From the NCBI RefSeq assembly GCF_006345805.1, contig NC_042998.1:129270001-129334000 (forward strand): a DNA stretch of 64,000 nucleotides, in the 5' to 3' direction. Position 1 is the stretch's first letter, and each line of letters starts with the position of its first letter. Source of the stretch: Octopus sinensis. Its lineage: Eukaryota. The notes beneath the pieces were generated by a model that did not search any database, was not told the origin of the DNA, and saw only the letters and a program-made list of their open reading frames with translations. This document shows positions 1 through 64,000 of the stretch, one piece after another. A program made the position numbers and the translations under genes.

Positions 1-272
1 CCTATTCGCCAGATTTAGTACCTGAAGACTTCCCATATGCTTTCCAAGATGAAAGGTCACTTTTTAACACCGTTGTAGAAATCCAGAAAGTCTTCAACTC
101 GCTTACGTGAAACAACTTCGAAGCCGGATTCCAAAAGTGGCAGGAACGCTGAGATCGGTGTAATGCTGCACAAGGTGACTATTTCGAAGGAGATGATATT
201 TAAACTTAGGTAAATACCATTTTTGATTAAACATATCTAGTCCGGGAACCCTTTGATAATTTCACTTCGTGT
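1..272 (+). mobile_element. Mariner (Tc1/mariner) transposon 3' remnant
   Basis: tattcgccagattta encodes YSPDL; downstream reads QER*DRCNAAQGDYFEGD, a typical mariner C-terminus. Frameshifted and cut by the window edge. Confidence 0.8.
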
Positions 273-410
273 GTATATATAAATATATACAAAATCAAAT
301 AAGGGTAGAATTTTTTCTTGAGAACACATTCTTCGTGGAAAATGGCGATTTTGACATCTATATCTAGCATATAGGCTGTCCATTTTTTTAGTGGTTAGTC
401 CTCTAAATTT

Positions 411-411
<1 letters not shown>

Positions 412-457
<46 letters not shown>

Positions 458-485
458 GAGAGAGAGAGAGAGAGAGTGAGAAGAG

Positions 486-512
<27 letters not shown>
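412..512. repeat. (TA)n/(GA)n microsatellite at the left end of the PLE
   Basis: Direct inspection. Confidence 0.95.
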
Positions 513-518
<6 letters not shown>

Positions 519-611
519 AAAATATTATTCGAGACAAAACCACTATTTTGCAACAAAACAAGGAAAGACTTAATAATACATAAAATTTTAATAAATAGTC
601 AAAAAAAACCG

Positions 612-654
612 CCACTACAATCGTTTCTTGTCTTGATCGACAATCTTCAGGTGG
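612..654 (-). ncRNA. Minimal type I hammerhead ribozyme (3' pLTR copy)
   Basis: Reverse complement reads CCAC-CUGAAGA-UUGUC(GAUCAA)GACAA-GAAAC-GAUU-GUA-GUGG. Confidence 0.85.
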
Positions 655-1099
655 ACTTCCAATCTAAAAAATCAATATTTTAAAATATAAAAATAATAAT
701 TTTAAAATAATTAAAGTATGAATGAAAAAATATAAGTATATAATCCATATATAACCTATCTATAATCCATATATAAACAATATATAAACAATATATAAAC
801 TAAAAAAACCTATCAACAATTAAATATAAAATATAAAATATAAAATATAAAATATAAAATATAAAACAAAACAAAAAAAAAAATAATAATATAATAATAA
901 ACTATATATACACCCATACGCATATACCTAATTATATATAACCATATCTAACTACATACACTAAATCACACACCTATATATATATCCCTATACATACACA
1001 TAAAAATGTCTAGGCAACTATAAATAAATAAAATAGCTAAATACTTCAACACAATACTTATTCATACTCCCACACACACACACATACAACCCACATTCA

Positions 1100-4000
1100 C
1101 GCTCTAGAAAAACGGACATCACTCAAAACTATGAACGGAGAAATGGAATAAATGGAATTAAAAATTATATACACTTTGTAAAACAAACACTACTTAAAAA
1201 TTATGAATGAAACAATGCAATAAAACAACAGACATCGCAAATATACACAAATTACTACAAATTCCTTATCAAACCTACCATGATAACCAAAATTCATAAA
1301 AACATATAATGATAAAATCTCCCTTTACTAAACTCTATAACAAACCTATATAGCAATCCCCCTAACCTAAACATTCACACACAAATACACACACGTAAAC
1401 CACACACACACGACATATACAAATACCCACACCACTTACACATACCAATACATACATATAAACCTCAACATATACTCCAAAAACCCACTCAACCCCACAC
1501 AGACAAATAAACACAAAAATTATGAATGAATGGATTCATTTATAAAACTACCATGATAATCTAAAACTCACAAAACAGAAATGATAAAACCTCCCTTACT
1601 AAACACTAAAACATACTTATATAGCAATTCATTTAACCTATACATTCACACACCAAACCACTCGTAAACCACACACCCATAACAAATACAAACTCCCACC
1701 CCACTCACACACACCCACAAGTACATATAAGCCTCAACATATACACCAAACAAAATTACTTTACCAAGGAACTTAACATATATATAAAAAGTATAACCGC
1801 TCTGGAAACGAACATCTCTAAATTAATGAATGGAGAAATGGAATAAATGGAATTAAAAATAAAATTCACGTGGCAAAACGAACACCACTCAAAAATTATG
1901 AATGAAACAATATAATAAAACAACCAACATCGAAAATAGACAAATTACTACGAATTCCCTAAAAAAAAAAAAAACCATGATAAACCAAAACTCTTAAAAA
2001 ACATATAACGATAAAATCTCCCTTTGCTAAACTCTATAACAAACCTATATAGTAATCCCCCTAACCTAAACATTCACACACAAACACACACGTAAACCAC
2101 ATACCCACGACTTATACACATACCTAAACTAACTTATAAACCTCCATATACACCAAAACCACTCCCTCCCACACAGACAAATTAAATCATAATCCCAAAA
2201 CCTAAATAACAAACCCATATACACATTCACACACAAACACCACACACACGCAAAACACACAAAACACAACATATACATATACTCCCTCACATATACGCAT
2301 ATACATACTCACTAAACTCAATATATACAACAATATTTACACACCCACACTCATACAGATAAATAAATTATACAACTAAAAAACTCGCACACAATCTCAT
2401 ATACATAACACTCCTATGAAAACAACATTAAATACATCGTAATTAACCAGAATATCAAAAATAACAATATGACATAAAGGTAAATAAAATACATACTTAC
2501 AATTCAGTGTCAAATTATGAAGTGAAATTAAATTCTTAGCCGTTAAAAAATCAAACCAAAATTACGTTACCATAGAAATAACTTATGTAAAAAAAGACTA
2601 ACAATCAACTTACAGTAACCCAAACCCATTCTCAATGCCTACCTCACTACTACACTATTCCATTCACAATTCCAAACAACGCTAGTCCACCTCCCGGTTA
2701 TTCACGTGGCAAAACGAACACCACTCAAAAATTATGAATGAAACAATGTAATAAAACAACCAACATCGAAAATAGACAATTACCACGAATTCCCTAAAAA
2801 AACCATGATAAACCAAAACTCCTAAAAACATTATAACGATAAATCTCCCTTTACTAAACTCTATAACAAACCTATATAGCAATCTCCCTAACCTAAACAT
2901 TCACACACAAATACACACTCGTAAACCACAGACCCACTACTTATACACATACCTATACTAACTTATAAACCTCAATATACACCAAAACCACTCCCTCCCA
3001 CACAGACAAATTAACACATACATCAAAACCTAAATAACACAAACCCATATACACATTCACACACAAACACACACACACGCAAAACACACACACACAACAG
3101 ATACATATACTCCATCACATATACGCATATACATACTCACTAAACTCGATATATACAACAATATTTACACACCCACACTCATACAGATAAATAAATTATA
3201 CAACTAAAAAACTCGCACACAATCTCATATACATAAACACACCTATGAAAACAACATTAAATACATCGTAATTAACCAAAATATCAAAAATAACAATATG
3301 ACATAAGGATAAATAAAATACATACTTACAATTCAGTGTCAAATTATGAAGTGAAATTAAATTCTTAGCCGTTAAAAAAATCAAAGCAAAATTACGTTAC
3401 CATAGAAATAACTTATGTAAAAAAAGAATACGCGCCATGGAAAGTAAACGTCATTTAATTATGAATGGAGAAATAGGAAAATGGAACTAAAAACTATATC
3501 CACGTGGCAAACCAACACTACTTAAAAAAAGTTTATTATGAATGGATTCTTTAAAAAACTACCATTAAAAATCATTATATACATCTATGAACTTTAGCTC
3601 ACCTTAGCATCTCTAACAAACAACTTGCAGTAACCCAAACCCATTCTCTATGCCTACTTCACTACTACACTATTCCATTCACAATTCCAAGCAACGCTAG
3701 TCCACCACCCGGTTATTCACGTGGCAAAACTAACACCACTCAAAAATTATGAATGAAACAATGTAATAAAACAACCAACATCGAAAATAGACAAATTACC
3801 ACGAATTCCCTAAAATAACCATGATAAACCAAAACTCATAAAAACATATAACGATAAAATCTCCCTTTGCTAAACTCTATAACAAACCTATATAGTAATC
3901 CCCCTAAACATTCACACACAAATACACACTCGTAAACCACAATCCACGACTTATACACATACCTATCCTAATTTTAAACCTCAATATACACCAAAACCCA

Positions 4001-4730
4001 CTCCCTCCCACACAGACAAATTAACACAAACATCCCAAAACCTAAATAACAAACCCATATACACATTCACACACAAACACACACACACACAAAAAAACAA
4101 CATACACAACAGATACATATACTCCCTCACATATACTCATATATATACTCACTAAACTCGATATATACAACAATATTTACACACCCACACTCATACAGAT
4201 AAATAAAATATACAACTAAAAACTCACACACAATCTCATATACATAAAACTCCTATGAAAACAACATTAAATACATCGTAATTAACCAGAATATCAAAAT
4301 AACAATATGACATAAGGATAAATAAAATACATACTACAAGTCAATTTCAAATAATGAAGTGAAATTAAATTCTTAGCCGTTAAAAAAACCAAACCAAAAT
4401 TACATTACCATAGAAATAACTTATGTAAAAAAAAGAGAGATATACACGCCATAGAAATTAAACGTCATTTAAATTATGAATGGAGAAATAGAATAAATGG
4501 AACTAAAACTATATCCACGTAGCAAACCAACACTACGTAAAAAAATTTTTAATCAATGGATTCTTTAAAAAACTACCATGAAAAACCATTATATACATTT
4601 ATGAGCTTAACTCACCCTATCAGCTCTAACAAACAACCTACAGCAACCCAAACCTATTCCCGATGCCTACCTCACTACCACACTAATCAATTCCCAATTC
4701 CAAGCAACGCTAGTCCACCACCCGGTTACA
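1100..4730. repeat. Complex tandem repeat (units ~0.85-1.0 kb plus partial units) in the PLE 3' region
   Basis: ttcacgtggcaaaac recurs near 1866, 2701 and 3716; gctagtccacc-cccggtta near 2681, 3696 and 4709; + strand is A/C-rich and nearly G-free. Confidence 0.9.
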
Positions 4731-4949
4731 ATTCCCAACTCCACCCATTAATTCACAATTTCAACGACATTCGCCTCCACAACGCTACATATAAGCCTCA
4801 ACATATACACCGGAGATACACTTACACATCCGTGCGGATGGGTGAGAGTATACATTAAGTGTAGTGATGGGGCTCCCATTACTATACACATTTGTACCTA
4901 TGTGGTAGTCTCCATGTGTATATTACGCACGGGTATAAATAACTGCAGG

Positions 4950-5220
4950 GGGTACAGGCGCACGTCGTTTACGTGTACCCCTCACATGTACATATGCATG
5001 CTATTTGGGCTCGATATATGCAACAATGTAATCGCGCCCGCATACATGCATATGGGCGAATTGCACAATCAAAAAACGCACACGTGTGTGTGTGCGTTCC
5101 CTAGTTGTGCAATTCACCCATCTGGGTGTGAGTGGGTGTAATCTTATCACTATGGATGTCAAGCTTAATACGTATTTATATAAGTATGTATAACGGGTTG
5201 TACGTATTAATTGTGTGCAT
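4950..5220 (+). repeat. Imperfect internal hairpin, axis ~5086
   Basis: tgggcgaattgcacaa..aacgcacac (5053-5083) pairs with gtgtgcgtt..ttgtgcaattcaccca (5090-5120); ttgggctcgatat pairs with atgtcaagcttaa further out. Confidence 0.75.
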
Positions 5221-5873
5221 GTGCTTCACGCACTTGCGTCCATATATGGATGAATATATTGGGATTACTATGTGGGTGTAAATTGGGTATGGAGGGGGGA
5301 ATTTTGTCATTGTATGGGTGTGGGTTTCATTTATGATAGTGGTTAGTTGGTGATTTTTAGTATGTTCTATATATTTGGGTTAGTTATGTATTATTCTAGT
5401 GTGTATAATTGAATACATATAATTTGTGTGAATGGGATTACGCCCATTTTTGGGGATGTATGTGTTTATTTATCCATGTGGGGCGGGAGTGGCCGTTAGG
5501 TGTATATGCCGAGGCTCACATGCAATTCCAGGTACATCGAATGAAGTGGGTACCTATATTTGTTATGGGTGTGTGTACTTTATTATAACAGACAAAACCC
5601 AATAAAATCTGTCAATTAAACATACAAATAAAAAACAAAAAACAAAGGATCTTAAACATTCACACATACATACAAAACTCAATAAAAACACCACTAAATA
5701 ACACCCATAAAATATAAATATATCCTCCAAATATATACATTAAAAATGAACTAATTAAAACAAAGAAATATAAATAAAGACTAACTATAATTAAAGCCTA
5801 GACAAATAACCAAAAATATATTATCTAAACTAATTTAAACTAAATTAAAGTAACCTAAAAGGGAACTATTTTG

Positions 5874-8378
5874 CTATTTATCATGAAACTTATTATATAG
5901 GTAAAGTAACTTATGTCTGCATTTTATTTTGCGCTCCTCGCCAGTATTAAGTAAATTATCATACTTATAAAATAAAATTTCTTTAAACTCATTAGAGCAT
6001 AAATAACAACAATTAGCTCCTATAGTATATGATTTAGTTTTACAAATTATTTCCCAAATTAAACTATAATTAATATTTAGTGATTTAAGACTCCAAATGT
6101 ACTTACTAAGTCCGGTTGAGTTGATTAAGTTTTTATTTTTAAAAGAATTCATATGTTGTGCGATTCTTAGTTTTATTTTTGAGGAAGTAGAACCTATATA
6201 AACCGCTTTTTTGTAATTATTATTCTTAAAGTTATTATCATGTAATGTAACTATACATTTATACACTACATCGTTAATATCACAATTATTATTTAATATA
6301 CAATTAGATTTATCTCTACATGTACATTTAATATAAGTCTTATCATTATTAATATTATTATCAAATAATTTCTTTTTATAAAAATTATTCAGTTTATATT
6401 ATATTAAATGAAGAAATAATGTTACCAACATTATTAGTGGTAGAGTAACCAACTCCAAAATTATTAAAAGAGAAAATGTTTCTATATTTACGATTATCTC
6501 TAATAAATAGTTCTATAACATCTAAAATCTCTTTAATAATATTCGTTTTTACTTGATTTCCATAAGGAACTATTAACCAAATTTATTCTTATTAACCTTA
6601 TTATTATTATCATTATTATAAATATATTTATAATTCTTTATTTATTAAAATTATTATCAGAATTATATCTATGTACAGCATTTAAGGAATTATTAATATT
6701 ATTAAATTTATCAATATAATTATTATAATAATTATTAAATTTATTTTTATTTTTATTATTCTTATTGTATTATTATTATATATTTATTATTATTATTATT
6801 ATTCTTATTTATATTTTATCATTTTTATTATTTTTTTAAAAAAATATCTATATTTTACCACTAAACCTAACAAAATTATAATTATTATTAGAAGTATCTC
6901 GAAAATTAACAATTAAATCTTTATCACTAATATTATAAAATTAATATTCCTGTTATAACCTGCCCCTCTAAGGGCCTCATTATAATAATTAGCATGTTTA
7001 TTAAAAATCTCTATATCATAAGAGAGTAATGAAATACGTTTACTTATATTATAATCAACGATTTTTAATAGAAAATGGGTGATTACTATTAACATTTATA
7101 TATCTAAGGTTCTCATTAAGTTTATGATATGGTTGTGTTTTACCTGTAATAAGATTAAAATTAACATCTAAATAATTAACATATAATTCTCCTTATATAT
7201 AGTAATACTTAAACCATATCTTTTAAAGAAACTATATAGTTTTTTCTTATATACTTCTAGATTCCTATTAGTACAATTCTTTGTAACTAGTAGAAGATCG
7301 TCTCTATATAAACCACCCTCTATCTTAAGATTTTCTAATTGGAGTTCAGATAAAAGAAAAATACCTACTAAATCAGTAGCCTGTGCAGAATCTGGTGCTC
7401 CCATAGGTATATCAAAACAATCTCTAGTATCATTCCTAGCCCATAATTTATTTTTATATTTAATTAGCGATTTCCTAGCCATTTTAATTACATTAACTTC
7501 TTCACGTGACATACCCGCTTTATTCATTGCGAAAATAAGCGCTTTATTAAACACAATTTCATTAATAGAAGAATAATAATTATCAATATCTATTTGAATA
7601 AATTTATAACGATTTTTATCTTTAATATTATTAAACCATTTCAATGTATTATTATTACTAAACCATAATTTTTTAAATAATTAAGGTTATTAACTTATCT
7701 ATATATTTATCTAAAATAAATTTACTTAATTTACCTAGATCCGATTTACATGGGCAAATAATCTAACTTTAGGGTCTGAATAAAAATTATCTTTATGGTC
7801 TTTAAGAGTAATTCTGGGGTGCAAAGGTACATAAGGTTCAGTTTTATTATCCAACTCATATTTTAACATTACTACTTTAGAGGCCTTATTAATATTATAA
7901 AGAATATCATCTGGAACAATTTTATATTTTTAATTATTTCTTTCCCTAATAGTTATCATATAATTTAACATCTAATTATATAAAATCCTTGTTTTATCAG
8001 ATTGTACTATAATACCATCCATATTTCTCATATCTTTAATTTTAATTGCTAAATTCCTTAAATATTCATTATTTCTATTTGGGCATTTATGGAATTCAAT
8101 ATTTTTTACCACCTTCCATATACTATCTTCAAGTAATTGTAATTCTTTATTAAATGGAGGTTCCTTTCTAGATTTAAATTTAGAGGTAAAATTATCATTC
8201 CTACTATCAATATCATTAAATAAATAAAAATTATAGTAAAAAGCTTTCCATTTAATTCTAGAAATAAAATCTTTAACATTATAACAAGTTTCAAAATAAA
8301 TTCCTTTCTAGAAGGAATAGGAATATCTTTCAAAGATGAATCCCAAAACAGCGGTTCTATCTTACCTGTAAAATCCAT
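5874..8378 (-). pseudogene. PLE polyprotein (reverse transcriptase + C-terminal GIY-YIG endonuclease), frameshifted in this assembly
   Basis: ORF pieces: SLKDIPIPS (N-term); IQIDIDNYYSSI, FDIPMGAPDSAQATDLVG and GGLYRDD (RT); CTCRDKSNC..VVYKC, VYIGST..R..QH, LSKYIW, CYLC and CRH (GIY-YIG + Zn-finger). Total ~2.5 kb. Confidence 0.88.
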
Positions 8379-8423
8379 AATTTACGAAATTGAGGTATTA
8401 CACTCAATATACAAAATTATCAA

Positions 8424-8756
8424 TATTATATAAATAATAAATATTAGGGAATAAATCCAAATTTACAGGGAAAAAATCAGATTTATGATTAAATCGATTT
8501 TATAGTAAAATATTATAAAATATTATTCGAGACAAAACCACTATTTTGCTAAACAAACAAGGAAAGACTTAATTAATACATAAAATTTTAATAAATAGTC
8601 AAAAAAACCGCCACTACAATCGTTTCTTGTCTTGATCGACAATCTTCAGGTGGACTTCCAATCTAAAAAATCAATATTTTAAAATATAAAAATAATAATT
8701 TTAAAATAATTAAAGTATGAATGAAAAAATATAAGTATATAATCCATATATAACCT
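8424..8756 (-). repeat. 5' pLTR copy (direct repeat of the element 3' end) upstream of the ORF start
   Basis: ~8511-8756 matches 511-757; 8424-8756 matches the reverse complement of ~12897-13225. Confidence 0.9.
8611..8653 (-). ncRNA. Minimal hammerhead ribozyme (5' pLTR copy, ~230 nt upstream of the ATG)
   Basis: Identical to the 612-654 motif. Confidence 0.85.
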
Positions 8757-11700
8757 CGTGCGTAATATACACATGGAGACTACCACATAGGTACAAATGT
8801 GTATAGTAATGGGAGCCCCATCACTACACTTAATGTATACTCTCACCCATCCGCACGGATGTGTAAGTGTATCTCCGGTGTATATGTTGAGGCTTATATG
8901 TAGCGTTGTGGAGGCGAATGTCGTTGAAATTGTGAATTAATGGGTGGAGTTGGGAATTGTAACCGGGTGGTGGACTAGCGTTGCTTGGAATTGGGAATTG
9001 ATTAGTGTGGTAGTGAGGTAGGCATCGGGAATAGGTTTGGGTTGCTGTAGGTTGTTTGTTAGAGCTGATAGGGTGAGTTAAGCTCATAAATGTATATAAT
9101 GGTTTTTCATGGTAGTTTTTTAAAGAATCCATTGATTAAAAATTTTTTTACGTAGTGTTGGTTTGCTACGTGGATATAGTTTTAGTTCCATTTATTCTAT
9201 TTCTCCATTCATAATTTAAATGACGTTTAATTTCTATGGCGTGTATTCTCTCTTTTTTTTACATAAGTTATTTCTATGGTAATGTAATTTTGGTTTGGTT
9301 TTTTTAACGGCTAAGAATTTAATTTCACTTCATTATTTGAAATTGACTTGTAGTATGTATTTTATTTATCCTTATGTCATATTGTTATTTTGATATTCTG
9401 GTTAATTACGATGTATTTAATGTTGTTTTCATAGGAGTTTTATGTATATGAGATTGTGTGTGAGTTTTTAGTTGTATATTTTATTTATCTGTATGAGTGT
9501 GGGTGTGTAAATATTGTTGTATATTCGAGTTTAGTGAGTATATATATGAGTATATGTGAGGGAGTATATGTATCTGTTGTGTATGGGTGTTTTTTGTGTG
9601 TGTTGTGGTTTGTGTGTGAATGTGTATATGGGTTTGTTATTTAGGTTTTGGGATGTTTGTGTTAATTTGTCTGTGTGGGAGGGAGTGGGTTTTGGTGTAT
9701 ATTGAGGTTATAAATTAGGATAGGTATGTGATAAGTCGTGGATTGTGGTTACGAGTGTGTATTTGTGTGTGAATGTTTAGGGGGATTATATATAGGTTTG
9801 TTATAGAGTTTAGCAAAGGGAGATTTATCGTTATATGTTTTTATGAGTTTTGGTTTATCATGGTTATTTTAGGGAATTCGTGGTAATTTGTCTATTTTCG
9901 ATGTTGGTTGTTTTATTACATTGTTTCATTCATAATTTTTGAGTGGTGTGTTAGTTTTGCCACGTGAATAACGGGTGGTGGACTAGCGTTGCTTGGAATT
10001 GTGAATGGAATAGTGTAGTAGTGAAGTAGGCATAGAGAATGGGTTTGGGTTACTGCAAGTTGTTTGTTAGAGATGCTAAGGTGAGCTAAAGTTCATAGAT
10101 GTATATAATGATTTTTAATGGTAGTTTTTTAAAGAATCCATTCATAATAAAAGTTTTTTTAAGTAGTGTTGGTTGCCACGTGGATATAGTTTTTAGTTCC
10201 ATTTTCCTATTTCTCCATTCATAATTTAAATGACGTTTACTTTCCATGGCGCGTATTTTTTTTACATAAGTTATTTCTATGGTAACGTAATTTTGCTTTG
10301 ATTTTTTAACGGCTAAGAATTTAATTTCACTTCATAATTTGACACTGAATTGTAAGTATGTATTTTATTTATCCTTATGTCATATTGTTATTTTTGATAT
10401 TTTGGTTATTACGATGTATTTAATGTTGTTTTCATAGGTGTGTTTATGTATATGAGATTGTGTGCGAGTTTTTAGTTGTATAATTTATTTATCTGTATGA
10501 GTGTGGGTGTGTAAAATTGTTGTATATATCGAGTTTAGTGAGTATGTATATGCGTATATGTGATGGAGTATATGTATCTGTGTGTGTGTGTGTTTTGCGT
10601 GTGTGTGTGTTTGTGTGTGAATGTGTATATGGGTTTGTTATTTAGGTTTTGGGATGTATGTGTTAATTTGTCTGTGTGGGAGGGAGTGGGTTTTGGTGTA
10701 TATTGAGGTTTATAAGTTAGTATAGGTATGTGTATAAGTAGTGGGTCTGTGGTTTACGAGTGTGTATTTGTGTGTGAATGTTTAGGTTAGGGAGATTGCT
10801 ATATAGGTTTGTTATAGAGTTTAGTAAAGGGAGATTTATCGTTATATGTTTTTAGGAGTTTGGTTTATCATGGTTTTTTTAGGGAATTCGTGGTAATTTG
10901 TATTTTCGATGTTGGTTGTTTTATTACATTGTTTCATCATTCATAATTTTTGAGTGGTGTTCGTTTTGCCACGTGAATAACCGGGAGGTGGACTAGCGTT
11001 GTTTGGAATTGTGAATGGAATAGTGTAGTAGTGAGGTAGGCATTGAGAATGGGTTTGGGTTACTGTAAGTTGATTGTTAGTCTTTTTTACATAAGTTATT
11101 TCTATGGTAACGTAATTTTGGTTTGATTTTTTAACGGCTAAGAATTTAATTTCACTTCATAATTTGACACTGAATTGTAAGTATGTATTTTATTTACCTT
11201 TATGTCATATTGTTATTTTTGATATTCTGGTTAATTACGATGTATTTAATGTTGTTTTCATAGGAGTGTTTATGTATAGAGATTGTGTGCGAGTTTTTAG
11301 TTGTATAATTTATTTATCTGTATGAGTGGGGGTGTGTAAATATTGTTGTATATATTGAGTTTAGTGAGTATGTATATGCGTATATGTGAGGGAGTATATG
11401 TATATGTTGTGTTTGTGTGTTTTGCGTGTGTGTGTGTTTGTGTGTGAATGTGTATATGGGTTTGTTATTAGGTTTTGGGATGTATGAGTTAATTTGTCTG
11501 TGTGGGAGGGAGTGGTTTTTGGTGTATATGGAGGTTTATAAGTTAGTTTAGGTATGTGTATAAGTCGTGGGTATGTGGTTTGTGTGTGTTTGTGGGTGAA
11601 TGTTTAGGTTAGGGGGATTACTATATAGGTTTGTTATAGAGTTTAGCAAAGGGAGATTTATCGTTATATGTTTTTTAAGAGTTTTGGTTTATCATGGTTT

Positions 11701-13225
11701 TTTTTTTTTTTAGGGAATTCGTAGTAATTTGTCTATTTTCGATGTTGGTTGTTTTATTATATTGTTTCATTCATAATTTTTGAGTGGTGTTCGTTTTGCC
11801 ACGTGATTTTATTTTTAATTCCATTTATTCCATTTCTCCATTCATTAATTTAGAGATGTTCGTTTCCAGAGCGGTTATACTTTTTATATATATGTTAAGT
11901 TCCTTGGTAAAGTATTTTGTTTGGTGTATATGTGAGGCTTATATGTACTTGTGGGTGTGTGTGAGTGGGGTGGGAGTTTGTATTTGTTATGGGTGTGTGG
12001 TTTACGAGTGGTTTGGTGTGTGAATGTATAGGTTAAATGAATTGCTATATAAGTATGTTTTAGTGTTTAGTAAAGGGAGGTTTTATCATTTCTGTTTTGT
12101 GAGTTTTAGATTATCATGGTAGTTTTATAAATGAATCCATTCATAATTTTTGTGTTTATTTGTCTGTGTGGGGTTGTGGGGTTTTTGGAGTATATGTTGA
12201 GGTTTATATGTATGTATTGGTATGTGTAAGTGGTGTGGGTATTTGTATATGTCGTGGGTGTGTGGTTTACGTGTGTGTATTTGTGTGTGAATGTTTAGGT
12301 TAGGGGGATTGATATAGTTTTGTTATAGAGTTTAGTAAAGGGAGATTTTATCATTATATGTTTTTATGAATTTTGGTTATCATGGTAGGTTTGATAAGGA
12401 ATTTGTAGTAATTTGTGTATATTTGCGATGTCTGTTGTTTTATTGCATTGTTTCATTCATAATTTTTAAGTAGTGTTTGTTTTACAAAGTGTATATAATT
12501 TTTAATTCCATTTATTCCATTTCTCCGTTCATAGTTTTGAGTGATGTCCGTTTTTCTAGAGCGTGAATGTGGGTTGTATGTGTGTGTGTGTGGGAGTATG
12601 AATAAGTATTGTGTTGAAGTATTTAGCTATTTTATTTATTTATAGTTGCCTAGACATTTTTATGTGTATGTATAGGGATATATATATAGGTGTGTGATTT
12701 AGTGTATGTAGTTAGATATGGTTATATATAATTAGGTATATGCGTATGGGTGTATATATAGTTTATTATTATATTATTATTTTTTTTTTGTTTTGTTTTA
12801 TATTTTATATTTTATATTTTATATTTTATATTTAATTGTTGATAGGTTTTTTTAGTTTATATATTGTTTATATATTGTTTATATATGGATTATAGATAGG
12901 TTTATATGGATTATATACTTATATTTTTTCATTCATACTTTAATTATTTTAAAATTATTATTTTTTATTTTTAAAATATTGATTTTTTAGATTGGAAGTC
13001 CACCTGAAGATTGTCGATCAAGACAAGAAACGATTGTAGTGGCGGTTTTTTTTTGACTATTTATTAAAATTTTATGTATTAATTAAGTCTTTCCTTGTTT
13101 GTTTTGCAAAATAGTGGTTTTGTCTCGAATAATATTATAATATTTTACTATAAAATCGATTTAATCATAAATCTGATTTTTCCCTGTAAATTTGGATTTA
13201 TTCCCTAATATTATTATTATTATAA
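8757..13225 (+). repeat. Inverted arm of the PLE (reverse complement of 4931->511 plus ~85 nt extension)
   Basis: cgtgcgtaatatacacatgg at 8757 = reverse complement of 4912-4931; the same 100-aa ORF appears at 4556-4858(+) and 8830-9132(-). Confidence 0.95.
13000..13042 (+). ncRNA. Minimal hammerhead ribozyme (inverted arm), predicted cleavage after GUA at 13038
   Basis: CCAC CTGAAGA TTGTC GATCAA GACAA GAAAC GATT GTA GTGG. Confidence 0.85.
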
Positions 13226-13233
13226 TATATATA

Positions 13234-13277
<44 letters not shown>

Positions 13278-14149
13278 ATAAATACATACGCACGCATGCA
13301 CACACACTAATACTCATTCACCGCTCCCCACACACATTCAGTACCTTGCTGAAAGAATAAGAGGTCGGTCCGAGTAGTTGCAGACAACAGTGGTGTACCA
13401 AAATGATGGGTAAAGCGCTCCATTCTCACGAGACACTGTATTGGGAAGGTAATAAAGCTAGAAAATGTATATACTCATATCCAATCACATATTATAAGAT
13501 AACATAAAGTATGTGATATATCATGGTGTATTATAGCAAAATAATATTTTTCTATATTTTCTTTCTACAGATTAGAAATAAACTGAAAGCGAACTATAGC
13601 TGATTAAATTATATAACTGGTACATAGTTTATCACTCATGGGAGACGAAACGCAAAGTCTAGCTAGAAGACATAAATTTTTTTTTGAAGTCGTTATCGAT
13701 ATTGGTATATCGTAATATTTAACAAAATTTCGGAAGCAAAGTCGAATATATTGATCTCCGTACTTTGTACTTATTTTATCAGCCCCACAACCAAGAAGGA
13801 TGAAACGCTGATGTAACTTCATCGGTATTTTATCACAAACCCGAAAAAAAATCGACTTATTTTGTCCGACGCTTTTGCACATTCTGACATCCGTTGCCTT
13901 TATTCATTTCCTAAAACATAGATTGCTAATGTACTCGCAAAGGACGAAGAGTTTGCTAGAAGACATAGTCAGTAAGACCAATTTGAATATTTTTAGTCTA
14001 TCGAATACGGCAGGATGACAAGCAAAGTTAATGCCAGTGGGAATTAAACTCTCAATGTGAAGGTCTTTTGATGTCAAATTATTTTATTCTACGCTCTTTC
14101 AAATTCTGTAATCCACCACTATACAGTCTTCTAAAATATGAACTTCTAA

Positions 14150-14340
14150 CGTGGCCACAAACTTAAGCAGTTTTTTTTTTCTTTTCTTGTTGGGTGAGGA
14201 GTAGAATGGTCGATTGCATTGATTCCAATACATCATCGGTATTTTTATTTTATCGACTCTAGAAGGATTAAACGCAAATCTAAGCCCTACGGGATTTGAA
14301 CATAAAAGTATTTTCTATGAAATTCTGCTGTCCGCCCCTT
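14150..14340 (-). mobile_element. Degenerate tRNA-derived SINE (same family as 44378-44959)
   Basis: tttatcgactctagaaggattaaacgcaaatc..gggatttgaac resembles the SINE core and B-box. Confidence 0.55.
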
Positions 14341-14513
14341 AATAACGTTTTTATTTTTTAAATTCTATTTAAAAAAAAAATCATTACTGCCACGCTATGC
14401 ATTCATTTTCTTTGTACCAATTATTTCTAGAATTCAGAATTTGGCAAAGCTACATGGAAAATGGAACATGTTTTAAATTCGATATGAGATTTCCTTTGTT
14501 GTTGTTGTTGTTG

Positions 14514-14590
14514 CTCTTCTTCTTCTTCTTCTTCTTCTTCTTCTTCTTCTTCTTCTTCTTCTTCTTCTTCTTCTTCTTCTTCTTCTTCTC
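14514..14590. repeat. (CTT)n microsatellite
   Basis: Direct inspection. Confidence 0.95.
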
Positions 14591-14714
14591 TTCTTTCCGC
14601 CTCTCCTCCTCCTCGGCTTTGCTTCGCCATGTTTATCATTATCATCTTGCACGGCGGCATCAGCACAACTAGCGCTATAACTAAAATTATTGCTATCGCC
14701 ATCATGTATAATAG

Positions 14715-14787
<73 letters not shown>

Positions 14788-15145
14788 GTGTGTGTGTGGT
14801 ATACTCATTTTAGCGTGACTTACTTTCCCAGTAAGTCACGTTTTCAAAATTGTATTTTTCAATAGATTACTTTATTACAATATTCTGTACAGTAAAGCTG
14901 TTTTAAAATATAAGTACCAAAATAAAACGTCTCGCGTTTTATTTTTCGGATGTTCCTAATAATAATAATAATAATAATATAATAATAATGATAATAGTAA
15001 TAATATTAATAAGAAGAAGAAAAAGAAAACTATACATTTATGTTTGTATATACTTGTATGCACACACACATGCATATAAAATACATATACATATATATAT
15101 ATATATACACACATATATACACACATACATACATACATACATACA

Positions 15146-15181
<36 letters not shown>

Positions 15182-15202
15182 TGTATATATATATATATAT
15201 AT

Positions 15203-15244
<42 letters not shown>

Positions 15245-15251
15245 TATATAT

Positions 15252-15311
<60 letters not shown>

Positions 15312-15704
15312 CCCCGCTAAATTACCAATTACTTATCAATTGAATGAAATTTATTCACTTTAAAATGTTATTTCTAGAATTATTCATTAATGCGTATAGA
15401 AATACCTCTTCAATAAAGCGACTCGAGAATACAAAACAAAACTATTCAAACTTATGTTTATGTATTTGTTTATTTGCTGATAGTTTTAAAAAAATGTTTT
15501 TACTGTGATTAAGAGAAATTTATCTTCTTGTTACAAATTAATTTCGTTAAATATAATCAAATATTTTCTGGGACCAATGGGTAATCTTTTTAATAAAAAT
15601 ATATACAAAATAAAACGTGTTCTTGAAAATGCAGTGTTAAATTTATATAGAACTAATTTTCGTATACACACACACGCGCACGAACACACACACACACACA
15701 CATA

Positions 15705-15735
<31 letters not shown>

Positions 15736-16159
15736 CACACACACACGGTGGCTTGTCGACTACAGTGAAACCAATGCTCTACTGGTACATATTTCACCGA
15801 AGACATGAAACGCAGGAATTTCGGTAACCGCTTTGTCAGGCGATAACAAATCTTCTAGCTCATTGCTTTTAATCGTCAGTAACAATACTACTATAAATAA
15901 AAATCTACACAAAATATACAAGTGTGGCTACGTCGTAAGAGGCTTGCTTTCCAACCACATGGCTCCGGGTTCAGTCACTATAATTCTTATTACCCTAATA
16001 TTATTTATTATGTTTAAATATTTTTTGATAAATTTGTTCGAAATTTTACCGGCATCTTCTCTGTCGCCGGAAATAAACTGCATCTGCGCAGTGGATTTGA
16101 AAAAGTTGGAATATACAGGCAACGAGTTTACCTTCGGATCTCGTTGTGAGTATATTTAA

Positions 16160-17450
16160 AATCTAAAGGCTACCTACTGATGAAGACTGATTCGTTGGCT
16201 CCAGGTTGTATCGTCCCTGAATTGGTAGAGGGGAAAAATTCTGAAGCTTGGATTTTTGTTATTAGCGCAAATGTCGATGTGTTCACTGAATGCTATTTTT
16301 CTGTTTTGGGGAATTTTGATCTGGGATCTGTGTGGAGCCATTCTTTTACGTTGACTGTTTTTTGTTTGGCCTATGCATTGCTCTTGACACCCAGAGCAGG
16401 TTAGTGCGTATATAAGGTTCTCCGAAGCACATGTGAAGTTGCTTTTCACTGTGAAACGTTGTCCCTGTTTGAAGGTGAACTCTAGTCCCTCAATTAAATT
16501 GACGCATATCCCGTAGTTGGGCCTTTCGCATTTTTTTAGTGACGGCTTCTGTATTGTTGTTGAACATATTCGGTCTTTCTCTGTTTGAAGTTAGAGTACT
16601 CCCGATATTGTATCACTGGTGGCTTACAAAGTTTGGGTTAGGTCCTGTATTCTTTTTTTGGTAGGGGTGATGGTTCAGATTTTTAGACAGGTGGGAATCA
16701 GTGTTTGAGTGTTGTTTCGATTTTCTTATTTTCAGGAAAGCGTTGTTGTAAGCGTGCTCTGTTTGAAAGATGGCTTCATAGTTTGAGAACTAAGTGGCAC
16801 TTTTCTCCCAGCGTTGGAGAGATTTCAGTTCTTATCACATTCCTCTTTCCATTGTTTGGAGATCTTCTCTTCATCGGGCCTTGGGTCATGTTGCGAATTT
16901 CTTGGTTGATCTCTTCATCGGTGGATTTTATTTTTTATCTTCATTCGTTTGGGCTCTCAATATTAGAAGTTCTCTTTCCGTTTTCATTTTTTCCAGTGTC
17001 ATTCTTTCCCTAAGGCGTCTTTGTGTTTCAACTTCATCTGTAATGGCTTTGATCTGGAAATTACGTGGGAGAATTAACGGTGTCTGATTGAGCCATTTTT
17101 CGTATATATCGCTTTGTTGTTGTTTTGGATCATCTTCCAAAAGGCAAACTTTCTATCTCTGAGTGATCTGTTCCATTGCGGTACTATGTGGTGTTTCATT
17201 TGGTATGTTGTTAGAGTATTGATCCCATATGCTGTCTCGTTTGGAGGTCCTTGATTCGCGTTGTTAGAGAAAAAATGTTCTACTTGTTTCGCATAAGTTT
17301 CCATGGTTCTCGACGATTTCGGAGGTTGTATTTTTCGTATCGGTTTCCGCATTGTTCTCTCGATTGGACTGATGTGTCAAGTCGAATTTATTCAAAAATG
17401 TTAACAGTTTTGTGTTGATTTTCTTGAGTTCTTTCAGTATTTCTTCATGT
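16160..17450 (-). mobile_element. Internally deleted Neptune-like PLE (N-terminus + Zn-finger/GIY-YIG, no RT seen), copy 1
   Basis: KSNFTCASENLIYALTCSGCQEQCIGQTKNS..RM..HRSQI..FSEHIDIC = GIY-YIG with Cys motifs, preceded by PNYGICVNLIEG; no RT motifs between 16580 and 17450. Confidence 0.7.
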
Positions 17451-18144
17451 ATATATATATATATATATATATTACTTGTATGTAATACAAACACACAACG
17501 AATAATACCTATATATGTATGAATGGTCCTGTGTGTATTTGGACTTGCATATAATTGTAAATGAAAATGATCAAACACTGGAGCGTCATGGGTTGGTTGA
17601 ATATATTAATATATATATACTCCTATGATCTTTTCGATCAATTCCCACTGGTGCTGGGAATCGTACAAAACTCCTAGTGCGGTGGACAGAACTTGTACTG
17701 GGAAAAATATACATTAGATGAAACCATAAATTCGCGAATGGTAAATATTCTTCAAAACAGATGATTAACTTCAAGAAAAATAAATATAATATATATTTAT
17801 ATAGGTGGTTAAATACATAATTGTTAAGATTAAGCAAGCAAAGTATCTACAGACACACACATACACAAATACACACCGATTGCCTTTTCCTACGCGTTAA
17901 CGTATTTCACTCAAAACTAGATTTTTTTTTTTCTAAATGGAAATTTCGTTTCAAATACATCTGAACGCATATGCACGAATATAGACAAAGTCAGTAACGC
18001 ATGAAGAGCTTCTTATGCTAAATCTTACATTTTGCTGGTAAATCTGAATCTATAATAACTAAAAGACTTACCTTAAATGAAATACAAGAAACCTCATTAA
18101 GATCAAACGAATTTCTTATCGTACAGTCGTTTGCAGACACCTAA

Positions 18145-18182
<38 letters not shown>

Positions 18183-18634
18183 CACACACACACACACACA
18201 CACACCACACACACACACACACACGGTGGCTTGTCGACTACAGTGAAACCAATGCTCTACTGGTACATATTTCACCGAAGACATGAAACGCAGGAATTTC
18301 GGTAACCGCTTTGTCAGGCGATAACAAATCTTCTAGCTCATTGCTTTTAATCGTCAGTAACAATACTACTATAAATAAAAATCTACACAAAATATACAAG
18401 TGTGGCTACGTCGTAAGAGGCTTGCTTTCCACCACATGGCTCCGGTTCAGTCACTATAATTCTTATTACCCTAATATTATTTATTATGTTTAAATATTTT
18501 TTGATAAATTTGTTCGAAATTTTACCGGCATCTTCTCTGTCGCCGGAAATAAACTGCATCTGCGCAGTGGATTTGAAAAGTTGGAATATACAGGCAACGA
18601 GTTTACCTTCGGATCTCGTTGTGAGTATATTTAA

Positions 18635-19918
18635 AATCTAAAGGCTACCTACTGATGAAGACTGATTCGTTGGCTCCAGTTGTATCGTCCCTGAATGGTA
18701 GAGGGGAAAAATTCTGAAGCTTGGATTTTTGTTATTAGCGCAAATGTCGATGTGTTCACTGAATGCTATTTTTCTGTTTTGGGGAATTTTGATCTGGGAT
18801 CTGTGTGGAGCCATTCTTTTACGTTGACTGTTTTTTGTTTGGCCTATGCATTGCTCTTGACACCCAGAGCAGGTTAGTGCGTATATAAGGTTCTCCGAAG
18901 CACATGTGAAGTTGCTTTTCACTGTGAAACGTTGTCCCTGTTTGAAGGTGAACTCTAGTCCCTCAATTAAATTGACGCATATCCCGTAGTTGGGCCTTTC
19001 GCATTTTTTTAGTGACGGCTTCTGTATTGTTGTTGAACATATTCGGTCTTTCTCTGTTTGAAGTTAGAGTACTCCGATATTGTATCACTGGTGGCTTACA
19101 AAGTTTGGGTTAGGTCCTGTATTCTTTTTTTGGTAGGGGTGATGGTTCAGATTTTTAGACAGGTGGGAATCAGTGTTTGAGTGTTGTTTCGATTTTCTTA
19201 TTTTCAGGAAAGCGTTGTTGTAAGCGTGCTCTGTTTGAAAGATGGCTTCATAGTTTGAGAACTAAGTGGCACTTTTCTCCCAGCGTTGGAGAGATTTCAG
19301 TTCTTTATCACATTCCTCTTTCCATTGTTTGGAGATCTTCTCTTCATCGGGCCTTGGGTCATGTTGCGAATTTCTTGGTTGATCTCTTCATCGGTGGATT
19401 TTATTTTTTATCTTCATTCGTTTGGCTCTCAATATTAGAAGTTCTCTTTCCGTTTTCATTTTTTCCAGTGTCATTCTTTCCCTAAGGCGTCTTTGTGTTT
19501 CAACTTCATCTGTAATGGCTTTGATCTGGAAATTACGTGGGAGAATTAACGGTGTCTGATTGAGCCATTTTTCGTATATATCGCTTTGTTGTTGTTTTGG
19601 ATCATCTTCCAAAAGGCAAACTTTCTATCTCTGAGTGATCTGTTCCATTGCGGTACTATGTGGTGTTTCATTTGGTATGTTGTTAGAGTATTGATCCCAT
19701 ATGCTGTCTCGTTTGGAGGTCCTTGATTCGCGTTGTTAGAGAAAAAATGTTCTATTTGTTTCGCATAAGTTTCCATGGTTCTCGACGATTTCGGAGGTTG
19801 TATTTTTCGTATCGGTTTCCGCATTGTTCTCTCGATTGGACTGATGTGTCAAGTCGAATTTATTCAAAAATGTTAACAGTTTTGTGTTGATTTTCTTGAG
19901 TTCTTTCAGTATTTCTTC

Positions 19919-19920
<2 letters not shown>
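18635..19920 (-). mobile_element. Internally deleted Neptune-like PLE, copy 2
   Basis: Duplicate of 16160-17450. Confidence 0.7.
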
Positions 19921-19963
<43 letters not shown>

Positions 19964-20657
19964 ATATATATTATATATATATATTACTTGTATGTAATAC
20001 AAACACACAACGAATAATACCTATATATGTATGAATGGTCCTGTGTGTATTTGGACTTGCATATAATTGTAAATGAAAATGATCAAACACTGGAGCGTCA
20101 TGGGTTGGTTGAATATATTAATATATATATACTCCTATGATCTTTTCGATCAATTCCCACTGGTGCTGGGAATCGTACAAAACTCCTAGTGCGGTGGACA
20201 GAACTTGTACTGGGAAAAATATACATAAGATGAAACCATAAATTCGCGAATGGTAAATATTCTTCAAAACAGATGATTAACTTCAAGAAAAATAAATATA
20301 ATATATATTTATATAGGTGGTTAAATACATAATTGTTAAGATTAAGCAAGCAAAGTATCTACAGACACACACATACACAAATACACACCGATTGCCTTTT
20401 CCTACGCGTTAACGTATTTCACTCAAAACTAGATTTTTTTTTTTCTAAATGGAAATTTCGTTTCAAATACATCTGAACGCATATGCACGAATATAGACAA
20501 AGTCAGTAACGCATGAAGAGCTTTCTTATGCTAAATCTTACATTTTGCTGGTAAATCTGAATCTATAATAACTAAAAGACTTACCTTAAATGAAATACAA
20601 GAAACCTCATTAAGATCAAACGAATTTCTTATCGTACAGTCGTTTGCAGACACCTAA

Positions 20658-20700
<43 letters not shown>

Positions 20701-21283
20701 CACACATACCCACTCAGACACAGAAACTGTAACCGACGACCTGAATCGCGGAACATATGTTAGCATGTCCTATATTTTCGTTATTTGTTATACTTACGCC
20801 CAGAAATATGTACACTTTCTGACTTCCCTCATTTCCGTTGGGTAGACCAGAGCAAAGTGGAATGATGTACTCCGTGAAAGATAGAAGGTCATTGCTCCGG
20901 CCAAGAATCTGACCTACGAACTTATGATCGTGTACTCTATTCTCTAACCATTATGCCTCGCAGGAGAGTAGTAAGGTGAAATTCGACTCGAGAGACAAAT
21001 ATTGAGCGTCAGATTCAATAAAATAAAGAAAACATATCCTCTACAACATATACTAAGCACATCCTCCTCATTCGATCGACATTAAGCAACGTGGGCATAT
21101 ATATAAAATTTTAGTTTTAATTTTGGGGCGCTGCGGAGTGTTTATGATTCCTAATTTTTGCTAAGCTGGTATTTCTTAGTTCCCTGATTATATATATTTT
21201 ATATATATATATCTATTAATTCTGTCTATACAGTTTTATGTTTGCGGCCACTAATATTATTATCTCTTGTGAGTAATAATATT

Positions 21284-21361
<78 letters not shown>

Positions 21362-21365
<4 letters not shown>

Positions 21366-21742
21366 AGACGCAATGGCCCAGTGCTTAGGGCAGTATACTC
21401 GATGTCGTAAGCTCGCTGTTTCGATTGCCAGACCGGGCGTTGTGAGAGTTTATTGAACGTAAACACCTAAAAGCTCCACGAGGCTCCGGCAGGGGGTGGT
21501 GGCGACCCCAGCTGTACTCTTTCACGACAACTTTCTCTCTTTCTTACTCTTTCTCTTGTACCTGTATTTCAAAGGGCCAGCCTTGTAACACTGTGTGTCA
21601 CGCTGAATTTCCCCGAGAACTACGTTAACGTTACACGCGTCTGTGGAGTGCTCAGCCAATTGCACGTTAATTTCACGACACAGTATGTTCTGTTGATCGG
21701 ATCAACTGGAACCTTCGTTGTCGTGACCGATGGAGTGCCAAG
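21362..21742 (+). mobile_element. tRNA-derived SINE
   Basis: Head ggagacgcaatggcccagtgcttagg (A-box-like) ..gtttcgattgccagaccgggcg (B-box-like); shares its head with 46750-46995. Confidence 0.7.
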
Positions 21743-21874
21743 ACACACACACAGACCCCCCACAGATCCCCCCACACATATATATATAAAAAGAAAACAT
21801 TTGTTGCAGCGTGCCTAATTAGTGTTTAACATGAGCAAAAGAGCAAAATACAACAAAAATCAAAGTGTATGACA

Positions 21875-22211
21875 AATTTTCGTAGGTTATGTTCTCTTAT
21901 CACAGGAATATAAAATATATAATGAAGTAATCAGGATGTTAGGTTTCAAGCGCTCTAATACTACAATCTAAAGAAAATCAGTATTACAAAACCTTACGAT
22001 CGTTTCGAGAGGTGCATTTGTATTGGGCGAGTTTTCCAGCCGATATAAAATGTCGCATTTCTCTTTCAGAGTGATGGTTTTGTAATACTGTAAGGTTTTG
22101 TAATACTGCTTTTCTTTGGATTGTATTATTGGAGTGTTTGAAAACTAACATTTCGATGAATCTTTAATGTATTTTGTATTCCCATGACAAAAGAACTTGA
22201 CCTACGAAAAT
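21875..22211. repeat. Imperfect inverted repeat (~120-bp arms) enclosing a degenerate hammerhead
   Basis: ttttcgtaggt..cagtattacaaaaccttac versus gtaaggttttgtaatactg..acctacgaaaa. Confidence 0.85.
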
Positions 22212-22219
22212 CTGTAAAA

Positions 22220-22263
<44 letters not shown>

Positions 22264-22457
22264 ACACGCACGCGCACACATATATGGATAGATAGATCTA
22301 AGCACAAAACAGAATAAAATCTAGAACACGGAGTGGTTCGGAAAACAGCCTAGAAAATTGGATAAATACCGCTAGAAGACGGAAAATTTTGCTGCAGATG
22401 GCATACAGAACATCGAACTCTGGAGGTACAGGATTTTTACCTACATATATATATACA

Positions 22458-22672
22458 AAAATATTTTATATTTATTTACATAATTATAACAAGGGCTTGG
22501 CTTGCGCCTCACCACGCACTGAAAAGTAGACGTCAAAAGACACTATTGCCACCATATGGTGGCAATAGCTTTTGGCAATATGGTGGCAATAGTTTTAGTT
22601 TCCCTTTTCAGTGCGTGGTGAGGCGCAAGCCAAGCCCTTGTTATAATTATGTATATAATCATAAAATATTTA
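22458..22672. repeat. Near-perfect fold-back with an internal 26-bp palindrome
   Basis: cataattataacaagggcttggcttgcgcctcaccacgcactgaaaag and its exact reverse complement; centre ctattgccaccatatggtggcaatag. Confidence 0.92.
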
Positions 22673-22822
22673 TATTAATTTACCAATGAGGTTTTATTTC
22701 TGCGCTGACCACTTGGTAAAATCATTTATGATTTTGCCCTTTATTATCATTACATATATGCATTTGTAGGTATGTATATATATATATATATTATATATGG
22801 ATATATATATATATATATATAT

Positions 22823-22874
<52 letters not shown>

Positions 22875-22883
22875 TATATATAT

Positions 22884-22930
<47 letters not shown>

Positions 22931-22942
22931 GGATTATATATC

Positions 22943-22973
<31 letters not shown>

Positions 22974-23631
22974 TATATATATATAACATTATTGGTGAAT
23001 CAACGCACACACGTACACAAAAAGTTTTCTACCCTACGCCAACACACACATATATAGAACAGTATACACACACACACGTCTCTAAGTAGATTTTTTCTCG
23101 CCCCTTATAAAACATCCAATATTCTTTTAAATAGTCAGAACTTTATTCTCGGTCACAAAGAACATCTATACACCTTCACCCACATGATTGACCGATGCCT
23201 GACCTGTTGAATTCTTCAGCCACCGGTTCTCAACATACACTGATAAACAGTTTCGCCATGGGCTCTTAGGAGCACAGTTCGATTTGGTTTTTGCTCTGCC
23301 TCTGTTCTGTTTTTGTTTTTCCAACGGATTTCCTTTTTTCTTCCTGAAGAGAAAGACACAATATGGTCCCATTATTCAATCGGATTTTGGTAATTTGTGC
23401 CTTTCGAAACACGTGTAGAATGAAATAAAACGATTTCTGTTCAACCTGCGTTCAGCTCCATTTCTTCAATTCACCAATAATGTCTTTAATTTCAATATCC
23501 GCACCAACGCAGGGTTGCAACGCCAGATGGTTGTACCTCCAACCGTGCTGTTCACTGCTGTGATTTTTGCTACTAAGGTATCGGTTAAACTTTTGATAAT
23601 CTACTACAGATTATTCATCTTTCTATTTCAC

Positions 23632-23666
<35 letters not shown>

Positions 23667-23694
23667 ATATATATATGTATATATATATATGTAT

Positions 23695-23740
<46 letters not shown>

Positions 23741-24479
23741 GGAGAGAAAGAGACCAACTAGAATAGTATTGACAGTAATTTCGAAGTATCGGCCAGTTAA
23801 GCCATTATCGGTCAGTTCGATGATTACTTGCCCGGCCAAAACATCGAATTCACTGTCACAACATGTTAACAATTGATAAATTTCTACTCTACCAAAAAGT
23901 ATTGAGCAATACTTCAGTTTAATGTAAAATTCATTTTTAATATTTTATAACATAGCAAACGCATTTATATTTATTCGTTGCTCTCTCTCTCTCTCACACA
24001 CACACACACATACACATACACTCACACACGCGCGCACGCAGGCACGCGCACGCACACACACGCATACACAAACACAGATATACATATATGTATATATCTT
24101 TGGCTTTATCTCATACACAATAATCTGATACCTTCTTTGCTTATCTCTTCCCTTATGGTGATGTCGTTCACGACAATATAGACCAATTCTTGCATGGAAG
24201 CGAGAATGATATTGACTGCATGGTTATGGTGGTGGAGGTCGGGGATAAAATTTTTGTGCCTTTCCTTCCTCTCGTTTGATCTCTACTTTTTCCCTTCTAG
24301 TGTTTTGTTTCCGATGGTGATGGAACACCGCGAGTCTCGGGTTTCTGGAGTTGTTTTGCGTTGGAGCGTGTATCTCTGAAAAGGGCCACCCCGTGGTCTT
24401 TTCTTTGGAGTGAGCTAGAATCAGAGATAAAATAAGATGGTCAAGACATAGAGCCAAAATAGAAAAGTCTTGACTCTTC

Positions 24480-25620
24480 CCTTCCTGCCACATATCGAAG
24501 ACGGTGTTTCATGACCGTCGATTCGATGCTTTGACTGTTGGCTTTCCAGGACTTTGTTGTTGCACTCAAATTATTCCCATTTGATGTTCGAGATTTCTGG
24601 TGAAAGCGTTCTAATTATCGGATGTGATGTCGATATAGAATTCAGATTTCGCAGCCATATAGCAAGATTGAAATTACAAGAGCATTATAGACCGTAATCT
24701 TTGCTGTTAAGTTTAGACGCTTGTTGTTGAAGACGCGTTTGATTAGCTTTCCAAATGCCCTGAGTGCAGCTTCAATTCTGTGTTCCTCATCCTTTCTAGA
24801 GGTGCACATGTTTGATAAAAGGCTGCCTACACATGGAAAATACTCTACATGTTCGGGAGATGTGCTAGGACATTGGTTTACTTGGTGTTTACTGTGAGAT
24901 CAAACGATGTTAGGCCATAGCAAAATTGTTCACAACACTTCATTTGAAATACAGAGGGCAGCGTTGCCATCAGCGTATTGAGATGCGTTGCGTGTGTGTT
25001 AGGCGCTTAGTTCGAAGTCTACTAGGTTTTAAATGTCCTTTATCATATCGATATCTGATACCAAATCTGGATTCTCTGGAGAAAGTTCGCGAAGCATTGC
25101 AACCAGATAGAAGGAGAATTGCGTAGGTACCAAAAACATCCAAGTTTTAGACTGCACAAGATTAGAAATTCTTCTGACAACGTGTTTTGGTGGAATACAC
25201 GTTCAGACATATTGTCATGCATTGCTTGAACCAGAGAGATAAAGTGGTCAGAACATCCAGAACGATGAAGAACCTTCCACATTGCATCTCTTGGAACGCT
25301 ATCAAAGGCCTTTTCTAAGTTATAGTAATTAAGGAAAAAGGGCTTTTGTTGCTTGCTACCTTGCACAGAAAATTATGTCGATTGTATCATGAGAGGCACG
25401 GAATCCACATTGAAATTCTGGTAGGATCTTTTTGGCGATGGTTTGGAGCAGATTTAGAACTTTAGGAAGTTATGGGAATTCCAACATCTTCAAAACAAGG
25501 GTGTTTGATCAGTTCAAAATGGATGTTATCGTTAAGAATTCTTTGATCTCATTTTCTTCGTAGTTTGCTTGAATTCTTGGAATGTAGAAAAGCAGGGTGC
25601 ATGTTCACCCACAGCTGAGG
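24480..25620 (-). mobile_element. RTE-clade LINE reverse transcriptase fragment, degenerate
   Basis: LEKAFDSVPRDAMWKVLHRSGCSDHFISLVQAMHDNM..LKLGC. Confidence 0.75.
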
Positions 25621-26730
25621 ATGATGAAGTTTACCTTCTTTCTGTTGCCACTGAATGTTCTGCAGTTCTCTTAATATATATCAGAGATATATACCACAGA
25701 AGGACGAAATGGAAAAAGCAGGACGAGAGGGAACACATGAGACAGAGAGTCACTGATGAGTTCACAATGTGTATAACGAAAGAACTTCGACAGACATATA
25801 AACTAAAAATGATATGAATAAATACTAAAAGTGAAGATCGAATAGTGCGTGTGTTTAATAGGCAAAAAGAATGCCAATCCCCAATATCTGTTTGAACACG
25901 CGCTCTCATATCAGGAATCTTGCGAAACAAATACATAAGCCTTTGCATACAGAGACACAGAGACACACACAGACAGACACGCATAACCAGACACACATAC
26001 ATACATGACATGTATCTATATCTTATTCCCGTAAAATTTATTTACATGTGTATGTATGCATTTATGTTTGTATTGCCCGTAATGTCTGTGCAGACTTCCG
26101 TTATTTCTGACATAATTTCACCCCAAACCGATCATTATAGGTTTGTTCGATCAAGGTTGATCTTTCAAAAGGAATTATCTTCAAAGGCTTGGATAAGAGA
26201 ACGTACTTTGTGATATACAGACGTACGGATCATCGCTGTTGGAATACTTTCATCATATCTTTGATCAATCATTATTGATCTTATTGCTAAATAATAACAA
26301 CTATAAATAATAAATATTAAAAAAAAAACATTTTATGTTTACTATTCAGTGCAGGAAGACACCCGAACTCAGACAGACAGACAAACAGACAGACACATAC
26401 ACACATTCACAGAGGTACGAACATGTACATATATGGATGACGTAGCTGTATAGGAGCCTTATATGGTTTACAGACGAATTTTTTTCCTTTTTTCTTTCTT
26501 ACTCTTTTATATTTTGTTTTGGAATAATTGTGTTTCGTTAACATTTGAAGAATTCCTCTGTCCCTATTTTCTTTTCGTTAAAATCATTGAGTGACTGTCT
26601 TTAAACGTTAACGGACTAAGGAGTGCTCTCATACCACACTGAGGAAATATGAAAAATTTTTAATAAAAAAACATCAGTTCGAGCAGAGTTATGCGTTTGT
26701 TATGTATATGTGTCTCTGTGAGAGAGCGAA

Positions 26731-26787
<57 letters not shown>

Positions 26788-26957
26788 AAGAACAAAAGAG
26801 GGAGACAGTGAGAGAGGAAGAGAAAGAGGGAGACTGAGACAGAGATAGAGTGCACATTTCTGTTTACGTATAGGAGTTATAAACACACACACATATACAC
26901 ACACATACACACACATACACACATATATACATATGTATATACATACATGCATATAAA

Positions 26958-27003
<46 letters not shown>

Positions 27004-27051
27004 AATATAAACATATATATATATATAATATATATATATATATACATATAC

Positions 27052-27083
<32 letters not shown>

Positions 27084-27099
27084 ATATGCACAAACACAC

Positions 27100-27580
<481 letters not shown>

Positions 27581-27622
27581 ATATATATATGTGTGTGTGT
27601 GAGTGTGTGTATGTGTGTGTGT

Positions 27623-27681
<59 letters not shown>

Positions 27682-28439
27682 TGTGTATGTACATATATGC
27701 ACTGTTGTGTCTGAGGAGAGTCATTCTCTTTTAGGGCCTTATAATTTAACTGCCGCACCGATAAAATTTCCACTCGTTTACGTGTTTCAAAAATGTTCGT
27801 TGCGTCATGCAACCTTTTCAATAGTTGTTGATTTTGCCCGATATTCAAACTGCATTCTTTTTGTTTGTTTGTGCGCATGTGTGTGGGTCAGTGTGTGCGC
27901 GCATACACATGTCTGTATGTATGTATGCATGCATGTAAGTATGTGTATGCATGCATGTGTGTTTGTGCGTATGTATATAGATGTATGTGTGTACGTTTGT
28001 TTGTATGTATTCTGCATATTCATGTGTTTGTGTGTTCGTGTTTGTATGTTTTTATTTGTGTGTTTTTATATGTGTGTGTGTTTGCATGTGTGTGTATGTG
28101 TGTATGTGTGTGTGTCTGTGTATGGGTTTTTGTGTCTATCTCCATATGTATGGACGTGTGTCTCCATATGTGTCACTGTGTGAAGTGAGGTGTGTGTCTA
28201 TATGGTCATGTGTTTCAGACTTCATTTGTGTATGTGTGTGTATGTGTGCTTGTCTGTTCATATAACCTATGTACCTATCCTTCTGTACGTCTATCTGTTT
28301 ACCTTCATATCCATATGATTACATACATGTGCATATGCATATACACATATACACACACACATACATACATCTATCTACATAACAGCCCACTAACTATTCT
28401 ACATGTATATAAATATAAACTGGGAGTATGGGGGTATGA

Positions 28440-29515
28440 TTATCTATTACGTATATTTCCAATTTAGTACCGGTGATGTTTCATTTATGAGGACGTACTC
28501 CTGTATTTGTCTGAGTGTTGGATCCTTTGGGTGCTTGGGTAAAATGCGGATGTCAAATTGACCCAGGTTGCCTCCATGTTGGTCCTTGGTATGTTGGTAG
28601 AGTATGGAGGACTGTTTTTTGTCATAGTGTCTCAAAGGTTCATTTAGTCTTTCCGCAATGCTCCTAGATGTCTCATCTATGTATGTCATGCTCATATCTT
28701 TACAAGCACCTTCTATGAATCTTATGCTGTAGACGACATTTCTAGTTCTACAGTTAATGCCAGCGCTAAACCTACATACCATGTAGTGATCATTGGTGCA
28801 TATGGTATTCTCAAATGGCTACGTCCAACATAGTTGTGATCTGATGGCGTTCCCTGACTTTTCAACAATCTTAATGTTGAGTTTAGTCTCTTTCAGAACT
28901 TTCATAAATCTACGGGCTTGTTCGCCATGGGCTGTAGCCTCTACAAACATCACTCTTTGATATTTGTCGGTTTTATATCACGTGTTCATCCCGTTTGCTT
29001 TGTCATAAGCTCTTTGTATCCAATTTCAGTCTCTGCTTCCACATCTAGGGTAGGTACCACTGGTATCATTACATATAATGTTATCTAACTTCTTTCTAGC
29101 ACCCCTGTATATTCGAACCCTATATTCCTGATCATATCTAGAGAACTGCATGCGGTGCATGAAGTTCTGTACATGTTCCTTCGTTTCATAGGGTTTGTAT
29201 AGTGGTGACACGCTATTCATTATCCTAAGTCTGCTATCAGTATGTTAATTTTCATGTTGCGTGACAAAGCTGAGTTTTTGTGAACAACATATTTCGAAGC
29301 TATGGGTTTCATGTAATAGGAGTGGAGGAGCTGCACTCTGTTGTTCACAATCTCTAACCAAACTTCAGTATCAAGGGCGGGGTGTCTATTGTTGGGATGC
29401 CTAGTGGGGTAATCTACAGTTACATTGATATCTTGGTGGATGGAGTTAGCTACTTGCTGGATGAATCTTCGAATGACTCTTCCCAGACACAACAGAATAT
29501 GCTTTAACACACGAA
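28440..29515 (-). mobile_element. PLE 3' fragment (RT thumb + GIY-YIG), a different clade (possibly Nematis-like)
   Basis: VTVDYPTRHPNNRHPALD, YYMKPIAS; CRTRNVVYSI..TYIDETSRSIAERL..LYQH..QH. Confidence 0.75.
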
Positions 29516-29546
29516 CTCACATAAAGAATTTTGTAAACCGAATCCA

Positions 29547-29597
<51 letters not shown>

Positions 29598-29599
<2 letters not shown>

Positions 29600-30135
29600 T
29601 GGGTTGTTCGGAAAGTTCATGCCGATTTATAGTAGCTTAACTTTCGACTTATTTTAGAACATGTTTGAATCCATAAAATAGATTTTGACTATACCTCCAT
29701 TTATAGCACAGTTTAAGCTATCTTTTCGTGGAAGAAGGTTTATGTTCCTATAACCTGTGTTAATTCTGTAACCCTTTAAAAGTTCACTTGATGCTTTGGG
29801 AGCCAGACAATAATTGCTGCAGCTCGGCTGGGATGTGTTACCCCATCCTCCATATTCACCAGATATTGCTGCTTCGGATTTCCACTTATTCAGGTCTCTG
29901 CAGAATAGTCTTAATGGTAAAAATTTCAATTCCTTGGATGACGTAAAAAGATACCTTGATGAATTCTTTGCCATGAAACCACCTCAATTCTGGGAAGAGT
30001 GTATTTTCAAGTTAAAGGAAAGAAGGAGACACATTGTGCAACAAAATGGTTCATATTTGGTTGATTAAAAATGTAATGGCAAGTATTTATTGACCTTTTT
30101 CTTTCCTTTAAAAATCGGCACGAACTTTAACCCAC
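29598..30135 (+). mobile_element. Internally deleted mariner with both TIRs
   Basis: WDVLPHPPYSPDIAASDFHLFRSLQ; TIRs ttgggttgttcggaaagttcatgccgattt / aaatcggcacgaacttt-aaccca; flanked by TA tracts. Confidence 0.9.
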
Positions 30136-30162
30136 TATTTATATATATATATATATATATAC

Positions 30163-30208
<46 letters not shown>

Positions 30209-31453
30209 GCGTGTGTGTGCGCTCGCTTGTCTGTGCATGTGCGTGTGTGTGTATGAACATATTTATATGTATATGTGTGTTTGTGAACGCGTATATGTAT
30301 ACTTGTGTGCATATGTGTATTTTCTTAGACTGAAATATATGATAACCACACTCACGCGTTAGTTAATATGATGCAAAATGAGGGAACAAAAAGGAGTTAA
30401 AACTAAAACCATCTTTACAGTAGGTTCCTTGTTTATTTAGGAGATGTGAGTTATGAGAAAACTTTAAACCTGTTAGTTGAATGGGACGTCACAATAAGGT
30501 AATACGTTGGAGAAGTTATGAACATAAGAAGTTCGTCTAACGAGTGTCTGTTTCAGCTATGATCGAATGGTTTCGTACATTGACATAAGGAAACAAACTG
30601 TGAATAAAGTGGAATAATAGAGAAAATCTTACGATCCTTGGAAATGAATACCTGACCGGAATCTATAATATAATTGAGTATAATCTAATGAAGGCGACAT
30701 TGTAGACGAAATTTTCTTATTGTTTAGCAGACATTAATTCTTAATATCAACCCGCAGCTCACGTCATGTCTTCCCAACTTTTTCAAGCCAGATACGATTG
30801 GTGTGCCATTCATTTGGTTCATGTTTTGGAATTATGTTATATATGCAATGTAATCAATCTACAATACGAACATTTTTCATAAGGTATTATTTATTTATCT
30901 ATATCATTATTTATTTAATTATTCATTCGTGTAGGGGTTTCCGCTTTTGTGTAACGAAGTGCCTTGACGAAATCTCTCCTTCCTCCCCCTCTTCCAACAC
31001 CTCATACTTAATTTGTCAGATCACTTCCTTTCAATCGTCACGATTTATTTCCGAGTACCTTGGTGACAATTTTCAACAATGTCGTTGATAATAGTTCAGT
31101 TGGTTTGTTGTTGGTGTTTTAGTTATATTTGGCTATTCTCCTTAACTCTCCCGCTGCTTTATTCTACTTTTTGCTGTCATTGATAGTTTGTGTTGTTGTT
31201 TTTTTTTGTTTTATGCAGTTTTTGTTGTTGTTTCTGTCGTCTTCGGTCGTCGTTGATGATGTTGTTGCTATCATTGTCGCCATTTACATCAATGCCGTTG
31301 TTGTTGTGAATGTTTACGATGACAACTGGGTGTGTGCGTGTGTGTTTGTGTGTGTATGTGAAAGAGATAGAGAGATAAATAGAGAGAGATAGAGAGAAAA
31401 ATAGAATGAGAGATAGAGATAGAGGGAGAGATAAAGAGAGGTAGATAGGAGAG

Positions 31454-31484
<31 letters not shown>

Positions 31485-32540
31485 AAGAGAGAAAAGAAGA
31501 AGAGAACTATAGAGAGCAAGTAAGACAAAGAGAGAGAGAGAGAGAGAGAGAAACAGGGTGAGAAAGAGAGATAGACAGATATTGCATATCTGTGTCTGTG
31601 ACAGAGTGAGAAAAAGAGAGAGAAATAAAAAGAGAAAAATAGAGAGCAAGTAAGACAAAGACACAGAGAGAGAGAGAAACAGAATGAGAAAGAGAGATAG
31701 ACAGATATTGCATATCTGTGTTTGTGTATTTGTGTGTACTTTATGTGTGTATCATTGTTGTTGTTATTAATGTTATAAAGTGTTGTGCATGTGCGTGTGT
31801 TTGCGTATGTATGTGTACGCATGTGTGAATTTAACGAGGAACATATAGGAATTCTCAAATGAAAGCACTAAGCTCTATCATGCCAATAAAAGCGCAATGC
31901 AGCTTATTGTAACAATCATTGTTGGAGATGCATTCGATTTACCCTTTAAGAATCATTAGATCGCTTCTAAACATAATTTTACTAGACAATGCAAGCTAAA
32001 TGATATCCCATCGACTTTGATATTTCAATGATTGAAAAATCGAAGCCATATTACGAAGGAATTATACTCTATTTAATATTTTATATATTTATCTATTCAT
32101 TTATTTATTTATGTATTTATTTATTTGTGTGTGTATGTGTGTGTGTGTATGTGTGTGTGTGTGTGCGTGCGTGTGTTACTGCATAAGCCTTCAAAGTATC
32201 TATGTGCGTGTATCTGCGTGTTTGTGTCTACTGTGTGTATATACGTGCGTGTGTGTGTGTGTGTGTGTATGTGTGCATGCGATGCGTGTGCGTGTGTGTC
32301 TGAGTTTGTGTGTCAGTGAATGTGTGTGTGCGTGTGTGTGTGTGTGTATGTTTGTGTTCATTTACATAATTTTGCTCAAGCAGCGTTTTATTTGATTTAC
32401 AAATGACAATATGATAACGTACTATGCACTATCGTCGTACTTACCTTTGTTGCTAGAGTTGTTGTTATTGTAGATACCGCTGAAGCTATTGTGATCACCA
32501 TCATCAACATCATAATCATCATCAGCATCACTGTTGTTTC

Positions 32541-32598
<58 letters not shown>

Positions 32599-33089
32599 TA
32601 TATATATTATATATATATATATATATGTATACAAATACATACACACTCATATATATATATATATATATATATACATACTGCATATATATATGTATGTGTG
32701 TGTGTATGTAAATATAAATATATCTACATACAAAGGTAAATACATATATATATATCGATATACATATATATATACATACATACATACATACTTACATACA
32801 CACACACACGCACATATATATATGTACAAGTATATCTTTATCATTTAAGGTACACTGTTTTAAATTAAGATCTACTAGTAGCTTATTTGCATTGACGCAC
32901 GTGAGTAGACCGGTTTTTACGCGCTTTTTGTCTCCTAGCAATCCCTAGGCTCTGGGCACATGGTTTGTTTTATTTGAAAACCGGAATGCTGGTACACGAG
33001 AACCCTCGAGAAAAAATAAGAATTTTGATGCAAAAAGTGGAATGACAAGTCAAATGGTGAATAAAGACGGAAAAATAAGGTAAAGAAAA

Positions 33090-33945
33090 AAAAAAAGAAA
33101 ATTAAAGCTAGGTCTACTCATAAGCTCTCTTATATACAAAAACAGCGTTGCTCCCAAACTATAGGGTTTAAAAACGTGATAGCTATCATCAGTATCAGGA
33201 TATCTAATGTCTCCTCTCCCAAAGAAATATTTGATTAGGCAACCGCCTACTATAACAATACCTTAGCTAACAGAGGTTTCAAAGATATATTTCACACTTT
33301 CGATTAAAAATATGAAGCCTAAAAATAGAGTTATGGAGAGACTTGGGAAAATAATATGGTTCGAGCCCCACCTCTACTTAAATGCTAAAACTAACGTAGG
33401 TAGGAAATTCCAGGCTCTTTTAGATAAGCATTTTCCAGTAAACCATAATTACAGGAGGATTTTTAATAGGCACTCGATAAAAATATCATACAATTACTGC
33501 CCCAGTATGAAGACCACCATCACTGGCAAGCCTCACCAAGAGCCCAGTCCCAGTTATAACCGTCGATGGCCCGAAGGTTGATCACTTGACACGGTATGTA
33601 TGATAAAGTCTGTCATCTATGAGGTAGAACTCAATGTTTCAAGATAATGTAATTGAAAGGAAAAATTACATCGGTTTATAAGGAGACAATTTTAAAAGAG
33701 GTTAGGCAAACCACCAGTCTTTACGGCACATCGACAAAAGTAAAGCCACTAAGTTGGTTAACCACATATGGAAAGAATCATGAAGAAATTTATGTCATAT
33801 GTAAATGGAGTTAAGAGATGCAGCTTATGCATAACAGAGATTACACAACATTTTTAGAGCCAAGAATTCAATCACACTACTTAATTCCTTATCCGAAGTT
33901 TTCGGCAAGCACAAGCATATGACCAAATTTCTTTTGTTGAAGTAG
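33090..33945 (+). mobile_element. Degenerate PLE 3' fragment (same broad clade as 511-13225)
   Basis: SIRISNVSSPKEIF, IIWFEP..TNVGRKF..LLDKHFP..IFNRHSIKISY, CMIKSVIYE, KNYIGL, TKLVNHIWK. Confidence 0.8.
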
Positions 33946-34289
33946 AGAGGACACCACCCTCTCTGGATTGAGACTTCGGACGTCTCTCCGTTGAATTATT
34001 TTACACCAGCTTGTTTAATTCGATCTCTTCTTCCTTCCTCGTACGTCATTTATTATTCTACTCTCACTATATAGCAGATCAGCCAATCTTCTTGATTTCT
34101 TCATAATAATACATGTGTGTATAACACATAGTTACTACATGTGTATGTATTCTTCTAATACTTTCTAATGCTTTGGAATAAATAAACACACTGGAATGTC
34201 TACCGACTGTTGGTGTTACTTTTTCTATGAATTTAGTAAAAACGGTCGTATACTTTGGAGGCTTTGAGCCAGGAAACCTGGTCAACATT

Positions 34290-34790
34290 TTGTGCGTGGC
34301 CTCTCCAGTTCAGTATTTTCTCGATCATCTATTTTAATTTCTTATCCGAGATTTTAATATTTTCTTTTGTGTCGCTTCATCTTCCATTTCTACTTCAAAT
34401 TTCTGTAACCTGTCTTCTTTTATATCATGTTGCAATTCTTTAGTCTATATTTCTGCCCAGAATCTTTTTGCTGTTTCAGCACCTGGCATCTCATTCCTGT
34501 GATGCTCCTCTTCATTGTTCAATTGTTTATAGAATTTTCGTCTGTTGTTCTTGAAGAGTCTATTCTGCTATTGCTAATTTACTCTCCGTTGGTGTATGTG
34601 TTTTATTTTAACCGACATTGCTTGACTTTTATTTTTTTTAGTTCTTCTTTACTTGCAGTTCTTTCTGTCTTATGTTGTGTTTCCTTTGCAGTTCGTTCCT
34701 GTGTTTTTCTTCCACTCTCTCCTTTTTTATCAGTGCATTTATCCGTCTAAGATCTCTTTTACTAACTTGTTTATCCGCCAACGTTCTCTA
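34290..34790 (-). mobile_element. Probable N-terminal fragment of an R4/Dong-type LINE
   Basis: Lys/Glu-rich coding-like minus strand adjoining (TTA)n and R4 copies; no catalytic motif seen. Confidence 0.4.
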
Positions 34791-34866
<76 letters not shown>

Positions 34867-34909
34867 CATCATCATCATTATTATTATTAATATCATTATT
34901 ATTATTATA

Positions 34910-34963
<54 letters not shown>

Positions 34964-34977
34964 TATTATTATTATTC

Positions 34978-37058
34978 AGTAGTTCTATTTTTATAACGTA
35001 CTTTCACTTCACTACCGAGCGCAGCTCTGTGTGCCTTGGGTATGTGCTGTCGTTTGGTTTGATGCTCTTATGGTTACTGTATTGAAAGTGTTTTGCGTTG
35101 GATGTGTGCAGTGCCAAGTAGTGCAATTTTCTGTATGTTATATATATTTGTAAGTCCTGGTGTTTTTATTATGTATTTGTCTGAATATTTTTTATCATGC
35201 CTAATGCGCCTACTATGATAGGAATTGTTTCTGTTTTTAGATTCCACATTCCAGTTACCTCTATTTCCAGGTCTTTGTATTTTGAAAGTTTCTCCATTTC
35301 TTTTAGAGACACGTTGTCATCCGCTGATACATCAATTAGAAAACATTTTTTTTTCTTCATGATCTCTGACAACTATATCTGGTCTGTTGGCCTTAATTTC
35401 TTTATCTGTGTGTATTGGCATATCCCAGAGAATGATTGCTTTCTCGTTTTCTATGACCATTTCTGGTGTGTGCCTATACCATCTTGTTTCTGTTGTTATT
35501 CCATAGTGTTGGCATAGCTTCCAGTGTATGTAGGTCCCAACTCTATCCTGTCTCTGAATATATTCCTTCTTAGCCAGGTCTGGGCAGCCAGAGATAATAT
35601 GATTTATTGTTTCTTGTCCATCTCCACATATTCTGCAGTTACTTGTTATATTTCTTTTCATTATATGTTTTTGGTAATTACTGGTGGGGAGGTTTTGGTC
35701 TTGTGCTGCAATTAAGAATCTCTCCGTCTCTGCTTTGAGTCCTGAGCTTCTCAACCATTGCTGTTTAGCCCAGTATTTGCCACGGAGAGGCTTTTCCTGC
35801 CATCGTTTTATCATGGTCCGTTGCTGTTCTAGTTTTAGTTTGGATTTCATTTATTTTATAGCTTTTGTTTCGTCTTCTTCTTCTTCTTCTTTTCTTCTTC
35901 TTCTTCTTCTTCTTCTTCTTCTTCTTCTCTTCTTCTTCTTCTTCTTCTTCTTCTTTTCTTCTTCTTCTTCTTCTTCTTCTTCTTCTTCTTTTCTTCTTCT
36001 TCTTCTTCTTCTTCTTCTTCTCTTCTTCTTCTTCTTCTCTTCTTCTTCTTTTTCTTCTTCTTCTTCTTCTTCTTCTTCTTCTTCTTCTTCTTCATATTTG
36101 TTAGGTAGTATGATTTTTTGTTTGTATTTGTCATTTTCCTTAAATACTGAGAACAGCTTTTTTGTTTTGCTCGTGTTTTGCCGCTATTTGTATCAGTTTT
36201 CCTTGCTTCTGAAGTAAATATTTTTGCAGTCCTATGGTGGTTATTTTATAAGTTTTCCAGCTGTATAAGGCCTCTACCACCTATACGTTGTATATATAAC
36301 CTTTCTATGTCAGATTTTGGGTGGTGCATCCTAGATCCTGTCATTATTTTTCTTGTTTTTCTGTCTATTTTGGTTAATTCATTTAGTGTCCAGTTAAGGA
36401 TATTGTAGCTGTAAATTATAACTGGGACGGCTAAAGTGTCAATACCTATTATCTTGTTTTTAGCATTGAACTTTTTTTTATTATTGATATAACTCGTCTA
36501 TAGTATTCTTTGTTTATTTTCTCTTTCATTTGTGTGCGTTGCATCTTATCTAGTTCATGGATTCCTAAATATTTGTAAGTCTGGCTTTGGTCTAGTTCTC
36601 TTATTTTATTGCCTTTATCTAGCGTGATGTTGCTACTCTTAACAAGTATTCCTCTTTTCAGGGTTGCTTTGACACATTTTTCTAATCCAAATTTCATATC
36701 TATTTGTTTGGTAAACCCATCTACTGTCTGTAGTAGTGTTGCCAGTTGTTTGTCATTTGTAGCGTATAGTTTTAGGTCATCCATATGTAAAAGGTGACTG
36801 ATTTTTTGCCATAGCATTTGTATCCGTATCTAGTTCTATTTAGCATATCAGATAGAGGAGCCACTGCCAAGCAGAAAAGGAGTGGAGAAAGCGTGTCTCC
36901 TTGGAATATTCCTCTTCTAATGGGGATGGCTTTGGTTTTCACGAGTACCCCTTTTGTTTGGAGCTGTAGCACTGTCTGTCATTTATTCATAGACTGCCTT
37001 ATGTATCTTATAATTATTGGTGCTACCTTGTTCATTGCTACTGTTTCGAGCATCCACG

Positions 37059-37060
<2 letters not shown>
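34978..37060 (-). mobile_element. R4/Dong-type LINE (RT + CCHC + restriction-like endonuclease), 5'-truncated
   Basis: RGIFQGDTLSPLLF, HLLHMDDLKLY, CRIC..ETINHIISGC, ANRPDIV, IDVS..KLSKYKDL; flanked by (TTA)n on both sides. Confidence 0.9.
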
Positions 37061-37128
<68 letters not shown>

Positions 37129-37159
37129 TTATTATTATTATTATTATTTTTATCATTAT

Positions 37160-37775
37160 TATTCTATGTTTGACTTTTGCTTTATATTTGTACAAGTTGG
37201 CTCCAAGTCTCATCCAGAGACCTCAAGAGACAACAGGTTGGAAGTTCATGTTGTTGTTATGCCTAGTGTGCCATATATTTGGTTTTGTATTTAGTGTTGT
37301 ACTAGTGAATGCCTTAAAAATTATGTTTGTTTTAAAACTTGAGATTACATAGAAAGTATTTTGCGTAGGATATGAGCAGTTCACATGAGCACTATCTTTT
37401 GAATTTCTACCATCTTTGGGTTTCCTGCTATCTGAGTTAGGTAGCAATCAGCCCCTTTTGCTATCATTCCTAGGGCACCCATGACAACAGGTATTGTTTT
37501 AGTCTTCAGGTTCCACATTTTGCTGATTTCTATTTCAAGATCTTTATATTTGATCAGTTTTTGGTAGGTCTTGACAGATACGTTTATATCGATTGGGACA
37601 GTCATATCAATGAGGAGGCATGTTCTTTGTCTGAAGTCTTTCAATATGATGTCTGGCCTATTTGCATCTATCTTTCTGTCAGTTTGAATGGTGAAGTTCC
37701 AGAGGAGTGAGATGCGGTCATTTTCAAGCACTGGAGGTGGTTTGTGTTCCCACCAGTTTTTTGATGGGGCAAATC

Positions 37776-37776
<1 letters not shown>
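37160..37776 (-). mobile_element. R4/Dong-type LINE 3' fragment (RLE domain + 3' UTR)
   Basis: DANRPDIILKD..LIDMTVP..KLIKYKDL; (TTA)n on both sides. Confidence 0.88.
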
Positions 37777-37841
<65 letters not shown>

Positions 37842-37842
<1 letters not shown>

Positions 37843-40387
37843 TACTTTCAATCTGCATGCTTGTTACAGTCACTTGCTGAGACACACCAAGCGTCCTGGG
37901 CCGAGTGAAGGATAAGAGATGTTACAGTATGACTGAAACCTTGGGGAGGGGAAGTAGTGAAATATATTCTCGTAATAAAGCATACACATGTAAATGGGTA
38001 GGGCTTTTCTAAAGATATGGTCAGTACATGTCAGTACAATCTTTTGGATTCATCTTAATCATGGGAGCTTATTTAGATGTTTCTGACATCCCGTTTTTTA
38101 TCATATCTAGGGCACCTACAAAAACAAGAACTGTTCTCGCTTTAAGATGCCATATATTTTGTATTTCAGTTTCCAGGAGCATTTACATCGATTAGTCTAC
38201 AAGTACTTTCTTGTCTGTCTTTAATAATTATGCCAACGTTGAGGATAGTGACATTTTTACCTTCAACGACTGGCTCAGGATGATGTTCACACCAGTAGGC
38301 AAGGGTACTGATTTTGTAGTGTTTACACATTTTCCAATGTAAATAATGTCCTACTCTATCGTGGCGATTCTTGTATTCGTTTGGTGTCAGCACCGGACAT
38401 CCCAAGACGAGATGGTCTTTTGTTTCGTCAAATGTATCGCCGAATCTGCATTTAGCGTTAGAACCGTTCTGAAGAATGTTAGCCTGGTAGATTTTGTGAG
38501 CAATCTTTGATTTTGTACCACCAATATGAAACCTTCAGTCCCTGCTTTCAGTCTTGAAATCCTCAGCTGCTGATGGGGTGTTGTTTGATCTACATGAGCA
38601 TTTCGACTTCGAAGTATATGCTGTTCATGCTGAAATTTCTGGCTCTACCGCTTCTCAGTCTGTTTCTGCCCGTTCTTTTGTGCAGTCTGTTTGATCGATT
38701 TTTCTTGTTTTGCGGCAGTGGCTTCAGGTTCTTCAACTATTTCAGGGTTAATGCTAAGCTTCCTTGCGAATTTGCAAGCTTCTTTGCCAAGAGAATGGGA
38801 TTTTTTTCTTGCTTTCGTGTTTGCACACAAGTTGCAGCGTCCAGAACTCTGTACTAGATAAGTACCTGTTCATTGCTACTGCGGAAGCCCAATAGCACAG
38901 TTCTACCTGTATCATTCCCCTATTACTTCTAGGTAGGTATAGACGATCAACGTCTGCATTTGGGTGGTGCATGTTTTTAGAAGTTAGTCTTCCTGTCCAG
39001 GCGTTGGAGCTCTGTAAGATTCCAGTTAATGATATTAAAACTATATTGGACTACTGGAAATGCTATGGTGTTAATGGCTTCGAAGTAATTTTTAGAGTTG
39101 AGTTCAGTTTTTTGTATGAGACTTATTCTCATGTAATATTCCTTTCTTTTTTTTCCTTCGCAGTAGCATGTTGTATACCACTCCTTCGTTTATCCCCAGG
39201 AATTTATAATTTTCTTGTGGGCCAAGCTTCTTGAATGTAGTGTTGGTGTCTAATTTAATGGAAGCTGTTTGCCTGAGCTTGCCTCTTACAAGAGTTGCTT
39301 TAGTACACTTATCAAGGCCAAAGTCTATTCGGATGTCATTGTTGAATGTTTCAACAGTTTTTAGCAGCCCTACTAGCTCTTTGTCATTTCTAGTAAACAG
39401 CTTCATACCGTCCATATAAAAGAGATGGTTTATTGTCGTATTATAAACTTTGAACGCATACCTGGTGTGATTTAGTTCCTTAGAGAGTGGGATCAGTGCC
39501 ATGCAAAAGAGTGATGGGGCGAGGGAGTCACCTTGAAAGATACCTCGTATGATGTTGATGTTGTTAACTTTGCCCATCCCATTACTATGGTTTAGACGGA
39601 GACGTGTGTTCCACTAGACCATGCTACTTTGTAAGAATTTTGAAATGACAGGAGAGATCTTATATATCTCAAGGGCCTTGAGTATCTAATTATGTGGGAG
39701 ACTATCAAACGCCTTCCTCTAGTCAATCCATGCCATACTCGTGTCTTTTTTTGCTCCGGCACTTCTCTACAATCATTTTACTTATGAATAATTGATCTTT
39801 GCACCCATAAGAATTAGTTTACAACCTTCTTGAGCTTGTGGAAGGATAGATCTCTGATCAAAGAAGGCATAGATTCTGTCAGTTAATATGGCGGTGAGAA
39901 TCTTGTAGGTGGTGTTGAGACATGTTTTTGGTCGGCAGTTCTTTGGACTTTTTCTGTCTTCAGTGTTTGGTAGAAAGTATGTTGTTCCTTCGGTCAGTCG
40001 GGTATTTTCCCTGGGTTCCGGATGACATCAGTCAGAGATGCAGTGAAATTTTGGTATACTTCTGTCAGACAAGTTAGCTAGAAATTAGGATTTTGATTCA
40101 GTCCTGGGGTTTTCCATTTGTGAAACTTCATAGGAACACATCTTAGCTCTTCTATTTCTGTTGCCTCCCATTTCTGCTCTTCCACTTCATCTAGACTCGC
40201 ATTCTCACGCTGTATCTAGTCAGCTTTAGCATTATATATATTTTTGTTGCTCCATATCTTCTTCCATAACTCTTCCATTTCCTCAGTATTTACTTCTATC
40301 TTACTTTTGCCAATTTCCCTATAAAATTTCCCTATAAAATTTCATTACATTCGTCCTGAATATCTTGTTTTGTCGATAAAATTTGAT
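37842..40387 (-). mobile_element. R4/Dong-type LINE, degenerate
   Basis: RGIFQGDSLAPSLF, NHLFYMDGMKLF, MHHPNADVDRLYLPR, GCPVL..YKNRHDRV. Confidence 0.88.
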
Positions 40388-41384
40388 TCTTTTGTCATAA
40401 TAATAATAATAGCCATTCCGAAAACGAGTAGACAGAACTCGTGAGATTTCGTTTGCAGTCTGTCTGGGAGAAGGAACACTCTGATTTAAAAACAGGGGTA
40501 GATAGTACTCCTTAGTCACAGTACTCCTTAGTCACCTGTCAGCATCCATCGACTCCATGCCTGGGATGAAGGTGAATGAACATGAAATCGGGAAGCTCCA
40601 TCGAGCTCGACTTTGCCTTTTACCGTATCGTGGTCTCTAAAATAAGTTCCAGTCAAGTGCTGCAGTTGATGCAATCGAGTCATCCTCTTCCCCCAAATTC
40701 CAGACTATGTGCCAAATAGTAGAAATAATTATTTGAGCAGAAAATCAAGACAGAATTTAGTTCGTCTCTCTCTCTTTGTTCTGGATTCAAACAGGAAGTC
40801 GTGGTCACCATCGCTACTAACCTCGACATTTTCGCCGTTTATTTAATCTTCGATTCATTTAATCATATTATGGTTGTCTGTTTTGCTTTTAATGCTGAAA
40901 TCATTTAGTAAGACTTGGCACCCAATCTATTACAAAACGGAAGTAGTTGACTGAGAGTTTGTAAGATATGGCAAACCAATGTGTGCATTAGCTGCAGCAG
41001 CAACAGTATTAGCATTTATGGTGGTGATGTTGGTGGTGATGGTAGTAGTAGTAGTAGTAGTAAATCACTGTCGTGTTAGTCACTGCTAATCAGTGGGGAA
41101 AACCAGTTTTGAATGCTTGTAGCATCATCCCTGTCAGACATAGTTGGGTTGTACTCCAGTATAGATCATACTTGCACCGAGTCAGTATCCGCTCAGAGCT
41201 CAAGTATTTCACGGCTCAATATATAGATACTAGGGTTTCAGTTAATCCCCTTTGTCTCTTTTACAACTGGTGATCTCTCTAACAAGAATAATTGGTTCGA
41301 TGTTGCTCTTATTTAATCCTAGATCAGACCTGACTGAACAGTCTTATGATTGAAAAATATTTCAGGCGCCAATATCCCGTTTTA

Positions 41385-41530
41385 TATTCTGAGTTCAAAT
41401 TCCGCCGAGGTCGACTTTGCCCTTCATCCTTTCGGGGTCGATAAATTAAGTACCATTTGCGTACTGGGGTCAATCTAATCGACTGGCTCCCTCCTCAAAA
41501 CTTCCGGGCCTTGTACCAAGAGTAGAAAGG
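41385..41530 (+). mobile_element. SINE 3' part (B-box + core + tail)
   Basis: ctgagttcaaattccgccgaggtcgactttgcccttcatcctttcggggtcgataaattaagtacc. Confidence 0.85.
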
Positions 41531-42101
41531 AATATTTCGTTTTATTCAGCCATAGTGTATCTATGGCAATGAACTGAGAGAGTCATTAAATTACAGGATA
41601 AGTTACCTTGTATCAATTCCGGCATTCTGAGCAGTGAGCTCAAAAATCGTCGAGTTCAGCTTCGCATTTCGAAGTTGATAAATAATGTACCAGCCTTCTA
41701 CTGGTGTCTTCTGTTTCTTTCTTTCTCTCTTCCCCACTCTCTCACTATAACTACATTTATCTAATTCTCTCTCTTGAAAATATCGTTTGTGATCCGACTT
41801 GCTGAAGTTTGGGTTACGCCAAGTTTAAAAATACCCACCAGAAGATGTATGTCACGACGGCACAACTACGACTCCACCAAGGAGCTGGGAGCCCAGAGCA
41901 TAGCAAGTTTATCTTAGACTCGTTATCAAAAGTCCATCAAATCTTTCTTTTGGATATAACTTTTTTGAAGATTGAGCTGCTATTTCTAACAAGCAAAGCA
42001 TCTAGGTAGAAGTTCATTTGTTGACCAGTTGTTGTTGTTGTTTTGATGCATTACTAGTAACAGTAGTAGGAGAAGTAGTAATAGCAGTAGTAGTAGTGGT
42101 A

Positions 42102-42169
<68 letters not shown>

Positions 42170-42725
42170 GAGTGAGAGAGCAGTTCATGCCATCAAAGTG
42201 ACACTGGGGTAAAATATACGAAGTCCAGTATAACCATCATGACTACCCATCTGATATGGGTACACCAGGCATATGCATCACAACCATATGTGCGCAACAT
42301 GGTGATCTCATATCAAGATAAACAGCGCATGACCTTGCAGGTGGGGCCCAGTTAGAATTTTCTTCTGGTTGAGTAGCCCATCCCACTCAAAAGGTCCCTG
42401 AATAAGGATTGTTTAAAGATGTTGAACGAACCACCCCTGTTTCGAAAGGTGAATTATCCAAACCTCCAAGAATTCCTTTCAACACACGGCTATGATGCTC
42501 TCCCACTACTTCTGCTTGTGATCAGAGATGCACATATTGTTAGCCACTAAGGGACATGCTCAACTGGCTAAGGTCAAACAACTGACAAGCAAATCTGTGG
42601 TATTGAGCATAATATTTGCTGTAGCCCATCTTTTATACCAAGTCAAAACAATGTACATGATAACACTTCCAATCAGTTAAGATCAGAAGCCACGAGAGCC
42701 ACTGCTTGGCACTGCATCAGGGGAT
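42170..42725. mobile_element. Unclassified ~555-bp non-coding insert in (TTA)n
   Basis: Complex sequence bounded by (TTA)n; its first ~40 nt recur at 42780-42820. Confidence 0.55.
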
Positions 42726-42817
42726 TTATTATTATTATTGTTGTTGTTGTTGTTGTTGGCGTTGTTGTTATTATTATTAAGTGAGAGAGTATTGCATGCC
42801 ATCAAAGTAACACTGGT

Positions 42818-42865
<48 letters not shown>

Positions 42866-43552
42866 GTAGTAGTAGTAGTAGTAGTAGTAGTTATTGTCGT
42901 TGTTGTTGTTGTTGTGTTGTTGTTGTTGCTAGAGTTGCAGTTCATCTCCAGTTAAGCTCAAATCGTGTAGTTGATAATAAAGCAACAGTAACACTAACAT
43001 ACTGGGTTGATTACGCAGTGTTATATGCACATGTATTTGAGTGTTGGTGAATGTGTGTGTATGTGTGTGTGTGTGTGTGTGTGTGTTGTGTGTGTGAGTG
43101 TGTGTGTGCGGTTACGTGCAGGCAGTCGTGTGTATGAGTGAATTGCGCAGAGAAAATTAGTCGTAAGAAAATGGCTGGAAAACTGGACTGTGGCGTGCGT
43201 GTGTGCAGCCAAGCATATGTCCATCTTTATGCGTGCGTGCGTGCGTTTGTGTGTGTCTGTGTCTATCAGTGTATGTATGTGTGTGTGTGTGTGTGTGCAT
43301 GTGCGTGCGCACGAGTTCGTTTGAACTTTTGGGTTTGCGTGTCAGTTTCATGTGTATGCATGCGTGATTACACACACACGCATGCGCACGTGGGCACTCT
43401 CAAACGAGCGCGCACACACGCACGTATTTATATGCACGCACACACACAAATGTTTGTGTGTATTTGCGTACGTTTGTGTATGTGTAGGCATATGCGTATT
43501 CGAGAGAAATAGGAAGAAAGCGAGAGAGAGAGAGAGAGAGAGGGGAGAAAAT

Positions 43553-43585
<33 letters not shown>

Positions 43586-44214
43586 GGAGTGAAGGAAAAA
43601 GGGAGAAAGAGAGAGAAAGAGAGGCAGACAGAGAAAGAAAGGGTGTATATTTTCGTACGGAACATTAACTGTGTAAAAGAGTAGTTAAAAAAAATGGACT
43701 GAGGGTGTATGCAAACGTGACTCTATGTGAGCATTTCTTAGTGTTTCTTTGTGTTTCAGGTTTCGAATGTGCGTGCATGCATGTGTCTGTCTGTGCGTGT
43801 GTGCGTATGTGTTTGCGTGTGTGTATTTGGATTTGTATACGCCTCTCTTAGCGCATGTGCACATATATAGAGATGTGCATGCGCGCGCTTGTATAACTCC
43901 ACTTCCTGCCTTTTCACACTGACTACGCGAGAGAACTATTGTATTGGCCGTCTCTCTTTTCACCTGCTCAGGGTGTGGCAATCTTCGAAACCACAGGAAG
44001 GAAGTGTCAGAATTTCAAATGGCAACTGCAAGGTGTCTTTATCCAACTTGGCATCTTTCAAGCCAAAATGCCAAGTGTTGCATGTTGCATTTATACAATA
44101 GACGTGTCGTCCACTGACTTAACTTATTCATTCATTCAATCTTTCATTGTTTCATAATATACTTCACTCTTTCTGAAATTACTATTGTCTCTTTTTCTTT
44201 CCTTCTTTCTTCCT

Positions 44215-44247
<33 letters not shown>

Positions 44248-44252
44248 TTTCT

Positions 44253-44291
<39 letters not shown>

Positions 44292-44304
44292 GTCTTTCGT
44301 TCTG

Positions 44305-44344
<40 letters not shown>

Positions 44345-44377
44345 TCATTCATTCTTTCTTTCTTTCTTTGAATAAAT

Positions 44378-44959
44378 CTTTTCTACTCTAGGCAGAAGGC
44401 TCGAAATTTTTGGGAAGGGGGCCAGTCGATTAGATCGACCCCAGCATGCAAATGGTACTTAATTCATCGATCCCGAAAGGATTAAAGGCAAAATCGACCT
44501 CGGCGGAATTTGAACTCTGAACGTAAAGACACACAAAATATCTATTTCTTTACTACCCACAAGGGGCTAAACACAGAGAAGACAAACAAGGACAGACAAA
44601 ACGGATTAAGTCGATTATATCGATCCCAGTGCGTAACTGGTCCTTAATTTATCGACCCCGAAAGGAAGAACGGCAAAGTCGACCTCGGCGGAATTTGAAC
44701 TCAGAACGTAGCGACAGACGAAATATCTATTTCTTTATTTACCCTCAAGGGGCTAAACATAGAGCGGACAAACAAGGACATACATAGGTATTAAGTCTTT
44801 TACATCGACGCCAGTGCGTAGCTGGTACTTAATTTATAGACCCCGAAAGGATGAAAGGCAAAGTCGACCTCAGCGGAATTTGAACTCAGAACGTAACGGC
44901 AGACGAAATACGACCACGCATTTCGCCCGGCATGCTAACGTTTCTGCCAGCTCACCGCT
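44378..44959 (-). mobile_element. tRNA-derived SINE, trimeric
   Basis: Three copies of cccgaaagga..aaggcaaa.tcgacctcggcggaatttgaactc at ~185-bp spacing; single head at 44920-44959. Confidence 0.9.
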
Positions 44960-45119
44960 ATTATTTGAATAAACCTTGATCTATCTGTCTGTCTATCTGT
45001 CTTTCTGTCGGTCAGTCTGTCTGCTTATCTATTTAAAACAAAAGGTACATCTCTCAGTTGGCCCCCCAAAAAATGGAATAAATGTAACTAATTTCTAGTC
45101 TTGTCATGTTTGAATTTCA

Positions 45120-45159
<40 letters not shown>

Positions 45160-45162
<3 letters not shown>

Positions 45163-45333
45163 TGGCTGTGTGGTAAGTAGCTTGCTTACGAATCACATGG
45201 TTCCGGGTTCAGTCCCACTGCGTGGTACCTTGGGTAAGTGTCTTCTACTATAGCCTCGGGCCGACCAAAGCCTTGTGAGTGGATTTGGTAGACAGAAACT
45301 GAAAGAAGCTTGTCGATAATATATATATATATA

Positions 45334-45380
<47 letters not shown>

Positions 45381-45615
45381 GTGTGTTGTGTGTGTGTGTG
45401 TGTGTATGTGCGTGTTTGTGTGTCTGTGTTTGTCCACCCAACATCACTTGACAACCGATGCTGGTGTATTTACGTCCCCGTAACTTAGCGGACCGATAAA
45501 ATAAGTACTAGGCTTACAAAGAATAAGTCCTGGGGTCGATTTGATCGACTAAAGGCGGTGCTCCAGCATGACCACAGTCTCATTGACTGAAACAAGTAAA
45601 AGAGTAAAAGAGAGT
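45160..45615 (+). mobile_element. tRNA-derived SINE with internal (TA)n(TG)n
   Basis: gtggctgtgtggtaag..ccgggttcagtccc head; aagagtaa tail; partial heads also at ~15921, ~18400 and ~60925. Confidence 0.85.
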
Positions 45616-45695
45616 ATATATTGATAGAAATGGCAAGACAATAAAAAAAATGAAAGAGAGCTCGATATTATTTGAATGAAGGAATTTATCTGTAA

Positions 45696-45796
45696 ATATG
45701 TGACAATTATTCGGTAGCCATGACAAAACTCCGAGTTTCTGCTCCGACAACCGAAACTCGGAGCTTTATCATGGCTACTGAATAATTATAACATAT
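45696..45796. repeat. Fold-back, ~44-bp arms
   Basis: atatgtgacaattattcggtagccatgacaaaactccgagtttc / gaaactcggagctttatcatggctactgaataattataacatat. Confidence 0.9.
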
Positions 45797-45804
45797 CATA
45801 TTTA

Positions 45805-45994
45805 CATATTTACACGCATTTTTTTCTCTCCTTGTTTCTCTCCTTTTTTTTTCTGTGTATCTTTCTGTCGAAGAGCGTAGGCTCGAAACGTAAAAGACTT
45901 TTTCTATTTCTATTCCTGAGTGCTATACTAATACATTTGTTTGTTTGTACTCCACCTGCCTTCGTCTTTTGTTTATTTTCGTAAACCTTCCCGT

Positions 45995-45997
<3 letters not shown>
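45805..45997 (+). mobile_element. Hammerhead-bearing mini element; HHR-like motif at 45860-45897
   Basis: TCTTT CTGTCGA A GAGC GTAG GCTC GAAACGTA AAAGA; flanks related to the reverse complement of 27376-27580. Confidence 0.65.
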
Positions 45998-46050
<53 letters not shown>

Positions 46051-46052
<2 letters not shown>

Positions 46053-46138
46053 CCTTTAAAGGTTAACGTGTCTATTTTCGGCATATTTTAGCATAGAAAT
46101 GTGTTCTTTTGGCCTTACTTATAAATTGTTTATATATT

Positions 46139-46170
<32 letters not shown>

Positions 46171-46191
46171 AACACACACACACACACATAC

Positions 46192-46265
<74 letters not shown>

Positions 46266-46386
46266 GATAGATAGATATATGTGTGTGTGTGTGTGTAATA
46301 TATAAACGATTTATAAGTAAGGGCAAAAGAACACATTTCTAATGCTAAAATATGCCGAAAATAGACATGTTAACCTTTAAAGGTAT
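46051..46386. repeat. ~335-bp palindrome (90-bp unique arms, microsatellite spacer)
   Basis: tacctttaaaggttaacgtgtctattttcggcatatttt.. / ..aaaatatgccgaaaatagacatgttaacctttaaaggta. Confidence 0.92.
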
Positions 46387-46749
46387 TTTTTAATATGCTG
46401 GCCATTGATAGAATTTTGGTGGAAAAATTTTATCCTACATTAGATATGTAAATATATATAAAGCATCTGTCTACTGTGTACGGACAGATTATATATCCAA
46501 ACTCAGAATTAAATTGATCTCACTGTGTAAGACGTGTACTATTAACTAATGTATTCACGTTCTTAGCGAATTTACTTCTATACAGACAGCTTATTTAATC
46601 CTGTGAAAGTGTGACTACTCTACATATAACTAAAGCTTTCTTTCGTTGAAAATGTGTCTTATTTCTTTTATAAAACTAAAATGACTAAAAATAAGTCCAA
46701 CTTACCTCTTTACTGGCCAAGTTGATGATAAAATCGAGATGTAAGGTGT

Positions 46750-46995
46750 GCTGTTTGTTCCTTTTCGAGCCAAGCCTGGCTCATAAGGGGCGGTTTCCTG
46801 GTTTCATTGGCGTATAGGTTACCCACCTGTACGGGACGCCGGTCCGTTGCAGGAGATAAGAGCGAATGAAAGAGTCAGCAGAAGTTCGCCATTACATTCT
46901 GCTGGCGCTGCGAGAGCTTAGGTGTTACAATCATAAATACAAACATCGCCCGGTCTGAGATTCGAAACCGTGATCCCTCGACCGCCAGTGTGAGG
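46750..46995 (-). mobile_element. tRNA-derived SINE (head related to the 21362 family, different tail)
   Basis: Reverse complement: cacggtttcgaatctcagaccgggcgatg..aacacctaagctc. Confidence 0.65.
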
Positions 46996-47776
46996 TGTAC
47001 CTTTTTTTTATATGGTTATGAGAATTTCATATCTATTAAAAAAGGTATCTACACAAATGAAACACACAATATTGTTAAATCTACAGTTATTCTACAGCTC
47101 TGAAGATTACAGGCAAAGGGAAACATCATATTGTTCTTTACTAAACGGGATTTCCATGTTTATTTACACATGTTTACTTACACACGTGAACGGTGTGTGT
47201 ATGTGCTGATGTGTGCGTATACTAGGAGTTGTGTGTGTGTGTGTAGGGGGGTGCATTTGTGTCTGTATGCGTGTGACGATAGTATCGTCTCGGATAAGCG
47301 AGCGGTACTAATTTGTGGGTTTTGTTTACGCTCTAAAGAATACCTGTAGCCGATTAAAGTTGATCAGAGGACTAATAGAGAGTAGATGTAGAGACAAAGC
47401 GCTTGTTGCCTTGGGTTAAAATGACAAGAAAAATTTTCACAGTAGATTGTGTGAATTTGCGTATATCCGTGAGTGTGAAGTAACAGCAACCCCTCCCAAC
47501 AAATGTGAAAAAATACTCAAACTGCATTTTATGTTTTGCAGACTGCCTGTAGCTGATAAAGGTTGTCAATGGACAAATGGAAGAGACACCATTAGCGCTT
47601 GTTGCCTTTTTGTTTTAGAATGACAAGAGCAGTGTTGGTAATTGTCTCTAAGTGTGGTTGTAGTGAGACGGTTTAAAAGAATATAAGAAGAAAATGTTCG
47701 TCAGCGTCAGTCCTGATCGAGAAACCTTATGACCGAATGCGTTCCAGTAATGACCATTCCTTCTTTTTTGTTTTAG

Positions 47777-47965
47777 ACATTATTCAATACTATGTCCCTA
47801 ATGATCTAATACAAAGGGAGTCTGAGGAATTACAGGGGGTCGATGATGGCCAAGGGGTCGAATGGGGATCGGCGTGCGAGAGACCAGCTGACCCAGATGA
47901 ACTGCTAGAAATACTTGGTCAACGCCATGCTCATCCCTCACATTGATGTTGTCAATTACAATAAA
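47777..47965 (+). other. Candidate terminal exon (unknown gene)
   Basis: ttcttttttgttttag acceptor, open frame to TGA at 47946, AATAAA at 47960; no recognisable homology. Confidence 0.25.
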
Positions 47966-48202
47966 AGATATTCCTGCAATAAGATGCATTTTTCACATTT
48001 TCTAACCGTGAAAACAATTTCATAAAAACTGGAAGTTTAATACTCTATACTCGTTCACGTAGTTTTAAATGTAAAAAGTGTATCTTCTTCAATAGAATTT
48101 CTTAATTTGTCGTACATGTATATTTTAGCTGACATTTTAATTGCCGGTACGCATTTGAGATACAGTAGGGTAGGGTATTACGATATTTTAAATAAGGAGG
48201 GT

Positions 48203-48300
48203 GGTCGATGCGGAAGGAGAAGTGGCTAAACGCGGGGTCAGTGTGGAAGAAGTGGCTTAAAGGGGGTCAATGCGGAAGGAGAAGTGGCTAAAGGGGGTCG
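48203..48300. repeat. ~31-bp tandem minisatellite x3
   Basis: ggtc.atgcggaaggagaagtggctaaa repeated. Confidence 0.8.
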
Positions 48301-49884
48301 TTGGACGAAAAAGTTTGGCGACACCTGATCTAATATGTCTTCTTTTTTCTGAATTAGAAAGTTGTGACAACACAAATTTGACAGATATTTGTAACTGGTG
48401 AAGCCACTTTTTAGAGTCATTGCCTGTTAAACATGAAAATTGTTTGATGTTGCTATTAATGTTGTTGCTCTGCTTTTAGAAGTAGTAGCTGTTGTTGTAT
48501 GTGACGGGCATTAGAAGTGAGGGGCATACGGACAAGCCGCCAGACAGAACGATGTTTCTGTATTACTATTACAAGTTGGCCTTGAACATTTTATTCTTGA
48601 TTCGCATCTATTTCTTTATTTTGCAACTTTCTTACCTGTACACGCTACCTTCCTTCATTCTTTTTTTGACTATTCGGAAGCAATTTAAAAAAAAACACTT
48701 GCTTCATCAACATCCTTTCAAATTCAGAGTCTTTTTACACATCGTTTCTCATTCAGCTTCTTTCGCTCTTCTCTGAGCTTCTTTTAATCTTCCTCCCCCT
48801 CTGCCGCCACCTCCTCCTCCTCCCCCATCCTCCTCCACCTCCTCCAACTCCTCACCTCCACCTCCACCTCCACCTCTTCTTCCCCCTCCTCCGCCACCCC
48901 TCCCCATCATCATCATCTTGGTTTTTTCTTTCTGCTTCTCTTTCTTTTTCCCTTCTTCTTCTTCTTCTTCTCTTCTTCTTCTTCTCCCCCTCCCTCCTCC
49001 CCCTCCTCCTCTTCCTTACCCGCTTAGTGACTACTTATGTGATTAAATACACTGGAATAAATTAGCAATAATATCACTGTAGCCGCCAATGCTGACAACT
49101 GCCACAACCACAAAGGATACATGCACCGCATTAACTCTCCCCTCTCTCTCTCTCATACACACACATACACACACACATACACACACACATACACACATAC
49201 ACACACACAAACCTATCCGAGGCAAAATTATAATATACAACTTACCCAATGGCAGCAGCATTAACATATAACAGGAAAAAAAGGATTAAATTGAAATAAA
49301 AGCCCCAGGACCTCAACACTAAGCACCAACAAGAGGTCTCTAAGTAGTTGTTGCATCTGCTGAGAAAAACAGCTAAATTTCCTCAAAGTACATCCAACCA
49401 GCTTAAGCATGGAAAGGACATATTGAATAATGTAGCCCCTGGTATACAAAACGGAAAGGGATGGTCAATGACGAAATACATTTGATAATATGTCTGTTCA
49501 ATCATGTTTGAAATGGACTGAGAAACGACAACAATAAATGTTGCTATCATTGCGACTTCTAACAAATACACAAGTTAGTTTTCGGAAAGGATGTACTTTC
49601 GACACTGAATTCGACCCCAGTATTTAACTGGTATTTTGTTTTTATTGATCGCAGACAAAAAGAATGCAAAATAGATGCGGAGGGTGTTTGAAGCCATGCC
49701 AAAAAGAGACGTAACTAATTATCCTTTCTATAATTATAATTGTATTTATGCAGGTTTATATGATTTAATTGTTTATGTTAGGGTTGATGATTGATGGTCA
49801 ATTGATAAGGTTTATGAAGGTAATAAGAGTAATAAAAGAAGTGAAAATTTATTGTTGAAATTTATGAACTGAAATTTATGTAGA

Positions 49885-50290
49885 GGGGGCTAGTCGATTA
49901 CACCGACTCCAATACTCAACTTCTATTTATTTTATCGACCTCGAAACGATGAAAGATAAAGTCGACCTCAGTGGAATTTGAACTCGGAACATAATGATTG
50001 ACTAAATGCCGCTAAGCATTTTGTCCGATGTACAGGCGACTCTGTCAGCTGGCCGCCTTAGGTATAACTCATTATCGGTTTCAAATTTTGGCACAAGGCC
50101 AGCAATGTCGTGGGAGAGGTAAGTCAACTACATCGAATCCTGTGGTCAACAAGTAATCATTTTATCGATTCCGAAAGGATGGAAGGCAAAGTCGACCTCG
50201 GCAGAATTTTAACTCAAAACGTGAAGAGGGGGGAAATATCGGTAAGCATTTTGCCTGGCGCGGTAATGATTCTGCCAGATCACCGCCTAG
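49885..50290 (-). mobile_element. Two diverged SINE copies (44378 family)
   Basis: aaagtcgacctc..ggaatttgaactc cores near 49960 and 50190. Confidence 0.8.
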
Positions 50291-51015
50291 ATGTAACTAA
50301 ATATCAAAAAATATTTTCTTCGATTCTGCCAAATTTTTCTCGATTCTTCATCGATTCTGCTAAATCCGCCACCCAGAACGCAACAATATAGCACCAACGA
50401 TGACAACATCGTCAACAATAACAAGAATAACAGCTAAACCTAAAACAATAGAAACGTCTGCAGCAGCAGCAGTTGCAGCAGCAACATCAATAACATGAAT
50501 AACTGCGAAGGCAAAGGTTTTGTCTTTATCACTAACAACACCAATACTGTGCATAGTAACCACTCCATTATCAATATTGAGCAAGCACTAAGAAACACAA
50601 CATTAGTTCTTCTAAAACTTCTCGAACTTTTTTTCAACTATCAACTCATTTTTTAACATTCTTGAAAGACCCCTCCTTCATTTACTGTACCTGCACATAA
50701 TATCTAGCCAAAGTAATTTAGTGTCTGATACTAGTTCGATGTGGATGACTACTTACCATAGTGCCATCCCACTTGCAGCGAATATTTGACGCATTACTGC
50801 TTGACATTAGTTGTTGACCCCTATGTTAGCTCATAATTTTGTTGAATCCCAGTCACATATTCTTAACGCATCCTGTATATATCAACATAGCTGCTAGTTG
50901 AAATGTATCTTTATAATCGGAATATATAGTTACCGTTCTTATAGTAATTGTTGTTGCTGTGATTGTGGCTAAGAAGCAGTTTATAATATTACATTTAATA
51001 TTTTTTAAAGGTTAA

Positions 51016-51379
51016 GTCGGCGAGCTGGCAGAAACGTTAGCACGCCGAGGGAAATGCTTAGCGGCATTTCGTCTGCTGTTACGTTCTGAGTTCAAATTCC
51101 GCCGAGGTCGACTTTGCCTTTCATCCTTTCGGGGTCGATAAATTAAGTACCAGTTATACACTAGGGTCGACGTAATCGACTTAATAGCTTTGTCTGTACT
51201 TGTTTGTCCCCTCTATATTTAGCCCCTTGTGGGCAATAAAGAAATAAGTCGGCAAGCTGGCAGAAACGTTAGCACGCCGAGCGAAATGCTTAGCAGTATT
51301 TCGATTGTCTTTACGTTCTGAGCTCAAATTCCACCGAGATCGACTTTGTCTTTCATCCTTTCGGGGTCGATAAATTAAA
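51016..51379 (+). mobile_element. SINE head-to-tail dimer, second copy truncated
   Basis: gtcggc.agctggcagaaacgttagcacgcc at 51016 and ~51248. Confidence 0.9.
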
Positions 51380-51660
51380 TTTCGATCTCTTTCAAATGCT
51401 ATGCGCGGAGTTTTGTTCAATACTGATGCATAATTGAAAGCTTGGTTAGATCAATTTTTCGAGTCGAAATCAGATGATTTTTACCAACGAAGTATTGAAA
51501 ATCTTGTTGAACGTTGTGAAGAAGTTGTAAGCAACAAGGGTGAATATATTATTGGTTAATTACTTGTTTGTTTTTTTTATTAAATCTTTTAAAAATTAAA
51601 AAAATTAAAAATAAATTTAAATTTAAAAAAAAGGCGGGAACTTAGTTGCCAACCAAATAG
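51380..51660 (+). mobile_element. Mariner 3' remnant with TIR
   Basis: FRSLSNAMRGVLFN..AWLDQFFESKSDDFYQRSIENLVERCEEVVSNKGEYII; terminal ggcgggaacttagttgccaacc. Confidence 0.85.
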
Positions 51661-51700
51661 AATAACTTAAAACCGTTGGAATATTTTCGAACCAACAAAA

Positions 51701-52085
51701 TTGGCAGAATCGTTAGCACGCGGGGCTAAATGCGTAGCCGTATTTTGTCCGCCGTTACGTTTTGAGTTCAAATTCCGCTGAGGTCGACTTTGCCGTTCAT
51801 CCTTTCGGGGTCGATAAATTAAGTACCAGTTACGGACTGGGGTCGATATAATCGACTTAATCCGTTTGTCTGTCCTTGTTTGTCTTCTCTGTGTTTAGCC
51901 CCTTGTGGGTAGCAAAGAAATAGGTATTTCGTGTGTCTTTACGATCAGAGTTCAAATTCCGCCGAGGTCGATTTTGCCTTTCATCCTTTCGGGATCGATA
52001 AATTAAGTACCAGTTGCACACTCGGGTTGATCAAATCGACTGTTCCCCTCCCCAAAAATTTCAGGCCTTGTTCCTAGAGTACAAA
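51701..52085 (+). mobile_element. SINE, dimeric core
   Basis: Two gagttcaaattccgc.gaggtcga cores. Confidence 0.9.
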
Positions 52086-52542
52086 ACGTATTAAAAATCG
52101 TTAAAGCGTTACCAACTTAACCGTACTTCAACACAATGATGTAATACGTTTCATGCAATTTTGTTTATTTGTGAAGACAGAATTTATTTAAAGCAATACG
52201 TTCTAAGTTCATAACAGAATAATATTATATATTATTATTATCAGCAATACCACTTCAACGAAATGTAGAATATATTTTCGCATATATTTTGACAGCATTC
52301 GTGGCAATAACCATCTTCAACATCTGAGAAATATTTTTTCCTTTTTGATTCGTTCTCCAATGTATATGAAATTTCCCAAAAGAAATATTGTCAAGTACAT
52401 CATCAGATTCAGATGAAAGACCTGAAAGTGGTGAAGGGTAAATGTAGAAAAGTAAGGAATTAAAGTAACAATGGATCAAGGATCGAATAGAATTACTGTT
52501 GCTGTTGGTGTTGTTGCTGACGACGACGACGACGACGACGAC

Positions 52543-52589
<47 letters not shown>

Positions 52590-52773
52590 CGATGACGATG
52601 TCAATGATCATGATTGTAATGACTTTGTTTTGACGATATCTAATGTTAATCTCCTCGAAATACCGGATGGGGAGAAATGTGTGTGTGTGTGTGTGTGTGG
52701 TGTGTGTGTGTGTGTGCGTGTGCGCGTGTGTATACACACACATATATAGAGATACATATACACGCACATAATA

Positions 52774-52812
<39 letters not shown>

Positions 52813-54002
52813 TATTTATATATATGAATATGTATGTATATGTTGTGAGCTTGAAAAGAGATGGCTGGTAGCAAAAATTACTGAATGCGCCAGATTGTTA
52901 ATTATGCTCTATGATCTCAATACTGAGACAATAGCGGGTGGCTAGTAGCATAACTAGATAAATGTAGCAGAAATCGTAATTATTAGATATAGACTTAAAA
53001 ATGGGTGTGTGGTCCGATTTCTGTTTTACCTTCATTTTGTTACACACACGCACACACACACACACACACACACACCACACACACACACACACACGCTCTC
53101 GCACACATACGCACACATGCTCTCTCTTTCTCTCTCTATCACACACACACACACACTTATATGTTGGCTTACATATTATTCAATATATACAAATTTATTC
53201 TTTTCATAAGCTGAATTTGTGAATAAATTCAATTCAATTCAGGATTTTTTTTTTATTTACTGTTTATCAAGGAAAGAAACTCATTTTGAAATAAACTGAC
53301 TTCTAATGCCTATAGTATTTAAAAGATGTTATGCATGTTCATATATTTAACGTGTATTATTGTACTGTATCTCACAACACCGCAAAATCTCTGCTCTTCA
53401 GAGTCCAATTCTGTAGCGTTTCAGTAAAGTCATTAATTATTGATTTAATTAAAACATTAAGCAATAATTTTTCTTCCTTACTTTTATGCTTTTGTTTAAC
53501 ATATAACAATCAATATTTTAATAGTATGATTAAAATAGAATATTTTAACTGCTTGAAATATATAATTAATTTATTAAATATCGCTATATCTTTTTATAAT
53601 GCAAAAAAATTTAACAGCCATTATATATTTGTTCGACATATAAAAATAAAAATAAAAATATATTGATGCGTAATCTAAAATACAACTGTGAATATAAGTT
53701 AATATTTAAATAAATATGATGTACGCAAATATACGCACACACAAACATGTGCATGCTCACACGCATACATGATCGAAAGAAATGAAATAACGTATTCTCT
53801 TTGTGTCGACACCGGTGCTTTGTTTGAAAGTAAACATGTAATAATAGCTTCATTAAATATATAATTAGGAAAGAAGAGATTTTCTTTATAATCATTCGCA
53901 ATAGAGTAGTACATAATTGGAATTTCGATAGATAATGCACATAAGTTAAATACAAAAGAGTAATGCAGATTATAAGGGCTTTGTGCCTCGTAAATAAATC
54001 CC

Positions 54003-54079
<77 letters not shown>

Positions 54080-54139
54080 ATATTATCATTATTATTATTA
54101 TTATTATTATTAGTAGTAGTAGTATCACCATTACCATTA

Positions 54140-57100
54140 TATGTTTTCAATAGTAACATGCGGGGGTTTGACTTCATTGCCAGGTGCACCTCTGTATTCC
54201 TCAGATGTGTGTAGCTTTTATGAGAGTGGGAAGGTGCTTGTGTTTGCAGCTAATTCAATTTGTTGCGGATTTGTTTTGTTGTGTCTTGGAATTATTTTAC
54301 AGTTTCCTTTGTTGAGAGAATCTTTTATGAGATTGGCAGTTGATTGTGTAGAACATGAGTTGTGTAAGCTGCGCTATTTTATTGTGTTGTGATTAGGTTA
54401 TGCATGTGTTGTGCGAGTTGGATCTTTGTACTTGGAGATGATTGTGCAGAATATGCACTGTGTGATTTGTGAAATTCAATTGAATCTGTATTTCATATGA
54501 TACGTGATGTGCCTAGTACGGCTATAATTTAAACTGTATATCGATTCCTGAACACCAATATAGTTTTATATAGGACTTTTTATGTGGCTATTTATCGAAA
54601 ACTCTACGCAGATTATCGGTGCTGTTGACTTAACCAGCGCGATCAGGTTCCTAGCTATGTTCACTGCAACATCTATGTTACATGTTATTAATATATATAA
54701 TCTTTATGCTTAGATATCTTTAGGGCTGCTATTCTTGCAGAGACGATGAAGAGGTCTATCGAAGTACATAGACTTTCATTCCAGTCTTTGAATGCAATAT
54801 CCAAGAGGTTCTTGTGATAGATGATTTAAACTAGAAGAGCAAGATCCGGATTGAGACTGGGTTGGATGAATGCCTTTAGCTTATTTTCGCAGTGTTGATA
54901 TTGATAGTGTCGGCATTCTGTGCAATTTCTTTCCAGTCATATCTATTTGTGAATATATTCTATACCTGTTTGAGTGAATAGTCAGAAATTTTGTTTTGAT
55001 TGCATAATTTGCATTTGATGTCAGCCCTTTTTTCATTATTAGACTGTAGTTAAAGGCGGCGAGCTGGCCGAAACGTTAGCACGCCGGGCGAAATGCGTAG
55101 CCGTATTTCGTCTGCGTTATGTTGTGAGTTCAAATTCCGCCTACGTCGACTTTGCCTTTCATCCTTTCGGGGTCGATAAATTAAGTACCAGTTACGCACT
55201 GGGGTCGATGTAATCGACTTAATACCTATGTCTGTCCTTGTTTGTCCCCTCTGTGTTTAGCCTCTTGTGAGTAATAAAGAAATAGGTATTTCGTCTGCCG
55301 TTACGTTCTGAGTTCAAATTCTTCCGAGGTCGACTTTGCCTTTCATCCTTTCGGGGTCGATTAAATAAGTACCAGTTACGCACTGGGGTCGATGTAATCG
55401 ACTAGCCGCACTACCAACATATTTTAGGCCTTGTGCTTAAAAGAAATTACTAGACTACTTTGGCTTTGATATTGTATAGCTAAGATAAAATAACCCGTTC
55501 TTACAGAGCTTTTACGCCATTGATGACATCTCATCAATCAAATCTTACAATATATTTGGTATGAAGATGTTTTTCCATTCCTTTCTTTTGGGAGCTCCAT
55601 TTTAATTTTCCATCTTTAAAACCCTTTTTCTTGTTTGTCCTTATCTAATCTTTCCTCTGTAGGCCTTTTCATTACTCTGTTCTATCAGTTTCTTCTAATA
55701 ATTTTCATCTGTTACTTCTAACAACTTCTGTCATGGGAGCTGGGTTCTTTTCTAATTTTCTAATTTTCTAATTTTCAAAGTCTAACTTTGGAGCATTTGT
55801 CAGTTTCATATCCTAGCTGAATACATAAAAAGTCATTTTGTAGGTTATACAATCAATTATTGCCTTTGTAAGTAGCTTCTATCATTGTTATATTAGAAAT
55901 GGTTTATAATTTCTTCATAATATTTCACTCAGTTGTTGCTTTCATTCAGTCAAATTGTTAAAGGTATCTGAACTTGACAGAAATTTGCTTATAAAAGCAG
56001 TTTTGGAAATGGTACAAAATGGAATGTTATAGCTTTCTTGCAGTGATATCGTTGCATATTATTTCGACGGTTTGTTTGAGATATTGTCTTAAGAGTGAGG
56101 CTTCTTCGTTCATATATAGAGTTTAAATTATCCACAATATGGTTTCTTATCTCACATGTTCCTTCGCTAAGATGTTATTTCTTTCAGGAGGTGGTATGTC
56201 AGGAGGTTGTATGTTATAGTAAAACAGGTTATTTACCTGTAGTTTGTGGTCTTCAGTGCTTTTGTTTGGAAGAATCCGCAATGTTTACCAGTCTAATAAC
56301 CAGACAGGTGTTGATTCTGGTCTCTTCAGTAATCCATTAAAAGCTATTGTCACAGTTTTATGAATATTAGTTAAACATGTTAGCCAGAAATTAACGATCA
56401 ATTCTGTGAGCTTTTAAGTTGACAGTAATCTTCACTGTATTAGTGAACTCCCCGTCATTTATGTTGGTTCATGCAAGTTGAGTTATTGCATTTTCTTCTT
56501 TCTAATCTATTGTGCGGATCTATTAAACTGTTTATGTTCATTTGTTGTTTTTCTTTTCGTATATCTCCCTATTTGTTGATGTTAGTGTGTCATTCAGAAT
56601 TACGCAATCTTTTATTAATACTAAGGTATTTGCTTCAAACACCATATTCCCACAGAAGAAACATTTCGTAGCATCTCTTCTAGCATGATCATATCAAGAT
56701 AAGTTGTTTTACAATCTCGTTTACTCCTAGAATACCCTTTCTTTAATTATTAAAATTTTTTTTTCTTATAGATGCTTTTGTCATAATAAAGCTCTCCACA
56801 TTTTATTTTTATTTCACTGGGTTAGCAAAATCTTTCCTATTTTTATCAATTTTGTATTATGAATTTCTTTTCTATGTTTTTCTTTAATGAGGTTTACTTG
56901 GCCGAGGAGAATCTTACACTGTTAGGTTCGAATTTTACTTACACTTTCTTCTTCAAAGCTACTGAATATATAATATATCAGATCATTTAGCCTGTTTATG
57001 TTTGGGTTTACTTCTACTGAATGAAATTTTGGAAAGCCAAGCTATATATGATTATTACTTCCTGGAAATATTTAATTTGTAGCTCAGGCAGCTGTTCTCG

Positions 57101-57830
57101 TTGATTCATGCATACTGATATTGTTATAGTGACTTCCTATATAGATTTATTGTTTCTGAGATTCTAATCTGTTGTGATGTGTGTTTCCCTACTATTATGT
57201 GTGTTGTCAAGTGTAGGAGTCACAATAGTATATTATTGTGCGGTTGTATTTGTTTATTTGATTCCATAGGCAATTACGTGGTTTATGTCAGCGTATTGGA
57301 TGTTTAACATTTTTTTTCTCTTTCTGTTTTGTTTTGCTGCAATTCCTTATTCATTCTCTGAACTGTAGTATCTGTTGTAATACTTTCTTTTGGTTTGAGA
57401 GCTCATCTGTCATGTATGTACTTCTGTTGTGGTATTTTCTTTTTGTTGCAGAAGCTTATGTGTTTTGCATGTTGTGCATCTCTGGAATTGCTTTCATTGG
57501 TTCGTGGAAGTTTATCTTTTTATTGCATGCGGTCGGTTGTTTCGCCTTATTTTTAGTGCGTATTCTCTGCATGAGTTGTTTAATTCCTGCTTCTGTGATA
57601 GTTTCATTGTTTATTATAAATCTTTATTTATTTGTCAATTGTGCTATATGGTTCTTTCCAGCTGTATCTCCTGCGTCTAATTTATAGCCCACATGTGTGT
57701 TGTGCACAGTGTAGCTGTGTAGAATCGGCACAGTGCTTCATGGTATTGTTATGTGTTCTATCATTCTCTAGTAGTTATACCTTTATTTTTATGGACGCAA
57801 GCAAAAGGAATACTGCTTCCTCTTTCACCC
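54140..57830 (-). mobile_element. Old, highly degenerate R4/Dong-type LINE
   Basis: Remnant motifs on the minus strand (IAVLGTSRI, LKISKHK, NFWL); 3' end adjoins (TTA)n/(TCA)n. Confidence 0.55.
55055..55448 (+). mobile_element. SINE, dimeric core, nested in the LINE remnant
   Basis: ggcggcgagctggccgaaacgttagcacgccggg head followed by two cores. Confidence 0.9.
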
Positions 57831-58389
57831 GCACGCCAAGGCACCACGACTCACGTTAGAAACGACGCTTGAATCACCACTGCCGCTGTCCTTACCACTA
57901 TTACAAACATTATCAACACTATCATCGCCATTAGCCACCAACACCAGCGGTGACAGCAGAAGCAGGACCACCAGCACTCCGTTACCACCACCAGATTTGT
58001 AAAAGTACATTTGTAAAAGTATTATAGCAACAGCAGTCACATTAACAATTAACCGCAAGAACCACACCATCACCATTACGCCACCACTGCCACCACCACC
58101 ACCACCACACCACCACCACCACCACCACCACCACCACCACCACCACCACCACCACCACCATCACCACCACCACCACCACCACCACAGAGATGTTCGACTC
58201 TAGAATGAACTCTCACCAAAACAAGTCGAAAACCCGTCTTTCCATGAACTAAAACAGTTCCACAACTGTATTAAGAATCAGTTAAGAATTCTAGTGGATG
58301 ATAAAAATTCAAGATGGCACACACGCTCTAGTACGGGCAACAAGAAACGAATCCGTCCGCAGGAAAAATCAAAATAAAAAGAAACTCAC

Positions 58390-58483
58390 CTTGCTGCTAA
58401 AACCACAATGACGAACATTACAACAACATAAGTGATAGCACCATAGCAATGACTCAATCGAGTCTTATAGAAGCATTTTCCCC
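58390..58483 (-). other. Candidate internal exon (94 nt)
   Basis: Acceptor ttgtttgtcattttcag, donor CAAG|gtgagt; one open frame GKCFYKTRLSHCYGAITYVVVMFVIVVLAA. Confidence 0.4.
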
Positions 58484-59121
58484 CTGAAAATGACAAACAA
58501 GACCACGCATATACACATAAATATACATCTACTCTCTTCTTATTTTCATTATATTGAATTGGAGGGCCATGGGCTCATACAGACTAAGGGTAACCAAGAT
58601 CGGTTGATCCATCCTCATTCTTCAAGTGAAAAATTGGCGATGTGCCAAAGTGCCTGCCAACTGTTTTCTACCACCACCACCACCACCACCACCACCACAC
58701 ACAACAACAACAACAGCATCAACATCAGCAGCAAACTTAAAAGAAGATTAACAAAATATATAGCTGCAGTAACTCTTTCTTGTGTTTCCTTTGAATGAGG
58801 TTAGCAATGCGATTAGATATTACAAACCCAAAAAGCACAGATATAACAGGAATAAGACAATAATGCAAAATGTAGGAAACAAAATTTAGTTTAGAACTAG
58901 TAAAATAATGTTATACAAGTATATACAAGTACACATACATAGAGTAGTCTATACTTTAACAAGAAATATTACTGGATGAAATAACTAACACCCAAGCACG
59001 CAGACATAATCAAACTGTATATGCAAGTTTATATGCATAAATAAATGTGTACGAGTGTGTATGAATGTTTGAGTGTGTTTGTGTTTGAGTGCATATATGT
59101 TTTAATATATGTGTATATATA

Positions 59122-59171
<50 letters not shown>

Positions 59172-59186
59172 GTAGGTATGTATACA

Positions 59187-59233
<47 letters not shown>

Positions 59234-59263
59234 ACTTTATTAAAAAAGCAGCAAAAATACCTA

Positions 59264-59309
59264 AAAACTGTTACTCAGGGTTTCACGTTCCCGTTCGTCG
59301 GACAGTTTT
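59264..59309 (-). ncRNA. Hammerhead ribozyme variant (U4C) at the end of an insert abutting (TA)n
   Basis: Reverse complement: AAAACUGU CCGACGA ACG GGAA CGU GAAAC CCUGA GUA ACAGUUUU (8-bp stem I). Confidence 0.75.
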
Positions 59310-61650
59310 GTCAAATAAAACTAACAACAAAGAAAATTGGTAAATGCTTCAGTATAGGCGAAAATATATAAGAAGGACGTATTGGGTGCCATATAGCATA
59401 TCGGCAGAGGGATGCGATAGGGGACAGTGTAACTTTCTGACTCCTCGATATTATCTGCAAAATTAGAAGAGCAAACTGAATAACTACATATTTATTGATT
59501 CAATGTGACAAAGAAGTATCTTCATGCAAATTCACACAGCCTTATATCGTAGAATTGCATGCTTTAATCAAAAACCACATCCCTGGAAAAGTACTGGATT
59601 TCGTGAGGACGTTCACTACTATTGGGGATCACTAGTAATCATAATATATTGGATATTGCGGTATCTAACTTTGGATGCAATGAAGGAAAATGAAAACTTC
59701 GAAATTACACATGAGATGTTATGACGGAGAAGAGACATGCCAACTATATATTCTAGATGAACAAAACAAAGTATCCTAACACTTTTGTATAATTCTATTT
59801 ATAGATAACCCTCTAGAAATCTCAGGAAATATGAACAACACCACTTCATATTTCCTGAGATAAGAATTTAGATAGAAACAAATTTAAAACATTTTAAAGA
59901 TTTCAGCCTGAATGATCAAAGCCATCCTAACCATAGTAAATATTTAAAACATAAAATTGACTCCAACCATAGGAAAAAGTATTCCCCTAGAAAATTTAAC
60001 GAATTACTGCTATATATAAATATGTATGTTATCTATTTTCGGTAATAAAGAAGCTTGGCAATAACATAACCCAGAACGTCTACAAAGTGTCATCCGAGAA
60101 AATAATATTAATCCAAGTAACGCTCTTCAAAAACAAGTTATAAACGAGCAAATTCAAAGAAAATTTGAATGTCAATCCAAAGCCATGCGTGCGAAGCTGA
60201 AACTGAACATATCTAGAAACACATAATTATCTGGTTTAAATTGTTCTTCAGTCTAAAAGTAGTGTCGGGTGTGGTAAAATAGATTATTGGTACTAAGCCT
60301 CAAACATGTCTAAAACACACATCAAGCTGTTCAATTGTCACAATATAAAAGTTAGCTACATTTGAACAAGAAACGAAAACACACCATTTAAAATATAAAC
60401 AACCAAATGTATAAAAGGTGCCAAAATCCGAAAGTAAATGCAATAGTTACTCATAAATACATACCCGTAAGTGAGAATTATGCAATGAAAAGAAATCTCC
60501 CAGTAGTACGACTAGATACGAGATGAACCGATCAAAGCTATATTAGAATGTTCCAGGATATGCACGGCCGCACACACACACACACACACATCAAATATAC
60601 TTAATCTAAAATATTTAACAAGGAAATGTTAAGTCTTTATCGGAGCCAGCTTGAACCTAAGGGAAAAATGATAAGAACGTCAAAAATTATATGAATATCT
60701 TTTTTGAAATTTTCCATAAATTACAAACATTTATGTATAAGCCAAAAAGACTGCTCCATATTCTATAAACTTATGCTTCACATACGCAAAAACAATGTCT
60801 ACTTATATCGGTGTGAGCGTATATGTATATATATTTTTCATAATAGATGTACACGTTATGCTTATGAATAAAAACATACATGAGTATGTCTTTATGCTTT
60901 TACATTTTAGCAAGGGGAAGGTGCGTGTGTGGTTGAGTGGTTAAGAAATTCGCTTCATAGTCACGAAGTTTCGCGTTGAGCCCTTCTGTATCGCACGGTG
61001 GGCATGTGATTTCGCTAATAACTTAGACCAACAATTGCCTTCTGCACGCATGCATGCGTGCCTGTGCATGCGTGTATTTGTACTTTCGTCTCCGCTTGAC
61101 AAGCGATGTTGTTTTGTTTACGTCCCAGCCACTACACATTTCGTCAAAAAGCAACACAGAAAATGAATATCGATGTCCAACTCTTTCTGTGAAAATATTA
61201 CCATCTTATTTGATTTCGGCTGACAGAAAATTGCATAATCCACGTTGTAATGGACAAGCAGTGCAAATGGTTACCTCTTGGAAATCCTAGACTCACTGAT
61301 GTCTTGCACGTCTAAATCGAGTGTTTATTGGTTGTTATGCGAGTGTCCTTGCTTCCAGGCCGCTTACCCAGGCCATATGTAATTACGTTACTGACTCTAA
61401 GAAGAGGGCTGGCCTCTTGGTATTTGAATCCAGGCAACTGGGTAATTAGTGGTTTTTAAAGATTCAGAACTGTTGCATGCAGCATTGCATGATCTTCAAC
61501 TGTAAAGTTGATAGAATTGAGGTATATTCCATACTGTATGTCGGTCTCGTGTAGCTTAAAGCAGGAATTACATGTTTACAGTTATTCACCCTGTAAGTCC
61601 AGCGTTCTCTTCCCGTCGTCGTCGTTGTTGTTGTTGTCGTTGGTGGTGGT

Positions 61651-61845
61651 TTTCTTCTTCTTCTTCTTCTTCTTCTTCTTCTTCTTCTTCTTCTTCTTCT
61701 TCTTCTTCTTCTTCTTCTTCTTCTTCTTTCTTTCGGTATTTAAGGAATATGACAAATAAAAAAAAAGAAGTCATACTACCTAACAAATATGAAGAAGAAG
61801 AAGAAGTAGAGGAAGAAGAAGAAGAAGAAGAAGCAGAAGAAGAAA
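61651..61845. repeat. (CTT)n - 60-bp R4/Dong fragment - (GAA)n
   Basis: 61733-61800 is similar to the reverse complement of 36090-36150. Confidence 0.8.
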
Positions 61846-63687
61846 TTTCTTTTATGAAATATCCCACCTTTTACATCCGTGTAGCTTCATTTTCGATTTC
61901 GCATTTCGAGAGTGCATTTATATAAGAGAATGTTTCTTTCTTTCTATGAAAATGTCTAGTAATGTACGTATTGAGTAGGATCATGAATGGATGGTTGATG
62001 ATCATCAATTCAAGATGCATCAAACCTAGCTACACATTCGCCCACTCAATCAACTGACCATCAAATCAACCAGCCAAACAAACTTATTAGATTTCCAGGT
62101 AAACAACCATCGAACCATCCGACCTTCCTGACAACCAACAAGCGTGTGCATGTCCTGTATATGAGGACAAGTGCAATAGTATTGGAGAGTAGTGTTTCTA
62201 GATAGGACATGGCGCTTCTGCTTATTATTCTTTGCTTTCGTGTTCTGTCACCATCAGTTTCCTTCTGTTGGTCGGTATCCTTTCTGCCACCAAAATCTTC
62301 CGAAGGCTTCCCCGTGGCCACATACGATAAATGGATATCTTGCGGTGCTAGTTTAAGCAGTAGGGGTTTTCGAAGCAGCAGTGAAAAAAATAAGTAGATT
62401 TTTTTCCTGACGTCTGTAATCCACTGTACCAGCTATGGGTAAAGGCCATTGGTAAATGGAATTCAACATAGAATAGCAACCAATTTGGGAAGTGGACAAC
62501 CCGGACCGAAATAATTGGCGGTACTCGTGCCTAGATCCGTATTTGCATGTCACTCGAATGTTTTGAGGTAACGAGCGGATAAGTGTTAAGCATAAATTGC
62601 CCTGAGCAAGTCTCCAATGACTTGTGTCACGCGATTCTTAAAGAGAACTGTAACGATTAACAGTGGCAAAAACATATGATGCAATAATTCTTCACTTCCT
62701 GTGTTTTCACTCGTTGCCTCCAGTCATGTCCTGTGATCTCAAATGTTCCCTCCAGGCATATTATATTTTCTCTATTGGTACCTTGAGTATTTTCACCTCT
62801 CGATACGTATGGTATGGAAAACGTAGATAGCTTCAGGCATCAGACGGGAAGAGACGTTAAATGTGACGGAGACTGGATCATAACTCAAAAATAAACATTT
62901 AAACTTTATATATTGCCTATATATAATCTTTGTTTCTGTGGCTGCGCTATTAAATCTGGAAATAAGTAGCGTATTACAAATAACTATTATACAGAAAAAT
63001 AGCCATTTGTGTGAGGGATTATCACATACCTAACGCATACAAGATATGCTCCTGCTACATATCGTCCAACGAACGAGTGAACAAACCAACCAACCAACCA
63101 ACCAACCAACCAACCAACCAACCAAAACCATACATACTTACTTAACTAACTTACTACGATATGGTGTGTGTGTGTGTGCGTGCGTGCATGTGTGTGTGTG
63201 TGTGTGTCTGTGTGTGTGTGGGTGTGTGTGTGTGTGTGTGTGTCTAGGTTCTCGTCGTAAATGTCTGCCATTGATCGTACAACAAACACGGCTAATTATA
63301 TTCACCTTAGTAATTATTAAACTATATAGAATACAATACACCACAGATAAGCGCTCTGCTACTTTAGCAATACTAAAGGAATATTCAATCTCTATTCTGC
63401 TTTTTACTCTTAATGCACGTCTTATAGAGCAAAGCAGGGAAATATTGCTTATGTTGATGATAGTTATGGTTGTAGCGATGGTAGTGAAAGCGGGAGATGT
63501 GGAATGGTTGAGAGGGTCTGCATTGAAAATTCCTTAAATGAAACTCCATTCTTAGCTTCCACTTTCATATATCATTCGCCCATTTACCATTTTCTTACCA
63601 TCTACTTTTGAAAAGGGAGGATTTCATAAATACAATCTACGTATTGCGTAGTACCCCCTACCTCTGAATTTTGGATATGGAATAGGT

Positions 63688-63784
<97 letters not shown>
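63688..63784. repeat. (ATCT)n microsatellite
   Basis: Direct inspection. Confidence 0.95.
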
Positions 63785-63821
63785 GAATGCGTGTACAAAT
63801 GATATAGACGTATATGTATAT

Positions 63822-63860
<39 letters not shown>

Positions 63861-64000
63861 ATATATATATTTATATATATAGTATATATATATATATGTG
63901 TGTGTGTGAGTGGTGTGTGTGTGAGCGTATGTATATTCATATATTTGTATATATGTATACATACAGGCACAATATATGCACGTGTGCCAGCTTATACAGA

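What the first reader, a model, noticed from the sequence alone, without database searches (positions are those of the whole stretch)
511..13225. Giant fold-back Penelope-like element: 4.4-kb inverted arms around a possibly intact RT/GIY-YIG ORF
Seen: 511-4931 and 8757-13140 are near-identical inverted copies enclosing a 3.8-kb spacer that contains the whole ORF and a direct pLTR copy. Known: PLEs form partial-tandem and inverted pLTR structures, usually of a few hundred bp. Inference: multi-kb arms are unusually long, and read-through RNA would form ~4.4 kb of dsRNA. Arm differences are mostly 1-nt indels and the ORF breaks lie in very AT-rich sequence, so long-read error is plausible and the element may be young and coding-competent.
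Basis: partly seen in the sequence, partly recalled or inferred. Interest (0 to 1): 0.75.

Follow-up and report, generated by a model that had tools for sequence, protein, structure and literature searches.

The report
Double-ended Penelope retrotransposon insertion
The 4.4-kb mirror-image arms belong to one copy of a young, abundant Penelope-type jumping gene whose relatives often carry such arms, and they were likely made by copying one RNA twice from two start sites, which bears on how these elements replicate, although this copy likely cannot express its own gene.

Summary
The arms (511-4931 / 8757-13140, 98.0% identical) and the blunt 8756|8757 junction are as described. An inverted 5'-truncated copy at the 5' end is published PLE architecture. 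Long arms are routine here: 22 of 38 ORF-bearing loci have one, five others of 3.8 kb or more. The arms are long because the 8.0-kb unit holds three tandem modules, each with a likely start site, a 23-nt exon and a splice donor. In 46 of 47 two-armed insertions one end has an ~85-nt tail and the other does not, and both arms share one subfamily variant. About half the family's ends (1,269 vs 1,151 exact matches) lack the intron precisely. This favours two primings on one sense RNA over antisense self-priming. ORF breaks are probably mostly sequencing error, but this copy lacks the upstream start module. Both arms' putative promoters point outward, so 4.4-kb dsRNA needs outside read-through. 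No read confirmed the junction. The scan noted spliced, two-start copies before on other DNA.

The parts
511..8756 (-). Long arm of the insertion: one full 7,999-nt unit plus 245 nt of upstream pLTR; ends at the tailless terminus E1 (~513) in (TA)n
8757..13225 (+). Inverted 5'-truncated arm (~4.47 kb) starting at the position equal to 4931 and ending at the tailed terminus E2 in (TA)n
8756..8757 (.). Head-to-head junction, blunt (0-nt overlap, no insert)
5874..8378 (-). Single ORF (~835 codons): RT, thumb, ~115-aa Asn-rich insert, CxCx5C linker, C-terminal GIY-YIG endonuclease; 19 private non-triplet indels as assembled
8407..8756 (-). Upstream pLTR remnant: last 94 nt of the intron, acceptor (exon 2 starts 8662), hammerhead, E1, tail and 5' UTR; no start site or exon 1
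8611..8653 (-). Type I hammerhead motif (CUGAAGA core, GAAA); cleavage untested
   Evidence: format as in PMC8557442 File S2
612..654 (-). Hammerhead motif, left pLTR
13000..13042 (+). Hammerhead motif, right pLTR
4338..4360 (-). Module 1: inferred start site and 23-nt exon 1, donor GTAGTA (intron ~3.67 kb to the acceptor at 664); mirror at 9327-9349 (+)
3330..3352 (-). Module 2: inferred start site and exon 1, donor GTAAGT (intron ~2.66 kb); mirror at 10329-10351 (+)
2501..2523 (-). Module 3: inferred start site and exon 1, donor GTAAGT (intron ~1.83 kb); mirror at 11154-11176 (+)
663..669 (-). Splice acceptor TTTTAG before the hammerhead (exon 2 starts 663); mirror exon 2 starts 12991 (+)
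13141..13225 (+). Tail (~85 nt between E1 and E2), present on this arm only
411..510 (.). Left target: (TA)n/(GA)n microsatellite
13226..13270 (.). Right target: (TA)n/(TG)n microsatellite

Best explanation
This is one insertion of a young Hydra-clade Penelope-like retrotransposon whose two head-to-head arms were likely made at insertion, by the element's protein likely cutting a (TA)n target and priming reverse transcription from both broken ends on one sense RNA at two start sites about 85 nt apart. Shown: clade motifs, the two discrete termini (E1 without tail, E2 with tail), (TA)n flanks, one E1 plus one E2 end in 46 of 47 two-armed insertions, arms from one template variant, and intron-less short copies. 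Inferred: each cDNA runs toward the RNA's 5' end, stops at its own point, and the two inner ends are joined by end-joining. Priming near the cap of spliced mRNA would give ~170/250-nt palindromic stubs. Priming on a long unspliced read-through RNA would give multi-kb arms like these. The arms are long because the 5.2 kb behind the ORF is mostly tandemly amplified start-site/exon-1/intron modules. This copy likely lacks its own promoter for the ORF.
For: Hydra motifs DKT, KWK (RWK variant), CxCx5C, CxxC-E...N-CxH, no CCHH, (TA)n target and hammerhead. 22 of 38 ORF loci carry a head-to-head inverted copy with a different breakpoint each; 20 of 23 junctions are blunt, have 1-6 nt overlap, or have 1-8 nt inserts. 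One E1 plus one E2 end and the same subfamily base in 46 of 47 two-armed insertions; one prospective prediction was met (C2:171.7). Either end type can sit on the longer arm (6 E1 vs 10 E2 in ORF loci; 8 vs 7 with 6 ties in stubs). The window's arms differ by 0 transitions, against 14-34 to nine other arm sequences, and share 9 private substitutions. Precise GT-AG removal in 1,269 exact matches vs 1,151 unspliced. One stub pair uses a donor 4 nt downstream. No spliced arm of 42 passes the Inr-like start. In all 20 pairs with a spliced arm the partner is spliced or cut within exon 1. PAc cuts and extends both target strands from two internal start sites in vitro (PMC11167929).
Against: No read or contig was shown to span 8756|8757 (inconclusive). 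One compound locus (L104) has an inner E2/E2 pair. 7 of 13 sampled single motif hits showed no second arm in the fetched stretch. The second prospective test (C10:73.5) was unresolved. No ORF-bearing locus has a spliced upstream pLTR (0 of 64), so long and short copies need different RNA pools, which is not explained. One RNA versus two RNAs from the same source is not resolved by sequence. Start site and splicing are inferred from DNA copies, not from RNA. ORF loci were chosen for having the ORF, and the C1 pairs for having two intact motifs.
Confidence: 0.72

Rival explanations
1. A symmetric intermediate (both cDNAs from E2, or two RNA molecules from one source) forms first, and the endonuclease then trims one end at E1 during resolution, as Craig et al. 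suggest for the origin of the tail.
For: It also gives one tailed and one tailless end. E1 is AT-rich like the target. [quoted passage not shown] L104 has an E2/E2 pair.
Against: PAc's two RT start sites bracket its tail in vitro, and genomic ends fall on them. Matching splice state within pairs is simplest with one RNA molecule. Single-armed copies end at either E1 or E2.
Confidence: 0.12
2. One cDNA folds back and self-primes, possibly on an antisense template (model of PMC3846280), so that the second arm is copied from the first.
For: It explains identical arms and near-palindromic junctions; some junctions here are nearly symmetric (C2:103.0, C7:37.5) and many stub centres are palindromic.
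Against: Intron-less copies need a spliced sense template. In 6 of 16 ORF loci, this one included, the tail is on the shorter arm, which a copy of the longer tailless arm cannot supply. Most junctions have 0-3 nt overlap.
Confidence: 0.08
3. The right arm is a long-read or assembly fold-back artefact.
For: The arms are identical apart from error-like differences, the assembly is indel-rich, and no contig was shown to bridge the junction.
Against: The duplication stops at the element's own termini with unrelated flanks, has a 3.8-kb spacer, and carries a tail that the left arm lacks. 21 other ORF loci and 26 motif pairs on C1 have the same geometry, all head-to-head.
Confidence: 0.04
4. Two independent insertions, or a later inverted duplication, with the arms kept alike by gene conversion.
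For: The family targets (TA)n and pLTR-like AT-rich DNA; long inverted repeats can convert (general knowledge).
Against: The junction is not in (TA)n. The E1/E2 rule and shared variants hold in short stubs as well. No tail-to-tail close pair was seen among the 100 listed motif hits.
Confidence: 0.04

Closest known systems
Hydra clade of C-terminal EN+ PLEs, incl. Hydra-1_Obim and Penelope-13_HM (Craig et al. 2021, PMC8557442; seen: passages, section 11, supplement part 2 and passages of parts 7, 52-59)
   Same: Protein motifs, (TA)n targets, type I hammerhead, pLTR, tail at one end, and an inverted 5'-truncated copy at the 5' end (966 nt in Penelope-13_HM).
   Different: Unit of 8.0 kb here (2.6-5.4 kb from stop to acceptor among copies without large deletions), against 2.1-2.7 kb for listed complete consensus sequences, which may omit this region. 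Hammerhead sequence differs from Hydra-1_Obim. Tail ~85 nt rather than 30-40. Tandem start-site/intron modules and a ~115-aa Asn-rich insert.
PAc, Poseidon element of Anolis (Frangieh et al. 2024, PMC11167929; seen: parts 1-2 of 4 and passages)
   Same: AT-rich target, both strands cut and extended, and two internal RT start sites that bracket the tail.
   Different: Other clade; its starts lie inside the ORF, here upstream of the ATG. In the text seen, the paper does not link the two starts to the two arms of inverted insertions.
Adineta vaga Penelope families (Arkhipova et al. 2013, PMC3846280; seen: passages and Discussion)
   Same: Two direct pLTRs plus one inverted pLTR, optional tail on one end, Asn-rich ORF inserts, Inr-like TCACT in the pLTR, intron retention.
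   Different: Arms of ~0.2 kb. The authors favour antisense self-priming and leave a sense template open; the spliced stubs here point to a sense template.
Drosophila virilis Penelope and Chlamys-3_cRei 5'-UTR introns (as summarised in PMC8557442 and PMC4209133 passages)
   Same: Start site and a 5'-UTR intron in the pLTR; the intron ends just before the hammerhead.
   Different: Introns of 75 and 398/751 nt there; 1.0-3.9 kb here, with up to three alternative first exons.

Membership tests
EN+ Penelope-like elements | Single ORF with RT and GIY-YIG endonuclease | tested here: met
   Overlapping open frames of two natural copies (519 and 607 aa) cover the protein; YRDD, VVY..YIG, R, H, E and N are present, also in the window's frames. 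Pfam gave no RT hit.
EN+ Penelope-like elements | pLTR from partial tandem, inverted 5'-truncated copy, tail at one end | tested here: met
EN+ Penelope-like elements | Hammerhead motif in pLTR | tested here: met
   Motif in all three pLTRs; monomer folding not better than shuffles; cleavage untested.
Hydra clade | RWK motif, no GxKF/Y, DKG changed to DKT | tested here: met
   KWK (homologues RWK/RWR) and DKT in alignment A1; definition.
Hydra clade | CxCx5C linker; no CCHH; CxxC and CxH around the conserved E and N | tested here: met
   CTCRDKSNC; one Cys only between VVY and YIG; CYLC..E..N..CRH.
Hydra clade | Insertion into (TA)n | tested here: met
   Nearly all listed termini run into (TA)n.
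Hydra clade | Generally short (<3 kb) | tested here: not met
   7,999-nt unit. The paper gives this as a tendency ('generally'), not a diagnostic.
Hydra clade | Groups with named Hydra RTs in a phylogeny | not testable with these tools
   Named references could not be entered. Homologue P0022 (35%, E 1.8e-77) looks near-identical by eye to Hydra-2_Amil printed in the supplement.
Neptune / Nematis / Penelope-Poseidon | CCHH motif in EN (and CX2-5CxxC linker in Neptune, Nematis) | tested here: not met
Naiad / Chlamys | N-terminal endonuclease | tested here: not met
   EN is C-terminal.

The most novel reading that the evidence does not exclude
PLEs integrate by a coupled two-ended reaction: both ends of a double-strand cut prime on the same sense RNA at two fixed sites, so each insertion is born as a head-to-head pair with exactly one tail. 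Spliced mRNA yields only promoterless stubs, while only unspliced read-through RNA yields ORF-bearing copies, which explains PLE 'intron retention' without an antisense template. In this family the promoter-intron module has multiplied in tandem to give an 8-kb Hydra element with three alternative first exons.
Probability: 0.55. Interest if true: 0.72.

Novelty: new variant of a known kind. Interest (0 to 1): 0.5.

Why it matters
The fold-back itself is ordinary for PLEs. The family, though, is a large natural record (2,701 exact motif copies) of a replication cycle still unresolved in print. PMC3846280 left sense versus antisense template open, and PMC11167929 left the steps after priming unvalidated. 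The one-tail rule, shared arm variants and precisely spliced stubs make that question testable by counting and by a simple in vitro mixing assay. For genome work: multi-kb inverted repeats of this shape in (TA)n need not be assembly errors, and ORF-bearing copies need an upstream start module to be sources.

Tried and rejected
Rfam found no hammerhead family; only microsatellite-driven weak hits. Pfam found no RT or GIY-YIG hit for the family or three homologues, and PDB had no sequence match. Monomer folding of the hammerhead and tail was no better than shuffles. Short-read contigs of 4 runs laid on 8722-9250 showed no listed piece bridging the junction; the list was cut, so this is inconclusive. 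No RNA holder is on record among the listed runs. The dimer prediction for residues 1-480 gave no answer. No intact single ORF among L001-L020. No ORF-derived protein similarity in the 5.2-kb downstream region. The apparent termini at ref 334/350 were alignment run-on into (TA)n; there are two termini, not three. The splice-state column failed (pattern error) and was not used; splice counts come. Three apparent nonsense codons in the window map by codon number to the Asn-rich, indel-rich stretch near 6850 and are treated as alignment noise, not proven either way. Neptune (my first guess from recalled motifs) was rejected by the motif test.
Full report
Observation. The arms are in the sequence at the stated places. 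511-4931 and the reverse complement of 8757-13140 align at 98.0%, with 12 substitutions and 56 indel events. The join is blunt at 8756|8757. The right arm continues ~85 nt into a tail that the left arm lacks, and both outer ends run into (TA)n. Read in the element's sense, the locus is two copies joined head to head. One runs leftward from 8756 to 511 (245 nt of pLTR plus a 7,999-nt unit). The other runs rightward from 8757 and is the last 4.4 kb of the same unit plus the tail.

Identity. Other copies give open frames of 519 aa from the start and 607 aa to the stop. They align with 53 homologues found among 7,998 scored candidates (12 of them aligned). The protein has KWK/RWK, DKT, YRDD, a CxCx5C linker, a C-terminal GIY-YIG domain without CCHH, and CxxC and CxH around the conserved E and N. 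These are the published diagnostics of the Hydra clade (PMC8557442 section 11). Named homologues are from Argonauta and Octopus, so the host is likely an octopod (inference). A different octopus Hydra family, Hydra-1_Obim, is already listed, and Penelope-13_HM carries a 966-nt inverted copy (supplement). The same paper calls an inverted 5'-truncated copy frequent in PLEs. Asn-rich ORF inserts like the ~115-aa one here are known from Adineta (PMC3846280).

Are long arms unusual? Not in this family. The ORF search returned 41 places from 40 scored of 1,995 candidates. I fetched 20 kb around 37 of them; the other three lie inside those stretches. With the window that makes 38 loci, of which 22 have a head-to-head inverted copy. 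Thirteen measured arms are 1.6 kb or longer, and five besides this one are 3.8-8.8 kb. Breakpoints differ at each locus. Of 23 junctions, 7 are blunt, 9 overlap by 1-6 nt, 4 have 1-8 nt inserts and 3 were poorly resolved. The hammerhead motif has 2,701 exact matches in the genome. Among the first 100 listed I counted 26 close opposite-strand pairs, all head-to-head.

Real or artefact? The duplication ends at element termini, with unrelated flanks, a 3.8-kb spacer and a one-sided tail, which a read fold-back would not give (inference). Short-read contigs neither confirmed nor excluded the junction. The arms differ by 0 transitions, against 14-34 to nine other arm sequences, and share 9 private substitutions. 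All 12 substitutions are transversions, while 134 of 312 private substitutions in 20 other ORF copies are transitions (chance about 0.001). So the arms come from one template and their differences are mostly error.

ORF state. The window has 19 private non-triplet indels, the most of 21 near-full-length copies (others 1-12). 15 of its 16 private deletions are an A in a run of two or more. The arms' indel rate (56 per 8.8 kb) predicts about 16 in 2.5 kb, so error can explain the breaks, but no read proves it. No copy among L001-L020 is intact as assembled.

Why the arms are long. The 5.2 kb behind the stop holds three similar modules of 0.8-1.0 kb. Short palindromic insertions showed what they are. 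In 21 stubs examined, the sequence just upstream of the hammerhead jumps to a 23-nt piece from those modules. In long copies that piece is followed mostly by GTAAGT or GTAGTA, and the joint falls after TTTTAG, so a GT-AG intron of 1.0-3.9 kb is missing precisely. One stub pair uses the donor 4 nt downstream and one (L115) joins 9 nt upstream of the acceptor. Exact matches number 1,269 intron-less and 1,151 with the acceptor intact. None of 42 stub arms passes the Inr-like start and 8 reach it exactly. One unspliced arm also begins within its first 5 nt (L130). Exon variant and subfamily base stay linked across the removed intron: 7 of 7 A-type long copies and both A-type stubs share one variant. 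I infer that each module is a start site, first exon and donor. The window's upstream pLTR holds only the last 94 nt of intron, so its ORF lacks this start. The modules in both arms point outward and would give RNA of one sense, so a 4.4-kb hairpin needs a transcript from outside. An ORF listing showed only repeat fragments nearby, which is not a gene search.

Mechanism. There are two termini, E1 and E2, ~85 nt apart. In 46 of 47 two-armed insertions with both ends resolved, one end is E1 and the other E2, and both carry the same subfamily base: 16 of 16 ORF loci, 25 of 26 C1 pairs, 5 of 5 further loci. Six ORF loci were unresolved, L104 has an inner E2/E2 pair, and 7 of 13 single hits showed no second arm. 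One of two predictions noted beforehand was met and the other unresolved. In all 20 pairs with a spliced arm, the partner is spliced or cut within exon 1; ORF loci have 0 of 64 spliced contexts. The tail sits on the shorter arm in 6 of 16 ORF loci, this one included, which a simple fold-back of the longer arm cannot give. PAc cuts and extends both target strands from two internal starts. The simplest reading is that both ends of one cut prime on one sense RNA, at E1 and E2, and the two products are end-joined. Target cutting, priming, joining and the single RNA molecule are all inferred.

Novelty. The architecture is known; the family and its 8-kb form with amplified modules are a variant. Five literature searches and the passages read showed the tail 'at one end' but no count of this rule and no report of spliced stubs. 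Subscription papers are not searched, and most of the supplement of PMC8557442 was not read. For PMC4209133, PMC13282606 and bioRxiv 10.64898/2026.07.22.740005 I saw passages only. Earlier notes of this scan reached the two-start and spliced-copy reading on other DNA; I had the end rule before and the splice. They are not independent evidence. Interest 0.5: the fold-back is ordinary, while the family-level pattern makes an open mechanistic question testable.

Noticed in passing
window 15663-18204 and 18142-20716: Direct tandem duplication of 2.5 kb (97.4%; 9 transitions, 5 transversions, so really diverged). Each copy holds a GIY-YIG-like frame with Cys motifs (16174-16590, 18638-19063, minus strand), likely another PLE family; no Pfam hit.
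   Followed up: partly
window 33125-33839 (+): Older remnant of another Hydra-like PLE (tblastn E 1e-7 to 5e-18 to homologues).
   Followed up: no
window 35332-39613 (-): Fragments of non-LTR retrotransposons (RVT_1, zf-RVT).
   Followed up: no
window 25753-25781 (+): A further hammerhead-like core unrelated to this family.
   Followed up: no
window 44379-44958, 51014-52086, 55053-55439: Dispersed ~350-nt repeat in both orientations, 75-91% identical.
   Followed up: no
window 5087-5575: Degenerate inverted copy of the module inside the element's own downstream region (60-72%), suggesting the unit grew by its own inverted duplications.
   Followed up: partly
L099:560-1200: About 600 nt of unrelated sequence captured between two spliced stub arms.
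   Followed up: no
L104:438-1185: Compound insertion with three ends, an inner tailed/tailed pair and a piece of another repeat; the one exception to the end rule.
   Followed up: partly
G000 family copies: At least three coexisting subfamilies (marker base G, T, A), mostly with three, one and one start modules and about 5.2, 3.5 and 2.9 kb from stop to acceptor.
   Followed up: partly
P0006, P0050, P0055: Relatives are named 'GATA zinc finger domain-containing protein 14-like' in public sources, a likely misannotation driven by the Asn-rich stretch.
   Followed up: no

What the first reader, a model, noticed from the sequence alone, without database searches (positions are those of the whole stretch)
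4830..5590. Hairpin with clustered A>G differences on both arms: possible genomic fossil of ADAR hyper-editing
Seen: 4970-5083 is a copy of the tandem unit with runs of A>G (tacatatac>tacgtgtac, ctaaactcg>ttgggctcg, cacacccaca>cgcgcccgca, ataaataaattat>atgggcgaattgc). Region 5090-5360 is an inverted copy that also has A>G on the + strand (gggattactatataggt>gggattactatgtgggt), giving many G.U pairs. Known: ADAR edits both arms of a hairpin on the same strand, and coleoids edit extensively. Inference: an edited RNA was reverse-transcribed and fixed in this retroelement lineage. The signal is on the strand antisense to the ORF, and some Gs are shared by both arms. The alternative is G>A/C>T decay (deaminase or AT drift) in the tandem units.
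Basis: partly seen in the sequence, partly recalled or inferred. Interest (0 to 1): 0.75.

Follow-up and report, generated by a model that had tools for sequence, protein, structure and literature searches.

The report
Repeated ADAR edits inherited by retrotransposon
Twice in this jumping gene's history a piece of its tail flipped and formed a hairpin, and each time up to half of the paired A letters turned to G on the RNA strand only, likely because the RNA-editing enzyme ADAR edited the RNA and the element then likely copied the edits into inherited DNA, round after round.

Summary
The region is the 3' tail of a Hydra-like Penelope retroelement (413-13262, ORF on minus) with at least 64 copies of this stem in G000.

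Older subfamilies carry only direct units, with A. Inversion 1 made a ~250-bp fold-back (4830-5368). In its pre-inversion-2 form one arm has 66 of 114 A>G and the other 33 of 66, both on the then sense strand, with no G>A.

Inversion 2 flipped 4585-5576, which is why the signal now looks antisense. A new sense-strand burst followed: 0-1 A>G in 3 unflipped copies, 44-73 in early flipped copies, 83 in the window.

Edits avoid a 5' G (4 of 45 versus 169 of 417, p=1.4e-5) and track available partners. They are absent from synonymous ORF sites (1 of 212). The 'shared Gs' arose later.

ADAR action is inferred; no RNA-level test was possible. This scan noted similar ADAR-Penelope fossils in other genomes.

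The parts
413..13262 (-). Whole Penelope-like element insertion between (TA)n tracts: ~8-kb monomer plus a 4.5-kb inverted copy
   Evidence: self-BLAST; TA arrays
5874..8378 (-). RT + C-terminal GIY-YIG-type ORF, broken by frameshifts and stops in this copy
   Evidence: six-frame translation; sister-copy frame P0001; Atlas hits with RVT_1/HTH_animal families; no Pfam hit
8407..8756 (-). 5' pseudo-LTR (repeat of the element's 3' end, period 7999)
602..660 (-). Minimal hammerhead-like core motif (also 8601-8660); recognised by eye from recalled consensus, not confirmed
   Evidence: regex hits; no Rfam hit; MFE fold is not a hammerhead
8757..13262 (+). Inverted copy of 4931->413; differs from arm 1 by 22 transversions and no transition, so itself unedited
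1100..4580 (.). Direct tandem units (~830-1010 bp), A/C-rich on +, G/U-rich in the RNA; pairing partners after inversion 2 (inferred)
4585..5576 (.). Block flipped by inversion 2 relative to sister copies L111, L132, L133
4830..5086 (+). Left arm (inverted duplicate made by inversion 1); 50 of 66 early A>G sites still read G
5087..5368 (+). Right arm (original direct module); 22 of 33 early A>G sites still G on +, plus 17 later T>C on + at 5099-5241
4586..4802 (-). Post-inversion-2 A>G cluster on the present sense strand (53 sites)
5484..5554 (-). Second post-inversion-2 A>G cluster (13 sites)
3619..3716 (-). Copy of the edited fragment inside a tandem unit (25 of 48 A>G)
2607..2701 (-). Further copy of the edited fragment inside a tandem unit (26 of 48 A>G)

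Best explanation
This hairpin is the 3' tail of a Penelope-like retrotransposon that gained clustered A>G changes on its RNA strand after each of two internal inversions, likely because ADAR hyper-edited the folded RNA and the element's reverse transcriptase likely wrote the inosines into germ-line DNA as G. Shown: order of events, strand, polarity, confinement to paired segments, 5' G avoidance, graded edit sets across copies. Inferred steps: (1) a fold-back at a (CA)n tract duplicated one ~250-bp unit in inverted orientation, probably by the same template switch that makes inverted pseudo-LTRs; (2) ADAR edited ~50-58% of A on both arms; (3) edited RNAs stayed retrotransposition-competent because the ORF was untouched; (4) a ~1-kb block was flipped, exposing A-rich sequence that pairs with neighbouring units; (5) ADAR edited again over several retrotransposition rounds until pairing weakened; (6) a slower strand-biased C>U drift now erodes the marks. 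The edits are most likely a by-product of host dsRNA handling, tolerated in a non-coding tail, not an adaptation.
For: Polarity: L117 module confirmed by at least 2 of L118, L119, L112, L113 at 281 of 284 sites. L111 inverted arm A>G 66 of 114, G>A 0, T>C 0; direct arm T>C on + (= A>G on RNA) 33 of 66, A>G 1. ORF tree is a ladder with hairpin-less subfamilies branching first. Inversion 2: at 817 sites where L111 = L120, L129 has A>G 69, C>T 5, G>A 3, T>C 0; window 83, 52, 2, 1. Unflipped L131-L133 have 0, 0, 1; flipped L136 44, L135 49, L141 58, L140 62, L139 70, L142 73, with overlapping but non-identical sets. Partner units also show A>G on sense (14 of 153 versus G>A 1, T>C 2). Edits follow partner availability: rho 0.72, p=5e-4 over 19 windows; 63 of 193 versus 7 of 195. 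5' G 4 of 45 versus 169 of 417, p=1.4e-5, matching the upstream-G depletion reported across metazoans (PMC5625713 passages). Controls: synonymous ORF A>G 1 of 212; strict branch tests 0 of 687 and 0 of 697; unpaired spacer and 3' end 0-2 A>G per copy. L111 sense hairpin folds with 91 G.U pairs. A_deamin-family genes are present in G000 (17 matches; ADAR versus ADAT/ADAD not separated).
Against: No direct RNA evidence; the enzyme is inferred from its signature. All 4 exceptions to 5' G avoidance fall in one arm, where 4 of 9 5'-G sites changed (p=0.72). The window's own left arm alone is not significant (0 of 4, p=0.12). No 3'-neighbour preference was seen. The 0.55 partner cut-off was chosen after seeing the data and adjacent windows are not independent. 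Preference for A opposite C in the right arm is weak (15 of 62 versus 4 of 42, p=0.07). Tree support is moderate at some nodes (0.82, 0.90), rests on the ORF only, and L132-L142 were not placed in it. Left-arm counts in the window depend on alignment scoring (51, 42).
Confidence: 0.87

Rival explanations
1. G is ancestral and the tandem units decayed by G>A on + (C>U on RNA, CpG or APOBEC type), while pairing preserved G in the hairpin.
For: Strand-biased G>A on + is real in the young family: shared non-CpG G>A 20 of 187 versus C>T 2 of 116, p=0.0026; the window copy has 10 G>A and 1 A>G against the column majority. Synonymous ORF C>T 4-7 of 47 versus G>A 0 of 48.
Against: Five earlier-branching groups lack the hairpin and carry A. 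After inversion 2, A>G rises from 0-1 to 44-73 while C>T is still 4-12. The decay removes edited and original Gs alike (14 of 55, 8 of 30, 13 of 64).
Confidence: 0.03
2. Mismatch repair, gene conversion or quasi-palindrome template switching between arms of a fold-back cDNA produced the pattern.
For: One right-arm patch became exactly complementary to the left arm, and later edits lean towards A opposite C. Repair of G.T in a + strand hairpin would give T>C and G>A on +, the two types seen after inversion 2.
Against: Such processes remove mismatches. Here near-perfect A-U duplexes were turned into 91 G.U pairs, and G runs appear opposite unchanged U. It does not explain 5' G avoidance. It may account for a few of the shared Gs.
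Confidence: 0.04
3. A biased reverse transcriptase or another adenosine deaminase (on RNA:DNA hybrid or ssDNA) caused the A>G changes.
For: Strand-specific and lineage-level, as any replication-cycle process would be. ADARs can act on hybrids in model substrates (PMC12925331 passage). An RT could in principle err more in hairpins.
Against: Changes are confined to segments with an intramolecular partner and hit both partners on the RNA strand; ORF synonymous sites 1 of 212; densities near 50% in one step.
Confidence: 0.06

Closest known systems
ADAR-type A-to-G hypermutation of avian retroviruses (Rous-associated virus U3; avian leukosis virus inverted repeat), as summarised in PMC12925331 (passages read; the primary paper PMC189466 was not held)
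   Same: Nearly 50% of A changed to G in an inverted repeat of a reverse-transcribed RNA and recorded in DNA.
   Different: There: infectious retroviruses, single clones. Here: a germ-line non-viral retroelement lineage in which edited copies kept spreading and were re-edited after a second inversion.
APOBEC DNA editing of LTR retrotransposons fixed in vertebrate genomes (PMC4866542, passages read)
   Same: Host deaminase leaves clustered, strand-biased, heritable hypermutation in retroelement copies.
   Different: That is G>A on the sense strand from C>U on cDNA, in LTR elements, and was depleted in 19 invertebrate genomes. Here A>G on the RNA strand, restricted to dsRNA, with 5' G avoidance.
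Hydra clade of Penelope-like elements (PMC8557442, section 11 and passages read)
   Same: RWK-type, DKT, CxCX5C, CxxC motifs, C-terminal endonuclease, (TA)n target, partial tandem and inverted pseudo-LTR structure.
   Different: Monomer ~8 kb with a ~5-kb modular tail, against generally <3 kb; no editing scars mentioned in the passages read; phylogenetic placement untested.
Somatic hyper-editing of repeats in RNA (PMC5625713, passages read)
   Same: Clusters in dsRNA, upstream G depleted.
   Different: Seen in RNA reads, not inherited; the invertebrate downstream-A preference is not evident here.

Membership tests
ADAR hyper-editing scar | A ancestral, G derived | tested here: met
ADAR hyper-editing scar | Both arms changed on the same, transcribed strand | tested here: met
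   66 of 114 and 33 of 66; partner units 14 of 153; strand taken from ORF orientation
ADAR hyper-editing scar | Confined to dsRNA | tested here: met
ADAR hyper-editing scar | 5' G depleted | tested here: met
   pooled p=1.4e-5; not met in one of four arm sets (4 of 9)
ADAR hyper-editing scar | 3' neighbour preference (G, or A in invertebrates) | tested here: inconclusive
   few 3' G sites
ADAR hyper-editing scar | Inosine in element RNA, ADAR-dependent | not testable with these tools
   only contigs of guessed RNA runs available
APOBEC DNA editing of retroelements | Clustered G>A on the sense strand | tested here: not met
   sense G>A 2-5 in intact copies
Hydra-clade PLE | RWK, DKT, CxCX5C linker, CxxC/CxH around conserved E/N, C-terminal EN without CCHH | tested here: met
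   read by eye in P0001 and window frames against the description; CxH intact in the window frame only
Hydra-clade PLE | Insertion in (TA)n; tandem/inverted pseudo-LTRs | tested here: met
Hydra-clade PLE | Canonical hammerhead ribozyme | tested here: inconclusive
   core motif by regex; no Rfam hit; MFE not hammerhead
Hydra-clade PLE | Generally short (<3 kb) | tested here: not met
   monomer 7999 bp; a tendency, not a strict criterion
Hydra-clade PLE | RT phylogeny places it in the clade | not tested
   no reference set obtained; homolog search gave no hit

The most novel reading that the evidence does not exclude
ADAR is a recurrent germ-line mutagen of living Penelope lineages: every internal inversion is hyper-edited over successive retrotransposition cycles, the edited RNA founds the next master lineage, and edited pieces are recycled into the tandem tail, so RNA editing (with a second, unidentified sense-strand C>U process) drives the strand skew and roughly tenfold faster evolution of the tail. 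The genome thus holds a dated, multi-round record of germ-line ADAR activity and site preference.
Probability: 0.6. Interest if true: 0.82.

Novelty: new variant of a known kind. Interest (0 to 1): 0.72.

Why it matters
RNA editing is usually treated as non-heritable. Here a time series inside one genome shows ADAR-type edits entering the germ line repeatedly through a retroelement that stayed active. The flipped block differs by 21.6% from its sister while the ORF differs by 1.6%. This gives evidence of ADAR access to retroelement RNA in the germ line, shows that the modular tail travels in the RNA intermediate, offers a strand-resolved marker for the poorly understood Penelope transposition cycle, and warns that divergence-based dating of such repeats can be inflated. 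Eight literature searches on this point (listings only, incomplete library) showed no paper on heritable ADAR edits in Penelope-like elements.

Tried and rejected
My early reading was that G was ancestral and units had decayed, because the right arm is mixed against the window's units and young copies lose G. Sister subfamilies overturned it.

Distant families (L031-L049, 63-90% aa) have non-homologous tails and could only root the tree. An apparent different hairpin in L050 was a filtering artefact of my BLAST summary; the projection dropped hairpin hits for the same reason and was not used for counts.

Sequencing runs: no RNA holder listed. Contigs of two guessed-RNA and two other runs gave A>G places 28, 46, 28, 32, reflecting paralogue differences from the window copy, so no test of editing.

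Homolog search: none of 504 candidates. Pfam: no relevant family. Rfam: 6 weak chance matches.

No copy-private hyper-edited cluster among 30 young copies. The window's 4.4-kb inverted arms show no transitions.

Rows set aside: (67 rows, some loci fetched twice) L008, L011, L013 are truncated and misaligned, 9 of 26 loci lacked the orientation marker and were not used for the series.

Full report
Setting. Window 413-13262 is one Penelope-like insertion between (TA)n tracts. The ORF lies on the minus strand (about 8378 to 5874) and is broken in this copy. A sister frame shows the RWK-type, DKT, CxCX5C and CxxC motifs described for the Hydra clade (PMC8557442 section 11); Atlas neighbours carry RVT_1 or HTH_animal in part of their members; Pfam found nothing relevant. 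8407-8756 repeats the 3' end, and 8757-13262 is an inverted copy of 4931-413, the usual Penelope arrangement. The RNA is therefore taken to be the minus strand. The host is a 2.72-Gb genome with A_deamin-family genes; I did not determine the species.

Observation. The arms are true homologues of the tandem units and the left arm shows A>G 21-29 with G>A 0. The feature is shared by the family. Against the window's own units the right arm is mixed, and 30 young copies are currently losing G on +.

Outgroups. An ORF tree of 54 sequences rooted on L041 gives a ladder: L116; L112/L113; L114/L115/L122; L118/L119; L117; L120; L111; L129; L065; then the window's clade. L112-L119 have no inverted module in the tail; L111 carries a fold-back; L129 and later copies have L111 5044-6037 flipped. 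Window versus L111 in that block: 804 of 1025 identical, C/T 100 versus T/C 3, A/G 67 versus G/A 2; in the ORF 2454 of 2493 identical.

Both arms descend from one ancestral unit (281 confident sites). In L111 the inverted arm has A>G 66 of 114 with G>A 0 and T>C 0. The direct arm has T>C on + at 33 of 66 with A>G 1. Both are A>G on the RNA strand of that time, which is today's + strand. That RNA folds with 91 G.U pairs. In the window 50 of 66 and 22 of 33 of these Gs survive; 41 of 42 left-arm and 22 of 23 right-arm A>G were already in L111. L120 shares 30 of 33 direct-arm edits and 33 of its 41 inverted-arm edits. The turn lies in a (CA)n tract at 5086/5087; fold-back by template switching is my inference.

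Inversion 2. At 817 sites where L111 equals L120, sense-strand A>G is 0, 0, 1 in three unflipped copies; 44, 49, 58, 62, 69, 70, 73 in early flipped copies; 83 in the window. Sets overlap but differ (for example 40 and 44 with 37 shared; 60 with 33-44 shared), which points to several rounds; some overlap may be convergence at favoured sites. Edits sit where the flipped sequence has a partner among the remaining direct units (rho 0.72; 63 of 193 versus 7 of 195 with a cut-off chosen afterwards), and the partner units were hit too (14 of 153). The Gs shared by both arms belong to this phase: 0 of 19 in L111. Edited fragments were later duplicated into the tandem units.

Signature and controls. 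5' G sites: 0 of 5, 4 of 9, 0 of 10, 0 of 21 in the four arm sets; pooled 4 of 45 versus 169 of 417, p=1.4e-5. Upstream-G depletion is the shared ADAR motif across metazoans (PMC5625713 passages). No 3' preference was found. Synonymous ORF A>G is 1 of 212 over the same interval; unpaired spacer and 3' end show 0-2 per copy.

Second process. Sense C>T climbs along the ladder (5, 22, 28, 35, 45, 52), is strand-biased only among shared variants, avoids a following C (2 of 65) and is also seen at synonymous ORF sites (4-7 of 47 versus G>A 0 of 48). Its cause is unexplained: RNA deamination, transcription error or second-strand misincorporation are candidates.

Mechanism. Inversion creates dsRNA in the tail; ADAR likely deaminates about half of the paired A; reverse transcriptase likely reads I as G; the copy integrates and founds the next lineage because the ORF is spared. 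Strand, order, confinement and context are shown; the enzyme and the RNA step are inferred. The RNA check was uninformative.

Known parallels. Avian retroviral A>G hypermutation in an inverted repeat (review passage) and APOBEC scars in vertebrate LTR elements. Eight searches (listings only) showed no report for Penelope-like elements; supplements were not consulted. Unchecked notes of this scan describe similar fossils in other genomes; I had written my reading before seeing them and do not count them as support. What this locus adds is the two-inversion natural experiment with unedited pre-inversion copies and a graded series.

Verdict: new variant of a known kind; confidence 0.87; interest 0.72.

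Noticed in passing
window 4585-5576 and ORF: Lineage-level C>T on the RNA strand (G>A on +) that avoids a following C (2 of 65), rises steadily along the ladder and also affects synonymous ORF sites; cause unknown.
   Followed up: partly
window 8756/8757: The inverted pseudo-LTR switch point (4931) falls inside the left hairpin arm with almost no microhomology; L101 and L107 switch near 5016 and 4857. The sample is biased towards this region.
   Followed up: no
window 521-4931 versus 8757-13160: The two long arms differ by 22 transversions (mostly A/C) and no transition, suggesting the inverted copy forms at the DNA stage and that the differences may be sequencing errors.
   Followed up: partly
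window 4585-5576: Sense A>T also accumulates in the flipped block (about 12 versus T>A 1); possibly inosine misread by RT, untested.
   Followed up: no
window ~6580-6840: Asn-rich (AAT)n expansion inside the RT-endonuclease linker, kept in frame in L050.
   Followed up: no
L042/L043/L045, L040, L038/L039: Sister families with 73-84% ORF identity have tails not alignable to the window's, so tails turn over quickly.
   Followed up: partly
G000:C8:53469137-53493021: At least five stem copies in alternating orientation within 24 kb, a large tandem/inverted array.
   Followed up: no
window 44424-44910: 185-bp tandem of an unrelated common repeat.
   Followed up: no
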